A stretch of DNA of 64,000 bases. Source: Ilumatobacteraceae bacterium. Lineage in GTDB: Bacteria; Actinomycetota; Acidimicrobiia; Acidimicrobiales; Ilumatobacteraceae. Location: positions 297 to 64,296 of the forward strand of contig JBIOUO010000009.1 of the NCBI GenBank assembly GCA_044867195.1, read 5' to 3'. This document shows positions 1 through 64,000 of this stretch, piece by piece. Under the pieces are notes generated by a model that worked only from the letters and a program-made list of their open reading frames with translations, had not been told where the DNA came from and made no database searches. Numbering within the stretch: position 1 is the first letter of the stretch; each line of letters begins with the position of its first letter. Position numbers and translations under genes: made by a program.

Positions 1-548
1 GGCAGGTGCGCGCCGACGTAGATGCGAGCGGTCGCGACCAACACCACAAGCGTCCAGCCCGCCGTCCGCCCCAGGCGGCCGAGGTGGGGACTGGCGACGG
101 TGACGACCGCCGTCACCAGCGCCGCGTGACCGGAGGGAAACCCGAGCCCGTGATCGATCGCGCCGTGGAACGTGACTCCGTCGAGCAGGCTGCCGGGCCG
201 CCCACGACCGACGACCTCCTTGACCCACTTGGCCACGACCCAGGCTCCGACACCGGCCACGGCCACCGTCACGGCCAGACGCGGCCGGCGGGCGATCAAC
301 GCGATCACCGCTGCCGCCAGCGCGGCGGGCAGTGCGCCGGCTTGCATCACCACGTACGTCGGTCCCGCCAACGCCGTGGGCAGCCGGTTGATCGACCGGA
401 ACACGTCGGTCTCGATCCCCGAGAGGCCGTGCCGCGCGACGACCGCGGCGACCACCACCAGCAGGATCCCGACGGCGATGCAGCTCACGTCCCGGTGCAG
501 TCGCGGAACCGCCAGGCGCCCGGCCGCGTCGGCTACACGATCACGCAT
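1..548 (-). CDS. PAP2-family phosphatase (partial; C-terminus lies beyond the left edge)
   Basis: Absent from the ORF track because it runs off the window. Reverse translation from the ATG at 546-548 gives MRDRVADAAG... with the three PAP2 motifs KEVVGRGRP, GFPSGH and ARIYVGAHLP, plus several hydrophobic helices. Confidence 0.8.
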   Translation of the reverse strand, partial: MRDRVADAAGRLAVPRLHRDVSCIAVGILLVVVAAVVARHGLSGIETDVFRSINRLPTALAGPTYVVMQAGALPAALAAAVIALIARRPRLAVTVAVAGVGAWVVAKWVKEVVGRGRPGSLLDGVTFHGAIDHGLGFPSGHAALVTAVVTVASPHLGRLGRTAGWTLVVLVATARIYVGAHL

Positions 549-626
549 GACGGTGAGAGGGTGCTGCCGGGACCGCAGATACCGCAATTAGCGTAGAGCC
601 GCCAACCGCGCCGTGGTCGGAAGCTG

Positions 627-1877
627 TCAGCGCCTGTCGTCACCGAGCGACGCGCCGTTCGACCGGGCGACCTCTCCGAGCCACCGGGCAGATGGCTTGA
701 CGGTCCGTACGAACGACTCGCGGTCGACCGCGATCAGGCCGAACGTCTTGGCGTATCCCGACATCCACTCGAAGTTGTCGAGCAGGCTCCAGTGCAGGTA
801 GCCCCGAACATCGATGCCGTCGGCGATGCATCGGGCCAGCCCGTCGAGCGCGGCACGGGTGTAGGAGATCCGAGCGGCGTCGTCGTCGGTCGCCATCCCG
901 TTCTCGGTCACCATCACCGGCACGCCGGCGCGTTCGGCGGCCAGACGCACGGTGTGACCGAGAGCTTCCGGGTAGACCTCCCAACCCGTCTGCATCGTCG
1001 CCACGCCCGCAGCCACCGGCAGCGGTCCGTCTGCCCCGAGGACATTGCGGGAGTAGGTCTGCACACCGACCCAGTCATCATCACGCGACACGTCGAGCCA
1101 ATCGAGTTGCGCTCTCTGGCGAACCCGCTCGAGGCGATCGTCACCGCCGTCGCCCGCCTGCAGATCGACGAGCGCGAGCGTCCAGCCGACCTGGGACTCA
1201 CCGCGAGCCGACTTGATCGCGTCGACGGCCGCGCGGTGGATGTCCGCCATCCGCTCGACGGTCGACCCGACTAATCCCATGTGGTAGCGGCTCGCGTCGT
1301 AGCCCCCAACGCCGGCCCCGGTGGACGACGTCGTCGCGGCGAGCGGACCGCGATCACCCGCACCGAGCGGGATCTCGCCTGTCAGCTGCAGCATGGTGAT
1401 GACGTTCGGCTCGTTGAGCGTCGCGACCCACGGCAGCAGATCACCGAAATGGTCGGTTGCTCGCTGTGCGTATCGTGCGAACCGGCTCGGGGCTTGATCA
1501 CCGTTCCACCCGCCCGCCCCGGCGAACCAGCGCGGCGTCGTGAAGTGACAGTACGTGACGACCGGGGTGAGGTCGTGCTCCCAGCAGGACCCGATCATCC
1601 TGCGGTAGTGGTCGAGCGCGGCTCGACTGAAGTACCCCTCCTCGGGCTCGATCCTCGACCACTCCAACGAGAACCGGTAGCTGTTCAGCCCCAGATCGGC
1701 CGCCAGTGCGATGTCCTCGCCGTACCGGTGGTAGTGGTCGCACGCGTCACCAGACGGTTCGGTGAACATCGAGTCCGGCGCCCACTCGAGCGGCCAGACG
1801 TCGGCGTTCACGTTGCCGCCCTCGACCTGATGGCCGGCGGTCGAGGCGCCCCACAGGAAGCCCGTGGGAACTGTCAT
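627..1877 (-). CDS. GH1 beta-glucosidase
   Basis: ORF 627..1970. Probable start is MTVPTGFLWGASTAGHQVEGG (ATG at 1875-1877). GH1 catalytic motifs TLNEPNV and VTENGMA are present. Confidence 0.9.
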   Translation of the reverse strand: MTVPTGFLWGASTAGHQVEGGNVNADVWPLEWAPDSMFTEPSGDACDHYHRYGEDIALAADLGLNSYRFSLEWSRIEPEEGYFSRAALDHYRRMIGSCWEHDLTPVVTYCHFTTPRWFAGAGGWNGDQAPSRFARYAQRATDHFGDLLPWVATLNEPNVITMLQLTGEIPLGAGDRGPLAATTSSTGAGVGGYDASRYHMGLVGSTVERMADIHRAAVDAIKSARGESQVGWTLALVDLQAGDGGDDRLERVRQRAQLDWLDVSRDDDWVGVQTYSRNVLGADGPLPVAAGVATMQTGWEVYPEALGHTVRLAAERAGVPVMVTENGMATDDDAARISYTRAALDGLARCIADGIDVRGYLHWSLLDNFEWMSGYAKTFGLIAVDRESFVRTVKPSARWLGEVARSNGASLGDDRR

Positions 1878-1890
1878 CGAGTCGTCCGGC

Positions 1891-2799
1891 TCACGACGAC
1901 ACGCGCTCGGCAGCGAGGACGTACATCGAGTCGTCGAGCACCGATTGGACGTCGGGCGCGTACCGAGCACGCAGCTCGGAGGCGAGGGCGAGGTCGACGA
2001 TGCGGAATCCGTGGCGACCGAGGAAGTGCTCGTAGTCCTCCGGATGCACGCCGAACGTGACGGGTTCGCCGATCAGGCTCAGCGCGCCTGGTGCTGCTCG
2101 CCGTGCCGAACCGAGCGGTCCGGGCTCGTCGACGAGGTGCCACATGTCGTGGGTGATCTGGGAGCCGTCCGCGCTGAGCTCGTGCACCGCGTCGAGCGTC
2201 GCCGTGACCGCGGCGCGCGTCAGGTACATGGCGACACCCTCCCAGGTGAAGAACGTCAGCCCACCTACCTCGAAGCCGGCGTCGGCAAGCACGTCGGTGA
2301 GCGCCTGCGTCTCGAAGTCGATCTCCACCCGCACGAGGTTGACCGTCGGGAACTGGTCGCTGTTCTTGGCGATCGTGGCCGCTTTGGCCCGGCTGATCGG
2401 AGCAAGGTCGACCTCGAACACCGGCCGCCCGTCGAGCTGGTCGGCGAACCGGTACGCACGCGTGTCGTATCCGGCGCCGAGCAGCACGACCTGCGTGACG
2501 CCGGCGTCGAGCGCGGCTGCGAGGTGCTCGTCGATGAACCGATGGCGCAACGGCACGTAGCTCGTCCCGCTGGCGCCCAACTGGCGCAACACGCGTCCGG
2601 TGAAGGTCCCTGACCACACCGCCAGCGTTCGTCGCGCCGCCGGCGACACGAACAGCTGCGCCCACGGATCGTCGACCACCCGCTCGTCCGGCGCTTTGAG
2701 GTGCTCGACGGCGCGGGCCATCGTCACCGCTTCCGCGGTCAGGCTCGGTCGGGACTGCAATCGGTGGGCGAACGGGCGCAGCGGATCGGAGTCGCTCAT
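1891..2799 (-). CDS. class I SAM-dependent methyltransferase (Leu-carboxyl / mycobacterial O-methyltransferase-like family)
   Basis: ORF 1891..2913. VVLLGAGYDTRAYRF SAM-binding segment and FFTWEGVAMYL motif. Start placed at MSDSDPL (2799) because the upstream part of the ORF is Arg/Pro-rich; 2814 is an alternative start. Confidence 0.85.
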   Translation of the reverse strand: MSDSDPLRPFAHRLQSRPSLTAEAVTMARAVEHLKAPDERVVDDPWAQLFVSPAARRTLAVWSGTFTGRVLRQLGASGTSYVPLRHRFIDEHLAAALDAGVTQVVLLGAGYDTRAYRFADQLDGRPVFEVDLAPISRAKAATIAKNSDQFPTVNLVRVEIDFETQALTDVLADAGFEVGGLTFFTWEGVAMYLTRAAVTATLDAVHELSADGSQITHDMWHLVDEPGPLGSARRAAPGALSLIGEPVTFGVHPEDYEHFLGRHGFRIVDLALASELRARYAPDVQSVLDDSMYVLAAERVSS

Positions 2800-2813
2800 C
2801 GGTCCATCATCCA

Positions 2814-3191
2814 TCAGCGGTGGCGGAGGACGCTGCGCAGCACGAGCAAGGCGACGATGGCGACGATCTGACCGCCGAGGACGATGCGGTTGAGGTCGAC
2901 TGCCGGCCGCCACGTCACGTTGCTGCCCTCGATGACGTAGGCGCCGGCGGGCTTGGCCTCCAGGCCGAACCCGCCTCCGGAGCCTGATCCGGTTCCGACA
3001 CCCTCGGGCCCGGTGCCCTCGCCGTGACCGCCGCCGCCCCCGCCGCGCACGGCGGCGACCGGGATGACGGTGACCCCGTTGCGTTCGTACGGCTCGCCGA
3101 ACAACCGCGAGACCGTCAACGCGTCGCGGGTCTGCTGCATCAACTGGTTCACATCCACGTCCATCTCCTCTCCATTCACTGGCGCACCCAT
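2814..3191 (-). CDS. GerW/YtfJ-family protein (sporulation-protein-YtfJ-like)
   Basis: 125-aa ORF with LFGEPYERNGVTVIPVAAV, a Gly-rich linker, then AKPAGAYVIEGSNVTW and a C-terminal TM helix. This layout is typical of actinobacterial GerW-family proteins. The start may instead be MDVDVNQL (3164), which is preceded by GGAGAGGAG. Confidence 0.7.
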   Translation of the reverse strand: MGAPVNGEEMDVDVNQLMQQTRDALTVSRLFGEPYERNGVTVIPVAAVRGGGGGGHGEGTGPEGVGTGSGSGGGFGLEAKPAGAYVIEGSNVTWRPAVDLNRIVLGGQIVAIVALLVLRSVLRHR

Positions 3192-3213
3192 TCCAGCAGG
3201 ACCGGCGACGGGC

Positions 3214-4632
3214 TCAGGCTGTCGCCCGAGAGGCGTCGAGCTCGATCTGCAGCTCGTGGATCGAGTTGTTGCCGTAGCCGTTGCGGTTCCACTCGGCCCG
3301 TTCCGGTTGCGATCGTCCGGACAGATCCGTCGCCCGCGATCGGATCGTCACCGGGCCGGAGCGGTCGAGGCGGGTGATCAGCTCCCACCACTGCCAGCTG
3401 TGACGGTGACGGTCGCCGACGAGCTTGGCCGCCTGCCATGGTCCGCCGTCGACGCTCACGTCGACGCGGTCGATCGGACCGCCACCGGACCATGCCACGC
3501 CGCGGATGGCGAGCTCGCCGGGGGCGACCGGCGCGTCCGGGCTCGGGTCGGTGATCAGCGAGCGGACGCGTTGCAGCGTGACCGGCTCGCGCTCGCTGGC
3601 GCCGTCGCGCTCCCACTCGTAGTTGTACTTGTCGGCCTGGTAGTAGCCGGCGAACGGCTGATCCACGGCCTCGATCTCGGTGAGCCACTTCACCGACGCG
3701 ACGCCGTACCAGTCGGGTACGACGAGCCGCACCGGGAATCCGTGGGGGACGGGGATCTGGTCGCCGTTCATCGCGTAGGCGACCAGCGCGCCAGCGTCGC
3801 GCGCGACGTCGACGCTGAGGCTGCGCTCGAACGTGATCGGCGCCGACCGCCCGTCGACGGGTCCCGAGTCGGCGCCGCGGAACACGAGCTCTCGCGCCTG
3901 GCGGTCGAGCCCGGCACGATCGAGGATCTCGCCGAGCGGGACGCCGGTCCACTCGGCCGTGCTCACGGCACCGTGGCGCCACTGCTCGCCGGGCGTCGGC
4001 GGGTCGAGCAGGAAGCGGCCGTTGCCGGCGCACTCGAGCGTGACGACGACCGTCTGCGACGGCAGCTGGCGCAACTCATGCAGCGCCAGGCGCAGCGGAC
4101 GCTCCACCCGCCCGGCCACGCGTAGCCGCCACGTCGCCGGATCGAGCGCCGGGATGGCGAAGTGGTTGCGGACATAGAAGTGGGCGTTGGGCATCACCAC
4201 GCCGCCGAGGAGCGCGGCGATCGAGGTCTCCCCGTTGAGTGGGTGGGCCCGGTGGACCAGCAGGCCGGCGTCGATCGCCGACTCGCACGCCTCCTCCGGA
4301 TCGACCGAGCTTCCGGCTCCGAGGTCGGGGGGAGCCGCCACACACCCCCCGCTGGCAACCGCCCGCACGCACGTCGACGCCGGGTAGACGTCGACCGTGC
4401 CGGCCTCGGCGAACGGTTGCACGAACCGGCGGACCTGGTCGGCGCCTCCGGCCTCGACGATCATGTACATCACGTGGTCGCCCTCGACGACCGCCTCGCC
4501 CTTGATCTCCACGCCGTAGCGGCGGGCGCTGGGGCGGCTCAGGTGGTTCAGCAACAGCGCGCCCAGCGCCGGATCTCCGGCCGGACAGCGCGTCCCCTCG
4601 TGCTCGTGCCGAACGATGAACAGTCCCATCAC
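3214..4632 (-). CDS. sulfite-oxidase-family molybdopterin oxidoreductase with an extra ~100-aa N-terminal domain
   Basis: 472 aa. Residues ~110-472 carry the Oxidored_molyb-like core (HFYVRNHF, TLECAGNGR, VVPDWYGVASVKWL) and a Mo-co dimerisation domain (VDVSVDGGPWQAAKL...). Residues 1-100 (MMGLFIVRHEHEGTRCPAGDP...) form a separate small Cys-containing domain. Confidence 0.85.
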   Translation of the reverse strand: MMGLFIVRHEHEGTRCPAGDPALGALLLNHLSRPSARRYGVEIKGEAVVEGDHVMYMIVEAGGADQVRRFVQPFAEAGTVDVYPASTCVRAVASGGCVAAPPDLGAGSSVDPEEACESAIDAGLLVHRAHPLNGETSIAALLGGVVMPNAHFYVRNHFAIPALDPATWRLRVAGRVERPLRLALHELRQLPSQTVVVTLECAGNGRFLLDPPTPGEQWRHGAVSTAEWTGVPLGEILDRAGLDRQARELVFRGADSGPVDGRSAPITFERSLSVDVARDAGALVAYAMNGDQIPVPHGFPVRLVVPDWYGVASVKWLTEIEAVDQPFAGYYQADKYNYEWERDGASEREPVTLQRVRSLITDPSPDAPVAPGELAIRGVAWSGGGPIDRVDVSVDGGPWQAAKLVGDRHRHSWQWWELITRLDRSGPVTIRSRATDLSGRSQPERAEWNRNGYGNNSIHELQIELDASRATA

Positions 4633-4772
4633 GCCCCCTTCTCCCGCCGTCCACCCTGCGTGGTCCGGCGACTCGATGCAAGGGGCCGGTGATCCACGGC
4701 ACCATCGTGGCCGACGGGTAGCGTCGCGCGGCGCGGGTCTCGGCCGCCGACTGCGCGGGTCATGGAGGGGTC

Positions 4773-5750
4773 ATGGAGCTTCGATGGATCTCGGCCGACG
4801 AAGTGCGAACCCTCACGGCGGACGAGGTCCCTGGTCTGGCCGACTCGCCCGACGGGCTGCTGTGGGTCGATCTGCACCACTCCGAGAGCGAGGGGATGGC
4901 GCTGCTCAGCGACGTGTTCAAGTTCGAACCCGAGAGCATCGCGGAGTGCCATGTGCGCACTCCGGTCCCCAAGCTTCGCCGCCACCCCGGTTACACGTTC
5001 ACCGCGATCAATGGAGTAGCGCGTGGAGATGATGGGGTGCTGCACTTCCAGCCACTGAAGGTCTTCTCGACCCCGACGCGGATCGTGACAGTGCTCGGAC
5101 CGACGCATCACGCGTTGAGCTACGAGGCAGCACACCGCGAGCTTTCGCTCATGATCGAGCAGATCGACTCAGGCGCGTACCATCCGACGAGCGCGATTGG
5201 CGTCGGCGTTGCCATCCGCAAGACGATGCTCGTGAGCATGCAGGACCTCGTCGGTGGCGCGGCCTCGCGAATCGGGGAGATCGAGCGCCAAGTCATGCAA
5301 TGCGACCCGGTGAAGGGTGAGGGGTTGCTGGGCGATCTGTTCGAAGTGCGCCACGACTTGCAGACGATCCGCACGAGTGCGGCGCAGACGCGCGAGCTGC
5401 TCGCCCTCGCCACCGGGTCGGCCGTCCCTGGGTTCCGCGGCGACCTCGAGGATCTCCATCAGGGGTTCGAGCACCTGACGAACACCGCCGACCTGGAGCG
5501 CGAGTACCTCCAGGAGGTGCTCGATCTGTTCCAGACCCGAGCGTCGACGGAGCTCAACCGGTTCATTCGCAAGATCACGGCCTGGGGTGCGATCGGACTG
5601 GTGGGGACGCTGGTCGCGGGGATATACGGGATGAACTTCGCCAACATGCCCGAGCTCGACTGGGAATATGGGTACCCGATGGCGATCGGAATCATCCTCA
5701 TCGCGGCCGGCGCGCTCTACGTGCTCTTCCGCCGCCACGGCTGGCTGTGA
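4773..5750 (+). CDS. corA: CorA-family magnesium/cobalt transporter
   Basis: 325 aa. The YGMNF signature lies just before two C-terminal TM helices, after a long cytoplasmic N-terminal domain. Confidence 0.9.
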   Translation: MELRWISADEVRTLTADEVPGLADSPDGLLWVDLHHSESEGMALLSDVFKFEPESIAECHVRTPVPKLRRHPGYTFTAINGVARGDDGVLHFQPLKVFSTPTRIVTVLGPTHHALSYEAAHRELSLMIEQIDSGAYHPTSAIGVGVAIRKTMLVSMQDLVGGAASRIGEIERQVMQCDPVKGEGLLGDLFEVRHDLQTIRTSAAQTRELLALATGSAVPGFRGDLEDLHQGFEHLTNTADLEREYLQEVLDLFQTRASTELNRFIRKITAWGAIGLVGTLVAGIYGMNFANMPELDWEYGYPMAIGIILIAAGALYVLFRRHGWL

Positions 5751-5760
5751 ACTATTTCGC

Positions 5761-6192
5761 CTACAACGTGACCAGGTTGGCTGGGGTTGCCGCGTGCACC
5801 GCCGAGACGGGGACCGATTGATCGAAGGTGACGAAGCGCCCGCCGTGATGGGTCGCCAGCGCGAGCAAGTAGGCGTCCGTCACCTGGCGGGGGCCATGGA
5901 GGTGGGTGCGGTCGATGGCGCTCGTGTCGAGGAGGCTCGTGTCGCACGTCCAGTAGACGTGATGTGGCTCAGTGCAGGCCTGATCCAGGAGGTCGATGGC
6001 TACCGTCGGCGAGACGGGACTCGGATAGCGGGGCTGGCTGATCACGCGTACGAAACCGTTCTGCGTGATCGCACACGACGCCCAACCGGAGCCAACCTCC
6101 ATGTCGATCCACGCCCGGGCGCGCTCGTGCTCGATGTGGTCACTGTCCAGAAGCGCGATCAGCACATTGACGTCGAGGAGTGCGCGGCTCAC
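5761..6192 (-). CDS. vapC: PIN-domain toxin (VapC family)
   Basis: 143 aa starting LLDVNVLIAL (first PIN Asp), with later acidic residues. GTG start overlaps the upstream antitoxin stop (GTGA at 6189-6192). Confidence 0.85.
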   Translation of the reverse strand: MSRALLDVNVLIALLDSDHIEHERARAWIDMEVGSGWASCAITQNGFVRVISQPRYPSPVSPTVAIDLLDQACTEPHHVYWTCDTSLLDTSAIDRTHLHGPRQVTDAYLLALATHHGGRFVTFDQSVPVSAVHAATPANLVTL

Positions 6193-6428
6193 TCGGGTTC
6201 GTCCTCGCGGAGCTGGTCGATGAGCGTGTTGGTGACGGGGGGGCCTCGATGAGGCAGCGGGTGGAACCCGTGTAGTCCTCCGCGCTTGCGGGTGGCCGGG
6301 CGGCGGGGGCCTGTCAGCGCTTGGCGCGCGAGGTCCGACAGCACCTCACCTGCGGTCCGGTTCTCGCGTCGCGCCCGCTCCTTCACCGCGAGCAGTACGT
6401 CGTCATCGAGCGTCAACGTTGTGCGCAC
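6189..6428 (-). CDS. vapB: type II antitoxin (VapB family)
   Basis: 79 aa. The MRTTLTLDDDVLLAVKERA N-terminus is typical of VapB antitoxins. Translationally coupled to the PIN gene. Confidence 0.8.
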   Translation of the reverse strand: MRTTLTLDDDVLLAVKERARRENRTAGEVLSDLARQALTGPRRPATRKRGGLHGFHPLPHRGPPVTNTLIDQLREDEPE

Positions 6429-6468
6429 GCATCTGATGCTACTGCATCACCGGCGGGCGGGCCGAGAG

Positions 6469-7557
6469 TCAGATGTTGAAGCGGAACTCCATCACGTCAC
6501 CGTCCTGGGCGACGTAGTCCTTGCCCTCGAGGCGGATCTTGCCCAGCTCCTTGGCCTTGGTCCACGAGCCGATGTCGAGCAGCTCGTCCCACTGGATGAC
6601 CTCGGCGCGGATGAACCCGCGTTGGAAGTCGGTGTGGATGCGCCCCGCGCACTGGGGGGCCGTCGAGCCCTCGTAGAACGTCCACGCCCGCGACTCCTTG
6701 TCCCCGGTCGTCAGGAACGTGCGCAGGCCGAGCAGGTGGTACGCGCTGCGCACGACGCGGAACAGCGCGCCCTCGCCCAGCCCGAAGGCCTCCAGCATCT
6801 CCGCTCGTTCGGCGGGGTCCTCGATCGCCGCCGCCTCGGCTTCCAGCTGCACGCACATGCCGATGATCTCGACGTCGCCGCCGGCGTCGTTGAGCTCGGC
6901 CGTCACCGCTGCCGTCGCTTCGGGGATCGAATCGAGGTCGTCCTCGCCGACGTTGACGACCGCGAGCACGCGCCGATTCGTCAGCAGGAAGTGCGGCGCC
7001 AGCGTCGCCCGGACCGCTGGCGTGAGCCCGGCGCGGTACAGCGGGCGGCCGGCGGACAGGGCCTCGAACGCGGCCTGCAGGGCGGCCACCTCGTCGCCGA
7101 GCGAGCGGTCGAGCTTGGCCTGCCTGGCGGCCTGGACAAGCCGCTTGTCGACGGTCTCGAGGTCGGCGAGGGCCAGCTCCAGCTCGACCACGCGAAGGTG
7201 CTCCAGCGGATCGGCCGATCCGATCACGTCGTCGTCGGCGAACGCGCGCAGCACGAAGACGATGGCGTCGACCTCGCGGATGTTGGCGAGGAACTTGTTG
7301 CCCAGTCCCTCGCCCTTGCTGGCGCCCTCGACGAGCCCGCCGATGTCGACCACCTGCACCGCGGCGTGCACGACGTTGCGGCTGCGCGACATCGCCGCGA
7401 GCCGGTCGAGGCGGTCGTCGGGCACCTTGGCGACGCCGATATTGGGGTCCTTGGTGGCGAACGCGTACGGCGCAGCGAGCGCGCCGCCGCCGGTGAGGGC
7501 GTTGTACAACGAGCTCTTGCCGGCGTTCGGCAGGCCGACGAGGCCGAAGCGTTCCAT
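6469..7557 (-). CDS. ychF: redox-regulated ATPase YchF
   Basis: C-terminal 362 codons of ORF 6469..8166, starting MERFGLVGLPNAGKSSLYNALT (ATG at 7555-7557) and ending ...DGDVMEFRFNI. The upstream part of the ORF is Arg/Pro-rich and non-coding in appearance. Confidence 0.95.
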   Translation of the reverse strand: MERFGLVGLPNAGKSSLYNALTGGGALAAPYAFATKDPNIGVAKVPDDRLDRLAAMSRSRNVVHAAVQVVDIGGLVEGASKGEGLGNKFLANIREVDAIVFVLRAFADDDVIGSADPLEHLRVVELELALADLETVDKRLVQAARQAKLDRSLGDEVAALQAAFEALSAGRPLYRAGLTPAVRATLAPHFLLTNRRVLAVVNVGEDDLDSIPEATAAVTAELNDAGGDVEIIGMCVQLEAEAAAIEDPAERAEMLEAFGLGEGALFRVVRSAYHLLGLRTFLTTGDKESRAWTFYEGSTAPQCAGRIHTDFQRGFIRAEVIQWDELLDIGSWTKAKELGKIRLEGKDYVAQDGDVMEFRFNI

Positions 7558-7601
7558 CCGCCGGACGACGCTACCGGTGCCGGCCGCTACGGTCGCCGGG
7601 C

Positions 7602-8378
7602 GTGCGTTGGGGGTTGTCGCTGGCGCTGGCGGACGAGCTCGCCGAGCCGGCGGTCGTCGCCGACATCGCACGGGTCGCCGAAGAGTCCGGCTGGGACGGC
7701 GTGTTCGTCTCGGACCACCTCTGGAACTGGACCGGCGCGCCATTCGCTGATCCGTGGGTGACGCTTGCCGCGGCGGCGATGACCACCGACCGCGTTCGCC
7801 TCGGGCCGATGGTGGCGGCATTGCCACGCCGCCGCGCACAGCTCGTGGCCCAGGCGGCGACGACGCTCGACCGGTTGTCCGGCGGGCGGGTCGTGCTGTC
7901 GCTCGGGCTCGGTGTCGACAGCTACGGCGAGTACTCGGTGTTCGACGAGCCGGCTGCCGATGACCGGTCGCGGGCGGCGGCGCTCGACGCCGGCATCGAG
8001 CTACTCGTCCCAATGCTCGAGGGCGGGCCGGTCGCCGCGCTCGGCGGGCGCCAGACGACGGCAGCCGGCGTACAACGTCCGCGCTGTCCGATCTGGATCG
8101 CCGGCGTCGCGCCGCACCGCGCCGGGCCGCGGCGCGTCGCCCGTCACAGCCTGGAAGGCCTGGCACTCGTCGGTGGGGGAGTGTGGACGCCGCAGCGTGT
8201 CACCGATTCGCTCGCGGCCGGCGGGCTGGCGCCCGGCTCGATCGACGTCGCTCTCGTCGGCGGCACCCATCCCGACCCGGCGGGGTTGGCCGCGGCGGGC
8301 GCGACGTGGTGTGTCCCTGAGATCGAGCCAGGGGCGACAGCCGCCGATGCGCTCAGGCTGTCGGCGACTACGCCGTGA
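7602..8378 (+). CDS. LLM-class (luciferase-like) F420-dependent oxidoreductase
   Basis: 258 aa with a GTG start. Contains WGLSL...AEESGWDGVFVSDHL and RVVLSLGLG segments typical of LLM-class enzymes. Confidence 0.8.
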   Translation: MRWGLSLALADELAEPAVVADIARVAEESGWDGVFVSDHLWNWTGAPFADPWVTLAAAAMTTDRVRLGPMVAALPRRRAQLVAQAATTLDRLSGGRVVLSLGLGVDSYGEYSVFDEPAADDRSRAAALDAGIELLVPMLEGGPVAALGGRQTTAAGVQRPRCPIWIAGVAPHRAGPRRVARHSLEGLALVGGGVWTPQRVTDSLAAGGLAPGSIDVALVGGTHPDPAGLAAAGATWCVPEIEPGATAADALRLSATTP

Positions 8379-8835
8379 TCGCCTGATACGGCTTCGGCCG
8401 CCGGTCGCGCAGCGTGAACGCGTCGCCCGACACGCCGTCGCGGCGCAGGGCGGCCAGCCGGTCCAGCGCCTCCTCGACGCTCGGGACATGGCCCGCAGGC
8501 ACCCACCAGCACACCAGGTACGCGTCGTCCATCCGCGCGAACCACTCCCGCCGCCGGCGCAGGAACGCGGCGTGGCCGGTCCGAAACACAAACTCGTGGA
8601 GGGCGTCGGGCGACTCCCATACCGAGAGGTTGATGATCACCAGCGGGTCCTCGTCGGCGCGCACGTAGCTCGAGGACTGCCCGGCGTCGTCGGTCAGCCG
8701 CCACACGAACCCGGGCGACGATTCAGCGAGCGCGTTGACGTCGTCGAGCGAGGCGACGAACTTCGCCGTGTCAGGGTGGTCGAGCGGCTGGCGGAGGCGG
8801 GCGACGTTGAGCTGGGCGAGCCGCCAGTTGGGCAT
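8368..8835 (-). CDS. DUF3291-like protein (intact copy)
   Basis: 155 aa: MPNWRLAQLNVARLRQPLDHP...GFVWRL...VINLSVWES. A decayed second copy lies at about 18190-18531. Confidence 0.8.
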   Translation of the reverse strand: MPNWRLAQLNVARLRQPLDHPDTAKFVASLDDVNALAESSPGFVWRLTDDAGQSSSYVRADEDPLVIINLSVWESPDALHEFVFRTGHAAFLRRRREWFARMDDAYLVCWWVPAGHVPSVEEALDRLAALRRDGVSGDAFTLRDRRPKPYQAITA

Positions 8836-9194
8836 CCCGGCACGCTACGGGCCGGTGGCACCGGTTGGCCCGCCGGTACCGTGGGGGCGCGCCGGCGGCG
8901 CGGTTGCCGGACCCGAGCAGTGCCGTGAGCGGCTCGGCGACGGGTCCACCCGCTCGACTCGAGCGCGACGAGGCGTCCCCGGGTGGATCTCGGTACTTTG
9001 CCACCAGGCGGTGTCATCGCGGAGCACCGGCCGCGATGCCCTGTGGCCGCACCTCGTCGTAAAGCCCGCGCCTCCACGCCGTTGCTCCGTCCTCCGCTCG
9101 AGATGTGGTCGTATCGGAGTCGCGGGCCGCGTCACAGCGAACACAGGCAAGGCGAGCGAGCTTGCGCCCGAGCGTCGGCTGCCAGCAGTATGGG

Positions 9195-10619
9195 GTGGTG
9201 GTCGCTGCCGGCTCGCCGCTCCGGCTCCATCCGGATCGGTTGTTGCCGCCAGATCCGGCCGAGCGGGCGATCGCCCGGAGGTTGTACTTGGCGGTGCGGG
9301 ATCTGCCGGTGATCTCGCCGCACGGTCATGTCGACGCGCGGTTGCTCGTCGACGACCAGCCGTTCGCCGATCCGGCCACGTTGTTCGTGACGCCGGACCA
9401 CTACGTGACGCGGCTGCTGCACGCCGACGGCGTCGGCCTGGACACCCTTGGTGTCGGTCAGGTCGCGCTGTCGGAGAGTGCTGCCCGCGCGGTGTGGCGT
9501 CAGCTGTGCAGCCGCTGGCATGTCTTTCGGGGCACGCCGGTGCGCTTCTGGTTGGAGGCCGAGCTGGCGGACATCTTCGGCGTCACGGTGCGCCCGTCGG
9601 CGGAGACGGCCGACCTGATCTACGACCAGATCGCCGCTCGCCTGGTCGAGGACGCGTACCGGCCGCGCGCGCTGTACGAGCGGTTCCGCATCAGCGTCCT
9701 GGCGACCACGAACGACCCGTGCGACGATCTCGCCGCCCATGCCGCCCTGGCCGCCGACCCCAGTTGGACGGGCCGCGTGATCCCGACGTTCCGCCCCGAC
9801 AGTTACCTCGAACCTGCTCGTGACGGCTGGGTCGATGACGTCGCCCGTCTGGCCAAGGCGGCTGACGTCGACACCGGCGAATACGGCGGGTACATCGAGG
9901 CGCTCGAAGCGCGGCGCCGGCACTTCATCAACCACGGCGCCACGTCCACTGACCACAGCCACGACGACGCCGGCACCGAGCCGCTCGACGCTGCGGAGGC
10001 GGCGCGCATCTACCGGGCGGCGCTGCAGGGCGACGCCACCTCGGAGCAGACGGTCGCCTTTCGCCGCCACATGCTGTTCGAGATGGCGAGGATGGCCTGC
10101 GACGACGGCCTGGTGATGACGCTGCACCCAGCTGTGCGTCGCAACCACCACTCACCCACGGCCGCCCGCTACGGCGCCGACATCGGCTGCGACATCCCGA
10201 CCCGGATCGAGCTCACCGACGCCCTGCGCCCCCTGCTCGACCGGTTCGGTACCCATCCCGGTTTCCATCTGGTCGTGTTCACGATGGACGAGACGGTGTG
10301 GTCGCGCGAGCTGGCGCCGCTGGCCGGGTTCTACCCGTCGGTGTTCGTGGGCGTGCCGTGGTGGTTCCTGGACGCGCCCGACGCGATCCGCCGGTTCCGC
10401 GCCGCCGTCTCCGAGACGGCCGGGTTCTCCCGCACGTCGGGCTTCGTCGACGACACCCGTGCCTTCTGCTCGATCCCCGCCCGTCACGACCTCTCGCGAC
10501 GCGTCGACGCTGGCATCCTGGCCCGGCTGGTGGTCGAGCACCGCCTCGACGAGGACGAGGCGCTCGACACCTGTGTCAACCTGGTGACGGACCAGCCGAC
10601 CACGGTGTTCAAGCTGTGA
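9195..10619 (+). CDS. uxaC: glucuronate (uronate) isomerase
   Basis: ORF 9105..10619. ARRLYLAVRDLPVISPHGHVD and TPDHYVTRLLHADGV match the UxaC N-terminus. Start is uncertain: GTG at 9195/9198 or ATG at 9105. Confidence 0.9.
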   Translation: MVVAAGSPLRLHPDRLLPPDPAERAIARRLYLAVRDLPVISPHGHVDARLLVDDQPFADPATLFVTPDHYVTRLLHADGVGLDTLGVGQVALSESAARAVWRQLCSRWHVFRGTPVRFWLEAELADIFGVTVRPSAETADLIYDQIAARLVEDAYRPRALYERFRISVLATTNDPCDDLAAHAALAADPSWTGRVIPTFRPDSYLEPARDGWVDDVARLAKAADVDTGEYGGYIEALEARRRHFINHGATSTDHSHDDAGTEPLDAAEAARIYRAALQGDATSEQTVAFRRHMLFEMARMACDDGLVMTLHPAVRRNHHSPTAARYGADIGCDIPTRIELTDALRPLLDRFGTHPGFHLVVFTMDETVWSRELAPLAGFYPSVFVGVPWWFLDAPDAIRRFRAAVSETAGFSRTSGFVDDTRAFCSIPARHDLSRRVDAGILARLVVEHRLDEDEALDTCVNLVTDQPTTVFKL

Positions 10620-12007
10620 CCGCACGGCCGTTGTCGCGGGCCGCCGGCGACGGCCGCCCTGCGGCGCCGGTGCGCCTGGTGCACCTCGGCCTGGGCAACT
10701 TCTTCCGCGCTCACCAGGCGTGGTACACCGACCAAGCACCGGACGCCGAGGAATGGGGCTATGCCGCCTTCACCGGCGTCGGGGTCGCCCCGGCCGATCG
10801 GCTGGGCGCTCAGGACGGGTTGTACACCCTCGTCTCACGAGGCGCGGCGAGCGACAGCTTCGAGGTGATCAGCTCCCTCTCCCAAGTGCACGGCTCCGGC
10901 GAGCACGACGCCTGGCTCGACTGCTTCACCGCCCCCGAGCTGGCCACGGTCACGATCACGGTCACCGAGGCCGGGTATCTCCGCCGCGCCGACGGCAGCC
11001 TCGACACCGACCGGCCCGAGATCCAGGCCGACGTCGAGACGCTGCGGGGCGACCGGTCGGCGCCGGTCCACACCGCCCCGGCCCGGCTAGTGGCCGGGCT
11101 GGACGCGCGGCGGCGCGCCGAGGCCGGCCCGCTGGCGCTGGTGCCGTGCGACAACGTCGCTGGCAACGGCGGCATCGTCGAGCGTGTCGTGCACGACCTG
11201 GCCGATCTCGTCGACCCCGCTCTCGCCGCCTGGCTGGCCGGCTCGGTCTCGGTGGTGACGACCGCGGTGGACCGGATCACGCCGCGGGCCGTCGACGACG
11301 ACGCCCGCGCGGTCGCCGAGGCCACGGGGCGAGCGGACACCAGCCCGGTGGTGACCGAGCCGTTCACGGAGTGGGTGCTCAGCGGGACGTTCCCCGCCGG
11401 GCGGCCGCGCTGGCACGACGTGGGGGCTCGCTTCACCGACGACATCGTCCCGTTCGAGCAGCGCAAGCTGTGGCTGCTCAACGGGGCGCACTCGCTGCTC
11501 GCTTACGCCGGATCGATCAGAGGCCACCACACGGTGGCCGACGCGGTCGGCGACGACACATGCCGGTCGTGGGTGCAGCAGTGGTGGGCAGAGGCGTCGT
11601 CCCACCTCGACCAACCCGGCGCGGAGGTCGCCGCCTACCAGCAGGCGCTGCTCGAGCGCTTCGCCAACACCCGCATCCGCCACCTGCTGGCCCAGATCGC
11701 CGCCGACGGCTCGCAGAAGCTGCCGATCCGGGTCTTGCCGGTGCTGCGGGCGGAACGGGCGGCGGGCCGTCCGGCCACCGCCGCCACCCGCATCGTGGCC
11801 GCCTGGCTCTGTCACCTGCGCGGAATGGGAGCAGCGATCAGCGACGCCCGCTCCGACGCCGTTGCGCCACTCGCCACAGGCCCGATCGCCGACGCGGTGC
11901 ACAACGTTCTCGCCTTCCTCGACCCCGGGCTCGTGGACGACGCCAACGTGGTGGCCGACACGATCAGCCACAGCGACGAGCTCGCCCGCCAGTGGAAGGA
12001 TCGGTGA
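10616..12007 (+). CDS. uxuB: mannitol-dehydrogenase-family oxidoreductase (fructuronate reductase / D-mannonate oxidoreductase-like)
   Basis: In-frame part of ORF 10298..12007, starting at GTG 10616, which overlaps the uxaC TGA. LVHLGLGNFFRAHQAWYT is the UxuB/mannitol-2-dehydrogenase-type N-terminal motif. Length 463 aa. Confidence 0.8.
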   Translation: MTARPLSRAAGDGRPAAPVRLVHLGLGNFFRAHQAWYTDQAPDAEEWGYAAFTGVGVAPADRLGAQDGLYTLVSRGAASDSFEVISSLSQVHGSGEHDAWLDCFTAPELATVTITVTEAGYLRRADGSLDTDRPEIQADVETLRGDRSAPVHTAPARLVAGLDARRRAEAGPLALVPCDNVAGNGGIVERVVHDLADLVDPALAAWLAGSVSVVTTAVDRITPRAVDDDARAVAEATGRADTSPVVTEPFTEWVLSGTFPAGRPRWHDVGARFTDDIVPFEQRKLWLLNGAHSLLAYAGSIRGHHTVADAVGDDTCRSWVQQWWAEASSHLDQPGAEVAAYQQALLERFANTRIRHLLAQIAADGSQKLPIRVLPVLRAERAAGRPATAATRIVAAWLCHLRGMGAAISDARSDAVAPLATGPIADAVHNVLAFLDPGLVDDANVVADTISHSDELARQWKDR

Positions 12008-13605
12008 TGCCACCCTCACCGGTGGTCATCGGCCTCGACGTCGGCACCACTGGCGTCAAGGCGGCAGCGTTCCGAACCGGATCGTCGGACCACCACGTGG
12101 CCATCCGCGAGTACCCGCTGCTCGAACCGGCGCCCGGTCAGCACGTGCAGGACCCCGACACCGTCCTCGCCGCTTCAATCGGCGCCTTGGCCGACTGCCT
12201 CGCCGGCACCGGCGATGCACCGGTGGCTGCCATCTCGACCAGCACAGCCATGCACGGGCTCGTGGCCATTGACCGCGACCACAGACCGCTCACGCCGCTG
12301 GTGACGTGGGCCGACGGTCGTGCCCGCGAGGAGGCTCGCTCCCTTCGCCGATCAGGTCTGGCCGCCGAGCTGCACACCGCCACGGGTGTTCCCGTCCACC
12401 CGATGACGCCGCTCACCAAGCTGATGTGGTTCGCCCGCCACGACCCCGCGACGTGGGCGGCGGCCCGGTGGTGGATCGGGCTCAAGGACTATGTGCTGCT
12501 CGGGCTCACCGGAACACTGGTCACCGAGCTGTCCTCGGCATCCGGCACCGGGCTCCTCGACCTGTCCACTCGCACGTGGAGCCCACTCGCACTCGACGTC
12601 TGCCGCATGTCCGCCGACCGCCTCCCCCAGATCCTGCCCACCACGGCGACGCTGGGTCTGGCGGCCGAGCCGGCTCGCCAGCTCGGCCTGGCCGCCGGCA
12701 CGCCGGTGGTGGTCGGCGCCGGCGACGGCCCGCTGGGCAATCTCGGTGTCGGCGCGATGGCACCAAGGGTCGCCGGCCTCTCGCTGGGCACGAGCGGCGC
12801 CGTGCGCATCGCGGTCGGCCCCCCTCGGGTCGACACCGACGGCGCGCTGTTTTGCTATGCCCTGACGGAATCCGAGTGGGTGCTCGGCGGCGCGATCAGC
12901 AATGGTGGCAGCGTATTGCGCTGGGTCGGGGACGCCCTGCTCCCCGATGTCGTCGCCGCTGCGGCCGCGTCCGGCGTCAACGCGGATGACGCCGTGCTCG
13001 ACCTGGCGGGCGGCGTCGCGCCCGGGAGTGACGGCTTGGTGATGCTCCCCTACCTGCTCCCCGAGCGCGCCCCGCTGTGGGATCCCGACCTGCCCGGCGC
13101 CTACATCGGGTTGCACAGCCGCCACACCCGAGCGCACATGGTGCGCGCCGCGGTGGAAGGCGTGTGTCTGCAGCTGCGGCTGATCGTCGATGCGCTCGAT
13201 GCCGTCGAGCCGGTGACGTCAGTGCGGGCCACCGGCGGCGCGTTCCGGGCGCCACTGTGGCGCGAACTCGTGGCGGCGACGATCGGGCGCCCGCTCGTGG
13301 TGGTCGAGGGCTCGGAGGGCACGGCGCTGGGCGCGGCCGCACTCGGCGTCGTCGCCCTAGGGTGGGCACCAACGCCGGTCGATGCGGTGGCTCAGGTCGG
13401 CGACCCTGACGCCGCCGAGCCACGCCCAGTCGACCCCGACCCCGAGGCCGTCGCCGTCTATGACATCCTGCGGGCGTCGCTGCCGGCACTGGTGGCCGAC
13501 CTCGCATCGGTGGCCCCGGCGTTCGGCCGCCGCGAACCCGCCGTCGCCCAACGCGATGGAGGAGGGCGATGCGCGTCGGCACCGAGCGCCACCGACCCGT
13601 CGTGA
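12007..13605 (+). CDS. FGGY-family carbohydrate kinase, gluconokinase-like
   Basis: C-terminal 532 codons of ORF 10720..13605. The ATG at 12007 overlaps the uxuB stop. Contains VVIGLDVGTTGVKAA, EYPLLEPAPGQHVQDPD and VVVGAGDGPLGNLG. The upstream 429 codons of the ORF are Arg/Gly/Pro-rich and overlap uxuB in another frame. Confidence 0.85.
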   Translation: MPPSPVVIGLDVGTTGVKAAAFRTGSSDHHVAIREYPLLEPAPGQHVQDPDTVLAASIGALADCLAGTGDAPVAAISTSTAMHGLVAIDRDHRPLTPLVTWADGRAREEARSLRRSGLAAELHTATGVPVHPMTPLTKLMWFARHDPATWAAARWWIGLKDYVLLGLTGTLVTELSSASGTGLLDLSTRTWSPLALDVCRMSADRLPQILPTTATLGLAAEPARQLGLAAGTPVVVGAGDGPLGNLGVGAMAPRVAGLSLGTSGAVRIAVGPPRVDTDGALFCYALTESEWVLGGAISNGGSVLRWVGDALLPDVVAAAAASGVNADDAVLDLAGGVAPGSDGLVMLPYLLPERAPLWDPDLPGAYIGLHSRHTRAHMVRAAVEGVCLQLRLIVDALDAVEPVTSVRATGGAFRAPLWRELVAATIGRPLVVVEGSEGTALGAAALGVVALGWAPTPVDAVAQVGDPDAAEPRPVDPDPEAVAVYDILRASLPALVADLASVAPAFGRREPAVAQRDGGGRCASAPSATDPS

Positions 13606-13788
13606 CGTGGCGACCACGTCGGTGGTCGGGTCGAGGAGCCATTGCACCTGCCGTTCGTACATCATCGTCTGGCAGTGGCGTGCCGCCTCGTCGATGTCGA
13701 GGTCGGCGCGGGCCAGCCCTTGCTCGACGGCCGCCGCGATCATGGTTCGGATCGGTCCGATCACCATGCGACTCGGGCGCTCCGTCAC
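13597..13788 (-). pseudogene. possible remnant of a TetR-family regulator (C-terminal ligand-domain fragment only)
   Basis: First ~64 codons of ORF 13357..13788 read VIGPIRTMIAAAVEQGLARADLDIDEAARHCQTMMYERQVQWLLDP, which is TetR_C-like. No HTH-coding part exists upstream, because uidA starts at 13859. The rest of the ORF overlaps the kinase gene. Confidence 0.3.
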
Positions 13789-13858
13789 CGGAGCGGGCGA
13801 TGACGCGCTGCTGGTTCAGAGGCCGGGTCCCGGCATTCAGTAGACCAAGGAGGTCCCC

Positions 13859-15649
13859 ATGCTGCGCCCACAGGACACGCCCACTCGCGACCGGAAGCGC
13901 CTCGACGGCATCTGGTCGTTTCGGTTCGACGAGGACGACGCCGGGATCGCCCAAGGGTGGCACACCGCGCCGCTCGACGGAGCGCGATCAATGGCAGTTC
14001 CGGCGTCGTACAACGACATCTTCACAGAACTCGCCTCGCGCGACTACGTCGGCGCGGTGTGGTACCAGACCGAGGCGTTCGTCCCCCGGGGTTGGGCCGG
14101 CGAGCGCGTCGTGTTGCACTTCGAGTCCGCCACCCACAGCGCGATCGTGTTCGTCGGAGACGTCGAGGCGGCGCGTCATCGGGGTGGCTACCTTCCGTTC
14201 GAAGCCGACATCACCGAGCACGTCACGCCGGGCGCGCCGATCCGGATCACCGTCCGGATCGACAACACGCTCACGTGGCAGACGATCCCGCCCGGCGTCG
14301 TCACCGTGTCCGAATCGGGGGAGCGTGCGCAGCGCTATTTCCACGACTTCTTCAACTACGCCGGCATCCACCGATCGATCTGGCTGACAGCCCGCCCCGA
14401 GCAGGCGATCAACGACATCACCATCGTCACCGATCTCGATGGCACCACGGGTTTCGTCGATTACACGATCGCGACCATCGGCGGCCCTGCCGATGTCGGG
14501 GTGACGGTCCGTGGGGCTGACGGTACCGTCGTCGCCGGCGCGACCGGTGCGACCGGTCGCCTCATGATCGAGGACGTGGTGCCGTGGCAAGTCGGGCGCG
14601 GCCATCTGTACGACCTCGAGGTGCGCCTGGCCGAAGGTGACGCGCTGATCGATGAGTACCACGTCAACGTCGGAGTTCGCACCGTCGCCATCGACGGGGC
14701 ACGACTCCTCGTCAACGGCGAGCCCGTCTACCTGCGCGGGTTCGGGATGCACGAGGATCACATCACGCTCGGCAAGGGCCACAACGCCGCGATGTGGCTC
14801 CGCGATGTCGAGTGCTTGAAGTGGATCGGGGCCAACTCGTTCCGCACCTCCCACTACCCGTACAGCGAGGACGTGCTCGACCTCGCCGACCGCGAGGGCC
14901 TCCTCGTGATCGACGAGACGCCAGCGGTCGGCATGAACACCGGCCTTGCCGGCGGGATCTTCTCGACGGAGAGCTACCCGACCTTCTCCGCCGACACGAT
15001 CAACGACGAGACGCAGGCGATCCACGCCGACGTCATTCGCGACCTCATCGCCCGCGACAAGAACCATCCATCGGTGGTGATCTGGTCGATCGCCAACGAG
15101 CCGGAGTCGCACACCGAGGCGTCCGAGGAGTACTTCCGCCCGCTGCTCGACATCGCCCGCGCCTCGGACCCGCAGCACCGCCCGGTCGGGTTCGTGAACG
15201 TGATGCTCGCACCGCACGGGGCGTGCCGGGTGACGCCACTGTGCGATCTCGTGATGATCAACCGCTACTGGGGCTGGTACGTGCAAACCGGCGACCTCGC
15301 GTCGGCGACGGTTGCCGCCCGTGAGGAGCTCGCCGGATGGGCGGGCGAGGGCAAGCCGATCATCGTCACCGAATACGGAGCCGACACCGAGCCCGGGATG
15401 CACCGGCTTCCCGCCGACCCGTGGTCGGAGGAATATCAGGTCGACTACCTCGACGCGATGCACGCCGTCTTCGACGAGTTCGCCGAAGTCATCGGCGAGC
15501 ACATCTGGAACTTCGCCGACTTTGCCACGCGTTCGGGGATCATGCGTGTCGGCGGAAACAAGAAGGGCGTGTTCACGCGGGACCGTCAACCGAAGATGTC
15601 CGCCCACCATGTCCGTCGCCGCTGGCGGGCGGCGCCGCGCAGCGGCTGA
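13859..15649 (+). CDS. uidA: GH2 beta-glucuronidase
   Basis: 596 aa. The N-terminus MLRPQDTPTRDRKRLDGIWSFRFD...AVPASYNDIF...VWYQTEAFVPRGWAGERVVL is collinear with E. coli UidA. Contains WSIANEP and TEYGAD catalytic regions. Confidence 0.92.
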   Translation: MLRPQDTPTRDRKRLDGIWSFRFDEDDAGIAQGWHTAPLDGARSMAVPASYNDIFTELASRDYVGAVWYQTEAFVPRGWAGERVVLHFESATHSAIVFVGDVEAARHRGGYLPFEADITEHVTPGAPIRITVRIDNTLTWQTIPPGVVTVSESGERAQRYFHDFFNYAGIHRSIWLTARPEQAINDITIVTDLDGTTGFVDYTIATIGGPADVGVTVRGADGTVVAGATGATGRLMIEDVVPWQVGRGHLYDLEVRLAEGDALIDEYHVNVGVRTVAIDGARLLVNGEPVYLRGFGMHEDHITLGKGHNAAMWLRDVECLKWIGANSFRTSHYPYSEDVLDLADREGLLVIDETPAVGMNTGLAGGIFSTESYPTFSADTINDETQAIHADVIRDLIARDKNHPSVVIWSIANEPESHTEASEEYFRPLLDIARASDPQHRPVGFVNVMLAPHGACRVTPLCDLVMINRYWGWYVQTGDLASATVAAREELAGWAGEGKPIIVTEYGADTEPGMHRLPADPWSEEYQVDYLDAMHAVFDEFAEVIGEHIWNFADFATRSGIMRVGGNKKGVFTRDRQPKMSAHHVRRRWRAAPRSG

Positions 15650-15799
15650 GGTCGACACCGGCCGGCGGCGCATCGATGTCGACCCGGTTCAGAGCCGTTG
15701 ACACTGGCCGGCCCAGGACGTGGTCGTTTGCACTGGCCGGTGAACGTCGAGTCGTTCTGCCGCGCTGACCGACCGTGCACCCGGCGATCGGCGACCGCT

Positions 15800-15945
15800 G
15801 GGTGGGACCACGACCACGAGACAGGGTGCGCGCCGCTCGAGTTGCTGACTCACGGACCCGAGCAGCATGCTGTCCAAGGCGCCGCGGCCGCGACCCCGCG
15901 ACCAACGAGATAGGCGACCGTGGTGGCATCGCAGCAGGAGCGACG
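15800..15945 (-). pseudogene. possible universal-stress-protein (USP) remnant, frameshifted
   Basis: Frame of ORF 15689..16162 gives GRGRGALDSMLLGSVSQQLERRAPCLVVVVP, a USP C-terminal signature. The adjacent frame (ORF 15573..15977) gives ISLVAGSRPRR just upstream. Together these look like ...LVAGSRGRGAL..LLGSVS...PVVVV split by a 1-nt indel. There is too little room for a full USP before the larA-like gene. Confidence 0.3.
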
Positions 15946-16149
15946 GCCGGACTGGCGGAGACCGAGGCACGGCGCACGGCGCTGGCCTCGCTGGTGCCGA
16001 TGGGCTCTCCACGATCAGCCGGCTGCCCCGCGGCGTTCCGTGGCAGCTACTCACTGGCATGCTGGCGGAAGCGGGCAGTGTCCCGATCGAGGCCAGGACT
16101 AGGGTGCCGTTGGTCATCGCCTGGCCCCGCCGGGCGTTGGCGGAGGGTG

Positions 16150-17517
16150 ATGCCGATGGCAAGAATCACGAGTCCTGAGGCCCCAGCGGTCCCCGTCGCC
16201 CATATCGGCGGTGCTGGCGTGGTCCTGGGCGACGACCAGGTGCGGGCCTTCGTCCTCGCCCAGCTCGAGGCGGTCGCGCTCGATGGCCGCAGTGTGTGCG
16301 TGCTCGTGCCCGACGCGACGCGTACCTGCCCGCTGCCGCTGCTGGTGTCCGCGATCCACGACGCGCTGCGCGGTCGCGTGTCCAAGCTCACGGTGCTGGT
16401 GGCGCTGGGAACCCACGCCGCGATGGACCAAGCGGCTCTCGCCGAACTCCTGGGGTATCGCCCCGGAGCGCTGGCCGAGCACTATCCGGGCATGGCGGTG
16501 CGCAACCACGAATGGTGGGACCACGGCACGTTTGCCGCCGTCGGCACGATCCCCGCCGAGCGCATCGCCGAGCTGTCCGAGGGGATGCTGCGCCAGAGCC
16601 TGGACGTCCGCATCAATCGGGCCGTCCTGGACCACGACGTCACGCTGATCGTCGGTCCCGTGTTCCCGCACGAGGTGGTGGGGTTCTCCGGCGGCAACAA
16701 GTACCTGTTCCCCGGGATCGGGGGCCGGGAGGTGATCGACGTCTCCCACTGGTTGGGCGCGCTGATCACGAGCGCCGAGATCATCGGCGTGCGCGGCGTC
16801 ACCCCGGTTCGCGCACTCATCGACGACGCCGCCGCGCTCGTGCCGGGAGAGCGGCTGGCGCTGTGCGTGGTGACCCGCAGCGGCACCCAGTTCGTGGGCG
16901 AAGACTGGAACATGGAGGAGCAGCAGCCGGACCCGCACGCGGCCACCCACGGGCACCAGGTCGCCCTGCACGCCGCCACGTTCGGCGAACCGCGGGCGGC
17001 CTGGGCCGCCGCGGCTGAGATTTCAGCGCAGACCCATGTCCGCTATCTCGAGCGGCCGGTGCGCCGGGTCCTCTCCCTCGTGCCCTCCCGGTACGACGAC
17101 ATCTGGACCGGTGCCAAGGGCTTCTACAAGGTCGAACCGGTTGTTGCCGACGGCGGCCAAGTCGTCCTCCACGCCCCGCACATCCGCCAGATCAGCGCCA
17201 TGCACCCTCAGATCGCGGCCATCGGCTACCACTGCCGCGACTACTTCGTCAAGCAATGGGATCGCTTCAGGGACGTCCCCTGGGGCGACCTCGCCCACTC
17301 CACGCACCTGCGCGGCGCCGGCACCTATGACCAGAGCACCGGTCGGGAACACGACCGGGTGACGGTCACCCTCGCCACCGCGATCCCGGAAGCGGAGGTG
17401 AGGGCGGTCAACCTCGACTACCTCGACCCAGCGTCTGTCGATCCGGAGGGCTGGGCCCGGGACCCGGACACGATGGTGGTTCCCAACGCCGGAGAGGATC
17501 TCTACCGCTTGCGCTGA
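16150..17517 (+). CDS. LarA-family (lactate racemase N-terminal domain / DUF2088) protein, putative Ni-pincer-dependent 2-hydroxyacid racemase/epimerase
   Basis: In-frame part of ORF 15775..17517, from ATG 16150 (or 16156, MARITSPE). Contains VCVLVPDATR, LVALGTHAAM and FPHEVVGFSGGNKYLFPGIGG. Its 455-aa length is similar to LarA. Confidence 0.85.
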   Translation: MPMARITSPEAPAVPVAHIGGAGVVLGDDQVRAFVLAQLEAVALDGRSVCVLVPDATRTCPLPLLVSAIHDALRGRVSKLTVLVALGTHAAMDQAALAELLGYRPGALAEHYPGMAVRNHEWWDHGTFAAVGTIPAERIAELSEGMLRQSLDVRINRAVLDHDVTLIVGPVFPHEVVGFSGGNKYLFPGIGGREVIDVSHWLGALITSAEIIGVRGVTPVRALIDDAAALVPGERLALCVVTRSGTQFVGEDWNMEEQQPDPHAATHGHQVALHAATFGEPRAAWAAAAEISAQTHVRYLERPVRRVLSLVPSRYDDIWTGAKGFYKVEPVVADGGQVVLHAPHIRQISAMHPQIAAIGYHCRDYFVKQWDRFRDVPWGDLAHSTHLRGAGTYDQSTGREHDRVTVTLATAIPEAEVRAVNLDYLDPASVDPEGWARDPDTMVVPNAGEDLYRLR

Positions 17518-17769
17518 TGATCGGCGGCCGTCTGCGAGGGATGGGGCTGCACGCCGGGGGGACCAATGACGACCGAGCCAGCGCCGGCGCAGGACCAGAT
17601 CTGCTCGATGAGAATCGATCCAGCGGATCCACGCCGAGTTGTTCCAGCACGGCGTCGCCGTCGCCGAACGCCCGATCCGCACGCCGTCGACCCGGCAGTG
17701 GTTGGCCGGCGACGGGGTCATCTTGACTCCCGCCGCTCCCAACGGATCGCCGTCAGGTACGCGATGATC

Positions 17770-17808
17770 GACGCCACCGACGCCACCGACGCCACCGACG
17801 CCACCGAC
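17770..17808. repeat. 9-bp tandem repeat (GACGCCACC) x 4.3
   Basis: Read directly from ...atc GACGCCACC GACGCCACC GACGCCACC GACGCCACC GAC acg. It lies in a stretch with no convincing gene. Confidence 0.9.
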
Positions 17809-18189
17809 ACGGCCGCACTGCCTTTGAAGGAGCACCTGCAACGTTTCGCGATGCGTCAACGGGCGTGCCGCGCGCTGGTCGACGACGTTCTGCCAGCGAC
17901 GACGGCCCAAATCGCTCACCTCAACATCACCGGTCTCTACTGCGGTGGGCTCCGGTCAGCGCCTTGCCCGCGAGCGTTCACGCTGGAGGCCTCATAACAC
18001 TGACGCGACCGCGCTTCCCACCGGGGGGCCATCCAGTTCCGATTGTTGTCACCGACGGCACGACGTTCGTCGCGGACCGAGGAACGCAGAGCGCCCCCAC
18101 GCCGCCATCCGGCCCATAGCCCATCTGCACCCGCCCTCGGGCTGGATCCCTCGTCCTCACCGACGAGCACCGCGCCGGATTCGAAAGGT

Positions 18190-18531
18190 GTCCCGTACGG
18201 CTTCCGGCCGTCAAGGGCCGCCGAACAATCCCGGCTCGTGGCTGTCGCCGCAGGAACGCGGTGCGGCCGGTCCGGAACACAGTCATGGAGCGCGTCGGGC
18301 GACTCCCACACGGCGAGGTTGATGATCACCAGCGGGTCCTCGTCGGCGCGCACGTAGCTCGAGGACTGCCCGGCGTCGTCGGTCAGCCACCACACGAAAC
18401 CGGGCGAGGACTCAGCGAGCGCGTTGACCGCGTCGAGCGAGGCGACGAACTCCGCCATGTCCGGGTGGTCGAGCGGCTGGCGGAGGCGGGCGACGTTGAG
18501 CTCGGCGAGGTGCCAGTCGGGCATCCCGGCA
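18190..18531 (-). pseudogene. DUF3291 paralogue, decayed (frameshift plus internal deletion)
   Basis: MPDWHLAELNVARLRQPLDHPDMAEFVASLDAVNALAESSPGFVWWLTDDAGQSSSYVRADEDPLVIINLAVWESPDALHD matches the 8368..8835 protein. The frame is then lost: FRTGRTAFLRR continues in the frame of ORF 17978..18286. A ...GRKPYG... tail corresponds to ...RRPKPYQ... of the intact copy. Confidence 0.75.
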
Positions 18532-18579
18532 CGCGACGGGCCGGTCGCCGCCCGCGGGTGCGCCGATACCGTGGCGGCG

Positions 18580-19587
18580 ATGACGCCCGAGGCCGCTCTT
18601 GACCGCGTGCTGCATTGCCTCGATCGTGCCCATGTGCCCGGCTTTCGAGCCAGGGCGTTCCAGCGGGCGCGCGACGTGGTGCGCGCGACCGATCCGTCCG
18701 AGATCGCCGAGCGGGCAGCCGCGGGCACGCTGACCAAGCTCGACGGGATCGGTGACTCCAGCGCCAAGGTCATCACCGAGGCGCTGGCGGGCGAGGTGCC
18801 GCACTACCTCGTGCACCTCGAGCAGACGACGCAGGTGCCGATCACGCCCGGCGGCCAGCGCTACCGCGACGCCCTGCGTGGCGACTGCCACCTTCATTCG
18901 ACGTGGAGCGACGGTGGCGCCCAGATCGAGGAGATGGCGGCCACGGCGATGGCGCTCGGGCACGAGTACATGGTGCTCACCGACCACTCGCCGCGCCTCA
19001 CGATCGCTCACGGCCTCAACCGGGAGCGGCTGGAGCGTCAACTCGTCGACATCGAGCAGCTCAACGCCGGCTTCGACGGCTTCCGCATCCTGACCGGCAT
19101 GGAGGTCGACATCCTCGAGGACGGCACGCTCGACCTCGACGATGATCTGCTGGAGCGGCTCGACGTCGTCGTCGCCAGCGTCCACTCCAAGCTGCGCATG
19201 GCCCGCGAACCGATGACCGAGCGGATGGTGCTCGCCGTGGCCAACCCGCACGTCGACATCCTCGGCCACTGCACCGGGCGGTTGATCGGCAAGCGTCCCG
19301 AGTCCACGTTCGACGCCGACTACGTGTTCGCCGCGTGCAAGCAGTTCGACACTGCAGTCGAGATCAACTGCCGACCCGAGCGGCTCGACCCACCGCGCGA
19401 GCTGCTCGATCTCGCCGTCGACTATGGCTGCTGGTTCTCGATCGACACGGACGCCCACGCGACCGGCCAGCTCGAGTGGCAGCCGCATGGATGCGATCGG
19501 GCCGCCGAGCGCGACGTGCCACTCGACCGTGTCATCAACACAATGTCTGCCGACGATCTGTTGGCATGGACGGCCTCGTCAGGCTGA
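18580..19587 (+). CDS. PHP-domain protein with N-terminal helix-hairpin-helix region (PolX C-terminal-like phosphoesterase)
   Basis: In-frame part of ORF 18424..19587, from ATG 18580 (MTPEAALDRVLHCL...). Contains LTKLDGIGDSSAKVI (HhH), then GDCHLHSTWSDG, MVLTDHSP, VASVHS and FSIDTDAH, which are PHP metal-binding motifs. Confidence 0.85.
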   Translation: MTPEAALDRVLHCLDRAHVPGFRARAFQRARDVVRATDPSEIAERAAAGTLTKLDGIGDSSAKVITEALAGEVPHYLVHLEQTTQVPITPGGQRYRDALRGDCHLHSTWSDGGAQIEEMAATAMALGHEYMVLTDHSPRLTIAHGLNRERLERQLVDIEQLNAGFDGFRILTGMEVDILEDGTLDLDDDLLERLDVVVASVHSKLRMAREPMTERMVLAVANPHVDILGHCTGRLIGKRPESTFDADYVFAACKQFDTAVEINCRPERLDPPRELLDLAVDYGCWFSIDTDAHATGQLEWQPHGCDRAAERDVPLDRVINTMSADDLLAWTASSG

Positions 19588-19613
19588 TGCGGACCGCGGC
19601 GTGACGGTGCCCG

Positions 19614-20315
19614 GTGAGTGAGCCGGGGCCCTTGATCGGGCGGGGCCGCGCCGCCGACGTCTTCGACATCGGTGCCGGCCGCGTGCTGCGGCGCTACCGG
19701 GACGGCGCCCGGCGTGACGGCCAGGTGCTCCGTGAGGCGGCGGCAATGAGACACCTCGTTGCTCATGGGTTCCCCGTGCCGGCGGTTCACGACGCCGCAG
19801 GGCCGGATTTGGTGATGGACCGGATCGAGGGAATCTCGATGCTCACCGACCTCGAGCGACGGCCGTGGCGGCTGGCGCGACATGCCGACTTATGGGCTGC
19901 CCTCCACCGTCGGCTGGCCGCTGTCCCGGTCGGCGATCTGGCCAGCGCCGGCGTTCCGGTGCGCTTAGGCGCGCCGGCGGCGGTGATTCACCTCGACTTC
20001 CATCCTGACAACATCATGCTGACGCCCGCCGGCCCGGTGGTCATCGATTGGACCAACGTGTCGCTCGGCCCACCTGCCGCCGACGTCGCCGAGTCGTGGA
20101 TCGTCGCCGCGACGAGCTCGGTCGACGGAGGGCGCTGGCTGCAGCTGCTGGTGCGGCTGGTCCGCGACCGCCTCGTGCAGCGCTTTGTCGACCGCTGCGG
20201 CCGCGCCGACGCGATCGCGATCCTGCCCGCCGTCGCCGAGTACCGCCTCGCCGATCGCAACGTCCGCCCCGAAGAGGCCGCCCGGATTCGAGCGCTTGTG
20301 CAGTCCCTGTCCTGA
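19614..20315 (+). CDS. phosphotransferase-family protein (APH/choline-kinase fold)
   Basis: 233 aa with IHLDFHPDNIML (HxDxxxxN catalytic loop) and VIDWTN. Contains two in-frame TTA Leu codons (19890-19892 and 19965-19967). Confidence 0.8.
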   Translation: MSEPGPLIGRGRAADVFDIGAGRVLRRYRDGARRDGQVLREAAAMRHLVAHGFPVPAVHDAAGPDLVMDRIEGISMLTDLERRPWRLARHADLWAALHRRLAAVPVGDLASAGVPVRLGAPAAVIHLDFHPDNIMLTPAGPVVIDWTNVSLGPPAADVAESWIVAATSSVDGGRWLQLLVRLVRDRLVQRFVDRCGRADAIAILPAVAEYRLADRNVRPEEAARIRALVQSLS

Positions 20316-20326
20316 CGTCGGATCCA

Positions 20327-20402
20327 CCCGAGTGTTTCCGCATCCGAGTGTTTGATGGAGGGGGCCCCTACCCGAAACACTCCGGTGCAGCAAACACTCG
20401 GG
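20327..20402. repeat. nested palindromic intergenic element, family B copy 1 (putative bidirectional terminator)
   Basis: Outer stem CCCGAGTGTTT (20327-20337) pairs with AAACACTCGGG (20392-20402). Inner imperfect stem is CCGAGTGTTT/AAACACTCCGG around a central GGGGCCCC. It sits between convergent stops at 20315 and 20408 and is related to the element at 58605-58685. Confidence 0.8.
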
Positions 20403-20407
20403 TCGCG

Positions 20408-20632
20408 TCACAGGTGCACGAGGGATTGGCAGGCAGCCATCAGCAGGCCGGTCCCGCGCATGTCGCCGACGGTGCCCTCGCCCATCTTGTTCATCACGTA
20501 GTCGAAGTTCATCCGGGCATCGAGGTCGACGACCGCCAGCGAGCCGCCCCACCCACCCCGGGGCTCGAAGTTGGCGGCGAAGACCTCGCCCACTTGGGCG
20601 AACCGCTCGTCGCACGTCCCCTGGATGACCAT
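20408..20632 (-). pseudogene. remnant of a beta-lactamase-family serine hydrolase with a large in-frame internal deletion
   Basis: 74 codons. MVIQGTCDERFAQVGEVFAANFEPRG (family N-terminus) is joined directly to GWGGSLAVVDLDARMNFDYVMNKMGEGTVGDMRGTGLLMAACQSL (family C-terminus). The ~300-aa catalytic core, including SxxK, is missing. Confidence 0.6.
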
Positions 20633-20687
20633 GGCCGGACGGTATCTCGACCGACGCCGCCCGTTCGATCCGAGGCATGCTGGTCCG

Positions 20688-21173
20688 ATGTCCATCTTCG
20701 AGCATTCGATCCGCACGCTTGGCGGCGACGAGGCGAGCCTGGCCGACCACGACGGCGAGGCCTTGCTACTCGTCAACGTCGCCTCGCGCTGCGGCCTCAC
20801 ACCCCAGTACACCGGCCTCGAGCAGCTCCAGCAGCGGTACGGAGCGCGGGGCTTCTCGGTGCTCGGCTTTCCGTGCAACCAGTTCGGCGGGCAGGAGCCG
20901 GGCGGCGCCGACGAGATCGCCACGTTCTGCTCGACGACCTACGGCGTCTCGTTCCCGATGTACGAGAAGGTCGAGGTCAACGGGCCCGGGCGCCACCCCA
21001 TCTACGCCGAGCTCACCGCCGTGGCCGACGCCGAGGGGCACGACGGCGACATCCGCTGGAACTTCGAGAAGTTCCTCGTCGCCCCCGACGGTGCCATCAC
21101 CCGCTTCAGTCCACTCGTGACGCCGGAAGACCCGGCGCTCGTCGCCGCGATCGAGGCTGCCCTGCCGGCCTGA
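20688..21173 (+). CDS. glutathione peroxidase (Cys type)
   Basis: In-frame part of ORF 20571..21173, from ATG 20688. Contains LLLVNVASRCGLTPQY, LGFPCNQFGGQEPG and WNFEKFLV. Confidence 0.9.
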   Translation: MSIFEHSIRTLGGDEASLADHDGEALLLVNVASRCGLTPQYTGLEQLQQRYGARGFSVLGFPCNQFGGQEPGGADEIATFCSTTYGVSFPMYEKVEVNGPGRHPIYAELTAVADAEGHDGDIRWNFEKFLVAPDGAITRFSPLVTPEDPALVAAIEAALPA

Positions 21174-21209
21174 GGCGGGCCACAGCCCCACCCGTAGACT
21201 CGGACATCT

Positions 21210-21296
21210 ATGTCCAAGAAGACGAAGAAGCGCAAGGCCCGCCTGCGCCGCTCGAAGGCCAACCACGGCAAGCGCCCGAACATGGGGCGTGGCTGA
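21210..21296 (+). CDS. small basic protein, actinobacterial ribosomal protein bL37-like
   Basis: Below the ORF-track size cut-off. ATG at 21210, TGA at 21294-21296, translation MSKKTKKRKARLRRSKANHGKRPNMGRG. The ...KANHGKRPN core matches the conserved actinobacterial bL37 peptide. Confidence 0.7.
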   Translation: MSKKTKKRKARLRRSKANHGKRPNMGRG

Positions 21297-21312
21297 CCGC
21301 AGCGCGACGCCG

Positions 21313-23382
21313 ATGGCGCCGCTGCCGCCGACCCGGCGCGACGACATCGTCGACATCCTCCACGGCGTCGAGGTCGCCGACCCGTACCGCTGGCTGGAGG
21401 ACGGCGACGCTGCCGAGGTCCGCCAGTGGGTGGCCACGCAGAATGCATTCACCCGTGAGGTGCTAGACGCCCGCCCCGACCGGGGATGGTGGCGCGAGCG
21501 CCTCAACGCGTTGATGCGGCTGCCGGTCACGACAGCAGCCCAGGTTCGGGACCAGCACCTGTTCTGCCTCGAGCGGGGCGCGGGCGCGGAGCAGTTCGTG
21601 CTGACCCGCCGCTCCGCCACTGACCCAAACGCCCCGCCCGTCGTGCTGCTCGATCCGGCAGCCGGCACGGCGGACGCGACGACGGCGATCGACTGGTTCG
21701 AGGCATCGCCCGACGGCTCGCTCGTTGCCGTGGGCATCAGCGAAGGCGGTACGGAGGAGTCCGTGCTCCGTGTGCTCGACGGATTCGACGGCGCCGACCG
21801 TGGCGAGGAGATTCCGGACACGCGGGCATGCAGCGTGGCGTGGGAGCCCGACGGTGCCGGCTTCGCCTACACGCGATATCCGCCGGGTGGGCGCTACGAC
21901 CGCACGGTCTACCACCACACGCTCGGAGTGCAGTGGCAAGGCGACCCCGTCGTGTGGGCGGAACGCCCGGACCCACAGGCGTGGCCCGATGTGACGATCT
22001 CGGCCGACGGCGCGTGGCTCGCCGTGCATGTGCTCGTCGGGTGGGCGCGTGTCGACGTTCACATCCTGGAGCGGGCCACGGGCCGATGGACGGCGGCCGT
22101 CGAAGGCGTGGAGGCGACGTCGTGGTTCCGCTTCGCTGGCGACGGACAGTCGTTGGTCGGCGTGACGACGCTGGACGCGCCGACCGGTCGCGTCGTGCGT
22201 GTGCCGCTGGCCTCACCCGCGGTCGCATCCTGGGAGACGCTGGTGCCGGCCGGTGAGGCGGTCCTCGGTCCGCTCGCCGTCGGCGGCGACGAGTTGCTCG
22301 TCGTCGCGACCCATCGCGCCGTCGACACGCTGCGCCGCTACGACACCGATGGCCGCCCGCTCGGGGCGGTGGGAGGCGTGGGCGACGTGGTGGCGATCGA
22401 CGGCTTGACCGCCGACCGCACGACGGGGGACGCGTTCGCCGTCGTCAACTCGTTTGGTGCCCCGACGTCGGTCTGGCGAGTGCCGGCCGGTTCCGGCCGC
22501 GGCGACCCCTGGACGGGTGGCACGGGCGGGACGGACGGCACCTTCGGCGCCTTCGACGACGTGATTCCGGCGCTGACGATCCGCCGACTTCGTTACCCGT
22601 CCCTCGACCAGACGGAGATCGGGCTGTTTCTCATCCACCGCGCCGACGTGACGCCGGGGCCGGACGTGCCATTGATCCTCAACGGCTACGGCGGCTTCGC
22701 GATCACCGAGACCCCGGCCTGGTCGCTGCCGCTCGCCGCCTGGTGCGCCGCCGGCGGCGCGTACGCCATCGCCGGGCTGCGCGGGGGCCTGGAGGAGGGC
22801 GAGGCGTGGCACCACGCCGGTCGGCGCGAGCGCAAGCAGAACGTGTTCGACGACTTCCACGCCGCTGCCGACTGGTTGGTGGATGCTGGCCTCGTCGCCC
22901 GCGACCGCCTCGCCGTGCACGGTGGCTCCAACGGCGGGCTGCTCGTCGGCGTGGCGTTGACCCAGCGCCCCGAGCTGTGCCGGGCGGTGTGGTGCGCGGT
23001 TCCGTTGCTCGACATGGTCCGCTTCCCACGCTTCCTCATCGCCAAGCTATGGACGAGCGAGTACGGCGACCCCGACGTCGCCGAGGAGTTCGCCTGGGTC
23101 CACGCATACTCGCCGTACCACCACGTCACGCCTGGGACGTGCTACCCGTCCACGCTGCTCACGACCGCTGAGGGCGACACGCGTGTCGATCCGTTGCACG
23201 CGCGCAAGATGGCAGCGCTCCTGCAAGCGACGACGTCGTGTCCAGGCGAGCAACCGATCCTGCTGTTCCAGGAGGAGCGGGCGGGTCACGGCGTCGGCAA
23301 GCCGGTGACCAAGCGTGCCGACGAGGTCGCCGACGGCCTGTCGTTCCTCGCCTGGCAGCTCGGCTTGGTGGTGCCGGCGTGA
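21313..23382 (+). CDS. prolyl oligopeptidase-family serine peptidase (S9A)
   Basis: ORF 21289..23382, with GTG 21289 or ATG 21313 as start. Contains VADPYRWLED near the N-terminus, a beta-propeller region, GGSNGGLL (GxSxGG nucleophile elbow), and DTRVDP and ...GHG at the C-terminus. Confidence 0.9.
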   Translation: MAPLPPTRRDDIVDILHGVEVADPYRWLEDGDAAEVRQWVATQNAFTREVLDARPDRGWWRERLNALMRLPVTTAAQVRDQHLFCLERGAGAEQFVLTRRSATDPNAPPVVLLDPAAGTADATTAIDWFEASPDGSLVAVGISEGGTEESVLRVLDGFDGADRGEEIPDTRACSVAWEPDGAGFAYTRYPPGGRYDRTVYHHTLGVQWQGDPVVWAERPDPQAWPDVTISADGAWLAVHVLVGWARVDVHILERATGRWTAAVEGVEATSWFRFAGDGQSLVGVTTLDAPTGRVVRVPLASPAVASWETLVPAGEAVLGPLAVGGDELLVVATHRAVDTLRRYDTDGRPLGAVGGVGDVVAIDGLTADRTTGDAFAVVNSFGAPTSVWRVPAGSGRGDPWTGGTGGTDGTFGAFDDVIPALTIRRLRYPSLDQTEIGLFLIHRADVTPGPDVPLILNGYGGFAITETPAWSLPLAAWCAAGGAYAIAGLRGGLEEGEAWHHAGRRERKQNVFDDFHAAADWLVDAGLVARDRLAVHGGSNGGLLVGVALTQRPELCRAVWCAVPLLDMVRFPRFLIAKLWTSEYGDPDVAEEFAWVHAYSPYHHVTPGTCYPSTLLTTAEGDTRVDPLHARKMAALLQATTSCPGEQPILLFQEERAGHGVGKPVTKRADEVADGLSFLAWQLGLVVPA

Positions 23383-23996
23383 CTTCGGCCCGAGCGGTGT
23401 GGTTGGTCGTCGGCGGCGCGGTCGAGCCGTGGGCGCGGTTGGGGCTCAGCGTCGTGGACGGTGTGGTGCCGCTCTTCGGCACGGGAATCGCGTTCGACCC
23501 CGACGCGCCGCCCGGCATCGCGCGCTGGGTGCTCACGGGCACAGGCGACGCCGCCGGCGCCGACATCGGCGGGCTGCCCACCGTCGTGGTCCCGGAGCCG
23601 CCCGCGCCCGTGCTGGTCGAGCACCCGAGCGGGGCGATCGGGCTCGATCATGTCGTGGTCACGACGAACGCGCTGGAGCGGACGAGCTCGGCCATCGAGG
23701 CGACCACCGGGGCCGCGCTGCGCCGGATTCGTGAGGTCGGCGAGATCCGCCAGGGGTTCCACCGCCTCGGCAGCGGCGGGCTGATCGTCGAGGTTGTCGA
23801 GCGCGCCGGCCTCCCGGAGGGGCCGGCGTCGTTCTGGGGGTTGGTCATCAACGTCGACGACCTCGACGCGGCCGTGTCTCTGATCGGCCCCGACGCGATC
23901 GGCCCGGCACGGCCCGCGGTCCAGCCCGGACGCTCGATCGCCACCGTCCGTGCGGAGCACGGCCTCGGCCTCCCCGTCGCGTTGATGACCCCGTGA
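23379..23996 (+). CDS. glyoxalase-like / VOC-family domain protein
   Basis: In-frame part of ORF 23238..23996, from GTG 23379, which overlaps the peptidase TGA. Contains GLDHVVVTTNALERTS and GGLIVEVVE. The assignment is weak. Confidence 0.6.
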   Translation: MTSARAVWLVVGGAVEPWARLGLSVVDGVVPLFGTGIAFDPDAPPGIARWVLTGTGDAAGADIGGLPTVVVPEPPAPVLVEHPSGAIGLDHVVVTTNALERTSSAIEATTGAALRRIREVGEIRQGFHRLGSGGLIVEVVERAGLPEGPASFWGLVINVDDLDAAVSLIGPDAIGPARPAVQPGRSIATVRAEHGLGLPVALMTP

Positions 23997-24016
23997 CGGG
24001 TCCGCCACAGCACCCC

Positions 24017-24092
24017 AATCTGGGCGGGAATCGTTCCAACGGGGAATCTGGGCGGGAATCGTCTCGGAAACCGAGACGATTCCCGCCCAGAT
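24017..24092. repeat. palindromic intergenic element, family A copy 1 (perfect 22-bp stem hairpin plus one extra half-copy); putative bidirectional terminator
   Basis: ATCTGGGCGGGAATCGTCTCGG (24046-24067), loop AAA, then CCGAGACGATTCCCGCCCAGAT (24071-24092). An additional direct half-copy AATCTGGGCGGGAATCGT lies at 24017-24034. The element sits between convergent stops (23996 and 24092). Confidence 0.85.
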
Positions 24093-24991
24093 CAAGGTGC
24101 CGCGAGCTCTGGCTCGGCCACCAGCTGCCCCAGGTCCCGACACCGGAAGCAGCCGGGACCGGGCAGTGGCCGCGGAGGTCGACCCTCCACAGTCAGCTCG
24201 ATCATCCGCTCGACGGCGTCGAGCGTTCGCCGCAGCGACGTCCGGAGCATCGCGGTGCTGACGCGGTCGACGACGGCTTCGCCGGCCTCCAGCGAGAACG
24301 AGGCGACCAGCCGTGGGGGCACGCCGCGCGCGAGCGTCTCGACGAGGGCGTAGAAGCGCAGGTCCTCGCGGTGCCGGTCGTACACCCGGCCCGACTTGAG
24401 GTCGATCAGCACCTTGCGCGGCTCGCTTCCCACCGCCCGCCCGACGACGATGTCCGCCTTGGCGCGTAGCAGGATCCGCCCGTCGACCGGCCAGCGGACC
24501 TGGGCCTCGGTCACCGGGTGCCAGGCGTGGCGCAACGGCGGGAAGCACTCGACGAACTGCGTGACGCGGGCGACCGCGCGGCCGCGAAGGTCGGCCTCGT
24601 CGCCCGGGGACAGACCGGCCAGCCAGTCCCCGAGGCTGCTGTCGTCGTCGGCGAGGCGGACGATGGCATCGTCGACGAGCTCGCTCGGCGTGGGCTCGCC
24701 GCGCCAGTTGAGCTGCAGCTCGATGGCGCGGTGGGCGACCTTGCCGCACGCGATTGCCGGCGTCCAGGCGAACGGCGGCGGAGCGAGGAAGTGCGTCTCG
24801 CACGCGAGGACCTGGGCGATCGTGAACTTGTTCACCGCCAACATCCCGTCGCCGAAGCGTTCGGCGAGCTCACCGAGCGCGCCGGCGGCATCGCGCCGCA
24901 GCTCAGCGATCTCGTCGTGGTCGATGACGAGTGAGTTCCCGTCCCGGCGGCCGAGCGCCTCGAGCGTGCGCTGCTGCGCCGGCGTGAGCAC
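24092..24991 (-). CDS. PD-(D/E)XK nuclease-superfamily protein (RecB/Cas4-like fold)
   Basis: 299 aa. AKADIVVG...VLIDLKSG resembles the D...(D/E)xK core, followed by YALVE and C-terminal Cys residues (GCFRC). The assignment is from motif pattern only. Confidence 0.65.
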   Translation of the reverse strand: MLTPAQQRTLEALGRRDGNSLVIDHDEIAELRRDAAGALGELAERFGDGMLAVNKFTIAQVLACETHFLAPPPFAWTPAIACGKVAHRAIELQLNWRGEPTPSELVDDAIVRLADDDSSLGDWLAGLSPGDEADLRGRAVARVTQFVECFPPLRHAWHPVTEAQVRWPVDGRILLRAKADIVVGRAVGSEPRKVLIDLKSGRVYDRHREDLRFYALVETLARGVPPRLVASFSLEAGEAVVDRVSTAMLRTSLRRTLDAVERMIELTVEGRPPRPLPGPGCFRCRDLGQLVAEPELAAP

Positions 24992-25100
24992 GATGGCGAC
25001 GGTACATCGGGGGTGTCACCGTGGACTGGAACTCGGCCGCCGAATGTCCTGCTAGCGATGCACGCCCTCACCCGCGCACCCCCGACTCATACTCGATCTC

Positions 25101-25427
25101 ATGGAACCTTCGACCACGGCCCGATTTGCCCACGCTGCGCGCACGTTGGCGAGCGAGGCCCGACGTCGGGGGTTGCTGGCGCCGAGCTTTCGTTGCCCGC
25201 CGCGGTTGGTCGGCGCCGACCGCACGCTGCGCCGCCGCCCGGGCGGCGGCTCAGTCGCGGTGCGGGTGCGCGGCCGGCCGTGGCCGGCGGTGCTCGCCGA
25301 CATGATCGAGGGGGTCGTTGCGGTCAACGACCTCAGCCCTCCAGTCGCCACGCGCGTGCGCACAGACTTGTGGGAGGTGGTGATGGGCACAGACGACAAC
25401 CGAGATGGCGCCGCGCAGGTGGCCTGA
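25101..25427 (+). CDS. conserved hypothetical protein
   Basis: 108 aa with strongly G/C-biased third codon positions. It is divergent from the nuclease gene. No domain recognised with certainty. Confidence 0.55.
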   Translation: MEPSTTARFAHAARTLASEARRRGLLAPSFRCPPRLVGADRTLRRRPGGGSVAVRVRGRPWPAVLADMIEGVVAVNDLSPPVATRVRTDLWEVVMGTDDNRDGAAQVA

Positions 25428-25449
25428 CCCGCCTGCTCGACTCCTGCCG

Positions 25450-27054
25450 TCAGCCGGCAGGCACGGCTCCGGCAGCCAGCGGTTCGAGGGTGAGCTCGGG
25501 TTCGTCCTGCTCGAGGCGAGCGAGCCGGTAGCGGTTCTCGAACAGGGCGACCATCGCCCCGTCGGAGCGGTGGAGGATGCGGATCCCGCCGATCTCGCGC
25601 AGGCGGGGCGCGGATCGTGGGTCGGTGCGCCGGATGGCCTGGTATCCGGCGCTGAGGATCTCGGCTGGGGCGTGGAACTCGCTCGCCAGGCGGTGGCCGA
25701 AGACCTCGAACTGCAACGCGCCGACGGCGGCGAGGATCGAGCCCGTGTCGCCGGTATCTGGATCACGGAGGACCTGGACCACGCCTTCCTCGTCGAGTTG
25801 GGCGAGACCGCGGCGGAACTGCTTGGCGCGGCCCGTGTCGAGCGGGCGGGCGGTCGCGAACACCTCTGGCGAGAACCGGGGGATCGGGGGATACGTCACT
25901 GGGGCGGAGTCCGGCCCGGCGGCGTAGATCGTGTCGCCGAGCTGGAGTCCGGTCGCGTTGACGAGCCCGACGACGTCACCGGGGAAGGCCTCCTCCACGG
26001 TCTCGCGGTCGGCGCCGAACGCCGTCGTCGCGTATTTCGTCGTCAGCTCTCGCCCGGTGCGGTCGCAGACCACCGTCATACCGCGGTCGAACCGTCCCGA
26101 GCAGATGCGGGCGAACGCCAGCCGGTCGCGGTGGGCGGGGTCCATGTTGGCCTGGACCTTGAACACGAACGCCGAGAACCCGCTCTCGAGCGGACGCGGC
26201 TCGTTCGTGATGTCTCTGCGGCCGGCCGGTGCCGGGGCGAGGTCGACGACGGCGTCGAGCAGCATCCGCACGCCGAAGTTGGTGAGGGCCGACCCGACGA
26301 ACAGCGGCGTCGAGTCGCCGGCCAGGAAGGAAGGGACGTGGAGGTCGGCCCCGACGGCGTCGAGGAGGGCCAGCTCGTCGTGTGCGGTCCGCCATGCCTC
26401 CCCCTCCGCGGCGGACGCGAGCTCCATCGGGACGCGCTCCTCCGGCGACAGCGAGGCGCCACGGCGGGTGCGCGTGAACCGCACGTACTCGCCGGTCTGC
26501 CGGTCGGCCAGGCCGCGCAGGTCGCCGGAGGCGCCGACGGGCCACGTCACGGGCGTCGGCCGCAGCCCGATCTGGTCTTCGATCTCGTCCAGCAGCTCGA
26601 GCGGGTCGCGGCCGGGACGGTCGTACTTGTTGAGGAACGTGAGCACCGGTAGTCGCCGGGCGCGGCAGACCTCGAACAGCTTGCGGGTCTGGGATTCGAC
26701 GCCCTTGGCCGTGTCGAGAACCATGACGACGGCGTCGACGCCGGCGAGGACGCGGTAGGTGTCCTCGGAGAAGTCCCGGTGGCCCGGCGTGTCGAGCAGG
26801 TTCACGACGTGGTCGCGATAGGGAAACTGGAGCACCGTCGAGCTGATCGAGATCCCGCGTTGGCGCTCCAGCTCCATCCAGTCCGACGTCGCCGACCGCC
26901 GGCCGTCGCGCGCCTTGACCGCGCCGGCCCGCTGCACCGCCCCTGCGTAGAGCAGGAACTTCTCGGTCAGCGTGGTCTTGCCGGCGTCAGGGTGACTGAT
27001 GATGGCGAACGTGCGCCGCCGCGCCGCCTCATGCCGCACCCGATCCCGGTCCAC
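25450..27054 (-). CDS. prfC: peptide chain release factor 3
   Basis: 534 aa with RRTFAIISHPDAGKTTLTEKFLLYAGA, LLDTPGHRDF and LNKYDR GTPase motifs, and RF3-like length and C-terminal domains. Confidence 0.95.
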   Translation of the reverse strand: MDRDRVRHEAARRRTFAIISHPDAGKTTLTEKFLLYAGAVQRAGAVKARDGRRSATSDWMELERQRGISISSTVLQFPYRDHVVNLLDTPGHRDFSEDTYRVLAGVDAVVMVLDTAKGVESQTRKLFEVCRARRLPVLTFLNKYDRPGRDPLELLDEIEDQIGLRPTPVTWPVGASGDLRGLADRQTGEYVRFTRTRRGASLSPEERVPMELASAAEGEAWRTAHDELALLDAVGADLHVPSFLAGDSTPLFVGSALTNFGVRMLLDAVVDLAPAPAGRRDITNEPRPLESGFSAFVFKVQANMDPAHRDRLAFARICSGRFDRGMTVVCDRTGRELTTKYATTAFGADRETVEEAFPGDVVGLVNATGLQLGDTIYAAGPDSAPVTYPPIPRFSPEVFATARPLDTGRAKQFRRGLAQLDEEGVVQVLRDPDTGDTGSILAAVGALQFEVFGHRLASEFHAPAEILSAGYQAIRRTDPRSAPRLREIGGIRILHRSDGAMVALFENRYRLARLEQDEPELTLEPLAAGAVPAG

Positions 27055-27117
27055 GATCGATCGACGCTACCGGCGCGCCCGTTCGGATCAGCGTGTGGCC
27101 GTCGTAGCGTTGGCTCC

Positions 27118-27477
27118 ATGCCCGATGCGCCCGATGCGCCCGACACGCCTACGCCCGACACGTCCGCCGGCCCTCCGGTCATCACCGACGCCGCCGACGA
27201 CCACCGCTACGAGATCCGCCTCGACGGCCAGCTCGCCGGCTACGCGATCTACCACCGGCGAGGCGGGCGGGCTTACTTCGTCCACACCGAGATCGACCCG
27301 GCGTTCGAGGGCAAGGGACTCGGCTCGGCGTTGGCGAGGGGCGCGCTCGATGCCGAGCAGGCGCTCGACGAACGAGTCGTGCCGCTGTGCCCGTTCATCC
27401 GCAGCTACATCGACCGCCACCCCGACTACGCCGACCTCGTCGACCACGCAATGCTCGACGCCATCGACGGGCGATGA
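27118..27477 (+). CDS. GNAT-family N-acetyltransferase (small YjdJ-like type)
   Basis: In-frame part of ORF 26779..27477, from ATG 27118. Contains HRYEIRLDGQLAGYAIY, VHTEIDPAFEGKGLGSALARGAL and VPLCPFIRSYI. Confidence 0.8.
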   Translation: MPDAPDAPDTPTPDTSAGPPVITDAADDHRYEIRLDGQLAGYAIYHRRGGRAYFVHTEIDPAFEGKGLGSALARGALDAEQALDERVVPLCPFIRSYIDRHPDYADLVDHAMLDAIDGR

Positions 27478-27502
27478 TGCATGTGGCTTGAGCGGCCGAC
27501 AC

Positions 27503-27587
27503 GCCCGGGTGGCGGAACTGGCAGACGCGGGGGGCTTAAACCCCTCTGACCGCAAGGTCGTGTGGGTTCGAACCCCACCCCGGGCAC
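27503..27587 (+). tRNA. tRNA-Leu (anticodon UAA)
   Basis: Manual fold. Acceptor GCCCGGG/CCCGGGC, D arm GCG..CGC, anticodon stem GGGGG/CCCUC with loop CUUAAAC (anticodon UAA). Long variable arm (UGACCGCAAGGUCGUG), T arm UGGGG UUCGAAC CCCCA, discriminator A. No encoded CCA. Confidence 0.9.
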
Positions 27588-27817
27588 CTATCTACCAGGG
27601 CTTCTTCAATACGATGCCGGTGCCGACACGGCTCAACGACGGGTCAGCGTGCACACAGGTGCACAGAGGGTCGGGACGCCGTAGGACTGCCGGCCCGTGG
27701 GAAGTGGTTCGGTGTTCCGCAAGGGCGCCGGGTGGGCGTACCGAGTCGACGCCGGCTAACGCGGCTGACGGGGCTCAGACCGTTCCGCGCTGCGATCGGG
27801 TGTGGCGCGGACCGACG

Positions 27818-28198
27818 TCACAGCACTTCGATGTGGATGTCCGTCGCGTGCGCGGCGAGGGCCTCAAGGTCGGCCCGGTCACCGGTGAGGACGGTGCCGC
27901 CGGGCTCGGCGAACGCGACGAGCAGTGCATCGACGGCGGACCCGGCATGAGCTTTTCGACGCAGTTCGGCAGCTCGCCTAGCCATGCGCTCGGTGACCTC
28001 ACCGTGGATGATGCACGTCTTGAGAAAGCGGTTCGCGTTGGCGTCGCGGCCGGAATCGCCTTGCAGCGATTCGACGAGTACCACTGTTGGCACGATCGGT
28101 GGCCACAGACCAGCGTTGTTGAACGCGTTGATGAGCGACAGCGCGGTCTTGGTCCGCGACGCCAGGCGGGTGAGGGCACCGCTGTCGAGGACGAGCAC
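27818..28198 (-). CDS. PIN-domain toxin (VapC-like)
   Basis: 126 aa with LVLDSGALT (first Asp), VLVESL and TVLTGDRADLEAL. GTG start lies 2 nt after the antitoxin stop. Confidence 0.8.
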   Translation of the reverse strand: MLVLDSGALTRLASRTKTALSLINAFNNAGLWPPIVPTVVLVESLQGDSGRDANANRFLKTCIIHGEVTERMARRAAELRRKAHAGSAVDALLVAFAEPGGTVLTGDRADLEALAAHATDIHIEVL

Positions 28199-28200
28199 CG

Positions 28201-28449
28201 TCAGCGGGCTTGGCTGAGTTCTCGTGCTCGCACTCGACGGGCGATCGCCTCCGCGTGGGTCGTTTGTCGTGCGCTGGGTTCGCCGACGTCTGCGGCGAGA
28301 TCTGCGAGGTAGGCGGTGGTGGCGTCGAGAGCATCCTGGCGTTCGAGTTCGGCTCGCAGGGCGATCTGGAGCAGTTCGGAGGCCGGCAGTCCGCGCCGCT
28401 TCAGCTCGTCGTGAAGGTCGTCGGGAAGATACACCTGCACCCTTGGCAT
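28201..28449 (-). CDS. ribbon-helix-helix type II antitoxin
   Basis: In-frame part of ORF 28201..28644, from ATG 28447-28449: MPRVQVYLPDDLHDELKRRGLPASELLQIALRAEL..., 82 aa. Confidence 0.75.
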   Translation of the reverse strand: MPRVQVYLPDDLHDELKRRGLPASELLQIALRAELERQDALDATTAYLADLAADVGEPSARQTTHAEAIARRVRARELSQAR

Positions 28450-28785
28450 GCGCCCAACTATACGCATAACTGGCCCGTCAACGTCGTCGTGTCTGACAAC
28501 GCCGTCCATTCCCGGATGTGGTCGCGAGCGCCAGTGTGCACCGAATGTGCACGGGACTGGGGCGCAGCCGCGCGCACGGCGGCGTACGAGCTCCCGGACG
28601 AGTGCGGGAGGTGCTGGGTCATCGCCGGCGCCAGCGCCGCTCATCGCGCCAATCTCATCGCCCGAACGGCCGGTGCACGGCCGTGAGCCAGCGCGATGGC
28701 GACGTAGACGCCGACGTCACTCACGCCGCCAGCATCGGGCGGCGCTGGCTGGAGCCGAACGCACGGCTCGATGCGCTGAGCTCGT

Positions 28786-29442
28786 TCAGGCGACCGGCAG
28801 TGTGACGAGCCGGGTGGCGGCGAACGCCAGCACGAGAGCCGCGCCGGCGAGCAGCAACACGCGGGCCGTGCGCACTCGGAACGAGGTTGTTATTCCGGCG
28901 AGGAACAGCGACGCGGCGAGGAGCAGCGTCGTCAGCACGTAGTCGTCGGCATTCTCCTGCGCCTCCTGGCTCTCGGCCTCCAGCGCCGCCGCCTGTCCCT
29001 TGGCTGCCTCGTATCGTGCCAGCTGCTCGTCGAGGTACGCCCGGTCCTCGAGCAGGTTCGGTGGATGTTCGCCTTCGGCGATCTGCGCTTCCCAGCGGTC
29101 GATCACCGGCAGGAACTCGGGCCGGACCAGTGTCGAGCGGTAGAACGCGACCAGCCGATCATCGCCTGCGGTCACCGCCGCGGCGTATTGGGCGACGATC
29201 ATGCTGTCGTACGACACAGTTTGCGTCGCCAGCCCAAACAGGCGCGCCGCCTCGGTCTCCTCGCTTGCCGCCTCGTTGGAGAGCCGTCCCTGCTCACTGT
29301 TCCAGCGAGTCGCCTGGTATCCGCACCATGCTGTGCCGACGGTGGCGATGCCGAGCAGCACGACGGCCATGATCTCGAGCAGGCGGTCGCCTCGCCTGGC
29401 GCGCTGGGCGGCGATCACGGCAACCGCGGATCCGGTCGTCAT
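28786..29442 (-). CDS. membrane protein of unknown function (two TM helices flanking a helical Glu/Ala-rich domain)
   Basis: 218 aa with hydrophobic segments LLEIMAVVLLGIATVGTAWCGY and VLTTLLLAASLFLAGITT...LLLAGAALVLAFAA. Shares a 4-nt overlap with the upstream SPFH gene. Confidence 0.6.
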   Translation of the reverse strand: MTTGSAVAVIAAQRARRGDRLLEIMAVVLLGIATVGTAWCGYQATRWNSEQGRLSNEAASEETEAARLFGLATQTVSYDSMIVAQYAAAVTAGDDRLVAFYRSTLVRPEFLPVIDRWEAQIAEGEHPPNLLEDRAYLDEQLARYEAAKGQAAALEAESQEAQENADDYVLTTLLLAASLFLAGITTSFRVRTARVLLLAGAALVLAFAATRLVTLPVA

Positions 29443-30347
29443 CGCGACTCGCTCGGCGTCGTGACGCCGCCATCGTCCGACACCTCACCGGCCGCCGGCT
29501 CCAGTGCCGGCGCCGTGGGCGTCGGCGTGGGCGTCGCCGGTGGGCGCGGGGCGGCCATCACCGCCGACCGCTGGTCGGCGAGATCGCGCCACGAGTCCAC
29601 CTCGCGGTAGCGCAGGGCCGCGGCGCTGGTCACCGGATCGACGAAGGGTCGCAGGTCGGCGTCGATACGGGCGCGAGCGATCCGCATCGCCGCCTCGGCC
29701 TCCTCGCGCTCCAGCTCCAGGCGGGCGCGCACGGTTGCCTGCACGACGTCACCCGTGCGGCCGAGGTCGAGATCCCCCAGCGCGAACAACGACACGACGA
29801 AGCCATCGCCGCAGAGCGCGTCGCGCACCGCCTCAGTCAGCGTCTGTTCGAGACCGAGGCGGGACGGACCGAAGAGGTCGTCGACTCCGAACCGTGGGTC
29901 GCCGACCACCGCACGCACGACACGGCCACTGGCGTCGCGGACCGCCGCCCAGATCCCATCGGGACCGAAGCGCTCGTGAACCCCGCGTAGCTTGGCCATG
30001 TCGAGGCGGAAGCGCACGGTGTAGCCGACGATCGCCTCCGTGCGGTCGCCCAGCGTGACGACCAGCGGTGGCCCGGCTTGCTCGACGCTGTCGTCGGACA
30101 CTGGCCCGGTCCACACGTCCCCGGCTCGATAGGCGAGCTCGTTCGCCGGGTAGTCGGCCACAGTCCGTCGCCGCAGGGCCGGCACCCAGTGCGGCCCCGG
30201 ACCGAGCACCTTGTCCGTCGGCGCCCCGTGCACCAGCAACAGGCCGATCCGGTTGACTGGGATGCGGACGATCGACTCGTCCAGCAACAGCCAGACGAGA
30301 ATCCCCAGCAGCGGCAACGTCACGGCTAGGAAGATCACCCAGGCCAT
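29439..30347 (-). CDS. SPFH/band-7 domain protein
   Basis: 302 aa. N-terminal TM helix MAWVIFLAVTLPLLGILVWLLL, then an SPFH-like core (IVRIPVNRIGLLLVHG...), a coiled-coil EREEAEAAMRIARARI and a Pro-rich tail. Confidence 0.75.
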   Translation of the reverse strand: MAWVIFLAVTLPLLGILVWLLLDESIVRIPVNRIGLLLVHGAPTDKVLGPGPHWVPALRRRTVADYPANELAYRAGDVWTGPVSDDSVEQAGPPLVVTLGDRTEAIVGYTVRFRLDMAKLRGVHERFGPDGIWAAVRDASGRVVRAVVGDPRFGVDDLFGPSRLGLEQTLTEAVRDALCGDGFVVSLFALGDLDLGRTGDVVQATVRARLELEREEAEAAMRIARARIDADLRPFVDPVTSAAALRYREVDSWRDLADQRSAVMAAPRPPATPTPTPTAPALEPAAGEVSDDGGVTTPSESR

Positions 30348-30556
30348 CAGCCAACCCCCTCACGTTCGTGGCCGCCACGGCGGCGGCCTCCATGCGTCTC
30401 TCGTCAGAATTCTGGCGGAGCTGACGGCGGTGGCGACGACGCGGCTGGCCCCGAGGCCGTCAGCATCGGATGCGCGTCCTGGATGCGCGGGGTCTGGTAT
30501 GCACAAGTTCAGTCGGTTCTGTCCGGAGCCGAGAGACACCCACGAGGAGGACGGTC

Positions 30557-30778
30557 GTGAGCGAGGAGCTGTTCGAGGTGACCGAGGCACAGCTGCTCAG
30601 CCGCGAGGCGGCCGCGGCTCGGCTACGGCAGTTGGCCGATCAGCTCGCTCGCCACAACGAGATCGAGTTCGTGAAGGACGGCATCCGGGGCGCGGTTCGG
30701 GTGCCCGATCAGGTCACGTTGAAGATCGAGGTGGAGGTGGGCGAAGAGTCCGAGATCGAGTTCGAGTTGACCTGGTAA
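30557..30778 (+). CDS. amphi-Trp domain-containing protein
   Basis: In-frame part of ORF 30470..30778, from GTG 30557, which is preceded by GAGGAGGA. 73 aa: ...RLRQLADQLARHNEIEFVKDGIRGAVRVPDQVTLKIEVEVGEESEIEFELTW, with the typical C-terminal ...E.EL.W. Confidence 0.7.
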   Translation: MSEELFEVTEAQLLSREAAAARLRQLADQLARHNEIEFVKDGIRGAVRVPDQVTLKIEVEVGEESEIEFELTW

Positions 30779-30817
30779 CCGTGGTGCCCGCGTCCCTCAC
30801 CGTCGTCACCCGCCGAG

Positions 30818-31201
30818 TCAGATGCGTTCGACCGTGAGCTTGATTCGTGCGGCCTTGGCGATCGCGTCGATGTTTATGTGACTCGAGGTGACGATCGCGT
30901 CGCCGCGCCGAGCGGCGCCCTCGACGACCGTCACGTCGACGATGTCGTCGTGTCCGGCCTTGCCGGCGAGCACCCCGACGGCTCGGGCTTGCTGTTCGGT
31001 GAGCGGCTCGATCGCGCAGAGCCGCACGAACCGGCTGATGCTGGCCTGCCGAGCACCGCCCCGCCACGCCTCCGCGAGCACCGGTGCGGGGACGGTCGGG
31101 ACGACTTCTTCGGCGAGGAACCCGGCATGCAGGGCCCACATGCGCCGGTCGTTGTGGTCGGCGGCGATGAGCGCGCCGGTGTCGTAGGTGACGCCAGCCA
31201 T
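30818..31201 (-). CDS. PIN-domain toxin (VapC-like)
   Basis: In-frame part of ORF 30818..31519, from ATG 31199-31201: MAGVTYDTGALIAAD...VLAEAWRG...DDIVDVTVVEGA...AIVTSSHINID. The usual T(S/G)D motif reads TSS here. Confidence 0.75.
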   Translation of the reverse strand: MAGVTYDTGALIAADHNDRRMWALHAGFLAEEVVPTVPAPVLAEAWRGGARQASISRFVRLCAIEPLTEQQARAVGVLAGKAGHDDIVDVTVVEGAARRGDAIVTSSHINIDAIAKAARIKLTVERI

Positions 31202-31524
31202 CACGCGGACCGGCGAGTGGTTCCGGAGCGGCCGAGCAGTCGGCGGGCTCGAGCGAGGCCGTCGGCGAGCTCGTCGGCGGTGAGTGGGCCGTGTTGGCGC
31301 TCCCACTCGGCGACACCGAGTCGGCCGGCTTCGAGGCGCAGGCGGTGGGCGGCGGTCCCGGCCAGTCAGGCGCTGACGGTGGTGCCTTCCTTGGCAGCAG
31401 CCTGTTCGATCGCCGCGGCGAGGTCGTGGGGAGTGAGATGGAGCGCTTCTGCCGACCGGCCACGTCGCCCATGGTAGTACAGGCGGTACGACAGCGCGGC
31501 GGCTGCAACTGGGTGGCATCTCAT
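31201..31524 (-). pseudogene. RHH-type antitoxin interrupted by an in-frame TGA at 31366-31368
   Basis: Frame of ORF 31366..31878 gives ...AEALHLTPHDLAAAIEQAAAKEGTTVSA, then TGA, then LAGTAAHRLRLEAGRLGVAEWERQHGPLTADELADGLARARRLL...SA. The terminal TGA (31201-31203) overlaps the toxin ATG by 1 nt. The internal TGA falls where this protein type normally has Trp (..VSAWLA..). Confidence 0.6.
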
Positions 31525-31681
31525 ACCGCCTTCTGGGGCGTCATGGTCGCAACACGGGGATTCGAGACTGGGGCCATCCAGAACGCTGGACGGGACGGCC
31601 GGCGGGTTCCGCGCCCGCCGCTCACCGATCCGGGATGGCCGCGGTGGGACTGTTTCGGGACCCGAAGGCGTTGTCGGACGC

Positions 31682-32308
31682 ATGAGCATCGAGCGTCTGT
31701 CGGAGACCCGGCTGTTGACCGTGTGCGGAAGCCTGCAGCGCCGGTCGGCGAACCGTGCCGCCCTTGACGCCGCGTCCGCGGCGGCCAGCGCCGCAGGCGC
31801 GGCTGTGGTCGCGTTCGACCGCCTCGCTGAGGTGCCGGCGTTCGATCCCGACCGGGGCGAGGAGCGGATCGAGGTCATCGGCGAGTGGCGGCGTCTGGTC
31901 GCGGCGAGCGACGTCGTCCTCGTGGCCGCCCCGGAGTATGCCGGCGGTGTCGCCGGAGCCGTGAAGAACGCGTTCGACTGGTTGGTCGGGTCGGGCGAGC
32001 TCTACCGCAAGCCGGTCGCCGTGATCAGCGCCGGGACCTCGGGCGGCATGCACGCCCGCCGCATGATGGCCCAGACGCTCACCTGGCAGGGGGCGTACGT
32101 TGTGGGTCAGCTCGGCATCGATGCGCCGCGCACCAAGTCCGACACACGCGGCATGTTGAACGACGAGCCGACGCTCGCCGCGCTGGAGTCGTTGACCCAG
32201 GTGCTGCTCGGCGCGCCAGCCCTGCCCGCGGATGAGCTGGTCGCCCTCGCCACGCGCGAGGGCGACGCGCTCGGCATCGACGTCGTCCACGTCGCCCCAG
32301 CCGGCTGA
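31682..32308 (+). CDS. NADPH-dependent FMN reductase-family oxidoreductase
   Basis: 208 aa with LLTVCGSLQRRSANRA, VLVAAPEYAGGVAGAVKNAFDWL and KPVAVISAGTSGG. Confidence 0.85.
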   Translation: MSIERLSETRLLTVCGSLQRRSANRAALDAASAAASAAGAAVVAFDRLAEVPAFDPDRGEERIEVIGEWRRLVAASDVVLVAAPEYAGGVAGAVKNAFDWLVGSGELYRKPVAVISAGTSGGMHARRMMAQTLTWQGAYVVGQLGIDAPRTKSDTRGMLNDEPTLAALESLTQVLLGAPALPADELVALATREGDALGIDVVHVAPAG

Positions 32309-32341
32309 TCGATGCCTGCCGTCATCAGCGATCACACGGGT

Positions 32342-32830
32342 TCACGGGGCGCCGCCGGGAAAGAGCGGCGCCCTGCCGGGGTCGATCTCGCCGTGGGCGA
32401 CGCCGCTCATCACCCGGATGCAGTCGGCACGCGTCTGCAGAACATACGTCTCGGCGAACTGCAAGGTGATCGGGTACGGGCCGAAGCGCGGCTCGATGCC
32501 GGTGCGGCACTGGGCGGCGATGGCGGCCGTCGAGAGTTGGCCATCGCCGTGAGCCCAGCTGCTCGCGCACCCACCCGTCGTCGGCACCTGGCGCACGTAC
32601 GTACCGTCCGCCGCCCCGGTTGCGCCCGCGTACTGGGCGGTGTACTCGATGGCGAACCAGTTCCCGTCCGCGCACGCCTGCCCGGGCGGGTCCGACGCCG
32701 CTCCCGCTGCCGCCACGAGCGGCGGTGACGTCATCATCGACGCCGCGGCGACCGCCAGCCCGGACGCCATCACAAGCCACCGGTTGCGAACGCCTGTCTT
32801 GCCCGCCATGCCCGCCCCCATTCCTCGCAT
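32342..32830 (-). CDS. secreted protein of unknown function
   Basis: 162 aa with a signal-peptide-like region WLVMASGLAVAAASMMTSPPLVAAAG and four Cys in the mature part. Start is ambiguous (Met at codons 1, 4, 8 and 21). Confidence 0.55.
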   Translation of the reverse strand: MRGMGAGMAGKTGVRNRWLVMASGLAVAAASMMTSPPLVAAAGAASDPPGQACADGNWFAIEYTAQYAGATGAADGTYVRQVPTTGGCASSWAHGDGQLSTAAIAAQCRTGIEPRFGPYPITLQFAETYVLQTRADCIRVMSGVAHGEIDPGRAPLFPGGAP

Positions 32831-32834
32831 CCGA

Positions 32835-32870
32835 CTACACCCGCTACACCCGCTACACCCGCTACACCCG
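32835..32870. repeat. 9-bp tandem repeat (CTACACCCG) x 4, immediately upstream of the 32830 start codon
   Basis: Read directly as ccga CTACACCCG CTACACCCG CTACACCCG CTACACCCG cgac. On the coding (minus) strand this is CGGGTGTAG x4, ending 4 nt before the ATG. Confidence 0.9.
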
Positions 32871-32971
32871 CGACGACAGAACGTACCGCGCGACGCACGC
32901 CGCGGAAAGTCGCGCCGACGGGGCCGGCACCACCGCAGGGCGGGCGGCGAGGCCGGCGCGATCGGGTGAGA

Positions 32972-33256
32972 TCAGCTGGCGACGGCGCGGGCAGACTGCG
33001 GGCCGAACTCGGCGGCGACGACCGACACCGTGTTGGCGGGGAAGCCGCCGCGACGGGCGTGCTCGCGAATCGTCTCGGCGTCCTCGGCCTCGTGCACGCA
33101 GTACACCTTGTCGCCGGCGACGAAGCTGTTGACCCACCGGTACGGGACGCCCAGCGAGGCGACGGCGTCGTTGGACGTGGCGGCGATCTCGGCGAGCTGA
33201 TCCTCCGTGAGCTCGGACGCACCGGGGATCTCGCGCTCGATCATGAACCTCAGCAT
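32972..33256 (-). CDS. DUF4242-like small protein
   Basis: In-frame part of ORF 32972..33661, from ATG 33254-33256: MLRFMIEREIPGASELTEDQLAEIA...YCVHEAEDAETIREHARRGGFPAN, 94 aa. Confidence 0.75.
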   Translation of the reverse strand: MLRFMIEREIPGASELTEDQLAEIAATSNDAVASLGVPYRWVNSFVAGDKVYCVHEAEDAETIREHARRGGFPANTVSVVAAEFGPQSARAVAS

Positions 33257-33416
33257 TGCTCTGTCTCCTGTTGTGCTCGGCCTCCGGCGGTCGCCGGTCG
33301 GCGTCGCCAACGATGCGTTCACGCGACCGCACCGCGCATCGGGAGACGCTCCCCATCTTTCGCGATCGGCCCCCCAATCGGCGGCCCAACGGAGCTGCTC
33401 GATACGCTCCGGGGGC

Positions 33417-36017
33417 GTGTTGCTCACCGGGCGGGAGAATGAGCTGGCCACGCTCGCCACCCGGGCCGACAGCGCGCGGGCGGGGCGTGGCGGCCTCGTC
33501 GTCGTGACGGGGGAGTCCGGCGCCGGCAAGACAGCGTTCGTCGAGGCATTCGTCGACCAGAGCGACGTCGCCGTGTGGTGGGGAGCGTGTGATCCGCTGT
33601 CGACACCGCGGCCACTCGGCCCATTCCACGATTTGTCGGCGCAGCTCGCGCCGCGGACCACCGACCTGCTGCGCGATGGCGAGCTGCCGCATCAGATCTT
33701 CGGCGCCGTCTTCGACGACCTGCGGTCGCGGCCCACGGTGCTCGTCGTCGATGACCTCCACTGGGCGGATCAGGCGACGATCGATCTGCTGCGGTTCGTG
33801 CTCCGCCGGATCGCATCGACGCAGTCCCTGGTCGTCGGGATGATGCGTGACGACGACCTCGGCACGGCCCATCCGATGCGCTCGCTGCTCGGCGACGTCG
33901 CCCGGTCGCCGAACGCCGAGACGATCGCCCTGGCCCCGCTGAGCCTCGACGCCGTGACGACGATCGTCGGTGATCGACCGGTCGATCCCGCGTGGCTGCA
34001 CTGGATCAGTGCGGGCAACGCGTTCTTCGTCGTCGAGATGCTCGACCACGTCGGCGGCGAGCTGCCGACCACGGTCCGTGATGCGATCCTCGCCCGCACC
34101 GTCGGCCTCGACGGCGCGGCCTGGGACCTTCTCCACCTGCTCGCGTGCGCGCCGGAGGCGATCCCCGATCGGCTCCTGCCCCATCTGGGCGTCACACTGC
34201 CGGCGCTGCGCGCTGTCGCCGACGCCAACCTGCTGCGCCGCAGCGACCGCGGGATCGCGTTCCGTCACGACCTGTGCCGCCAGGCCATCGCCAGTGTGAT
34301 CCCGGCCGGGGCCGAGGGCGCCCTCCATCGGCGGATGCTGCTCGCGCTGGATGCCACGCCACCGTCCGATCCGGCGGTCCTGACCCACCACGCACTCGGT
34401 GCCGGCGACCAGGACCGGATCGCTCGGGCGGCAACCGACGCCGGCCGCGCGGCGGCCCGATCAGGCGCCCACACCCAGGCGTGCGAGTTCTACCGCACGG
34501 CGCTCGAGCACGGCGGGCCATTGCCGGTGATCGCGGAGGCCGAGCTGCTCGAACTGCTCGCCACCGAGTGCTATCTCACCGATCGCCTCGACGAGGCGAT
34601 CGCCACCTGTCGCCGGGCGATGCATCTCCGCGAGCAGAGCGGCGCCGCGGCGGCCCTGAGCGCCGACCACCACGCGCTGGCGGTCTACCAGTGGTACAAC
34701 GCCGACCGCGCCGCGGCCGACCGCCACGTCGAGCAAGCGATCTCGGTTCTTGCCGGCGAGACCGAGCCGGCCGTCGAGCGCGCCCCCGCCGACGGCGATG
34801 AGCTGGCGCAGCTCGGCCACGCCTTCGCCATGCAGGCCTATCTGGCGATGCAGAGCAACGACCTCGAACAGGCGTCGGCGCTGGTGGCCCGAGCGAGCGA
34901 GATCGCTGGCCGGGCCGACGACCCGAGCCTCGTCGTGCGGACCCAGCTGATCGTCAACCTCTGCGCCGTGCTCCGCGGCAAGCCCACAGCACGAGCCACT
35001 GTCCTGTCCATCGTCGGATCGGGGCACGAGATCTTCGACGAGATCCACTCCAGCGGGTACAGCAACCTCACCTACTTCGACGTCGAGCAGCGCCGGCTCG
35101 GGCAAGCAGCGGACCTGCTCGAGGTCAGCCTGGCGCTAACGGTCGAGCGGGACCTGCCGATCTGCCGCGTCTGGCAGCTCGGCGCGCGGGGTCGGCTGAA
35201 CATGATGCTCGGCGAGTGGGACGAGGCCCTCACCGACGCCGACCGCGTCCTCGGCGCACCGAGCGCCCCGCTGGCCCGCACCTGGCCGCTGCTGATCCGC
35301 GCGCTCGTTGCCTTGCGCCGCGATGGCGACGCCGGCGGTGAGCTCGACGAGGCGTGGCGTCTCGCGTGCGGCTACGGCGAACCGATCCGCCTGCTGCCGG
35401 CTGCCGCGGCGATCGCCGAGCGGGCGTGGCTGACAGGTTTGCCCGACGAGCGGGTGACGACGGCCGGCGAGCTCCTCGCCAGCCGGCCGACCGATGGCCT
35501 CGAGTGGGCCCGCGGCGAGCTGGCGACGTGGTTGCACCGCCTCGGTGCACCGGTCGACGCCGACGGCGTCGCGGCGCCGTACCGTCTCGTGCTCGACGGC
35601 TCGTCCGACGCCGCGGCCGACGCGTTCGAGCGGCTGTCGAGCCCTTACGACGCGGCGCTGGCGCTCGTCGATGCCGGGGACGCCGACCACGCCCGGCGGG
35701 CGCTCGACATCCTCGATCGGCTCGGTGCGACGGCCGTCGCCGCCAAGGTCCGGCGCGACCTGCGGGCGAGCGGCACCGGCACGGTCCCCGCCCGGCGACG
35801 CTCGGCGACGCTCGGCAACCCGGCCGGCCTCACCGTCCGGCAGGTCGAGGTGCTGCAGGCGATGCACGACGGCGCGACCAACGCCGAGCTCGCCGCCCGC
35901 CTCTACCTCTCGCCGAAGACCGTGGACCACCACGTCTCGGCGATCCTCTCCAAGCTGCAGGTGACGAACCGGCGTGACGCCGTGCGCCGCGCCCGTGAGC
36001 TCGGCATCATCTCCTGA
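33417..36017 (+). CDS. LuxR-family transcriptional regulator with N-terminal P-loop ATPase and TPR-like middle region (large ATP-binding LuxR/STAND type)
   Basis: ORF 33207..36017. Contains LTGRENELATL, VVVTGESGAGKTAFV (Walker A) and LVVDDLHWAD (Walker B). The C-terminus LTVRQVEVLQAMHDGATNAELAARLYLSPKTVDHHVSAILSKL is a LuxR HTH. Start is uncertain (GTG 33417 chosen to avoid overlapping the divergent gene). Confidence 0.85.
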   Translation: MLLTGRENELATLATRADSARAGRGGLVVVTGESGAGKTAFVEAFVDQSDVAVWWGACDPLSTPRPLGPFHDLSAQLAPRTTDLLRDGELPHQIFGAVFDDLRSRPTVLVVDDLHWADQATIDLLRFVLRRIASTQSLVVGMMRDDDLGTAHPMRSLLGDVARSPNAETIALAPLSLDAVTTIVGDRPVDPAWLHWISAGNAFFVVEMLDHVGGELPTTVRDAILARTVGLDGAAWDLLHLLACAPEAIPDRLLPHLGVTLPALRAVADANLLRRSDRGIAFRHDLCRQAIASVIPAGAEGALHRRMLLALDATPPSDPAVLTHHALGAGDQDRIARAATDAGRAAARSGAHTQACEFYRTALEHGGPLPVIAEAELLELLATECYLTDRLDEAIATCRRAMHLREQSGAAAALSADHHALAVYQWYNADRAAADRHVEQAISVLAGETEPAVERAPADGDELAQLGHAFAMQAYLAMQSNDLEQASALVARASEIAGRADDPSLVVRTQLIVNLCAVLRGKPTARATVLSIVGSGHEIFDEIHSSGYSNLTYFDVEQRRLGQAADLLEVSLALTVERDLPICRVWQLGARGRLNMMLGEWDEALTDADRVLGAPSAPLARTWPLLIRALVALRRDGDAGGELDEAWRLACGYGEPIRLLPAAAAIAERAWLTGLPDERVTTAGELLASRPTDGLEWARGELATWLHRLGAPVDADGVAAPYRLVLDGSSDAAADAFERLSSPYDAALALVDAGDADHARRALDILDRLGATAVAAKVRRDLRASGTGTVPARRRSATLGNPAGLTVRQVEVLQAMHDGATNAELAARLYLSPKTVDHHVSAILSKLQVTNRRDAVRRARELGIIS

Positions 36018-36086
36018 GCCCGAGCGCTCCCTCGCGCCGGCGAATCTGTCCGGCTCGGCGGTCCGAGCTGCTCCTACGCTTCGTCG

Positions 36087-37466
36087 ATGGCCGAGCTGCC
36101 GCTGGACGACGCACGAGCACTGGTGCAGGCCGTCGTGGAGCTGGCGTCGATGGCGGATCGGGTGTTGCCGGAGCGCGCCTCGCCGCTGGCCGCGCGCCTG
36201 CAACGGCACCTCGGCATCGGCGGCGACGTCGCCGTCTCGAGCACCGGGACGTCGTTCCCGTTGATCGAGCGGGCCAACGTGCAGCTGGCGCTCGATGCCT
36301 ACGAGCGTGAGGCGGAGCGGTGGGAGGTGATCGGGCTGATCAGCGACATCGGGCACTACGGCGGGGTGTCGCTGCCGGCGATGGTGACCGGTTCGTGGCG
36401 CGGACCAGGGGAGTCGGCGCGCCAGTACGAGGCGGCCGACATCGGCGTCGACGAGACGATCGCGTGCCTGCGCTCAGGCATCGTGCTCACATCGTTCGAC
36501 GGCTCGCCGGTGGCGATGCTGCTGTACGCCGCCGAGCGCTACATGCCGGAACTGGTGATCGAGATTGTCGGCGCCGAGCAGGCGGCCGCCGACGGGTTCC
36601 TGCATCGCCTCCGGCAGCTGATGCACGAGCACAACGCGTTCCGCGGCAAGGTCATCTCGTTCTCCTTCGGCATGGACGGCCACTTCGGGCTGACGTTCGC
36701 CCGGCTGCGGACGGTCGCCCGCGACGACGTCGTGCTGCGCGCGGGTGAGCTGGAGGCGATCGAGGAGCACACGATCGGCATCACCACCCACGCCGCGCAG
36801 CTGCGGACGGCCGGCCAGCACGTCAAGCGGGGTCTGCTGCTGTACGGGCCGCCCGGCACCGGCAAGACCCACACCGTCTCCTACCTCGTCGGCGCGATGG
36901 CGGGCCGCACCACCATCGTGCTCACGGGTGGTGCCGTCGGCGCCGTCGGCCAAGCGGGCACGATCGCCCGCCAGCTGCAACCGGCGACGATCGTGATCGA
37001 GGACGTCGACCTCGTCGCGATGGACCGCAACCTGCCCGGCGGTGAGCACAACGCGCTGCTGTTCCAGCTACTCAACGAGATGGACGGGGTGGCCGAGGAC
37101 GCCGACGTGCTGTTCGTGCTCACCACCAACCGGGTCGACATCCTCGAGCCGGCGCTCGCCGCCCGACCCGGTCGGGTGGACCAGGCGATCGAGCTGTCCC
37201 TCCCCGACGAGCACGGCCGCCGCCGGCTGCTGGAGCTGTACACCGGCGCACCGCTTCCGGCCGGCGCCGACCGGCTCGTCGAGCGACTGGACGGCGTCGC
37301 CCCGGCGTTCATCAAGGAGCTCGCTCGCCGCGCCGAGCTCGTTCGCTTGGGCGACCACACCGACGACGCGCTCAGTGCCGCGCTCGACGCGATGCTCGAG
37401 CACTCCACCCCGATCCTGCGCAGGACGCTCGCCGCGCCCGGCGCCGTGCTCCGGCGCGACCCCTGA
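36087..37466 (+). CDS. AAA-family ATPase (classic AAA module, unknown N-terminal domain)
   Basis: 459 aa with GLLLYGPPGTGKTH (Walker A), TIVIEDVDL (Walker B), VLTTNR (sensor 1) and LEPALAARPGRVDQAIELSLPD (Arg finger region). Confidence 0.85.
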   Translation: MAELPLDDARALVQAVVELASMADRVLPERASPLAARLQRHLGIGGDVAVSSTGTSFPLIERANVQLALDAYEREAERWEVIGLISDIGHYGGVSLPAMVTGSWRGPGESARQYEAADIGVDETIACLRSGIVLTSFDGSPVAMLLYAAERYMPELVIEIVGAEQAAADGFLHRLRQLMHEHNAFRGKVISFSFGMDGHFGLTFARLRTVARDDVVLRAGELEAIEEHTIGITTHAAQLRTAGQHVKRGLLLYGPPGTGKTHTVSYLVGAMAGRTTIVLTGGAVGAVGQAGTIARQLQPATIVIEDVDLVAMDRNLPGGEHNALLFQLLNEMDGVAEDADVLFVLTTNRVDILEPALAARPGRVDQAIELSLPDEHGRRRLLELYTGAPLPAGADRLVERLDGVAPAFIKELARRAELVRLGDHTDDALSAALDAMLEHSTPILRRTLAAPGAVLRRDP

Positions 37467-37474
37467 CCGCTGAG

Positions 37475-37497
37475 CGCCGGCCGCGGTCAGGCCGGCG
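37475..37497. terminator. GC-rich hairpin between convergent genes
   Basis: CGCCGGCC (37475-37482), loop GCGGTCA, GGCCGGCG (37490-37497). It lies between the AAA stop (37466) and overlaps the O-methyltransferase stop (37487-37489). There is no T-tract. Confidence 0.4.
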
Positions 37498-38503
37498 TCG
37501 CTTCAATGAACGAGTACAGCGGGCCGGCAGGCATAGTGCGCGTGGGGCGGAATCCCGACTGCTCGAACAGCTGGTCGAACTCCGCCTGGGTGCGCTCGCG
37601 GCCGCCCGGCGCGACGAGCATGTTGAGGTCGGACCACTTCGCCGGGCCCCCGTCGTTGGGGCCGGCGATCATGCGCTCGACGAGCAGCAACGTGCCGTGG
37701 TCTGGGATCGCTCGGCGCACGGACCCGAGGATGCGCACGGCGTCGTCGTCCTCCCAGTCGTGCACGACGGCGCGCAGGACGTAGGCATCGGCACCGGGCG
37801 GCACGCCGTCGAAGAAGCTGCCACCGACGATCTCGCACCGCCCGTCGACGCCGGCCGCGGCGAGCACCGGCCCGGCGCCGGCCACGACGTGGGGCAGGTC
37901 GAACAGGATGCCGCGCGCGCCGGGCGCCGCGCCGAGCATCACGCCGAGGAACGCGCCGGTGCCGCCGCCGATGTCGGCGATCGTGCCGAACGCCGCGAAG
38001 TCGTAGTTGGCGACCGCGTCGCGGCCGGTCTGGCCCGCCAGCGACGCCATCGCCCGGTCGAAGCGGGCGCTCTCGTCGGGGTGGGTCGAGCGGTACGTCC
38101 AGACGTCCGTGCCGTGGACGTGCCGGAAGGCGTTGCCCCCGGTTTGCACGCTGTGCAGCAGCGCGCCCCACGCCGCCCAGTGCCACGGGCTCCCGACGAA
38201 CGCCGCCCACCCGGCCAGCGACGCCTCGGCGTCCGTGCGCAACCCGTCGCCGAGCGCTGTCAGCTCGAACCGCTGGCCCTCTGACTCGTGCAGCACGCCC
38301 GTGCTGGCCAGCGCCCGCAGCAGCCGGTACAGCGCCGAGGCGTCGGCGCCGCACGACGCGGCCAGCTCGTCGCTGGTGCGGGCGCCGCCGGCCAGGAGGT
38401 CGGCGATGCCGAGCTGGGCGGCGACGGACAGCCCCTGGGACACCTGGAACCCGTTGATCAGCTGCCGTAGCTCCAGTCGTGGCTCGACGACGTCGCCCAT
38501 CAC
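37487..38503 (-). CDS. class I SAM-dependent O-methyltransferase (Methyltransf_2 with N-terminal dimerisation/wHTH domain)
   Basis: 338 aa. Contains INGFQVSQGLSVAAQLGIADLL (dimerisation domain) and IADIGGGTGAFLG (SAM motif I), followed by LRAVVHDWEDDDAVRIL. Confidence 0.9.
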   Translation of the reverse strand: MMGDVVEPRLELRQLINGFQVSQGLSVAAQLGIADLLAGGARTSDELAASCGADASALYRLLRALASTGVLHESEGQRFELTALGDGLRTDAEASLAGWAAFVGSPWHWAAWGALLHSVQTGGNAFRHVHGTDVWTYRSTHPDESARFDRAMASLAGQTGRDAVANYDFAAFGTIADIGGGTGAFLGVMLGAAPGARGILFDLPHVVAGAGPVLAAAGVDGRCEIVGGSFFDGVPPGADAYVLRAVVHDWEDDDAVRILGSVRRAIPDHGTLLLVERMIAGPNDGGPAKWSDLNMLVAPGGRERTQAEFDQLFEQSGFRPTRTMPAGPLYSFIEATPA

Positions 38504-38547
38504 GCTTCCTCCCGCATCGCCAGCCGCCCGGCCGGCGGCATCACCCT

Positions 38548-38657
38548 AACTGTGAGTCCATCGGGCTCACAGCAGTACCCGTCGCTCACAGATCGCGAAG
38601 CGCACGCCGAATTGTGAGTCGATCGGGCCCTCATCCGTACGCGCCGCTCACAGATCG
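38548..38657. repeat. two 48-bp direct repeats containing TGTGAG...CTCACA inverted motifs, in the O-methyltransferase upstream region
   Basis: Unit 1 is 38548-38595 (AACTGTGAGTCCATCGGGCTCACAGCAGTACCCGTCGCTCACAGATCG). Unit 2 is 38610-38657 (AATTGTGAGTCGATCGGGCCCTCATCCGTACGCGCCGCTCACAGATCG). The ends are near identical and the centres diverge. Confidence 0.8.
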
Positions 38658-38684
38658 GTGACGGCTGTGGCGGCGGGGCTCCGG

Positions 38685-38933
38685 TCAGCGCACGTCGAGC
38701 TGCGCCGTCAGCTCGCCCTTCGTCGTCTCGAAGTCGTCGAAGCTGACCAGCCCGGCCTCGAACTGCTCGTGCAGCGCGGCCAGCTCGGCCAGCACCTCGG
38801 CCTGATCGCGCGCCGGCGCCGTGGGCTCGTCAGCGGTGCTGTTGGCGCGCTCGGCGCGCTTGGCCCACTTGGCGGCGGCTCGCTCGCGGCGGGCCTTCTC
38901 GCGCTGCTGCTTCTGGAACCGAGCCTGGCTCAC
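38685..38933 (-). CDS. small basic protein with C-terminal SHOCT-like domain
   Basis: 82 aa. Lys/Arg-rich N-terminus, then LAELAALHEQFEAGLVSFDDFETTKGELTAQL, which resembles the SHOCT short C-terminal domain. Confidence 0.55.
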   Translation of the reverse strand: MSQARFQKQQREKARRERAAAKWAKRAERANSTADEPTAPARDQAEVLAELAALHEQFEAGLVSFDDFETTKGELTAQLDVR

Positions 38934-39253
38934 GATTCTACCCCGAAGGTGTCACAGCCGGCGTGGGCGTGGCGGTGCCCGAACCTGGAACTGTTCGTCG
39001 CCATCGCTCGTCTCCTTCCCGTCGGGCTCGGAGGAGGCGCCGCGTCGCCGGAGCGCGGCGACGGGGGCTTCGAATCCAAGGACTGCCCACCATACCGCCG
39101 GTCGAACGGCGGCCGCGGGTACAGATGTTCGCGTCGTGGGCGCGAACTCGTCGCCGTGCCGGTACCGTACGTCGGGCTGGCGGGTTCCGCCGGCGCGCAG
39201 ACGCTCCGTTGCTTCGGCCGAATGCGCTGTCGATCAACAGGAAGTCGTCCTCC

Positions 39254-40447
39254 ATGCCTGCCACCCCGTTCGCCGCGCTCGGCGTCCCGTCCGATCTCTG
39301 CGCCTGCCTCGACGCGGCCGGGATCGTCGATCCGTTCCCGATCCAATCCGCCGTGATTCCCGACGCGCTCGAGGGCCTTGACGTGAGCGGCCGCGCGCCC
39401 ACCGGCTCGGGCAAGACGCTGGCGTTCGGCCTGCCGCTCGTCGCCCGCCTGCGACCGGCCCGCAGGCGCCGCCCGACGGCGCTCGTGCTGGTCCCGACCC
39501 GCGAGCTCGCCGGCCAGATCGCCACCGAGCTGCGGCCGTTCGCCCGCCGGCGCGGCCACCAAGTCGTCGCCGTCTACGGCGGCGTCGGGTACGGGCCGCA
39601 ACTCCGAGCCCTCGACAAGGCGGCCGCGCTGGTGGTGGGTTGTCCGGGTCGGGTCGAGGATCTGATCGCCTCCGGTGCGCTGGCGCTCGACGGCGTCGGC
39701 ACGGTCGTCATCGACGAGGCCGACCGCATGTCCGACATGGGCTTCGGCCCGGCCGTGCTGCGGATCCTCGAGCAGGCGAAGGCCGATCGCCAGGTCCTGC
39801 TGTTCAGCGCGACCTTCGACCGCGCCGTGCGCTCGCTGGCATCGAGCGTCCAGCGCGATCCGGTCGTCCACGAGATCGGTCCACAGCGGCCGGATCTCTC
39901 CGCGACCCGGCACCTGTTCTGGAAGGTCGCCCGCGCCGATCGCGCCGCCACCACCGCTGACGCGATCGAGGCGCTCGGCTCGACGATCGTGTTCTGCCGG
40001 ACGCGTCGCGGCGCAGACCGGCTGGTCACGCAGCTGCAGCGGCTCGGGACGACGGTGGCGGCGATTCACGGCGGCCGGTCCCAGGCTCAGCGGGATCGGG
40101 CGCTCCACTCGTTCGCCCGCGGCGACGTTCGCTCCCTCGTCGCCACCGACGTCGCGGCCCGCGGCGTGCACGTCGACGGCGTCGACGGTGTCGTCCACTT
40201 CGACCCACCCGACGACACCGCCGCCTACATCCATCGCTCGGGACGGACCGCGCGCGCCGGCGCGACCGGCGTCGTCGTGTCGCTCGTCGACCCGGCAGCG
40301 ATCGGCGTCACGCGCCGATTGCAGCGCGACGCGGGCATCAGCGCCGACATCACCGCGGTCTGCTTGGGCGACCTGGGTTCGCCGCTCAGCTCGCCGCCGG
40401 GTGGATGGTCGCCGCGTAGAGCCGCCCGTTCGGCCCGAGCGCGGTGA
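39254..40447 (+). CDS. DEAD-box ATP-dependent RNA helicase
   Basis: In-frame part of ORF 38963..40447, from ATG 39254. Contains FPIQSAVIP (Q motif region), APTGSGKTLAF, VIDEADRM, FSAT, and IHGGRSQAQR and ATDVAARGVHV. Confidence 0.9.
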   Translation: MPATPFAALGVPSDLCACLDAAGIVDPFPIQSAVIPDALEGLDVSGRAPTGSGKTLAFGLPLVARLRPARRRRPTALVLVPTRELAGQIATELRPFARRRGHQVVAVYGGVGYGPQLRALDKAAALVVGCPGRVEDLIASGALALDGVGTVVIDEADRMSDMGFGPAVLRILEQAKADRQVLLFSATFDRAVRSLASSVQRDPVVHEIGPQRPDLSATRHLFWKVARADRAATTADAIEALGSTIVFCRTRRGADRLVTQLQRLGTTVAAIHGGRSQAQRDRALHSFARGDVRSLVATDVAARGVHVDGVDGVVHFDPPDDTAAYIHRSGRTARAGATGVVVSLVDPAAIGVTRRLQRDAGISADITAVCLGDLGSPLSSPPGGWSPRRAARSARAR

Positions 40448-41105
40448 CCAGTCCTTCCCGTCGAGCGGTCCCGACGCAGTCGACCACGGTGACCACGACG
40501 CCGCTGCACGTCACGATCCAGGCCGAGACGGCCGCGGTGACCACGAACAGCGGCACCGGCACCGTGAGCAGAAGAGCCAGGCTCGCGCCCGCGACCAGCG
40601 CGTTGACTGCGGCCCACATGAACGTCAGCCGCCGGAACAACCGCGCTATCGCCGGACGGCATTGCACGTCCGGTGTGAGCGGGCAGAAGTCGGCGGCGAA
40701 CCGGGCGATCAACGGGCGGCCCACAGCCACCGAGCCGAGGAACAGCCCCGCCGTCAGCATCGTGCGCAGGATCGGCTGGACGAAGTACACGAAGCTGTTG
40801 TTGCTCAACAGGAAGACGACCGTGCGCACCGAGATCCCGAACGTCGCCAGCACCAGCAGGCCGGGGATGGCACGGCCGGCGAGCAGCCGGCGCAGCACCG
40901 CGGCGTAGGACCACCCCAGCGCGCCCACGAGCGCCCACCGCAGCTGCGAGGTCGTCACCAGCAGCAGATAGAAGAGAGCGGTCGGGACGATCGTCGCCTC
41001 GACGAGGTAGGGGAGCAACCGCCGGGTGACGGCCGCGATGACGACGCGCCGCGACGGGCGCATCGTCCAGCCGCGCGCCGCCGCCGCTTCGGCACGCGCG
41101 CTCAC
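40386..41105 (-). CDS. integral membrane protein of unknown function
   Basis: 239 aa with about six hydrophobic helices. The 3' end overlaps the convergent helicase gene by ~60 nt. Confidence 0.6.
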   Translation of the reverse strand: MSARAEAAAARGWTMRPSRRVVIAAVTRRLLPYLVEATIVPTALFYLLLVTTSQLRWALVGALGWSYAAVLRRLLAGRAIPGLLVLATFGISVRTVVFLLSNNSFVYFVQPILRTMLTAGLFLGSVAVGRPLIARFAADFCPLTPDVQCRPAIARLFRRLTFMWAAVNALVAGASLALLLTVPVPLFVVTAAVSAWIVTCSGVVVTVVDCVGTARREGLVTALGPNGRLYAATIHPAAS

Positions 41106-41218
41106 GTCGTCGTTCGCCGCGACCGGGGACGCTCCGATCGAGGGGACATCGCTGTGCAGGTCGAGCTCCTGACGTTGGATCGGTCGAGGCGACGAGCCTG
41201 CGACAGGCGACGGGGTCT

Positions 41219-41274
41219 GGGCCGTCTAACCCAAGCGAGGCGACTCTCCCAAGAGGTGTGCGGACAACCTACCC
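41219..41274. repeat. conserved ~50-nt motif, copy 1 (17-nt core CCCAAGCGAGGCGACTC at 41230-41246)
   Basis: The identical 17-mer recurs at 46145-46161, with similar flanks (GGCC.TC.A. upstream; .CCC..GAGG...CCTACC downstream). Confidence 0.6.
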
Positions 41275-41305
41275 ATTCGATCCGCGGCATGGTGCGCGGG
41301 CCTGT

Positions 41306-41373
41306 GAGCGAGCGACTGTCCGAGCGAGCGAGTCCGCGAGCGAGCGAGGCAATCGAGCGCGTCGAGCGAGCGA
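41306..41373. promoter_or_regulatory. array of four GAGCGAGCGA direct repeats in the divergent membrane-protein/desaturase intergenic region
   Basis: Exact 10-mers at 41306, 41322, 41338 (16-bp period) and 41364, with a degenerate copy near 41355. Confidence 0.6.
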
Positions 41374-41573
41374 ACAACTCGACACGGTCTTTCGCTCATT
41401 GGTGCCCCCGACAGGTTCGACAATGTGTCGTCGTCGCACGATGGAAAGGTGCACCAATGAGGGGGTAGGGTGGCGGCGGCCACCCGTAGCGACATCGGCG
41501 CGGTGGCTCCGGCTCCAGTCCCTGGTCGTGCTTCGTCCCGCCGGGACGCGGACATCTGTCGCAAGGAGCCGCG

Positions 41574-42533
41574 ATGACCGTCGAACTGATCTCACCCCCG
41601 TCCACGGCCGCGCCTCCGGTCAGTCGCCAGGCCGATCCGCCAGGTGGTATGGCGCGAACGGTCACCGCTCTGATCGTCGGGTTGCCATTCGTCGCCCTTC
41701 TGGTCGGCGTGATCCGCTTCTGGGGCCACGGCGTCGAGCTGCGTGACCTGCTGCTGGCCGTGACCCTGTACGCCGTCGTCGGGCACGGGGTGACGATCGG
41801 CTACCACCGCCTGCTGGCGCACAAGGCGTTCACGGCCCGCCGACCGTTGAAGGTGACCCTCGCCGCGCTCGGGTCGATGGCGTTCGAGGGCGGCCCGATC
41901 GGCTGGGTCGACAACCACCGCCGGCACCACACCTTCGCCGACACTCCACACGATCCGCACTCGCCGCAGCACCACGGCGGAGGCATCGGGGGGCAGTTGA
42001 AGGGGCTGTGGCACGCCCACATCGGTTGGCTGTTCAGCGCCTCAGGGACCTCGGTGTCCCGCCATGCCGCGGACCTCGAAGCCGACCGCGACCTCGTGGT
42101 GATCGACGCCCTGTTCCCGATGTGGTGCGTGGTCTCGCTCGCCGTCCCCTTCGGCCTGGGATGGCTGCTCGGCGGGACCGTCGGCGCGGCGTTGAGCGCC
42201 CTTCTGTGGGCCGGCCTGATCCGGGTCTTCGCGTTGCACCACGCCACGTGGAGCGTCAACTCGCTGTGCCACATGTTCGGTCGGCGCCCGTTCGACTCCA
42301 GGGACCGGAGCACGAACGTCGGCGCGCTCGCCGTCGTCAGCATGGGCGAGTCCTGGCACAACGGGCACCACGCGTTCCCGCGCTCGGCCCGTCACGGCGT
42401 GCTCCCGGGCCAGTGGGATTCGTCGGCGCTGCTCATCAGGGCGTTCGAGCGGATGAACCTGGCCACGGACGTGCACTGGCCGACGCCCGAGGCAATCGAT
42501 CGGCGCCGGGTTGCGGCTCCGCCGGCCCGGTAG
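41574..42533 (+). CDS. acyl-CoA (stearoyl-CoA-type) fatty acid desaturase
   Basis: 319 aa with three His boxes, HRLLAH, HRRHH and HNGHHAF, plus N-terminal TM helices. Confidence 0.9.
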   Translation: MTVELISPPSTAAPPVSRQADPPGGMARTVTALIVGLPFVALLVGVIRFWGHGVELRDLLLAVTLYAVVGHGVTIGYHRLLAHKAFTARRPLKVTLAALGSMAFEGGPIGWVDNHRRHHTFADTPHDPHSPQHHGGGIGGQLKGLWHAHIGWLFSASGTSVSRHAADLEADRDLVVIDALFPMWCVVSLAVPFGLGWLLGGTVGAALSALLWAGLIRVFALHHATWSVNSLCHMFGRRPFDSRDRSTNVGALAVVSMGESWHNGHHAFPRSARHGVLPGQWDSSALLIRAFERMNLATDVHWPTPEAIDRRRVAAPPAR

Positions 42534-42547
42534 GGACCGGCGCCCTA

Positions 42548-43534
42548 TCACGCCCAACCGAGGATCAGCTCGGCCACCAAAGCGGTGCGCTCGAGCGGCA
42601 GCATGTGCCCCGCTCCGCTGATCACCTCGAGGCGGGCGACGGGCAACGACTCGGCGATCCGTGCGGATTCGCTCGCCGGGATCACGCGGTCGGCGGCACC
42701 AGCCAGCAGGAGGACCGGAACGGACAGCTCCTCGAGGCGGTCGCTCAGGTCCGTGCCGAGGAGCCGGCGGGTGAGCCCTCGCCGCCGCTCGGCCGGGCTC
42801 GCCAGACCGATCGCGCGGGCGGCGGCGACCTGGCTACGCCGAGCGTCGTCGCCGAAGTTCGCCCGCGCCAGCACGAGTCCGTGTCGCGGATGGCGGCCGA
42901 ACCGCTCGGTCAGGCCCCAGTCGAGCGCGGCGGCCTTCGCCCGCTGCAGCGGCCGATCGGCGGGTCCGCGGGCCGCGCTGTTGATCAACACGAGCGCGGC
43001 GACGCGCGCTGAGACGACGTCGGGGCGTTCGACGGCGAGACCGAGGGCGACCGCGCCCCCCATGGAGTGCCCGGCGACGACGGCGTCACGGAGGTCGAGC
43101 GTGCCGAGCACAGTTGCCAGATCGTCGACCAGCCCGCGGAACCCGAACGTCGGCGAAACCGCCGACGAGCGACCGAAGCCGCGCTGGTCCACGGCCACGA
43201 CGCGTCGCCCACCGGACACCAACCGGGCTGCCAGCGGGGCGAAGATGCTGAGGCTGGAACCATGACCGTGGAGCAGGACCACCGGCCGACCGGCCCCGCA
43301 CTCCTCGACGTGGAGGCTGCCGCCATCGGGTGTGGCGACGGCGTGAATCCGATCGGCCGGGAACGTGAAGCCGGAGTCGGCGTCCGGATCGGCTCCGCCA
43401 TCGAGCGACGACAGGACCCGGCGCTCGTAGATCACGACCCCGGCCGCGACACCGGCAAGCACCGTCGGCACGACGACCCGCCGGCGCCAAGCCCCCAGCC
43501 CGCCTGCGCGTCGCCGATGCGGCGTGATGGTCAC
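42548..43534 (-). CDS. alpha/beta hydrolase
   Basis: ORF 42548..43642. Contains VVLLHGHGSS, GHSMGG (nucleophile elbow) and a C-terminal GAGHM. Start set at GTG 43534 to avoid overlap with the upstream gene; ATG 43642 is possible. Confidence 0.85.
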   Translation of the reverse strand: MTITPHRRRAGGLGAWRRRVVVPTVLAGVAAGVVIYERRVLSSLDGGADPDADSGFTFPADRIHAVATPDGGSLHVEECGAGRPVVLLHGHGSSLSIFAPLAARLVSGGRRVVAVDQRGFGRSSAVSPTFGFRGLVDDLATVLGTLDLRDAVVAGHSMGGAVALGLAVERPDVVSARVAALVLINSAARGPADRPLQRAKAAALDWGLTERFGRHPRHGLVLARANFGDDARRSQVAAARAIGLASPAERRRGLTRRLLGTDLSDRLEELSVPVLLLAGAADRVIPASESARIAESLPVARLEVISGAGHMLPLERTALVAELILGWA

Positions 43535-43547
43535 GGCCCCGACCGGG

Positions 43548-44276
43548 TCAGCCCGGGCGCGAACCGAACGAGGTGAGATCGAGCGTGCCGGCGATGACGG
43601 ACTGGGCGACATCGGCCAGCCTCGCGTTGTGGCTGCGGGCATACGTCCGCAACTGCCGAAACGCCTGGTCCACCCCGAGGCCTCGCCGCTCGGCGATGAC
43701 GCCCTTCGCCTGCTCGATCACGATCCGGCTGTGCAACGCCTGACTGAGCTGGTCGTTGAGGACATTGGTCTCGAGCACGGCTCGGTGTTGGAGGATGGCG
43801 ATCGTGGCCACATCGGCGAGCGCCTGGGCGATGGCGACGTCGTCGGTCGTCAGCGATCCGGTCTCGGTGCGGAACAGGTTGAGCGCGCCGATGACCTGCC
43901 CGCGCAGCCGCATCGGGATCGCGTCGGCAGCGCGAAACCCGGCGCCGAGCGCGACGGAGGCGAACCGTGGCCATCGACTGTCGTCGGCGGACAGGTCGTG
44001 GTTGACGACCGGCTGACCGCTGTTGAAGCAGTCCAGGCAGGGGCCCTCCTGGGACTGCACTTCGAACAGCTCGACGACGCGCATCGCCTCGCTCGACGAG
44101 GTCATCACTCGCAGCTCGCCATCTGGCGAGGCGAGCATGATCCCCGCGGCAGCGATGTCGAGCACGCCAACGCAGCGATCTGACAGCGTCGTCAGCAGGT
44201 CGATGACGTCGAAGTCCTCGACGAGCGTGTCGGCGAGCTCGACCATCGTGCGGACGAGGACTGCTTCACGTGTCAT
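43548..44276 (-). CDS. GAF and ANTAR domain-containing protein
   Basis: 242 aa. GAF region with EGPCLDCF, and the C-terminus IEQAKGVIAERRGLGVDQAFRQLRTYARSHNARLADVAQSVI is an ANTAR domain. Confidence 0.9.
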   Translation of the reverse strand: MTREAVLVRTMVELADTLVEDFDVIDLLTTLSDRCVGVLDIAAAGIMLASPDGELRVMTSSSEAMRVVELFEVQSQEGPCLDCFNSGQPVVNHDLSADDSRWPRFASVALGAGFRAADAIPMRLRGQVIGALNLFRTETGSLTTDDVAIAQALADVATIAILQHRAVLETNVLNDQLSQALHSRIVIEQAKGVIAERRGLGVDQAFRQLRTYARSHNARLADVAQSVIAGTLDLTSFGSRPG

Positions 44277-44352
44277 GGCCAGATTCCCTCATGTCCGCTC
44301 CTGGCGTCGGCGACTACGAAGTCGCCACTGGAAGGGTAGGCCGATCGGAGGC

Positions 44353-45075
44353 TCATTGCGAGGTGCTTCCGCCGTCACGGTCGCCGAACCGCAGGCGGCG
44401 GGCGATGACGTCCCGGGAGACGTCGACGACCGAGAGGTCGTGGCGGAAGGCGTGGGCGCGCAGCCTGACGAGCGCCTCGTCCACCGACGTGCCGAGCTGA
44501 ACCGAGACCATCCCGGCGGCCTGGTGCACGACGAAGCGGAAGTTGGCGCCCGCCTCCAGATCGGCGCCGATCTGGCCGGGGATGGCGCCGGCCTGCGTCG
44601 CGACGATGGCCCGCGCGGCGATGCTGGCGACGATCACGGCGTCCGCGTGCTGGTCGTCGCTCATCGGTCCCGGCCGATCGCGGTACAGGTTGAGGGCGCC
44701 GACGCCGACTGCGCCGACCTCGACGGGGAACCCGAACACCGCGCGTGCACCAGCATCGACGGCTGCGGCCGCGAACGCCGACCACCGGGTGACCGCCGGT
44801 GTGGCGAGATCAGGTTCGGCGACCGGACGGTGTTGGCGATGGGCGTCGATGCACGGACCCTCGCCGAGTGTGAACTGCAGCTCCTCGATCAACGCGCTGG
44901 TCGCGTCGGTCGTGCACACCGAGCCGCGCGGCAGATCGTCAGCCATCAGCATGATCCCGGCGCCCGTCATCTCCGTCAACTCGGCGCAGACGACGCAGAG
45001 CCGTGTGGTGGACGGCTGGTGCGCGCCGGCGGCGTGGATCCGGGCGAGGATCCGCAACAGACGATCGTCAGGCAT
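44353..45075 (-). CDS. GAF and ANTAR domain-containing protein (second copy)
   Basis: 240 aa. Contains EGPCIDAH in the GAF part and VHQAAGMVSVQLGTSVDEALVRLRAHAFRHDLSVVDVSRDVI (ANTAR). Confidence 0.9.
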   Translation of the reverse strand: MPDDRLLRILARIHAAGAHQPSTTRLCVVCAELTEMTGAGIMLMADDLPRGSVCTTDATSALIEELQFTLGEGPCIDAHRQHRPVAEPDLATPAVTRWSAFAAAAVDAGARAVFGFPVEVGAVGVGALNLYRDRPGPMSDDQHADAVIVASIAARAIVATQAGAIPGQIGADLEAGANFRFVVHQAAGMVSVQLGTSVDEALVRLRAHAFRHDLSVVDVSRDVIARRLRFGDRDGGSTSQ

Positions 45076-45103
45076 CTCGAGGCAGCAAGCGGCGGGCTGG
45101 CCG

Positions 45104-45262
45104 CTAGGCCCGTCCGCTGCCTAACAGGCCGGTGCCGCCGGGCCCGATCAGGCAGCCGAGGAAGACGCGGGCGGCGCCGGTGACGAGCTGCCCGTGGAAC
45201 AGCTGGACAAGGCCGGCGATGACGAGGACGGCCGCGACTGCCCACAAGATGGCCGCGGTCAC
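45104..45262 (-). CDS. small hydrophobic protein (52 aa)
   Basis: VTAAILWAVAAVLVIAGLVQLF...LGCLIGPGGTGLLGSGRA. The GTG start overlaps the STAS gene stop (GTGA at 45259-45262). Contains an in-frame TTA codon. No family assigned. Confidence 0.45.
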   Translation of the reverse strand: MTAAILWAVAAVLVIAGLVQLFHGQLVTGAARVFLGCLIGPGGTGLLGSGRA

Positions 45263-45612
45263 GCCGGTGCTCCGTTCACTGGCTGATCGAACCACCCGTC
45301 GCCGTCGAGATGGGTGATCGCCAGCAGGCGCCGCACCGGCCGCCCGCAACGTCGCAACACGACCCGACCGTCAGCGCCCACCCTCTCTCGCACGCCGACC
45401 AGCACCCGGAGTCCGGTGGCATCCATGAACGTCAGCTCGCCGACATCGAACGTGATGTCGGTTCCGGGATGGATCTCGCCGTCGAGCGCGGCCTCCAGCA
45501 GCGGCGCGGTGGCGAGATCCAGCTCGCCCGAGATCCACAGCGAGCGCCGTCCACCGGTCAGTCTCCACACGGCCGAGAACCCCGCCGCGCCGGCGGGCTC
45601 GTCGACGGTCAT
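45259..45612 (-). CDS. STAS-domain protein (anti-sigma-factor antagonist-like)
   Basis: In-frame part of ORF 45259..45711, from ATG 45610-45612. Contains LWISGELDLATAPLLEAAL and DVGELTFMDATGLRVLV. Confidence 0.8.
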   Translation of the reverse strand: MTVDEPAGAAGFSAVWRLTGGRRSLWISGELDLATAPLLEAALDGEIHPGTDITFDVGELTFMDATGLRVLVGVRERVGADGRVVLRRCGRPVRRLLAITHLDGDGWFDQPVNGAPA

Positions 45613-45685
45613 CGCCGCCTCCCTTGGTCCCAGAACGAACGCCACCAAGGTCTGGGGTAACGACCGATCGAACGGTCCCTCCATC

Positions 45686-46000
45686 CTACTGCGTAGCCGG
45701 CTCCTGAGCATCTCTGTCGCCGACGCCGGCGAGCGCCGACGAGAAGGCGGCGATCGCGACCCGCGGGTCGCGATTGGGATCGCCGACGGTGGTCAGCGAG
45801 GCGCGGAACAGCTCGAGCGCACCGACGGTACCGTCCTCGTCGAGGCCGGCGTTCATGATCCGCTCCACCGACGGCAGCAGGTCGCGACGTTCGGCGATGA
45901 TGTCGTAGGCGATCCGGTTCGCCGGACCGAGCTGATCGGGCGTCGCGGACGTCAGGTAGGGGTTGTCAGGCGCCTTGGCCGGGCGCTTTCTGGTGACCAT
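45686..46000 (-). CDS. hypothetical protein
   Basis: 104-aa ORF with plausible composition. No domain recognised. Confidence 0.45.
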   Translation of the reverse strand: MVTRKRPAKAPDNPYLTSATPDQLGPANRIAYDIIAERRDLLPSVERIMNAGLDEDGTVGALELFRASLTTVGDPNRDPRVAIAAFSSALAGVGDRDAQEPATQ

Positions 46001-46130
46001 CGGTGCTCCTCGTCGGCAGGTCGTCGGCCGCCGGCGGGGTGCCGGACGGATGAGGCCCGGCCATGGTGGTCATCGGGACCTCCTCGACCGAGCAGCTCGG
46101 GAAGAGGCGTCGGGCCTGCACGGGGCAGGG

Positions 46131-46185
46131 CAACGGCCCTCCAGCCCAAGCGAGGCGACTCACCCGGAGGCTGATCCTACCTGAC
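46131..46185. repeat. conserved ~50-nt motif, copy 2 (17-nt core CCCAAGCGAGGCGACTC at 46145-46161)
   Basis: Same core and similar flanks as 41219-41274. Lies between the csp stop (46212) and the 45686..46000 gene start. Confidence 0.6.
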
Positions 46186-46211
46186 GCTCGTGCCGGCGAG
46201 CTGGACCGCGG

Positions 46212-46442
46212 TCAGACAGCGCGGACGTTCTTGGCTTCGTCGCTCTTGCGGCCCGGACCGATCTCGAACTCGACGACCTGCCCCTCGGTGAGCGTCGCGC
46301 CGGCGGGTTGCAGGTTGGACACGTGGACGAACACGTCGTCACCCTGCTCGCGGGAGATGAAACCGAACCCGCGGTCGTGGTCGAAGAACTTCACTTTGCC
46401 TTGCACAACGAAACCAACTTCTCTGTCTCGGCCGACCGACAT
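46212..46442 (-). CDS. csp: cold-shock protein (CspA family)
   Basis: QGKVKFFDHDRGFGFISREQGDDVFVHVSNL...VEFEIGPGRKSDEAKNVRAV, with RNP1/RNP2-like motifs. Start is either ATG 46442 or GTG 46406; the latter gives a canonical 64-aa Csp. Confidence 0.9.
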   Translation of the reverse strand: MSVGRDREVGFVVQGKVKFFDHDRGFGFISREQGDDVFVHVSNLQPAGATLTEGQVVEFEIGPGRKSDEAKNVRAV

Positions 46443-46800
46443 GACCGACCCACCCCAGACGGTACGGCCGTCCACGCCGAATCCTCCTTCCCGGCCGACA
46501 CCTGCCGGCGCCGGCCGGTCAGCTGACCGTCACGCCGGTGCCGGGCGCGGCGAGCAACTGCGTGCGCATCAGCTCGGTGAGCCAGCGCCGCTGCCGGTCG
46601 GCGGTCGAGCGCAATGGCCCACGGCCTCACCGACTTCGTCACCCGCCACCCGATCCGGGAGTCCCTCGTGACCTGACCTGCCGGCCCGTGAGCGCCACCG
46701 CTGCGCCGGCCTCGTGCCGGGCGCGGGGGCGATCATCGGCCACACTGTCGGGCCGCAGCGGTTCAAGCCGCGGCGGATTGGTTACGAGCACCGGCTAGGC

Positions 46801-48246
46801 ATGAACCGTTCCGTCGACAGCGAGCACGGACGCGGGCGCGGCCTCGAGCGGGCGCCGTACCAGGCGCCGAGCGTGCGCTCGGGCGCGGTCCATCGTCCTC
46901 GTCGGGTCTGGCCCGTCGCGGCCGGGTTCGTGGTCGCCGCGCTGGCGGCGATCGCCGGGGCTGTATCGCTGCGGCCTGATCGCGCGCCGAGTGAAGCGGC
47001 TCCCGGAACTGCGCCACCGACGGCTACGGTGCCGCGGCTGTCGGTTCCGTCGGCCGTCGCGCCCTCGGTGCCCGGCTTCGTGAGCACGCTGCGTGGTCTG
47101 GTCGATGGAGCGGCGACGCTGACGGCCAACGGCGAGCAAGTGACGATCGAACCGGGTGGTGCGTTCACGTGGCTGATCGCCCAAGGCACGCCGCAGATCG
47201 ACCTGGCGGCGACGAGCACCAGCGGCAGCACCACCGCGACGACGGTCGCCGTGACGGACGTGCCCGTCGCGCCGACGTATCCGGCGACCGCCGGGCTTCA
47301 CGTGCGTGGCGAGGACTGGGCGCAGCCGGCGATTCGCCAGCAGGTGATCGACCTCGCCCGCGCCGGGCGCATCAACGCCGTCGAGCTGGACATCAAGGAC
47401 GAGGCTGGGGTCATCGGCTACACCAGTTCCGTCCCGCTCGCGGCGACGATCGGCGCATCCGCCGGCCACTACGGCGCCGCGGAGAGCCTCGCCGCGCTCC
47501 ACGCCACCGGCGTCCGCGTGATCGGCCGGCTGGTCTGCTTCCTCGACCCGTTGCTCGCCAACTGGGCGTGGTCGAACGCACGGCCTGACCTGCTGGTGCT
47601 CGACGGCGCGGGGACCGCGCCGCTGGCCAACGACTACGGCGACGCGGCGTTCAGCAACCCGGCCAGTCCGGAGGTACGGCAGTACCAGATCGATCTGGCG
47701 GCCGAGGCGGTCGGCCTCGGCTTCGACGAGATCCTGTACGACTACGTCCGCCGCCCGGAGGGCGATCTGGCTGCGATGCAGTTGCCCGGGCTGCAGTCAG
47801 CGCCCGATGTCGCGATCGCCCGTTTCGTCGGCGACACCAGAACGGCCCTCGCCGCCTCCCCAGCAGCGCTGGGAGTCTCCGTGTTCGGCATCTCGGCCAC
47901 CCGCCCCGAGCCGACCGGGCAGGACATCCGGCTCCTCGCCCCGCTCGTCGACTACCTGTCACCGATGGTGTACCCGTCACACTGGTCGGCAGGCGAGTAC
48001 GGCGTTGCCGACCCGCTTCGCCAGCCCGCCGACATCGTCTCCCGCTCGGTCGCCGACTTCGAGCGGATCGCCGCCGGAAGCGACACCGCGGTCGTGCCCT
48101 GGCTGGAGGACTTCTCCGCCCGCGGCGTCAGCTACGGCCCCGCCGAGGTGCGCGCCCAGATCGACGCCGCACGCTCCGTCGGCGCCGAGGGGTTCCTGCT
48201 GTGGAATCCCGGATCGACCTACTCGGTGGATGCCCTCGACGGCTAG
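46801..48246 (+). CDS. putative glycoside hydrolase, DUF4015-like TIM-barrel protein with N-terminal membrane anchor
   Basis: ORF 46714..48246, from ATG 46801. A TM segment is followed by INAVELDIKDEAGVIGY, FDEILYDYVRRPEG and YLSPMVYPSHW. Confidence 0.75.
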   Translation: MNRSVDSEHGRGRGLERAPYQAPSVRSGAVHRPRRVWPVAAGFVVAALAAIAGAVSLRPDRAPSEAAPGTAPPTATVPRLSVPSAVAPSVPGFVSTLRGLVDGAATLTANGEQVTIEPGGAFTWLIAQGTPQIDLAATSTSGSTTATTVAVTDVPVAPTYPATAGLHVRGEDWAQPAIRQQVIDLARAGRINAVELDIKDEAGVIGYTSSVPLAATIGASAGHYGAAESLAALHATGVRVIGRLVCFLDPLLANWAWSNARPDLLVLDGAGTAPLANDYGDAAFSNPASPEVRQYQIDLAAEAVGLGFDEILYDYVRRPEGDLAAMQLPGLQSAPDVAIARFVGDTRTALAASPAALGVSVFGISATRPEPTGQDIRLLAPLVDYLSPMVYPSHWSAGEYGVADPLRQPADIVSRSVADFERIAAGSDTAVVPWLEDFSARGVSYGPAEVRAQIDAARSVGAEGFLLWNPGSTYSVDALDG

Positions 48247-48272
48247 GTCTTCTGGACGGCCGTGCCCGCGAA

Positions 48273-48334
48273 CTGGGCGGGAATCGTCTCGGATTCCGGG
48301 ACGATTCCCGCCCAGATACGGATCCCGCCCAGAT
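48273..48334. repeat. palindromic intergenic element, family A copy 2 (putative bidirectional terminator)
   Basis: CTGGGCGGGAATCGTCTCGG (48273-48292), loop ATT, CCGGGACGATTCCCGCCCAG (48296-48315), with one G-U position. An extra partial copy ATCCCGCCCAGAT lies at 48322-48334. The element sits between convergent stops (48246 and 48381). Confidence 0.85.
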
Positions 48335-48380
48335 CGGCGACGAGCTCGGCACCAGGCGCGGAGCCGCTGGGTTCCTGCCG

Positions 48381-49862
48381 TCAGCGCGTTGGCGTGGTCC
48401 GCGCGCGGCGCGGTGGTCCGTCGAGGGCCGCGTCTCGTGGGTCCGGTGGGATCTGGATCCCCCACTTGCTGGCGATGCGGGGGTCGATCGTCAGGCCGCG
48501 TTCGCTCCATCGGGCCTGGGTGATGAACGCCCGCAACGCGTACCTCGTCACCCGTCGTGACAGCAGCCCGATCGATGCGCGGCCGACCGCTCTCGTCCGG
48601 GCGCGCGCCGTCCACCGCTCGATCACGCGCCTGTCGTTCAGCACCAGCTCGACGTACCCTCCCTCCTCGATGTCCAGCCAGTTGGCGTGCTCGGCGCCGA
48701 TCAGGTAGCGGGCGACGAATGCCGGCGCACGTTGCAGCGGTTGGGGCAGCGGGTAGGCGAGCTCCTGCATCAGCGCCTTCGCCATCCGCCGTCCGGCATC
48801 GCTGGGGTGTTGCAGCTGCTCGGCCAGGTAGTCGTATGCGGCGTCCATGTCGATCGTGTTCATCGGCAGCTGCCGGTTGCCGGTCCATGCCTGGGTGCGC
48901 CTGTTGATCCCGACCTGCTCGAACGACCGCTCGTCTCCGATGCCGAGATGCCAGCCGACGACGTTCCACAGGAAGTGGAACGCCTCGCGGTCCTTCTTCG
49001 TGGGGGCGACGCCGAGCCGCTCGAGGGCGCGGAGGACGACCGTGGTGAACGTGCCCAGCGTGGCGAGGAGATCCTGCTGGTTGAGTGGTGGCTGATCACG
49101 GCCCTCCAGCCCGATCGTCCGCAGCCGCGCGTCCCAGACCGTGGGCGGCGGCTCGTCCTCGCTCCGCCGGCGCAGCGACGCCAGCCCGATCTCCGTCGTG
49201 TCGAGCAGCATCCATCTGATCGCGGCATGCGTGAGCCGGACCCGGCGCGCCGCCCGCGCGCCGAACTCGCCGCTGTGCAGGCTCGTTCGCTTCAGCTGCC
49301 AGAGGTCGGGCGTCGGGCTCAACACGTTGACCAGGAACTGGCCGGTCTCCTGGATGCGGCGGGTCCAGTTGCGGAACAGCTCGCCGGTGAGATCGAGTGC
49401 CTGGACGCCGCGCTGCCCAAGGTATGCCTCGGGCAGTGAGGCGTGGAACAGGGCGGTGAGGATGGCCACACCGTTGTCGTCGAAGTAGGCCTGGGCGTGC
49501 TTGATGAGGTCGATGTTCTCGGTGACGATCTCGTCGAGGTCGGCGCCCTCGGTGAGGAAGTCGCGGATCGGCTCGAGGGCGCGGTCGACAGGTTTGGCGA
49601 TCTCGGCGAGGACGTACGGGAGCAACGTGCGGCGGTCCACGGTCGCCATACCGTCAGGTCCGGCGCCCCCTCTCGTCACCGTGCTGATGACGGCAGCGGC
49701 GGTGTCGTCGCCGGCATTGGCGAGGGCGTCGAGGTGCGCGGTGACCGCCTTCGTCACGGCGTCCATGACGTCAGCGGCCGTCTCGTCGCCGGCGCGTGCG
49801 AGCGTGTCGAGGCGCTTCGCCGCGCGCACCGAGAGTTCGGAGGGGCGTTCAGGTGCGGCCAT
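48381..49862 (-). CDS. oxygenase MpaB-family (DUF2236) protein with ~110-aa N-terminal extension
   Basis: 493 aa with LFHASLPEAYLGQRGVQAL, VRLTHAAIRWML, PPLNQQDLLATLGTFT and FLWNVVGWHLGI, which are DUF2236 landmarks. The start lies 2 nt after the upstream gene stop. Confidence 0.75.
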   Translation of the reverse strand: MAAPERPSELSVRAAKRLDTLARAGDETAADVMDAVTKAVTAHLDALANAGDDTAAAVISTVTRGGAGPDGMATVDRRTLLPYVLAEIAKPVDRALEPIRDFLTEGADLDEIVTENIDLIKHAQAYFDDNGVAILTALFHASLPEAYLGQRGVQALDLTGELFRNWTRRIQETGQFLVNVLSPTPDLWQLKRTSLHSGEFGARAARRVRLTHAAIRWMLLDTTEIGLASLRRRSEDEPPPTVWDARLRTIGLEGRDQPPLNQQDLLATLGTFTTVVLRALERLGVAPTKKDREAFHFLWNVVGWHLGIGDERSFEQVGINRRTQAWTGNRQLPMNTIDMDAAYDYLAEQLQHPSDAGRRMAKALMQELAYPLPQPLQRAPAFVARYLIGAEHANWLDIEEGGYVELVLNDRRVIERWTARARTRAVGRASIGLLSRRVTRYALRAFITQARWSERGLTIDPRIASKWGIQIPPDPRDAALDGPPRRARTTPTR

Positions 49863-49864
49863 GG

Positions 49865-51118
49865 CTACACGCTCTCCGCCGCGACCGCCGCGACCGCCGC
49901 GACCGCCGCGTCCGGGGAGGCCGGCTCGCCCACCCGACCGAGGTCGTACAGCGCGGAGACCTGTTGGCGTGAGCGGAACACGTTAGCGATGAAGTTCAAC
50001 CGCTCCGGCAGCCGGAGCCAGTTGTCCACCGACGTGTGCGCGCCTTGGCCCGCGGAGCGGTCGTGCAGCTGCCACTCGGCCCAGAGTCTGGCGTCGTCGA
50101 TCACCTGCAGGTGGTACGGGAAGAAGTCGCCATCCGCGTAGCGGTCCTGGTCCTCGTCTGGTTGGTCCTCGCGCAGCACGGGGTGAGCGGGCGGCGGCAG
50201 CGGCAGGTCGAGGCCGAAGCGCAGATCCTCGGCGCCGAGGATCAGCGAGTACACGTAGCGCGTGGCGGCGATCTCGAACCCTCTGTCCAGCACGTCGAGA
50301 TGGTCCTTGACTCGGACGTAGGCACGCGTGACGGCGTTCGAGACCAGCGTCGGGCGACCCGTCCAGCGGGTGATCAGCTTGAGGCGCAGTGCCAGCGGCA
50401 GGTAGCGCAGGTTGCGCTCCAGCACGGGCTGGAGGCGCCGTTGCTCATAGGCCACCAGCCGAAGGTTGCCGAGCAGGATCAGCTCGGCACGTCGCTTGCG
50501 GCCGGCGTCGATGTCGCGATCGCCGCCGGGGTTGACCGTCGGGAACGTCGAGAGTCCCGACCAGAGCACCTCGAAGTACGGGATCAGCGCGTCCTGCAAC
50601 AGCTTGACGTCCGGTGCTCCCAACAGGGTCGTCGAGCTTCCGGCCAGCTGCGCGGCGTCGCCCTTCAGGCGTGCGGTGACGCACTTCCACGCGCCCATCC
50701 AGTCTGGATGGTCGCTCTGCTCCCGCGCCCTCGCGGTCGCCTCGAGCAGCGCCCACATCGCCGCACCTGTCTCGCCGAAGATCGCTGCCTGGCCGATCGC
50801 GATGTTGCGGGCGATCACGCCCGGATCCGGGAGCAACGCGTCGCTGATCCCGTCATACAGCCGGCGCAGCGGTCGCCGCGTCGACGCGCCCGGGTCGACG
50901 TCCACACGGAGCGTGCGCGAGGTCCACGCCGCAAATGTCGCGAACGTGGCGTTCTCCGGCTCCTGGTCGGCATGCAGGAACCGGCCGAGGGCGACCGACA
51001 GCTCGCCGTACCCCTTCTCGATCAACGAGTTCGCCTGGCGGGGATCGGTCGCCGCGAGGGATGGCGCCAGCGCCATCGTCGCGGGGAACGCCTGGACGGC
51101 CTCGGTGAAGCTGATCAT
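49865..51118 (-). CDS. hypothetical protein (417 aa), first gene of the operon with the MpaB-like gene
   Basis: Long ORF with good composition. The C-terminus carries an (AAV)x3 repeat encoded by (GCGACCGCC)x3 at 49881-49907. No family confidently recognised. Confidence 0.6.
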   Translation of the reverse strand: MISFTEAVQAFPATMALAPSLAATDPRQANSLIEKGYGELSVALGRFLHADQEPENATFATFAAWTSRTLRVDVDPGASTRRPLRRLYDGISDALLPDPGVIARNIAIGQAAIFGETGAAMWALLEATARAREQSDHPDWMGAWKCVTARLKGDAAQLAGSSTTLLGAPDVKLLQDALIPYFEVLWSGLSTFPTVNPGGDRDIDAGRKRRAELILLGNLRLVAYEQRRLQPVLERNLRYLPLALRLKLITRWTGRPTLVSNAVTRAYVRVKDHLDVLDRGFEIAATRYVYSLILGAEDLRFGLDLPLPPPAHPVLREDQPDEDQDRYADGDFFPYHLQVIDDARLWAEWQLHDRSAGQGAHTSVDNWLRLPERLNFIANVFRSRQQVSALYDLGRVGEPASPDAAVAAVAAVAAESV

Positions 51119-51403
51119 CGCAACCGTCCGGCGTGCAGTCGGTCGTCACTCGCGGCGGGTTGTGGCACGGGCACCTCCGGTCTCCCTCAGCTCCTTGGTC
51201 CAGCCACGGCGCACTCGATGCGGAGGTCTCCGCCGCAAGGCTGCGATCGGCGACCTGGCGTCGTCGGCGAGCGCGCTCGCCGGCACATCGTCGCACATCG
51301 GGGCGGCGACGAGCTGCGCTTTGCGCCACCGAGCGTTCGTCCGCAGAACGGTCAGGTCCGCCACGCCCGACGGTGCCTACGCTGTCACCGACAGGGAGTC
51401 GCG

Positions 51404-54166
51404 GTGAGTCACCAGTCGCAGCAGACCTTGACGTTCTTCTTCACGGACATGGACGACAGCACGCGCCTGTGGAGCGACTTCGAGGCCGCCATGCCGGAGG
51501 TCATCGAGCGCCACGATGCGCTGCTGACCGCACCGATCGAGGCGGAGGGCGGCGCCGTCGTCAAGCACACCGGGGACGGGATCAACGCCGTGTTCACCGA
51601 TCCACGAGCGGCCGTGCGGGCCGCTGTGCAGGCGCAGATCGCGTTCAGAGGGGCCGACTGGTCGCCGCTGCCGCGGCTGGCCATTCGCATCGGGATCCAC
51701 ACCGGAGAGGCGCTCGAGCGGGCCGGCGACTACCTCGGCATCTCCCTCAACCACGCGGCCCGATTGCGTGATGCCGGTCACGGCGGGCAGATCCTCGTGT
51801 CGACGCCGGTCGCGGAGCGACTGGCTGCCGATCCGGATGACGAGATCGGGGCGACCGATCTCGGCAGCCACCGGTTGCGTGGGCTTCCCGGCCGGCATCG
51901 CATCTACCAGATCCGCCACCCCAAGCTGGTCGGCCGGTTCGCCGCCCTGCGCACACTCGACGCGGCCGCACCGCTGAGCGTGCCGGCGACCTCGTTCAAC
52001 GGCCGCGCCGGGGAGCTCGCCGAGCTGTCGGGCCTGCTCGAGCACGCCCACACGGTGACCGTGATCGGCCCGGCCGGCGCGGGCAAGACCCGCTTGGCTG
52101 TCGAGGTGGGCGTGGAGATCGGGCATCGCTTCCGCGATGGGGTGCGGATGATCGACCTCGCCCGTGTCGAGCCGTCCGATGTCGCGTCGGCCATCGCCGC
52201 GGGGCTGGGCATCGTCCGCCGCAGTCGCAAGTCGTACGCGGAGAGCGTCGTCGACTGGCTCAACCGCAAGCGGTTGCTCGTCGTCATCGACAACTGTGAC
52301 CACGTCCTCGAAACGGTCGGCGCGCTGCTGCACGACGCCGCCGCGGTCGCGAGGGGAGTCACGTTCCTGTGCACGAGCCGCCAGCCGTTGGGCGTCGCCG
52401 GTGAGATCCTGTTCACCGTCAAGCCGCTGAGCATCCCACCCGCGACAGAGGCGGGTGAGCGTGTCGCCGGCTATCCAGCCGTCCAGCTCTTCGCCGAGCG
52501 GGCAGCGGCCGCGCGGTACGGATTCCAGCCCTCGACCGACCAGCTGCAGATCATCGCCCGCATCTGCCGCAAGCTCGACGGAATCCCGCTCGCCCTCGAG
52601 CTGGCCGCCGCGCGCGTCCGCTCGATGAGCCTGGACGACATCGCCCGGCACCTCGAGCCCACGTCGCCCCTGCTGGCGGCGTCTTGGGCCGACCATCCGC
52701 ATCACAGCACCTGGCTCGCCACCATCGAATGGTCCTACGAGCTGCTCGCCGACGAGACACGGCATGTCTTCGCCCGGATGTCGGTGTTCAGCGGCTCATG
52801 CACGGTCGAGTCAGCCCGCGCCGTGTGCACGCGCAGTGGCTCGGAGCGAGAGGTGATCGCCGCGCTCGCCGATCTGGCCGATCGCTCACTGCTGGTCGTC
52901 GACCTCGATCAGTCCGACAGCCGCTATCGGATGCTGTCGACGCTCCGCGACTTCGCCGCCGACAAGCTCGCCGAGATGGGCGACGGCGACGAGTGCCGCG
53001 ATCGGCACTGCCGGTTCTACGTCGAGTTGGCGGAGACGGCCGGAGAGCGCCTGTTCACGAACGCCGAGGTGCGCTGGGCCGAGCAGCTGTCGGCCGACTT
53101 CGGCAACCTCCAGGCTGCCCACGCATGGGCGCTGCAGCGCGGCGATCTGGATCTCGACGTCCGTCTGCTGCTGGCACTGTGGAACTACGGCTTGCAGCGA
53201 CTCTCACCCGAGTACTTCCGCTGGGTCGAGGAAGCGATGGTGGTGTTGCCGCTCGAGACCCATGCCAGAGCACCCGAGCTGTGCGGGATCGCCGCGCTCG
53301 GTGCATGGCTCCGCGGCGACTCGCGTGAGTGCGCACGGCTGTGCCGAGCAGCGTTCGACGCCGAGGAGGCAACCGGCTCGGGCGTGACGATGCCGGCGCG
53401 CATGGCGGCGATCGTGGTCTCCTCGTACGCCCCGGACACCACCGATCCGGCCGTCGCCGAGCTGGCGATCGAGGCCGGGTCGCGCTTCCTCGAGACCGTC
53501 GAGTGGTGCCGGACCTCCGGAAGCGCGTTCTGGCTTGGATACAGCTTCGTCACCGGCTCGGCGGGGCGGGCGATGGCCGGCGACACCGATCGTGCCGTGC
53601 TGCTCGCTGGTCGCGCCCTCGACGCGGCCAAGGCGTCGGGATGCTCGACCTCACTCGCGTGGGCGCAGCTTGCGCTGGCGTTGGCGTTGCAGCAACGCGA
53701 ACCGGGCCGCGCTGAGGAGCTGCTCGACGAGAGCGTGCGCACGGCGCGTGCCGTCGAGAGTCGGCTCGTGCTCGGGATCTCGCTGTCGCTCCTGGCGGTG
53801 CTGCGGCGCCGGCTGATGCGTCCCCTGGACGCGATCCCGTCGCTGCTCGAGCTGCTCGATCAGTCGGACCGCCTCGGCAACCGCCCGCAGGCGTGGCACG
53901 CGGTGCGTGAGACGGCGATGTGCCTCGGGGTGCTCGGGGTCAGCGACGTCGCCACGACGCTGCTGGCGTCCGTCGACGGCGCCGACCTCGTGATGCCCCT
54001 GCTGCCGGGCGACGGGGCGCATCTGTCGATGCTGGTGGCGGGATTCCAGCAGCGCCTCGGCCCGGACGGGTACGCGCGGGCGTGGGCCACGGGCGCCGGG
54101 CTCGACCGCCGGGCGGCGCTGGCCCTTGCCCGCTCGGCGCTCGCCGACGCCCAACCCGAAGGCTGA
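51404..54166 (+). CDS. class III adenylate/guanylate cyclase fused to a P-loop (NB-ARC-like) ATPase and TPR-like repeats
   Basis: In-frame part of ORF 50036..54166, from GTG 51404, which is preceded by AGGGAG. Contains TFFFTDMDDSTRLW, KHTGDGINAVF and IGIHTGEA (cyclase), then VIGPAGAGKTRLA (Walker A), LLVVIDNCDH (Walker B) and a helical repeat C-terminus. No HTH at the end. Confidence 0.9.
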   Translation: MSHQSQQTLTFFFTDMDDSTRLWSDFEAAMPEVIERHDALLTAPIEAEGGAVVKHTGDGINAVFTDPRAAVRAAVQAQIAFRGADWSPLPRLAIRIGIHTGEALERAGDYLGISLNHAARLRDAGHGGQILVSTPVAERLAADPDDEIGATDLGSHRLRGLPGRHRIYQIRHPKLVGRFAALRTLDAAAPLSVPATSFNGRAGELAELSGLLEHAHTVTVIGPAGAGKTRLAVEVGVEIGHRFRDGVRMIDLARVEPSDVASAIAAGLGIVRRSRKSYAESVVDWLNRKRLLVVIDNCDHVLETVGALLHDAAAVARGVTFLCTSRQPLGVAGEILFTVKPLSIPPATEAGERVAGYPAVQLFAERAAAARYGFQPSTDQLQIIARICRKLDGIPLALELAAARVRSMSLDDIARHLEPTSPLLAASWADHPHHSTWLATIEWSYELLADETRHVFARMSVFSGSCTVESARAVCTRSGSEREVIAALADLADRSLLVVDLDQSDSRYRMLSTLRDFAADKLAEMGDGDECRDRHCRFYVELAETAGERLFTNAEVRWAEQLSADFGNLQAAHAWALQRGDLDLDVRLLLALWNYGLQRLSPEYFRWVEEAMVVLPLETHARAPELCGIAALGAWLRGDSRECARLCRAAFDAEEATGSGVTMPARMAAIVVSSYAPDTTDPAVAELAIEAGSRFLETVEWCRTSGSAFWLGYSFVTGSAGRAMAGDTDRAVLLAGRALDAAKASGCSTSLAWAQLALALALQQREPGRAEELLDESVRTARAVESRLVLGISLSLLAVLRRRLMRPLDAIPSLLELLDQSDRLGNRPQAWHAVRETAMCLGVLGVSDVATTLLASVDGADLVMPLLPGDGAHLSMLVAGFQQRLGPDGYARAWATGAGLDRRAALALARSALADAQPEG

Positions 54167-54172
54167 TCCGGC

Positions 54173-54613
54173 ATGGCGGTGGTGATGACGGCTGGCGAGG
54201 TGCGCGAGTTCCTGATGGTGGGGACGCGCACCGGCAAGCTGGCGTGGACCGCGTCGAGCGGTCAGCCGCACGTCGCTCCGATCTGGTTCGTGGTCGACGA
54301 CGGCGCATCGGACCTGGAGGTGGTGTTCAACACCGGCAAGGAGACGGCGAAGGGTCGCGCCCTGGCGCGCGACCCGCGTGTCGCGCTGCTCGTCGACGAC
54401 GAGCGACCGCCGTTCGCGTTCGTCAAGCTGACCGGCCAGGTGGCGATCAGCGAGGACCTGGCGGAGGTCGCCCGCTGGGCGACGCGCATCGGTGGCCGGT
54501 ACATGGGCGCCGAGCGGGCCGAGGAGTTCGGACGCCGCAACGGCGTGCCGGGGGAGCTACTGGTGCGGCTCCGCCCGGCACGGGTCCTCGCGTTGCGCGC
54601 GATCGCCGACTGA
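54173..54613 (+). CDS. PPOX-class (pyridoxamine 5'-phosphate oxidase-like) probable F420-dependent enzyme
   Basis: 146 aa with TGKLAWTASSGQPHVAPIWF and DPRVALLVDDERPPFAFVKLTGQV. Confidence 0.85.
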   Translation: MAVVMTAGEVREFLMVGTRTGKLAWTASSGQPHVAPIWFVVDDGASDLEVVFNTGKETAKGRALARDPRVALLVDDERPPFAFVKLTGQVAISEDLAEVARWATRIGGRYMGAERAEEFGRRNGVPGELLVRLRPARVLALRAIAD

Positions 54614-54623
54614 CGGCGATGGG

Positions 54624-57224
54624 TCAGGCCGGGACGGCCGCCTTGAAGAACTCGCGCAGCGCCTCGGCCATCTCGGCGCGGATGCTGGCACCGGACAGGA
54701 CCACGCCGACCATCGTCGGCGAGGTGTGCGTGTGACCGCGCGCAGTGGTCCACCGCACATGCACCCCGTCGGCCTCCATCGCCTTGGCATAGGCGATGCC
54801 CTCGTCGCGCAGCGGGTCGAACTCGCATGCCACCACGAACGCCGGCGGCAGTGCGGACAGGTCGGCGGCGCGCAGCGGCGACACCCGGGGATCGGAGCGG
54901 GCGGCCGGATCGGCGTAGTGGTCCCAGAACCACCTCATCAACGCGGCGGTCAGGATGTAGCCGTCGGCGTTGTCGATGTACGACGGGCGCGTCATGTCGG
55001 CGTCGGTCACCGGGGTCAGCAGGACCTGGCCGACGATGTCGGGCCCACCGGCGTCACGCGCCCGCTGGCAGGCGACCGCCGCCAGGTTCGCACCGGCGCT
55101 CCAGCCGGCGACGGCCAGCTCGCCGGGAATGCCGCCCAGCTCCTGGACGTGGGCGGCGACCCACTTGACGGCAGCGAACGCGTCGTCGGCGGCGGCGGGG
55201 AAGCGGTGCTCGGGTGCGTGGCGGTAGTCGACCGATACCACGACCGCGTCGGCCCGCACGCACAGGTCGCGGCACAGCGGTTCGTCGGACTGCTTGTCAC
55301 CGAGCACCCAGCCGCCGCCGTGGAAGTAGACGACGATCGGGTGCGGCCCCGGCGCAGTCGGCGGGCGGTAAAGGCGGTACTCGAGGTGGCCGGCCGGGCC
55401 GGGGAGTTCGCCGTCGACGATCTCGCCGACCTCCGGTCCCGGCGGGCGGGCAGCGTTGAGCTCGGTGGTCAAGGCGCGAGCCTCGGCCGGGCTCAGCGTC
55501 TCGATCAGTGGCAGGTCGAGCTCGGCCATCGCGGTGAGCACGGCGAACACGTCCGGCTGCAGGCGGCGGATCACCCCGTCGGCGCACTGGGTGCCGTTCG
55601 GCCCGGACAGCTGAAAGCCGAGGTAGCCGCGTTCCACGACCTCCTCGCACGTCGCCCGGTACACGTCGACGCCGCCGACGTAGGGCAGGAACACGCGCGG
55701 CTTGCCGGGCACGTTGGCCCCCATGTACCACGAGTTGGCCACCGGGAACAGCGTGATGTCGGCGCAGTCGTGGACGTGCTGGTCCCACCCGCTCTCGGCG
55801 GTGTGCGTCGGCTCGATGCGGTCGAAGCCGTGGTCGCGCAGGTGGGCCAAGCAGTCGGCGACCCAGTCGACGTGCTGCTCGATCGACACCGACATGTTGG
55901 ACAGCACCGACGGGCTGCCAGGACCGGTGATCATGAACAGGTTCGGGAACCCGACGGTCATCAGCCCGAGATAGGTGTGCGGACCGTGGGCCCACTTGCG
56001 CTTCAGCGTGAGCCCGTGGCGCCCGGTGACGTCGACGGATACCAGCGCGCCGGTCATCGCGTCGAAGCCGGTGGCATAGACGATCGCATCGACCTCGAAC
56101 GACTCGTCGATGGTGTCGATCCCGGTCTCCGTGATCGAGGTGATCGGGTGCTTGCGCAGGTTGACGAGGCGGACGTGGGGCTGGTTGAACGTGGCGTAGT
56201 AGTCGGTGTCGAGACACATCCGCTTGGTCATCATCGGGTAGTCGCGCGGGCACAGCGCCTCGGCGGTCTCCCGGTCGTCGACGATGTCGCGGATCTTCTC
56301 CCGGATCATCTCCGAGATCGTGTCGTTCGCCTCGCGGTTGGTGAGCAGGTCGGCGAAGCGGGCGCCGAACGCCAGCAGGTGCCCCTCCTGCCACGCCTCC
56401 TCGAACCGGCGCCGTCGCTCGTCCTCGGACAGCACGGCGACGGTCTCCATGGCGATCGGCATCGTCACGCCGGCCATCGACCGCTTCGCCGACTGGCGAT
56501 AGGTGTCTCGGTCCTCGGCGAGCTGAGCCAGCCGGTCGGCCGGCGCCGGGCCGTTGCGGGCCGGGATCGAGAAGTTCGGCGTGCGCTGGAACACGACCAG
56601 CTGCGACGCCTGCTTGGCGATCAGCGGGATCGACTGGATGCCCGACGAGCCGGTGCCGATCACGGCTACGCGCTTGGCGCTGAAGTCGACGCCCTCGTGG
56701 GGCCAGCCGCTCGTGTAGTACACGTCGCCGGAGAACCGATCGGTCCCGGCGATGTCGGGCTCCTTCGGCTGCGACAGGCACCCGGTCGCCATGATGTACC
56801 AGCGGCACGACAGGCGGTCGCCGGCGTCCGTGGTGATCGTCCAGCGGGAGGCGGCGTCGTCCCAGGTCGCTGCTGCAACCCGCGTCGAGAAGCGGATGTC
56901 CGGACGGAGGTCGTACTTGTCGGCCACGAACTGGAGGTAGCAGAGGATCTCGGGCTGGGCGGCGTACTTCTCCGACCACGTCCACTCGGACTCCAGCTCG
57001 GGATCGAACGAGAACGTGTAGTCGGTGGTCGGGATGTCGCAGCGGGCACCGGGATAGCGGTTCCAGTACCACGTCCCGCCGACGTCGTCGGCCGATTCGA
57101 GGACCTTCGTCGACAAGCCGAGCTGGCGCAGCCGGTGGAGCATGTACAGCCCGGAGAACCCGGCGCCGACGACCACCGCGTCCAGCTCGTCGACCGATCC
57201 GTTCCCGTCGCGTCCTGCAGTCAT
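54624..57224 (-). CDS. Baeyer-Villiger (flavin-containing) monooxygenase fused to a C-terminal HSL-family alpha/beta-hydrolase (esterase)
   Basis: ORF 54624..57356, from ATG 57222-57224. N-terminal ~545 aa: [63 protein letters not shown] and ATGFDAMTG (PAMO/CHMO-like). C-terminal ~310 aa: [25 protein letters not shown] (GxSxG) and DPLRDEG. Confidence 0.9.
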
Positions 57225-57368
57225 CAGCGAACCCCCTGTGGTCTCGTGCGACTTGTCCGTCGCGGCCGTACCCAGTGTCGTCGCCAGGCCAACGCCGATG
57301 CCAACGCAGCGCTCCACTACGTTGACGGCGCGAGCGGGGCAGGTCGAGGGGAGCAAGGGAGGTCAGCG

Positions 57369-58604
57369 ATGCCCGAGCCGACGGGAGAGGCGACGACCGT
57401 GCGCGGTGAGCACCACGGCTGCCCGGTCATCGCCATCGACTACCGCGAGAACCGGCCCGCGCACTGGACGCACCAGAGCCTCAACGAGGTGCGCGAGCTG
57501 GCGCCGATCACGTGGAACGAGCTGCCCCGGGGCTTCTGGATGGTCAACCGCTATGACGACGTGCGGGAGGCACTGCAGGACCAGGTGACGTTCACCAACG
57601 AGGTCACGAGCACGCTCGGCGACCCGTCGATGAAGGTCCGCCTGCTGCCGCAGAACCTGAACGGGCTGGAGCACACGCAGTACCGCCAGGTGCTCAACCC
57701 ATGGTTCTCGCCGGGCAGCTGCGACCGCACGATGCCGCTGGCCCGGCGCCGGGCAATCGAGCTGATCGAGGAGCTGGCGCCACGGGGTCAGTGCGACATG
57801 ACGCACGACTTCGCCATGCTCTTCGCCACCGAGGTCTTCCTCGCCCACCTCGGGCTGCCGACCGAGGACGGTCCGTATCTCCTGCCGCTCGTCGAGGCGA
57901 TGTTCCGCGGCTTCTTCGGCGAGGACGCCGCCGAGCAGGCGGCCACCGTCGCCGAGCTGTACCGCTACTACCAGGCCAAGATCGACGACCGCATCGCCAA
58001 CCCTGGTGACGTCACCACCGACTTCATCACCTACGTGATGCAGGCCCAGGCCGGAGGGGAGCCACTGCCGCCGGAGGACGCCCGGACGCTGTGCTTCACG
58101 ATCATGCTCGCCGGGCTCGACACCACCCGCTCGGCGCTCGGCTACATCTTCCAGCACCTCGCCACCCACGACGACGACCGCCGGCTGCTGGCCGCCAACC
58201 CCCAGCGCATCCCCGACGCGGTGGAGGAGTTCCTGCGCCTGTACACGCTCGTGTTCCAGGACGGCCGCTACGTGTCGCAGGACATCGATCTCCACGGCTG
58301 CCCGATCAAGCAGGGCGACATCGTCTGGCTCGGGCTGGCGTCCGCCAACCGCGACCCCCGCCAGTTCGACCGCCCCGACGAGTTCGTCGCCGACCGGTCG
58401 CCGAACAAGCACCTCGGGTTCGGGGCCGGCGCCCACCGCTGCCTCGGATCACACCTCGCGCGCAAGGAGCTCGCCCTCGTGCTCGAAGAGTGGTTGAAGC
58501 GGATCCCCGAGTTCCGCATCGCCACCGACGAGCCGCTCGTCGAGCGCGGCGGCCAGCTGATGCTGCTCAACGTCCCCCTGGCCTGGGACGTCCGCGGCTC
58601 CTGA
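57369..58604 (+). CDS. cytochrome P450
   Basis: In-frame part of ORF 54492..58604, from ATG 57369. Contains AGLDTT (I-helix), EEFLR (ExxR) and FGAGAHRCLGSHLA (heme Cys loop). 411 aa. Confidence 0.92.
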   Translation: MPEPTGEATTVRGEHHGCPVIAIDYRENRPAHWTHQSLNEVRELAPITWNELPRGFWMVNRYDDVREALQDQVTFTNEVTSTLGDPSMKVRLLPQNLNGLEHTQYRQVLNPWFSPGSCDRTMPLARRRAIELIEELAPRGQCDMTHDFAMLFATEVFLAHLGLPTEDGPYLLPLVEAMFRGFFGEDAAEQAATVAELYRYYQAKIDDRIANPGDVTTDFITYVMQAQAGGEPLPPEDARTLCFTIMLAGLDTTRSALGYIFQHLATHDDDRRLLAANPQRIPDAVEEFLRLYTLVFQDGRYVSQDIDLHGCPIKQGDIVWLGLASANRDPRQFDRPDEFVADRSPNKHLGFGAGAHRCLGSHLARKELALVLEEWLKRIPEFRIATDEPLVERGGQLMLLNVPLAWDVRGS

Positions 58605-58685
58605 CATTGGAGGGTTTCCGCCGATGGAGTGTTTGCTCGGGGAGGGCCCCCGCCGAAACCCTCCAACGGCGGAAACCCTCCAATG
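58605..58685. repeat. nested palindromic intergenic element, family B copy 2 (putative bidirectional terminator)
   Basis: Perfect 18-bp outer stem CATTGGAGGGTTTCCGCC (58605-58622) / GGCGGAAACCCTCCAATG (58668-58685). The inner part GGAGTGTTTGCTCGGGGAGGGCCCCCGCCGAAACCCTCC is related to 20344-20385. It fills the gap between convergent stops (58604 and 58692). Confidence 0.85.
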
Positions 58686-58691
58686 GGTCGG

Positions 58692-59699
58692 TCATGACGG
58701 GGGGTGCCAGCGGCCGCGCTTCTCCAACTCCGGGAGGACCTCGGTGGCGAAGAGCTCGAGGCTGGTGGACCCGAGCGCTGGGTCGAGGCCGCCCATCAGC
58801 GGGTGCAGTGTCAGCTCGACGTCCGGGTCGAGGCCCTCGATGTAGGCGATCGCGTCGGCCGGCGTGAGGACCTGGAAGCTCGGGCTCGCCTTCAGCTCGG
58901 CGACGTCCGACACCGGCGGGTACGGCGTCGCTCCCACGCCACGCTCCTTGGCCCACTCGGCGTTGGCGTTGCTGGTGTACATCACGTGCGGGGCGACGAC
59001 GTCCCAGTCGCGCTCCGGGTCCTCGCTGATGAACAGGAACAGCGGGCCCTTGGCGACGGGCCGAGCGGGGACCGGCTTGCCGAGCCGCTCGAGTTCGGCG
59101 ACATACGTGTCGAACAGCTGCGGCAGGGCGGGCATGAAGTTGTCGCCGATGCGCGCCGCCCGCACGGCCGACGCCTCCGTCGAGCCGCCGATGTAGATCG
59201 GCGGGCGCGGCTTCTGCACCGGCGCCGGCAGGATCGTCACCGTCTGGCTCTCGTACTCGAACGGCTCGCCGGTCCACGCCTGCTCGAGGATGCCGATCGT
59301 GCGCTCCAGGATCGGCACTCGCTGCTTGCGGTCGATGCCGAACAGGTCGTACTCGAGCTGGCGGTAGCCGATGCCGAGCGTCATCTCGACCCGCCCACCG
59401 CTGATCACGTCGAGCACGGCGAGATCCTCGGCGAGGCGGATCGGGTTGTGCAGCACGGCGATGATCGCCGAGAAGTGGACCCGCATCCGCGCCGTCGACC
59501 CGAGGATCGCGCCGGCGAGCACCATCGGCGACGGGCAGTAGCCGTCGTCGGCGCCGTGGTGCTCGGCGAGGTACACCGTGTCGAAGCCGACGTTGTCGGC
59601 GAACGCGCACTGCTCGACGACGGCGGGATACAGCTCGGCGGCGGGCGCGCCGATCGAGGGCGCGCGCATGTCGTAGCGAAGAGAGAGCCGGATCCCCAT
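58692..59699 (-). CDS. LLM-class flavin/F420-dependent oxidoreductase
   Basis: In-frame part of ORF 58692..60434, from ATG 59697-59699: MGIRLSLRYDMR...FDTVYLAEHHG...GGRVEMTLGIGY. 335 aa. Confidence 0.85.
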   Translation of the reverse strand: MGIRLSLRYDMRAPSIGAPAAELYPAVVEQCAFADNVGFDTVYLAEHHGADDGYCPSPMVLAGAILGSTARMRVHFSAIIAVLHNPIRLAEDLAVLDVISGGRVEMTLGIGYRQLEYDLFGIDRKQRVPILERTIGILEQAWTGEPFEYESQTVTILPAPVQKPRPPIYIGGSTEASAVRAARIGDNFMPALPQLFDTYVAELERLGKPVPARPVAKGPLFLFISEDPERDWDVVAPHVMYTSNANAEWAKERGVGATPYPPVSDVAELKASPSFQVLTPADAIAYIEGLDPDVELTLHPLMGGLDPALGSTSLELFATEVLPELEKRGRWHPPS

Positions 59700-59761
59700 G
59701 GTCGAGCACCCTACGCCGCACCATGAATTCGCCGAGCAAGCTCTGGTTGCGAGGCGAAACG

Positions 59762-60520
59762 TCAGATCGACGTGTAGCCGCCGTCGACGGCGAGCGCGGC
59801 GCCGGTGATGAACGAGGCGTCCGGTGACAGCAGGAAGGCGATCGCGCCGGCGATCTCGGCCGGCATCGCCAGCCGGTCCTGGGGCGGCCGGACCCAGCTC
59901 GCGGCCACAGGCGCCTCTCGCGTCGACGGGCCCGATAGGGCAGCCGTGTTCGCCATCAACCCGGTCTGCACCTTGCCCGGGCACACGCAGTTGGCGCGCA
60001 CGCCGCGGTCGGCGTACTCGGCGGCGACGGCGCGCGTCAGCTGCAGCACACCGCCCTTGGACGCGTCGTAGCTCGGCGCCGGACCGGCGGCGACGAGCGA
60101 CGCCACCGACCCGATCGTCACGATCGCCCCGCCGCCGGCGGCCACGAGGTGGGGGATGGCGTGCTTGATCGTGAGGAACGTGCCGGTGAGGTTGATTCGC
60201 AGCACCAGCTCCCACTCCTCGAGCGACGTCAGGTGGGTGTCGCTGGCGCGTGCGATCCCGGCGGCGGCGACGACGCCGTCCAAACCTCCGAACGCGTCGA
60301 CCGCGGCGTCGACCGCTGCGGCGACCGACGCCTCGTCGGTCACGTCGGCGACGAGGCCGAGACCGGGCACGGGCAGGCGTCCGGCGACCTCGTCGGCCGC
60401 GCCGGGACGGGTGTCGAGCACCGCCACCTGCCACCCGTCGGCCGCCAGCCGCTCGGCTGCCGCGGCGCCGATGCCGCTGCCACCACCTGTCACGAGCGCT
60501 CTACGCACCACCGCCTCCAT
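59762..60520 (-). CDS. SDR-family oxidoreductase
   Basis: 252 aa with TGGGSGIGAA (cofactor motif), the SYDASKGG (YxxxK) catalytic region and a PG motif. Confidence 0.9.
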   Translation of the reverse strand: MEAVVRRALVTGGGSGIGAAAAERLAADGWQVAVLDTRPGAADEVAGRLPVPGLGLVADVTDEASVAAAVDAAVDAFGGLDGVVAAAGIARASDTHLTSLEEWELVLRINLTGTFLTIKHAIPHLVAAGGGAIVTIGSVASLVAAGPAPSYDASKGGVLQLTRAVAAEYADRGVRANCVCPGKVQTGLMANTAALSGPSTREAPVAASWVRPPQDRLAMPAEIAGAIAFLLSPDASFITGAALAVDGGYTSI

Positions 60521-60553
60521 CGGTGAGGATGATGGCAGGCCGCCGAAAGCGAA

Positions 60554-60571
60554 AATTCATCGGGATGAATT
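60554..60571. promoter_or_regulatory. AT-rich palindrome AATTCATC-GG-GATGAATT in a divergent promoter region (candidate operator)
   Basis: An 8-2-8 perfect inverted repeat, read directly. It lies in the locally low-GC stretch between the SDR start (60520) and the substrate-binding-protein start (60675). Confidence 0.45.
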
Positions 60572-60674
60572 CTGGACAACGGCCGGCGGTTCTGCAGTAA
60601 GTTGTCGCCGAGCGCCAGGGCAGGTCCTGGACGCATGCGCCGACGGGGGTCGGCTGGACAAGGGGGGGAACCCG

Positions 60675-62171
60675 TTGAGGAAACGTAATCTCAGCAGGCT
60701 ATTCGTGGCGTCGATGGCGCTCGCGCTCGTCGCCGCGGCATGCGGTGACGATGACGACGACGGCGGCGCCACCAGCGAGGCGGGAGCCGAGACGGCCGCG
60801 CCGGCCGGCACGGGGGGCGCGGCCACGACCGCGGCCTCGGCGGCGACGGAGGGCGGCGCGACGACCGAACCTGGTGCCACGACCGGGAGCGAGGGCACGA
60901 CCGGTGGCGGTGAGGCCGCCGCCGGCACCATCCCGCCCGGGGGCACCGACAGCGCCGATCTCGGGGCGTTCAAGCTCGGCGTGATCAACTCCAACGACCT
61001 CTTCCCTGAGTATTCGCAGGCGATGGAAGCCGCGGTCGAGTACGCCAACGCCGAGCTCAACGGGCTCGAGGGTCGACAGATCGAGATGCAGGTCTGCACG
61101 ATCGACTACAACACTCCTGACGACACCCAGCGTTGCGCCAACGAGTTGGCCGCGGCGCAGGTCGACTTCGCCGTGTCGACGCTGAACCAGTTCGGCACGC
61201 ACATGCAGATCCTCCGCGGGGCCGGGATCCCGGTGCTTGTCGGCACCGCGGTCTCGGTGCCCGACTACACCACCGAGGGCGTGTACTCGATCTCGCCGGG
61301 CGGTGGCTGCGCCGGCACCCTGACGGCGCTGGCCAAGTACGCCGTCCAGGAGCTCGATGCCAAGCGTGTCGCCGTGCCCTACTACGACATCCCTTCGGGC
61401 GTGCTGTGCTATGCCGACAGCGAGCAGAAGCCGCTCGACGTGCTGAAGGGCACCGTCGAGGAAGCGACCTCGCCCGATGCCGGCTCGGTGCCCGACCTCG
61501 AGCGAGAGGGGATCGCCGTGCCGCCGACCGACCCGGACCTGACGTCGGTCGCCAACCAGATCCTGGCGTTTGATCCGGACGCCATCATCTTCTCCGGCCC
61601 GACGACGTCGTGCTTCCCGCTGCTCGCAGCGCTCAACAGCGTGGGCTACTCGGTGGACGAGATCCCGTTCCTCATGTCGACATCGTGCTTCGACCCGGCG
61701 GCGGCCGAGGACGCCGGGGACAACGCCGTCGGCGTCTACTTCATCGGGTCGGGGGGGTACCTCACGCGTGACCCGGCCGAGCTCGAGGGCGCCCAGGCGC
61801 AGGAGGCCGCGCTGTATCAGGAGAAGGCCGCCGAGTTCGGGGTTACGCCGGAGAACCTCTCGAAGAACTTCGCCCAGCAGGGCTTCACGCTGGTCATGAG
61901 CATGGTCCAGCGGGCCGCCGAAGTTGCCGCCAACGGTGACCAGGTCGACGGCACCACACTGGCCGAGGCATTTGCTGCGACCGAGGACTCGCCGCAGTTC
62001 GGCAGCTCGCCGATCTCCTGCTCGTCCGCACCGCCCCCGTACATCGCGGTGTGCAACCGCAACGTCAACGTCACACAGTGGGACGGCACGGAGCAAGCAC
62101 CGATCGTTGCCGACTACTACGCGATGGACCTGCTCGACGGCACGGAGATCCGCACGGAGCCGATCGACTGA
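60675..62171 (+). CDS. ABC transporter substrate-binding lipoprotein (LivJ / Peripla_BP_6-like)
   Basis: In-frame part of ORF 60156..62171, from TTG 60675, which is preceded by AGGGGGGG. Lipobox LVAAAC followed by a Gly/Thr/Ala-rich linker, then LGVINSN..., with a LivJ-like length. Confidence 0.85.
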   Translation: MRKRNLSRLFVASMALALVAAACGDDDDDGGATSEAGAETAAPAGTGGAATTAASAATEGGATTEPGATTGSEGTTGGGEAAAGTIPPGGTDSADLGAFKLGVINSNDLFPEYSQAMEAAVEYANAELNGLEGRQIEMQVCTIDYNTPDDTQRCANELAAAQVDFAVSTLNQFGTHMQILRGAGIPVLVGTAVSVPDYTTEGVYSISPGGGCAGTLTALAKYAVQELDAKRVAVPYYDIPSGVLCYADSEQKPLDVLKGTVEEATSPDAGSVPDLEREGIAVPPTDPDLTSVANQILAFDPDAIIFSGPTTSCFPLLAALNSVGYSVDEIPFLMSTSCFDPAAAEDAGDNAVGVYFIGSGGYLTRDPAELEGAQAQEAALYQEKAAEFGVTPENLSKNFAQQGFTLVMSMVQRAAEVAANGDQVDGTTLAEAFAATEDSPQFGSSPISCSSAPPPYIAVCNRNVNVTQWDGTEQAPIVADYYAMDLLDGTEIRTEPID

Positions 62172-62283
62172 GTGCGCGTTGAGGCTCGTGGGGCCGGGCC
62201 GGACCACCGGCTCGGCCCCACGCGCCGCCGTCTACTGTGATCGCCAGTCCGGCCGCTGATGAGGGGGCGAAAGGGGGGTTTCG

Positions 62284-64000
62284 GTGAACGACATCATCTT
62301 CTACCTCGTCGCCGGCATCGGCATCGGCTCGCTGTACGCCTTGCTGGGCACCGGCCTGGTGGTCGTCTACAAGGGTTCCGGGGTCATCAACTTCGCCCAG
62401 GGGGCGATGGCCATGTACGGCATGGCCACGTTCCACTACGCGTGGAACAACGGCGTGATCGCCCTGCCATGGGTCGACATCCTTCCGACATCGTCGCTGA
62501 ACCTGCCGGTGCACATCACGATCAGCGACTCCGGCGAGGTGCCGATGGGCGTGGCCCTCGTGATCGCCCTGGCGATGGCCGCGCTGATCGGCCTCGGCGC
62601 CCACTTCCTCGTCTTCCGCCCCCTGCGCCATGCCGCGCCGCTCGGGAAGGTCGTCGCCTCGCTCGGGCTCGCGCTCTATCTGCAGGGCGTGGCGCTGCTC
62701 AACTTCGGCACCAGCTACCCGACGCCCAAGTCGATCTATCCCAATCCCAACTCGGCGTTCACGAACTTCCTCGGCCTCGGTAGCCCGTTCCCGCGCAACA
62801 GCCTGTTCGCCTTCTTCGCCGCGGTCATCCTCGGCGCCGTCGTCTGGGCCGTCTACAAGTTCACCCGCTTCGGCATGGCCACGCGGGCGGCCGCGAGCAA
62901 CGAGAAAGGCGCCGTCCTGCTCGGCTACTCGCCGCAGCGCCTGGCGGCGACGAACTGGGTCGCCGCGTCGATGCTCGTCACGTTCGCCGCGATCCTCGTC
63001 GGCCCGATCCAGGGACCGATCACTCCCGTCGGGTTGACAGCGCTGATCGTGCCCGCCCTCGCCGCCGCGCTGATCGGCAACCTCAAGTCGGTACCGATCA
63101 CGATGATCGGCGGCCTCGCGCTCGGCATGGCGAACTCACTGCTGCGCGAGCGCGCCGACGAGTGGTTCGACTGGACCCGCATCCAGCGCGGGATCGTCTC
63201 CGCGCTGCCGCTGATCGTGATCATCGCCGTGCTGTTCTTGCGCGGCCGGTCGTTGCCGGTCCGGGGGGCGGTCGAGGAGCAACGGCTGCCGCTGTCGCCC
63301 TACCCCGTGCGCGTTGGCCAGCACGTCGTCGTGTGGATGACGGTCGCCGTGTTCTTCGCCTACGTGTTCGAGAACAGCGGCATCCGCACCGTCTTCGCCG
63401 GGGCCATCCAGACCTCGCTGGTGTTCGTGATCGTCATGCTCTCGCTCGTCGTGCTCACGGGCTACACCGGCCAGATCTCGCTGATGCAGATGTCGCTCGC
63501 CGGTGTCGCGGCGTTCTTCATGGCCCGGATGATGGCCAACGGCGAGGGCCAGGGCACGAATCTCACTGCGGTCGCCGGCCCCGGTCTGCCGTGGCCGGTC
63601 GCCGCACTGGCCGGAATCGCGGTCGCCGTTCTCGTCGGGCTGCTACTCGGCCTCCCCGCCGTGCGCATCCGCGGCGTGCAGCTGGCCGTCGTCACGATCG
63701 CCGCGGCGATCACGATCCAGGACGTGTACCTCGACAACGACAAGTTGACCGGGCTCGTGTCGGGCTCGCCGGCGAACGTCACCGTGCCGACGTTCTTCGG
63801 TATCGACATCGGCGCTCGCAGCGAGCGATCGCAGAACGACAATCCCAAGTTCGTGATCTTCGAGATGGTCGTGCTGGTCGTGCTCGCCGTGATGATCGCC
63901 AACCTCCGCCGTTCGGGGCTCGGCCGGCGGTTCCTCTCGGTGCGCGCCAACGAGCGGGCCGCGGCGGCCGCCGGGATCAACGTCGCCCGCACCAAGCTGC
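62284..64000 (+). CDS. branched-chain-amino-acid-type ABC permease, fused LivH-like plus LivM-like domains (partial; continues beyond the right edge)
   Basis: Absent from the ORF track (GTG start at 62284, no stop before 64000). I translated the frame by hand with no stop: VNDIIFYLVAGIGIGSLYALLGTGLVVVYKGSGVINFAQGA... (LivH-like). It continues through ...LFLRGRSLPVRG into ...VMLSLVVLTGYTGQISLMQMSLAGVAAF...LSVRANERAAAAAGINV (LivM-like). Confidence 0.85.
   Translation, partial: MNDIIFYLVAGIGIGSLYALLGTGLVVVYKGSGVINFAQGAMAMYGMATFHYAWNNGVIALPWVDILPTSSLNLPVHITISDSGEVPMGVALVIALAMAALIGLGAHFLVFRPLRHAAPLGKVVASLGLALYLQGVALLNFGTSYPTPKSIYPNPNSAFTNFLGLGSPFPRNSLFAFFAAVILGAVVWAVYKFTRFGMATRAAASNEKGAVLLGYSPQRLAATNWVAASMLVTFAAILVGPIQGPITPVGLTALIVPALAAALIGNLKSVPITMIGGLALGMANSLLRERADEWFDWTRIQRGIVSALPLIVIIAVLFLRGRSLPVRGAVEEQRLPLSPYPVRVGQHVVVWMTVAVFFAYVFENSGIRTVFAGAIQTSLVFVIVMLSLVVLTGYTGQISLMQMSLAGVAAFFMARMMANGEGQGTNLTAVAGPGLPWPVAALAGIAVAVLVGLLLGLPAVRIRGVQLAVVTIAAAITIQDVYLDNDKLTGLVSGSPANVTVPTFFGIDIGARSERSQNDNPKFVIFEMVVLVVLAVMIANLRRSGLGRRFLSVRANERAAAAAGINVARTKL

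Follow-up and report, generated by a model that had tools for sequence, protein, structure and literature searches.

Described routes for hexuronate breakdown

In the Ashwell isomerase pathway, hexuronates are degraded by UxaC, UxuB, UxuA, KdgK and Eda, and in E. coli the beta-glucuronidase UidA accompanies these enzymes. A different continuation goes back to Rodionova et al. 2012 (as cited by PMC7583248 and PMC6978723), who suggested that in Thermotoga GntE and the FGGY-type kinase GntK, together with Gnd, connect the isomerase route of hexuronate breakdown with the pentose phosphate pathway. The T. maritima enzyme GntE2 (TM0442, LarAH20, PDB 4NAR) has since been proven to be a D-gluconate 2-epimerase by Desguin et al. 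2020 (PMC7583248). GntE2 (group 20) and the C. glutamicum protein GntE1 (group 19, LarAH19, WP_004567503.1) both converted D-mannonate to D-gluconate in vitro with the nickel-pincer nucleotide (NPN), with kcat values on unphosphorylated mannonate of 197 and 59 per second, respectively (PMC7583248). The Km of GntE1 for D-mannonate is 120 mM, and because of this value and of a logo that differs from that of group 20, the authors doubt that mannonate is its native substrate; they suggested D-glucarate/D-mannarate for group 19 (PMC7583248). Table S1 of the same study gives group 19 a uronate context with COG1904, COG0246 and COG3250.

The reverse order of reactions has been described for L. suebicus by Valk et al. 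2020 (PMC6978723), whose extracts phosphorylated mannonate first and then epimerised 6-phosphomannonate. No epimerisation of mannonate was seen without ATP, and the apparent Km for the phosphorylation was about 0.4 mM. The phosphorylating enzymes are thought to be gluconokinase homologues, and L. suebicus expressed both gluconokinase homologues and a GntE homologue, providing candidate genes for the two activities (PMC6978723).

A five-gene glucuronide cluster

The 64-kb stretch of DNA analysed here (the window) carries a genuine five-gene cluster for glucuronide breakdown at positions 9195-17517, with all genes on the + strand (Table 1). Pfam and NCBIfam matches confirmed the genes at the places where a first-pass annotation had put them.

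Table 1. Positions of the cluster genes and of the repeats on either side
Feature	Position	Strand	Basis
Left copy of ~310-bp direct repeat	8550..8865		Repeat search, alignment, Pfam DUF3291
uxaC, glucuronate isomerase	9195..10619	+	NCBIfam NF002794, Pfam UxaC
UxuB-like long-chain mannitol-dehydrogenase-family reductase	10616..12007	+	Pfam Mannitol_dh, Mannitol_dh_C
FGGY-family hexonate kinase, gluconokinase-like, possibly mannonate kinase	12007..13605	+	Pfam FGGY_N, FGGY_C
uidA, GH2 beta-glucuronidase	13859..15649	+	NCBIfam NF007538, GH2 domains
gntE, LarA-superfamily group 19 (GntE1-type), predicted NPN-dependent hexonate 2-epimerase	16156..17517	+	Pfam Lar_N, 4NAR match
Right copy of direct repeat	18241..18555		Repeat search, alignment, partial DUF3291 match

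The first three genes overlap, as had been annotated: the uxaC stop and the GTG start of the reductase gene share the sequence GTGA (10616-10619), and the reductase and kinase genes meet in GTGATG (12004-12009; stop at 12005-12007, kinase ATG at 12007-12009). Spacers of 253 bp and 506 bp lie upstream of uidA and between uidA and gntE, respectively. The start codons at 10616 and 12007 are supported because alignments with homologues begin at residue 1 of the reductase and at residue 2-3 of the kinase. The annotated ends of uxaC and gntE held, but their starts did not hold equally well. For uxaC the start is uncertain (roughly 9195-9240): counted from 9195, the first 21 residues have no counterpart in homologues, which align from residue 22 to the end. 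MAG gene callers place it at about 9288, where conserved residues would be lost. For gntE, the ATG at 16156 (453 aa) is more likely than the annotated start at 16150 (455 aa), because precisely this product, and not the 16150 version, is deposited for three NCBI MAGs. None of the five open reading frames is interrupted or truncated, and their GC content at third codon positions is high. At least three MAG assemblies contain this block with the encoded proteins unchanged.

Direct repeats of ~310 bp bracket the cluster. The left copy spans the first 95 codons of an intact DUF3291 gene (8368-8835, minus strand) plus some 30 bp of its upstream sequence, and the right copy, which matches it at 92% identity, is what is left of the 5' part of a DUF3291 gene after truncation. 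An open reading frame at 17937-18776 on the minus strand matches DUF3291 partially (profile positions 1-82 of 139).

On NF002794, the glucuronate isomerase equivalog of NCBIfam, UxaC reaches 530.6 bits against a cutoff of 387, and its Pfam UxaC score is 232 bits. UidA, with GH2 N-terminal, middle and TIM-barrel domains (Pfam), reaches 839.7 bits on the beta-glucuronidase equivalog NF007538 (cutoff 544). The UxuB-like reductase is probably a fructuronate reductase yielding D-mannonate. It scores 241.5 bits on the NCBIfam fructuronate reductase model and 242.6 bits on DalD, both far under the cutoffs, and 148 bits on the tagaturonate reductase model, and its top PDB matches are E. coli YdfI (4IM7) and mannitol 2-dehydrogenase. 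Pfam scans of 52 further distinct called open reading frames across the window revealed no UxuA, PfkB kinase or KDPG aldolase, in agreement with the annotated absence of UxuA, KdgK and Eda, and no LarB, LarC or LarE. Likewise, no sugar transporter or regulator was found beside the cluster in Pfam scans of the window, nor was gnd found in it.

The LarA homologue belongs to group 19

By its sequence, the LarA-like protein is a member of LarAH group 19, the GntE1 type. It falls within this group in a neighbour-joining tree and shares 65-71% identity with actinobacterial group 19 proteins, 48.5% with GntE1, 33% with GntE2 and 22% with group 18. Identity as a lactate or malate racemase was considered and rejected on this placement. 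The top PDB match is 4NAR (E 3.9e-63, full length). The GFSGGNK segment recognized in the first-pass annotation corresponds to residues 176-182 of the 453-aa protein, and every catalytic residue, including the histidines, every cofactor-binding residue and every group-signature residue is kept, the match to the group 19 logo comprising D53, R56, H87, H172, E173, V174, K182, H198, W317, T318, A320, K321 and G377.

The FGGY kinase is closest to gluconokinases

Among the models and structures compared, the kinase is by sequence closest to gluconokinases, as had been annotated. It scores 365.9 bits on TIGR01314 (gntK_FGGY), well under the equivalog cutoff of 648.55, against 280 bits on XylB and 143 bits on GlpK, and its top PDB match is the 'gluconate kinase' 3GBT/3LL3 (289 bits, versus 171 for xylulokinase).

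Gene neighbourhoods and a shared operator in relatives

Neighbours within 10 kb of gntE were counted in 80 related loci. The UxuB-like gene is the commonest partner (50/80), often without uxaC, which is present in 44 loci; the arrangement in the window is thus not a chance juxtaposition. Kinase orthologues (51-66% identity) are found in 12 of the 80 loci, all with uxaC and uxuB, and uidA in 11. The kinase gene directly follows the UxuB-like gene, in a uxaC-uxuB operon, in the window and in 11 of these 12 loci, the exception being locus L005, for which the order was not tabulated. A GntK/IdnK-type gluconokinase, which is non-homologous to the FGGY kinase and scores 171.9 bits on TIGR01313 (cutoff 113.75), takes its place in four loci, pointing to gluconate as the phosphorylated intermediate. 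Altogether about 20% of the 80 loci have a kinase, and most group 19 loci with uxaC and uxuB have none within 10 kb; this would fit a gluconate product that a housekeeping kinase could manage. The 6-phosphogluconate dehydrogenase gene gnd is present in five loci and any of larB, larC or larE in 30 (NCBIfam equivalogs above cutoff), leaving lar genes unlinked from gntE in 50.

A 16-bp palindrome, TGGCAACCGGTTGCCA, is found at 35 sites, with at most two mismatches allowed, in related loci totalling 1.45 Mb. Most of the sites fall in the spacers between uxaC and gntE, in front of uidA or shortly after the end of gntE, a distribution that assigns gntE of the relatives and the hexuronate genes to a common LacI-type regulon. 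The operator was not found in the 64-kb window, and the three spacers of the cluster share no motif above chance.

Proposed pathway and alternatives

We hypothesize, with a probability of about 0.58, that these genes specify an actinobacterial form of the GntE shunt, used to break down glucuronides, in which the epimerase acts before the kinase. UidA would free D-glucuronate from beta-glucuronides, UxaC would convert it to D-fructuronate and the UxuB-like reductase would reduce this to D-mannonate. Next, the group 19 LarA homologue would invert C2 to give D-gluconate, by way of a transient 2-keto intermediate and a lysine-tethered nickel-pincer nucleotide cofactor, LarBCE presumably being encoded elsewhere in the genome. 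Finally, the FGGY kinase would form 6-phosphogluconate, which would enter the pentose phosphate pathway through Gnd. The most likely function is that an epimerase with a nickel cofactor and a kinase for sugar acids together take D-mannonate to 6-phosphogluconate, and the annotated bypass from glucuronides to 6-phosphogluconate is well supported to this extent; its sequence of steps, with the epimerase ahead of the kinase, is tentative, given the order in L. suebicus and the Km of GntE1.

These two points count against the shunt, as does the doubt of Desguin et al. over mannonate. Further points against it are the sub-cutoff scores of the kinase and of the reductase, the latter equal on DalD and fructuronate reductase, the window's lack of larB/C/E, gnd, transporter, regulator and the relatives' operator, the length of the uidA-gntE spacer and the absence of an above-chance motif across the three spacers.

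Less probably, the order is that of L. suebicus, so that the FGGY protein would be a D-mannonate kinase and the LarA homologue a 6-phosphomannonate 2-epimerase yielding 6-phosphogluconate. Both activities, kinase first, were shown in extracts (PMC6978723), the Km of GntE1 for free mannonate is unphysiological, the window kinase is gluconokinase-like at a score below the equivalog cutoff, and its gene, directly after the UxuB-like gene, is where a mannonate-acting enzyme would be expected. However, GntE1 and GntE2 do turn over unphosphorylated mannonate (kcat 59 and 197 per second), and a dedicated mannonate kinase would be needed, whereas most group 19 loci with uxaC and uxuB lack a nearby kinase. 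The GntK/IdnK-type enzymes of four loci, scoring above their family cutoff, also argue against it, and E. coli GntK has been reported not to use mannonate (as cited in PMC6978723).

It is improbable that the epimerase acts on another acid sugar, an aldarate or other hexonate, with uxaC and uxuB feeding a UxuA-KdgK-Eda branch encoded elsewhere and the kinase serving another substrate. Such a role would suit the published doubt, based on Km and logo, as well as quite different group 19 contexts, namely Gfo/IolG-like oxidoreductases and xylose-isomerase-like TIM-barrel proteins in three loci (L025, L071 and L075) and an FAD/BBE oxidase in Kribbella, and the KDG-kinase-like PfkB gene downstream of uxuB in three loci. 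However, the frequent pairing with the UxuB-like gene ties the epimerase to the product of that reductase, gnd is found repeatedly, as are gluconokinases of two unrelated types, and gntE, uxaC and uidA of the relatives have an operator in common. Moreover, no UxuA or KDPG aldolase family was found among the 22 larger recurrent neighbour clusters that were scanned, each in at least three loci. That the block is a horizontally acquired, poorly or non-functional remnant in a host without cofactor synthesis or substrate uptake is very unlikely: the bracketing repeats with their duplicated DUF3291 fragment, flanking genes that accompany gntE in none of the 80 relatives, and the missing transporter, regulator, operator and lar genes would fit it, but the genes are intact with conserved active sites, the block is present in at least three MAG assemblies, and most relatives likewise have no lar genes linked to gntE.

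Comparison with described systems

Under the GntE shunt, the cluster would resemble Thermotoga in combining genes of the hexuronate isomerase route with those for a hexonate 2-epimerase of the LarA family and a gluconokinase-like FGGY kinase, and in the logic of leading mannonate through 6-phosphogluconate into the pentose phosphate pathway. The NPN-binding and catalytic residues are all common to the window protein and GntE2, whereas the substrate pocket differs (EV for ES, A-K for G-K and G for N348) and the two proteins belong to different groups. In addition, the window reductase is a COG0246 long-chain enzyme rather than the SDR of Thermotoga, and the cluster includes uidA, while gnd and a GntR regulator are absent from the window. 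With GntE1, to which it is less similar than to other actinobacterial members, the window protein shares the group and the signature logo, and all elements of the published group 19 context (glucuronate isomerase, COG0246 dehydrogenase, beta-glucuronidase and luciferase-family oxidoreductase) are present in the window. In contrast, larBCE are not adjacent to gntE, and the FGGY kinase, here in the operon as in 12 relatives, is not in the published context table. As in L. suebicus, an upper isomerase pathway would be joined to 6-phosphogluconate by two reactions, a phosphorylation and an epimerisation at C2, without UxuA, KdgK or Eda, and the conversion of hexuronate to ribulose-5-phosphate would be redox-neutral. 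However, what is known there is the order, kinase then epimerase, from extract activities, and what is known here is the genes; the organisms differ, and the downstream route is phosphoketolase there and would be the pentose phosphate pathway here.

The first-pass annotation had taken the gene arrangement to be probably uncharacterised, which does not hold for its type in view of the 2012 shunt proposal, as cited, and the uronate context in Table S1 of Desguin et al. With the route type put forward in 2012 and its enzyme family characterised in 2020, the cluster is a new example of a known route type and not a new pathway. UidA, UxaC and the UxuB-family reductase correspond to the first three steps in E. 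coli, and the NPN epimerase and FGGY kinase would stand in for the branch of mannonate dehydratase, PfkB-type KDG kinase and KDPG aldolase.

The LarA-like protein belongs to LarAH group 19

The LarA-like protein encoded by gntE contains a Lar_N domain (Pfam, 76.3 bits, cutoff 23.3), and its best match among solved structures is 4NAR (E 3.9e-63, query residues 46-452). 4NAR is T. maritima TM0442, also known as GntE2 or LarAH20 (PMC7583248). Structures of lactate and malate racemases match the cofactor-binding segment only (E 1e-6 to 1e-2), and the predicted fold can be regarded as settled by sequence identity to 4NAR. Among the reference LarAH sequences of Dataset S2 (PMC7583248), which also supplied the group logo, actinobacterial members of group 19 are the most similar (62-71% identity), followed by the assayed group-19 enzyme, Corynebacterium glutamicum GntE1 (48.5%); identity falls to 33% for group 20 and to about 22% for groups 18 and 22. 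In a neighbour-joining tree the protein nests within group 19, of which, judged from its sequence, it is a new member.

The catalytic residues D53, H87, H172 and K321 correspond to D72, H108, H174 and K298 of LarA and are invariant across the alignment with the group-19 and group-20 references. The cofactor-binding residues R56, K182 and H198 correspond to R75, K184 and H200 of LarA, with an offset of 2 at positions 184 and 200, and align with R41, K164 and H180 of GntE2. In LarA, K184 is the covalent tether of the cofactor and H200 a nickel ligand. The pocket signature of group 19 consists of an E-V loop after the catalytic His, W..T-A-K in helix 11 and G...A-S-T-H-R in helix 14; the window protein has H172-E173-V174, W317-T318-G319-A320-K321, and G377 with A380-H381-S382-T383-H384, respectively. 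The uronate context of the group is found as well, as members of COG1904, COG0246 and COG3250 are all present in the window. The first-pass annotation, which had proposed a hexonate epimerase at this locus, is borne out in that the protein neither clusters with lactate or malate racemases in the tree nor has lost the catalytic His residues.

Other assignments were tried and rejected. A lactate racemase (LarA, group 1) is excluded by the score on the NCBIfam model Ni_dep_LarA (58.4 bits, cutoff 460) and by the loop after the catalytic His, which is E173-V174 and not the bulky Phe-Phe. The malate racemases LarAH5 and LarAH6 are excluded by their NCBIfam scores (77.3 bits, cutoff 500, and 63.1 bits, cutoff 462) and by the tree. 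The group-18 model for putative hexonate epimerases (NF052594) is the top NCBIfam match (160 bits, cutoff 500), and identity to the group is 22%; no group-19 or group-20 model is among the NCBIfam matches.

Organization of the hexuronate cluster

The window has a G+C content of about 70%, and raw ORF lists are consequently crowded with spurious frames; genes were called by third-position GC scoring. Gene calling together with domain and family scores confirms that the five genes of the cluster are real and that all lie on the + strand, as originally described (Table). The description of the junctions was likewise accurate, with GTGA at 10616-10619 between uxaC and the reductase gene, and TGATG between the reductase and kinase genes (stop 12005-12007, ATG 12007-12009). 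Alignments with reductase homologues from 50 related loci begin at residue 1 of the 10616 start, and those with kinase homologues from 12 related loci at residue 2-3 of the 12007 start. For gntE, the first-pass annotation placed the start at 16150, but the exact product of that version is not on record; the 453-aa product of the ATG at 16156 is an exact record in three NCBI MAG assemblies, and this ATG is most likely the start. The start position of uxaC, set at 9195 in the first-pass annotation, is uncertain.

Table. Features of the window discussed in the text
Feature	Position	Strand	Remarks
GH1-family glycosidase	627-1877	-	7 kb upstream of the cluster
PIN-domain toxin gene	5761-6192	-	no antitoxin called
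Gap upstream of toxin gene	6193-6468		276 bp
DUF3291 gene	8368-8835	-	intact
Direct repeat, left copy	8550-8865		5' end and upstream region of the intact DUF3291 gene
uxaC	ends 10619	+	NCBIfam glucuronate isomerase equivalog, 530.6 bits (cutoff 387)
UxuB-like reductase, mannitol-dehydrogenase family	10616-12007	+	Mannitol_dh domains
FGGY kinase	12007-13605	+	FGGY N- and C-terminal domains
Minus-strand ORF	13357-13815	-	third-position GC 0.86
uidA	13859-15649	+	NCBIfam beta-glucuronidase equivalog, 839.7 bits (cutoff 544)
gntE, LarA-like	16156-17517	+	Lar_N domain; 453 aa from this ATG
Small ORF of MAG annotations	about 17764-17979
Tandem 9-bp repeat	17769-17815		about five copies of CGACGCCAC
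Direct repeat, right copy	18241-18555		truncated DUF3291 5' fragment
tRNA	27503-27586		Rfam
GAF-ANTAR regulator genes	43548-44246, 44353-45057	-	adjacent paralogous pair
866-aa fusion ORF	54624-57224	-	flavin monooxygenase-like and alpha/beta-hydrolase domains

The kinase has both FGGY domains (Pfam, 177.3 bits N-terminal and 131 bits C-terminal) and scores best on TIGR01314 gntK_FGGY (365.9 bits, below the equivalog cutoff of 648.55), ahead of XylB (280 bits) and GlpK (143 bits). Its best PDB match is the 'gluconate kinase' 3GBT/3LL3 (289 bits, compared with 171 bits for xylulokinase). It is thus nearer to gluconokinases than to xylulo- or glycerol kinases, as had been suggested from its N-terminus, and is best described as a predicted gluconokinase-like or gluconokinase-related enzyme rather than a certified family member. 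The reductase has a mannitol dehydrogenase Rossmann domain (117 bits) and the corresponding C-terminal domain (102.6 bits), and scores almost equally on PRK15037 fructuronate reductase (241.5 bits, cutoff 603) and DalD D-arabinitol dehydrogenase (242.6 bits, cutoff 600), and less on that for tagaturonate reductase (148 bits); the solved structures nearest to it are those of E. coli YdfI and mannitol 2-dehydrogenase. The name UxuB is given on the basis of the overlap with uxaC and of linkage in 50 of 80 related loci.

Among 52 further distinct called ORFs spread over the 64 kb, Pfam scans detected neither UxuA nor a PfkB kinase or KDPG aldolase, in agreement with the first-pass annotation. They also found no LarB, LarC or LarE in the window, no 6PGD domain of 6-phosphogluconate dehydrogenase, and no sugar transporter or regulator adjoining the cluster, which is flanked by unrelated genes coding for a luciferase-like oxidoreductase, a DUF3291 protein, a PHP-domain protein, an APH-family kinase and a glutathione peroxidase. 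A scan of positions 8300-18600 for sigma-70 promoters and terminators gave nothing exceeding shuffle expectation. The only Rfam match in the whole window is a tRNA, and the spacers are without a riboswitch. No motif common to the spacers 5' of uxaC, uidA and gntE rises above shuffled controls, and the perfect palindromes within these three spacers are mutually unrelated. A minus-strand ORF that overlaps the kinase gene at its 3' end as well as the spacer before uidA was considered as the remnant of a regulator gene, a reading rejected as the ORF matches no Pfam family; it may be what is left of an earlier gene or an artefact of opposite-strand codon-position bias.

Gene neighbourhood in relatives

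A scan of the group-19 alignment against one genome per GTDB species confirmed at least 588 relatives among 600 candidate stretches. The best 80 of these were surveyed with 10-kb flanks; the named loci among them are all from Actinomycetota, with 54-71% identity. Genes were called in these loci, and neighbouring proteins were clustered and representatives checked against Pfam and NCBIfam, and the counts for the UxuB-like reductase, UxaC, LarB/C/E and the FGGY kinase were confirmed by tblastn. Within this set of 80, a UxuB-like reductase is encoded near gntE in 50 loci, UxaC in 44 and UidA in 11, and at least one of LarB, LarC and LarE (NCBIfam equivalogs above cutoff) in 30. An orthologue of the window's FGGY kinase (51-66% identity) occurs in 12 loci, every time together with uxaC and uxuB. 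A P-loop gluconokinase of the GntK/IdnK type (TIGR01313, 171.9 bits, cutoff 113.75) is found in four, 6-phosphogluconate dehydrogenase in five and a KDG-kinase-like PfkB gene in three; no UxuA or KDPG aldolase family is present among the recurrent neighbour clusters scanned. The combination of epimerase, hexonate kinase and upper-pathway genes recurs in 12 of the 80 loci, and all five window genes occur together in three, L005 (Planosporangium sp. 12N6), L020 (Modestobacter sp. VKM Ac-2985) and L042; the first two of these relatives are cultured. In the usual layout, a uxaC-uxuB(-FGGY) operon is divergent from gntE, which is often followed by larE-larB-larC. The fully co-directional order in the window is a rearranged form of this layout, and the locus nearest to it is L068.

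The published group-19 context covers three genes on each side (Table S1, n=21) and comprises LarE (33%), LarB (33%), LacI (24%), glucuronate isomerase (24%), a COG0246 dehydrogenase (19%), LarC (19%), the luciferase family (14%) and beta-glucuronidase (14%) (PMC7583248). The COG1070 sugar kinase is given there under group 20 (86%) and is missing from the group-19 list (PMC7583248). Some group-19 gntE genes lie in markedly dissimilar contexts (L025, L071 and L075; L037, L047, L049, L052, L055, L060 and L061). One such context contains IolG-like Gfo/Idh/MocA oxidoreductases, xylose-isomerase-like TIM-barrel proteins and ABC permeases, and another, in Kribbella, a FAD/BBE-type oxidase without uxaC or uxuB; the substrate range across group 19 may therefore be non-uniform.

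A 16-bp palindrome, TGGCAACCGGTTGCCA, was found by k-mer enrichment in the uxaC-gntE spacers of the relatives. It has 35 sites with at most two mismatches across 1.45 Mb of related loci, where less than one would be expected by chance according to our own estimate, which assumes uniform base composition. Most sites are located 70-165 bp 5' of both uxaC and gntE, 5' of uidA, or just 3' of gntE near LacI genes; loci with the palindrome include L014, L020, L024, L029, L042, L043, L056, L065 and L074. The palindrome is a likely operator for the LacI-family regulator whose gene adjoins many group-19 gntE genes, and the placement of the sites would therefore put gntE of these relatives in a LacI-type regulon with hexuronate and glucuronide genes. 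The window is without the palindrome, a lone 3-mismatch site at 56776 being at chance level, and Pfam scans found no LacI gene in it.

Repeats bracketing the cluster and other features

The entire five-gene cluster is bracketed by a direct repeat of about 310 bp, the two copies of which are 92% identical and 9.69 kb apart (Table). In the best 80 of at least 588 related loci, gntE has none of the genes that flank the cluster in the window nearby. Together, the repeat pattern and the unmatched flanks suggest that the block was acquired by a Campbell-type (single-crossover) insertion, and it could also be lost through recombination between the repeats. Between gntE and the right-hand copy lies the tandem 9-bp repeat, within a small ORF of the MAG annotations.

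Proteins from the same cluster as the GH1-family glycosidase adjoin uxuB or uidA in two related gntE loci (L017 and L040), so that this enzyme and the cluster may be parts of one repertoire for glycoside use. Elsewhere in the window, the 866-aa ORF combines an N-terminal flavin monooxygenase-like region (FMO-like/Pyr_redox_3) with a C-terminal alpha/beta-hydrolase (Abhydrolase_3) and is adjoined by genes for a cytochrome P450 and a luciferase-like oxidoreductase. A pair of GAF-ANTAR regulator genes is also present, and the gap upstream of the PIN-domain toxin gene could hold a small antitoxin ORF.

Proposed route and order of steps

The route goes back to Rodionova et al. 2012, who, as cited in PMC7583248 and PMC6978723, proposed for Thermotoga, on grounds of gene context, that GntE converts mannonate to gluconate, which is phosphorylated by GntK, so that the hexuronate isomerase route joins the pentose phosphate pathway. 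Subsequently, Desguin 2020 identified GntE2 as an NPN-dependent D-gluconate 2-epimerase, assayed from mannonate to gluconate, with a Km of 17 mM and a kcat of 197 per second; for GntE1, the corresponding values are 120 mM and 59 per second (PMC7583248). A 2024 follow-up study added a eukaryotic GntE. Similar to the Thermotoga GntE-GntK-Gnd shunt, the window combines epimerase, hexonate kinase and upper hexuronate genes in one locus; in contrast to it, the locus is without a 6-phosphogluconate dehydrogenase gene. The literature searched contained no work on the route in vivo in Actinomycetota.

We propose that UidA, UxaC and the UxuB-like reductase would together yield D-mannonate, that GntE would convert D-mannonate to D-gluconate by C2 inversion via the NPN hydride shuttle, and that the FGGY kinase would then form 6-phosphogluconate. 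We assign this scheme, with the epimerase before the kinase, a probability of roughly 0.6. The order is favoured because free mannonate is a substrate of both GntE1 and GntE2, because the kinase resembles gluconokinases, because an unrelated bona fide gluconokinase family substitutes for the FGGY enzyme in some loci, and because most loci are without a dedicated kinase, as expected for ordinary gluconate.

The main rival is the order reported by Valk et al. 2020 for extracts of L. suebicus, in which mannonate is phosphorylated first, with an apparent Km of about 0.4 mM, after which epimerisation of 6-phosphomannonate gives 6-phosphogluconate; neither activity has been tied to a gene, and the gluconokinase homologues of this organism apparently favour mannonate (PMC6978723). 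This order, with a mannonate kinase acting ahead of a 6-phosphomannonate 2-epimerase, would account for the high Km of GntE1 (120 mM) and for the position of the kinase gene directly 3' of uxuB, and we regard it as possible for the window, if on balance unlikely. Slightly more doubtful is the claim for the group as a whole, namely that group-19 LarA homologues are the 6-phospho-D-mannonate 2-epimerase of the L. suebicus route and the co-transcribed FGGY enzyme its D-mannonate kinase, which would likewise explain the high Km of GntE1 on free mannonate; if true, this would supply genes for two orphan activities across many Actinomycetota. That glucuronate carbon reaches 6-phosphogluconate via the cluster, by one order or the other, is highly probable. 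The high Km of GntE1 has also led to the suggestion that a related acid sugar is a possible native substrate of group 19 (PMC7583248), and a different native substrate for the window's epimerase seems improbable. An acquired but poorly functional block, which the bracketing repeats might bring to mind, is very improbable for a cluster with intact catalytic residues.

Significance

The cluster is not a new kind of system, and its value is confirmatory. The pathway logic of the first-pass annotation was correct and re-derived from the sequence, but it was already in the literature; the arrangement, of which the first-pass annotation knew no characterisation, is not new in kind, as pathway logic, enzyme group and uronate context have all been published. 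Because such a route takes hexuronate as far as ribulose-5-phosphate with no net cost in redox equivalents, it has attracted interest for pectin and hexuronate engineering (PMC6978723). The window provides a clean actinobacterial example of a predicted route from glucuronides to 6-phosphogluconate without the branch of mannonate dehydratase, KDG kinase and KDPG aldolase, a route that would hinge on the rare nickel-pincer nucleotide cofactor. The comparative data put the physiological assignment of LarAH group 19 on firmer ground, through at least 588 relatives, through linkage to the UxuB-like reductase, uxaC, larBCE, two unrelated gluconokinase types and gnd, and through the candidate LacI-type operator common to gntE and hexuronate genes in relatives, and they point to cultured strains suited to settling the order of the steps.

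Follow-up and report, generated by a model that had tools for sequence, protein, structure and literature searches.

Does a single gene of an Ilumatobacteraceae bacterium encode both a Baeyer-Villiger monooxygenase (BVMO) and an esterase as one natural polypeptide, and would such a protein carry a ketone all the way to an alcohol and an acid? The question arises from a locus in the 64,000-nt stretch of DNA that we analysed (GCA_044867195.1 JBIOUO010000009.1:297-64296, hereafter the window), where an initial annotation, made from the sequence alone, had read one 866-codon ORF without stop or frameshift as a complete BVMO followed by a complete hydrolase. The gene runs on the minus strand from an ATG at 57224 to a stop at 54624-54626 and encodes 866 amino acids. 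The longest form listed for this ORF begins at a TTG at 57356 and would give 910 amino acids; we prefer the ATG because the closest relative (P0001) is also 866 amino acids long. GC3 lies between 0.91 and 0.98 in every 100-codon block and does not dip at the domain junction, for which reason we regard the ORF as coding rather than as a chance reading frame. The features discussed below are collected in Table 1.

Close unfused gene pairs can differ from the fusion by a single stop codon, so an assembly or sequencing artefact, either a missed stop or an indel, could in principle have joined two neighbouring genes falsely. Against this, the junction (nt 55557-55607) is covered without gaps by soil-metagenome contigs from sequencing runs of two studies, the same fused junction recurs in the best 120 database proteins and in the best 80 species genomes, and GC3 is uniform across it. 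We therefore give an artefact a vanishingly small chance and have dropped this reading together with that of a frameshift. The stop or frameshift near the junction that would split the gene is absent from the independent contigs and from all 80 species genomes, and the initial claim of an uninterrupted 866-codon ORF is thus borne out by the sequence, GC3, metagenome contigs and genomes alike. With both domains in one frame and the arrangement reproduced across independent genomes, this is a natural fusion: judged by sequence, the gene is genuine and conserved, and is predicted to encode one polypeptide with a BVMO and an esterase domain. A scan of positions 54100-57600 for promoter and terminator consensus sequences gave no match, and a search of RNA sequencing runs for the fused gene returned no run with a match. 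The local DNA is about 70% GC, and several of its frames contain long ORFs by chance, among them an opposite-strand ORF of 1370 amino acids.

Table 1. Features of the fused gene, with positions counted from the first nucleotide of the window.
Feature	Position	Strand	Basis or remark
Whole fused BVMO-esterase gene	54624..57224	minus	866 codons plus stop; GC3 0.91-0.98 throughout
Shine-Dalgarno-like AGGGGG	57232..57237	minus	8 nt 5' of the ATG; read from the sequence, putative function
Type I BVMO domain, PAMO/STMO-like, residues 12-539	55608..57191	minus	Full-length match to PAMO 1w4x; Foldseek
FAD Rossmann motif GAGFSG, residues 20-25	57150..57167	minus	Three Gly in 120/121 aligned sequences
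BVMO-specific motif, residues 49-63, with active-site Asp63 (PAMO D66)	57036..57080	minus	Invariant, 121/121
Classical fingerprint region, residues 164-175	56700..56735	minus	Central His replaced by Tyr170
NADPH Rossmann motif GTGSSG, residues 190-195	56640..56657	minus	Sequence and alignment
Lys334-Arg335, equivalent to PAMO K336/R337 (NADPH binding, catalytic Arg)	56220..56225	minus	PAMO alignment; invariant
17-residue linker, residues 540-556	55557..55607	minus	Separates the end of the PAMO-like part from the first cap helix of the esterase
HSL-family (Abhydrolase_3) esterase, residues 557-856	54657..55556	minus	Pfam, NCBIfam, Est8/EST2 alignments
Oxyanion-hole motif HGGGW, residues 635-639	55308..55322	minus	Est8 alignment, conservation
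Nucleophile elbow GWSAG, residues 707-711, with Ser709	55092..55106	minus	Aligned with Est8 GDSAG
DPLRDEG, residues 803-809, with catalytic Asp803	54798..54818	minus	Est8 alignment, conservation
Catalytic His833 (GHTH)	54726..54728	minus	Aligned with Est8 catalytic His; invariant

In type I BVMOs, NADPH reduces the FAD, which reacts with O2 to a peroxyflavin that attacks the ketone, and the resulting Criegee intermediate rearranges to an ester. The N-terminal domain of the fused protein is predicted to be such an FAD/NADPH-dependent enzyme. Its closest solved relatives are PAMO from Thermobifida fusca (PDB 1W4X/2YLT), which matches the BVMO half over its full length (chain residues 15-541 of 542 aligned to query residues 12-539, E=1.9e-186; Foldseek target-normalised TM 0.96, 52% identity), and STMO from Rhodococcus rhodochrous (PDB 4AOS; 51% identity, target-normalised TM 0.94). 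With both, it shares two Rossmann motifs, the sequence GGxWxxxxYPGxxxD, equivalents of PAMO D66, R337 and K336, and a QRT triplet, and the PSxLSNM active-site loop has the same length in the query and in PAMO. PAMO and STMO end where the linker of the query starts, and both lack an esterase. Specifically, the QRT at residues 213-215 (R214/T215) and K334 align to PAMO R217/T218/K336 as NADPH residues, while R335 and D63, the counterparts of R337 and D66, are aligned and invariant in the 121 sequences; the one sequence that departs from the three glycines of GAGFSG does so through an alignment gap. Residues 49-63 satisfy the BVMO-specific motif [A/G]GxWxxxx[F/Y]P[G/M]xxxD as quoted in PMC9836352. 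The 1w4x alignment thus supports the earlier reading of a complete type I BVMO with two Rossmann motifs that is PAMO-like up to residue 539.

The initial annotation had also named the BVMO fingerprint, and here one part of the claim stands and the other does not: the region is present at residues 164-175, but the canonical central histidine is missing, so that a strict match to FxGxxxHxxxW[P/D] fails at Tyr170, the position of PAMO His173. Among the 121 aligned sequences this position is Phe in 105 and His in 3. Fingerprint-His mutants of other BVMOs have lowered activity, and the replacement, a family-wide one, could be taken as a sign that one domain, for example a BVMO disabled by the missing histidine, is catalytically dead and retained for a structural or regulatory role. 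Many unfused representatives of the PAMO-like type, however, also vary at this position (M, Q, V, R, Y or F), which makes the strict fingerprint an imperfect descriptor; the remaining catalytic and cofactor residues are all invariant or nearly so, and both domains are under equal constraint. We consider a dead domain quite improbable on these grounds, and have dropped Tyr170 as an indicator of one.

Esterases of the HSL family cleave short- and medium-chain esters by means of a Ser-His-Asp triad and an HGGG oxyanion hole, and the C-terminal domain is predicted to be a serine esterase of this kind. It scores 248.6 bits against a cut-off of 25 with the Pfam model PF07859 (Abhydrolase_3) over residues 631-834. 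With the NCBIfam equivalog LipP1 (NF058653), it aligns over profile positions 1-300 of 300 at 344.5 bits against a cut-off of 350, a near miss, so that LipP1 is its closest subfamily and we do not count the domain as a member. Among solved structures, the best match is to Est8 (4ypv), over residues 551-836. In common with Est8 (4YPV), EST2 (1EVQ) and LipP1, the domain has the fold, the HGGG and GxSAG motifs, the DPLxDEG aspartate, the histidine and a two-helix cap, whose N-terminal helices are placed by AlphaFold2 at residues 557-569 and 579-591. It differs from HSL-family esterases in its elbow, which reads GWSAG where theirs read GDSAG, GTSAG or GESAG, and in sitting behind a BVMO; a stand-alone esterase of 310 amino acids that also carries GWSAG (P0263) is 56% identical to it. 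Trp708 of the elbow is invariant, and Ser709 is found in 120 of the 121 aligned sequences. The Pfam search that had been proposed as a check recovers an FMO-like match (Pyr_redox_3, residues 17-215) and Abhydrolase_3 at residues 631-834; a 17-residue linker joins the two domains. Together with the Est8 alignment, this search confirms a complete HSL-family hydrolase with HGGGW, GWSAG and DPLRDEG, and the putative triad Ser709/Asp803/His833, the point on which the earlier reading might have failed, is intact and conserved in the 120 relatives.

The linker is conserved in both length and sequence. Among the 120 relatives a single one-residue insertion occurs, many positions are at least 90% conserved, and mean pairwise identity is 66%. 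An AlphaFold2 model built from a 109-sequence alignment has a mean pLDDT of 91.0 and a pTM of 0.90, and models the linker as a β-hairpin with a pLDDT of about 95. For domains of 540 and 310 residues, we estimate that a pTM of 0.90 needs confident relative placement, and from this single AlphaFold confidence value we infer that the two domains may be docked in a fixed relative orientation. No PDB entry aligned across both domains; the longest alignments span about 550 columns with a query-normalised TM of at most 0.60.

The best 120 relatives in a collection of 5.8 billion proteins are all fusions of about 865 amino acids with 68–88% identity to the query. The fused protein is 88% identical to its nearest database entry, and the architecture is already known and widespread. 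For a survey at the species level, a profile of the junction only was scanned over one genome per GTDB species and the best 80 loci were taken. The whole junction was matched in all of these, and nearly all gave one tblastn alignment covering residues ~10-860 in a single frame at 59–75% identity. Hosts among the Actinomycetota include Acidimicrobiia and other MAGs, Pseudonocardia, Blastococcus, Streptosporangiaceae and the mycobacteria Mycobacterium persicum, M. intermedium and Mycolicibacterium llatzerense; elsewhere, the fusion is found in many Bradyrhizobium, in Variovorax and other Burkholderiales (Burkholderiaceae), and in gammaproteobacterial MAGs. The survey of spread that had been called for thus finds the fused junction in at least 80 species genomes from more than one bacterial phylum, and the rarity implied at the outset does not hold, the more so as a review already mentions such fusions. 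Because identity across phyla is this high, the sequences suggest horizontal spread of the fused gene.

Both halves of the protein appear to have evolved together. The named catalytic and cofactor residues show little or no variation across the 121 aligned sequences, mean pairwise identity is 73.2% in the BVMO half and 72.3% in the esterase half, and the distance matrices of the two halves correlate with r=0.52, a value reached in 0 of 300 permutations. From these equal rates and correlated distances it follows that the halves have been inherited as one unit.

Unfused counterparts of the gene are found on plasmids and other secondary replicons. A collection of plasmids and secondary replicons contained 25 records with a place covering at least 80% of the query, and those inspected carry the two genes side by side, again with the BVMO first, annotated ‘NAD(P)/FAD-dependent oxidoreductase’ and ‘alpha/beta hydrolase’. 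These pairs belong to the same families as the two halves of the query and lie on one strand, with 46–51% identity over 95–99% of the query. On pLRE138 of Rhodococcus erythropolis a spacer of 1 nt separates the BVMO and esterase genes (H351_RS30275/RS30280), after which come two SDR genes; on p1 of Burkholderia sp. RPE67 the spacer is 18 nt, and a further BVMO-then-esterase pair is present on pRHL1 of R. jostii RHA1. In the record of Nocardia farcinica NCTC11134 the two ORFs are in frame with a single stop between them, and loss of that one stop codon would therefore yield the fused architecture. The pairs differ from the fused gene in encoding two polypeptides and in lying within operons with SDRs and IclR/LysR regulators, which the fused gene lacks. 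Most probably, the fusion arose when a translationally coupled BVMO-then-esterase pair lost its stop codon or short spacer, after which the fused gene would have been inherited and spread horizontally as a unit.

An exhaustive search of 1.84 billion representatives returned further proteins in which a BVMO is covalently joined to a hydrolase. P0123 is a reverse-order esterase-BVMO fusion whose BVMO half is 57% identical to that of the query, P0217 is an SDR-BVMO-esterase triple fusion of 1114 amino acids, P0146 joins a BVMO to an Abhydrolase_1 domain, and additional BVMO-esterase groups are represented by P0124/P0125 (with GESAG/GESSG elbows), P0147/P0191, P0267 and P0225. Compared with the query, P0123, P0217, P0124/P0125 and P0146 have another domain order, extra domains or another hydrolase family. 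In a neighbour-joining tree of the BVMO domains, a rough one built without bootstrap, the query family is monophyletic with the reverse-order P0123 as its sister, and unfused BVMOs fall between the query family and the other fused groups. As these unfused BVMOs part the other groups from the query family, BVMO and esterase have probably been fused several times independently. Several stages of fusion can thus be seen side by side, from pairs 1 nt apart and a pair with one intervening stop to the fused form, the reverse order and the three-domain SDR-BVMO-esterase protein.

The genes around the fused gene differ from one host to another. In the window, a P450cam/CYP143/P450cin-like P450 gene (57369..58604) is divergent from it, an F420-dependent PPOX-class gene (54173..54613) is convergent on its 3′ end, and an SDR gene (59762..60520) lies 2.5 kb away. 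When the P450, SDR and PPOX neighbours were compared with the 80 related loci by tblastn, only few and weak matches were obtained; clustering of all flanking ORFs at the related loci gave no family common beyond the genus level, and the two closest relatives have neighbours different from those of the query gene. A cassette running from P450 through dehydrogenase and BVMO to esterase was considered as a clue to the substrate and dropped, the neighbours being unconserved at the 80 loci and in the two closest relatives. In most cases the fused gene occurs by itself, in keeping with a self-sufficient module. The P450, SDR and PPOX surroundings in the window resemble terpenoid ketone pathways.

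Taken together, the domains point to a sequential bifunctional enzyme, and we put the probability at roughly 70% that the protein, with docked domains, oxidises a ketone to an ester and then splits the ester into alcohol and acid. The BVMO domain would form an ester or lactone by inserting oxygen beside the ketone carbonyl, the C-terminal esterase would then hydrolyse this ester, and the net outcome would be cleavage of the C-C bond beside the carbonyl by one gene product. PAMO and STMO convert methyl ketones to acetate esters, and by analogy a methyl-ketone substrate would react as R-CO-CH3 + NADPH + O2 to R-OH + acetate. A short, conserved and structured linker with fixed docking would ensure 1:1 co-expression and hold the active sites close together. 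The same sequence of reactions had been proposed initially; the completeness of both domains supports it, and it is strengthened by the existence of unfused BVMO-then-esterase pairs and of the SDR-BVMO-esterase fusion. Like that triple fusion, the reverse-order P0123 ties the two functions together in one protein.

Domain order does not fix the order of reactions, and in P0123 the esterase comes first in the chain; the esterase might accordingly act first and unmask a keto-compound for the BVMO, or the two domains might use separate substrates and be fused for co-regulation only. The known chemistry of BVMO-esterase operons nevertheless runs from ketone to ester to hydrolysis, and the SDR-BVMO-esterase fusion, like the SDRs beside the unfused pairs, fits a route from alcohol to ketone to ester and on to alcohol and acid. 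An esterase-first or independent arrangement is, in our estimate, as improbable as a dead domain. Clusters of BVMO and hydrolase genes have been described (PMC9836352).

A stronger version of the sequential reading, which takes the channelling of the initial annotation in its strict sense, would have the ester travel between the flavin site and Ser709 through a tunnel or along a shielded path formed by the docked domains, without equilibrating in bulk solvent. The conserved, structured linker, a modelled pTM that would imply a defined interface, and the retention of the fusion across phyla all speak for such channelling. The reverse-order fusion and the unfused pairs are maintained as well, though, which indicates that the pathway needs no specific tunnel geometry, and proximity alone suffices in many natural fusions. 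Nothing in the evidence calls for a closed tunnel, and we regard true channelling as unlikely, if less so than the esterase-first arrangement. Equally doubtful is the more elaborate proposal of a mobile single-gene ketone-cleaving module with true channelling, in which the loss of the fingerprint histidine would reflect a BVMO hinge adapted to the docked esterase.

That BVMO-esterase fusions exist in nature, with an esterase capable of hydrolysing what the BVMO makes, has been stated before in a review (Aalbers & Fraaije, ChemBioChem 2019, PMC6563810), which refers to van Beilen et al. 2003 on the natural fusions. The fusions mentioned there have the same architecture and logic as the query; no sequence, family or data accompany them in the review. 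Mascotti 2015 and Riebel 2012 contain no mention of BVMO-esterase fusions, and a full-text search, with most subscription journals outside its scope, found no published characterisation of any such protein. Cascades of BVMOs and esterases serve biocatalysis, for example in converting ketones or fatty-acid derivatives to alcohols and acids, and a natural fusion whose 17-residue linker is defined would offer a ready template for engineered ones. The fused protein would also be a clean system for asking whether channelling or mere proximity operates. Of more modest interest are the family-wide departure from the fingerprint histidine, the conserved structured linker and the series from split to fused forms. 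In public databases, the proteins of about 865 amino acids go by names such as ‘alpha/beta hydrolase fold domain-containing protein’, ‘monooxygenase’ and ‘CzcO/acetyl esterase’, and they could receive an annotation name that marks them as bifunctional.

The fusion of a type I Baeyer-Villiger monooxygenase (BVMO) to an esterase in the window is one of several layouts in which these two domains are combined. The closest outgroup of its family is the BVMO half (57% identity) of P0123, an 851-aa database protein in which the order is reversed, with an esterase carrying a GDSAG motif followed by the BVMO. A second database protein, P0217 (1114 aa), fuses three domains in the order SDR, BVMO and Abhydrolase_3, and this single chain would be predicted to dehydrogenate an alcohol, perform a Baeyer-Villiger oxidation and hydrolyse an ester. 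In Nocardia farcinica NCTC11134 the BVMO and esterase are encoded by separate ORFs that share a common reading frame with one stop codon between them, and the pair is a single point mutation short of fusion.

Within the BVMO domain of the window's fusion, the fingerprint region carries Tyr in place of the canonical His. We observed that among 121 fusion-family members this position is Phe in 105, Tyr in 5, Leu in 5 and His in 3, and the His is also absent from many PAMO-like unfused representatives, where M, Q, V, R, Y or F is found instead. In four soil-metagenome runs, contig depth rises from ~10 to 146–348 across window positions 57022-57118, a jump that coincides exactly with the invariant 15-residue BVMO motif (57036-57080) and that probably reflects a pile-up of contigs from many other BVMO genes in the same soils.

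Features of the window and of the Nocardia farcinica locus L087
Feature	Location	Strand	Remarks
BVMO fingerprint region FxGxxxHxxxW[P/D]	window 56700-56735	-	in fusion gene
PPOX-class oxidoreductase gene, F420-dependent	window 54173-54613	+	converges on fusion gene
Cytochrome P450 gene	window 57369-58604	+	divergent from fusion gene; 144-nt spacer
1370-aa ORF	window 54492-58604	+	3' part in P450 frame
ORF with strong coding signature	window 58692-59697	-	GC3 ~0.95
MpaB/Lcp (rubber oxygenase-like) catalytic domain ORF	window 48381-49982	-	PF09995, E=4.6e-9
Large regulator-like gene	window 50036-54166	+	adenylate/guanylate cyclase and AAA_22 domains
Large regulator-like gene	window 33201-36017	+	AAA_16 and LuxR-type GerE domains
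Unfused BVMO and esterase ORFs	L087 958-4101 (NZ_LN868939.1)		ORFs 958..3123 and 3127..4101

The PPOX-class product scores 112.9 bits against TIGR03618 (cut-off 79), and its stop codon lies 10 nt from that of the fusion gene, with no terminator-like hairpin found. On the other side, the closest solved relatives of the P450 are P450cam, CYP143, CYP101 and P450cin, and its pairing with the fusion gene is not kept in relatives. The 1370-aa ORF shows coding periodicity only at its 3' end (from 57369); it is an antisense reading frame left open by chance in GC-rich DNA, and it continues into the frame of the genuine P450 gene. The ORF with the strong coding signature has no Pfam or NCBIfam match at the thresholds applied; judged by eye, we take it to resemble luciferase-like monooxygenases. 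The true start of the regulator-like gene with the cyclase domain probably lies well within the listed ORF.
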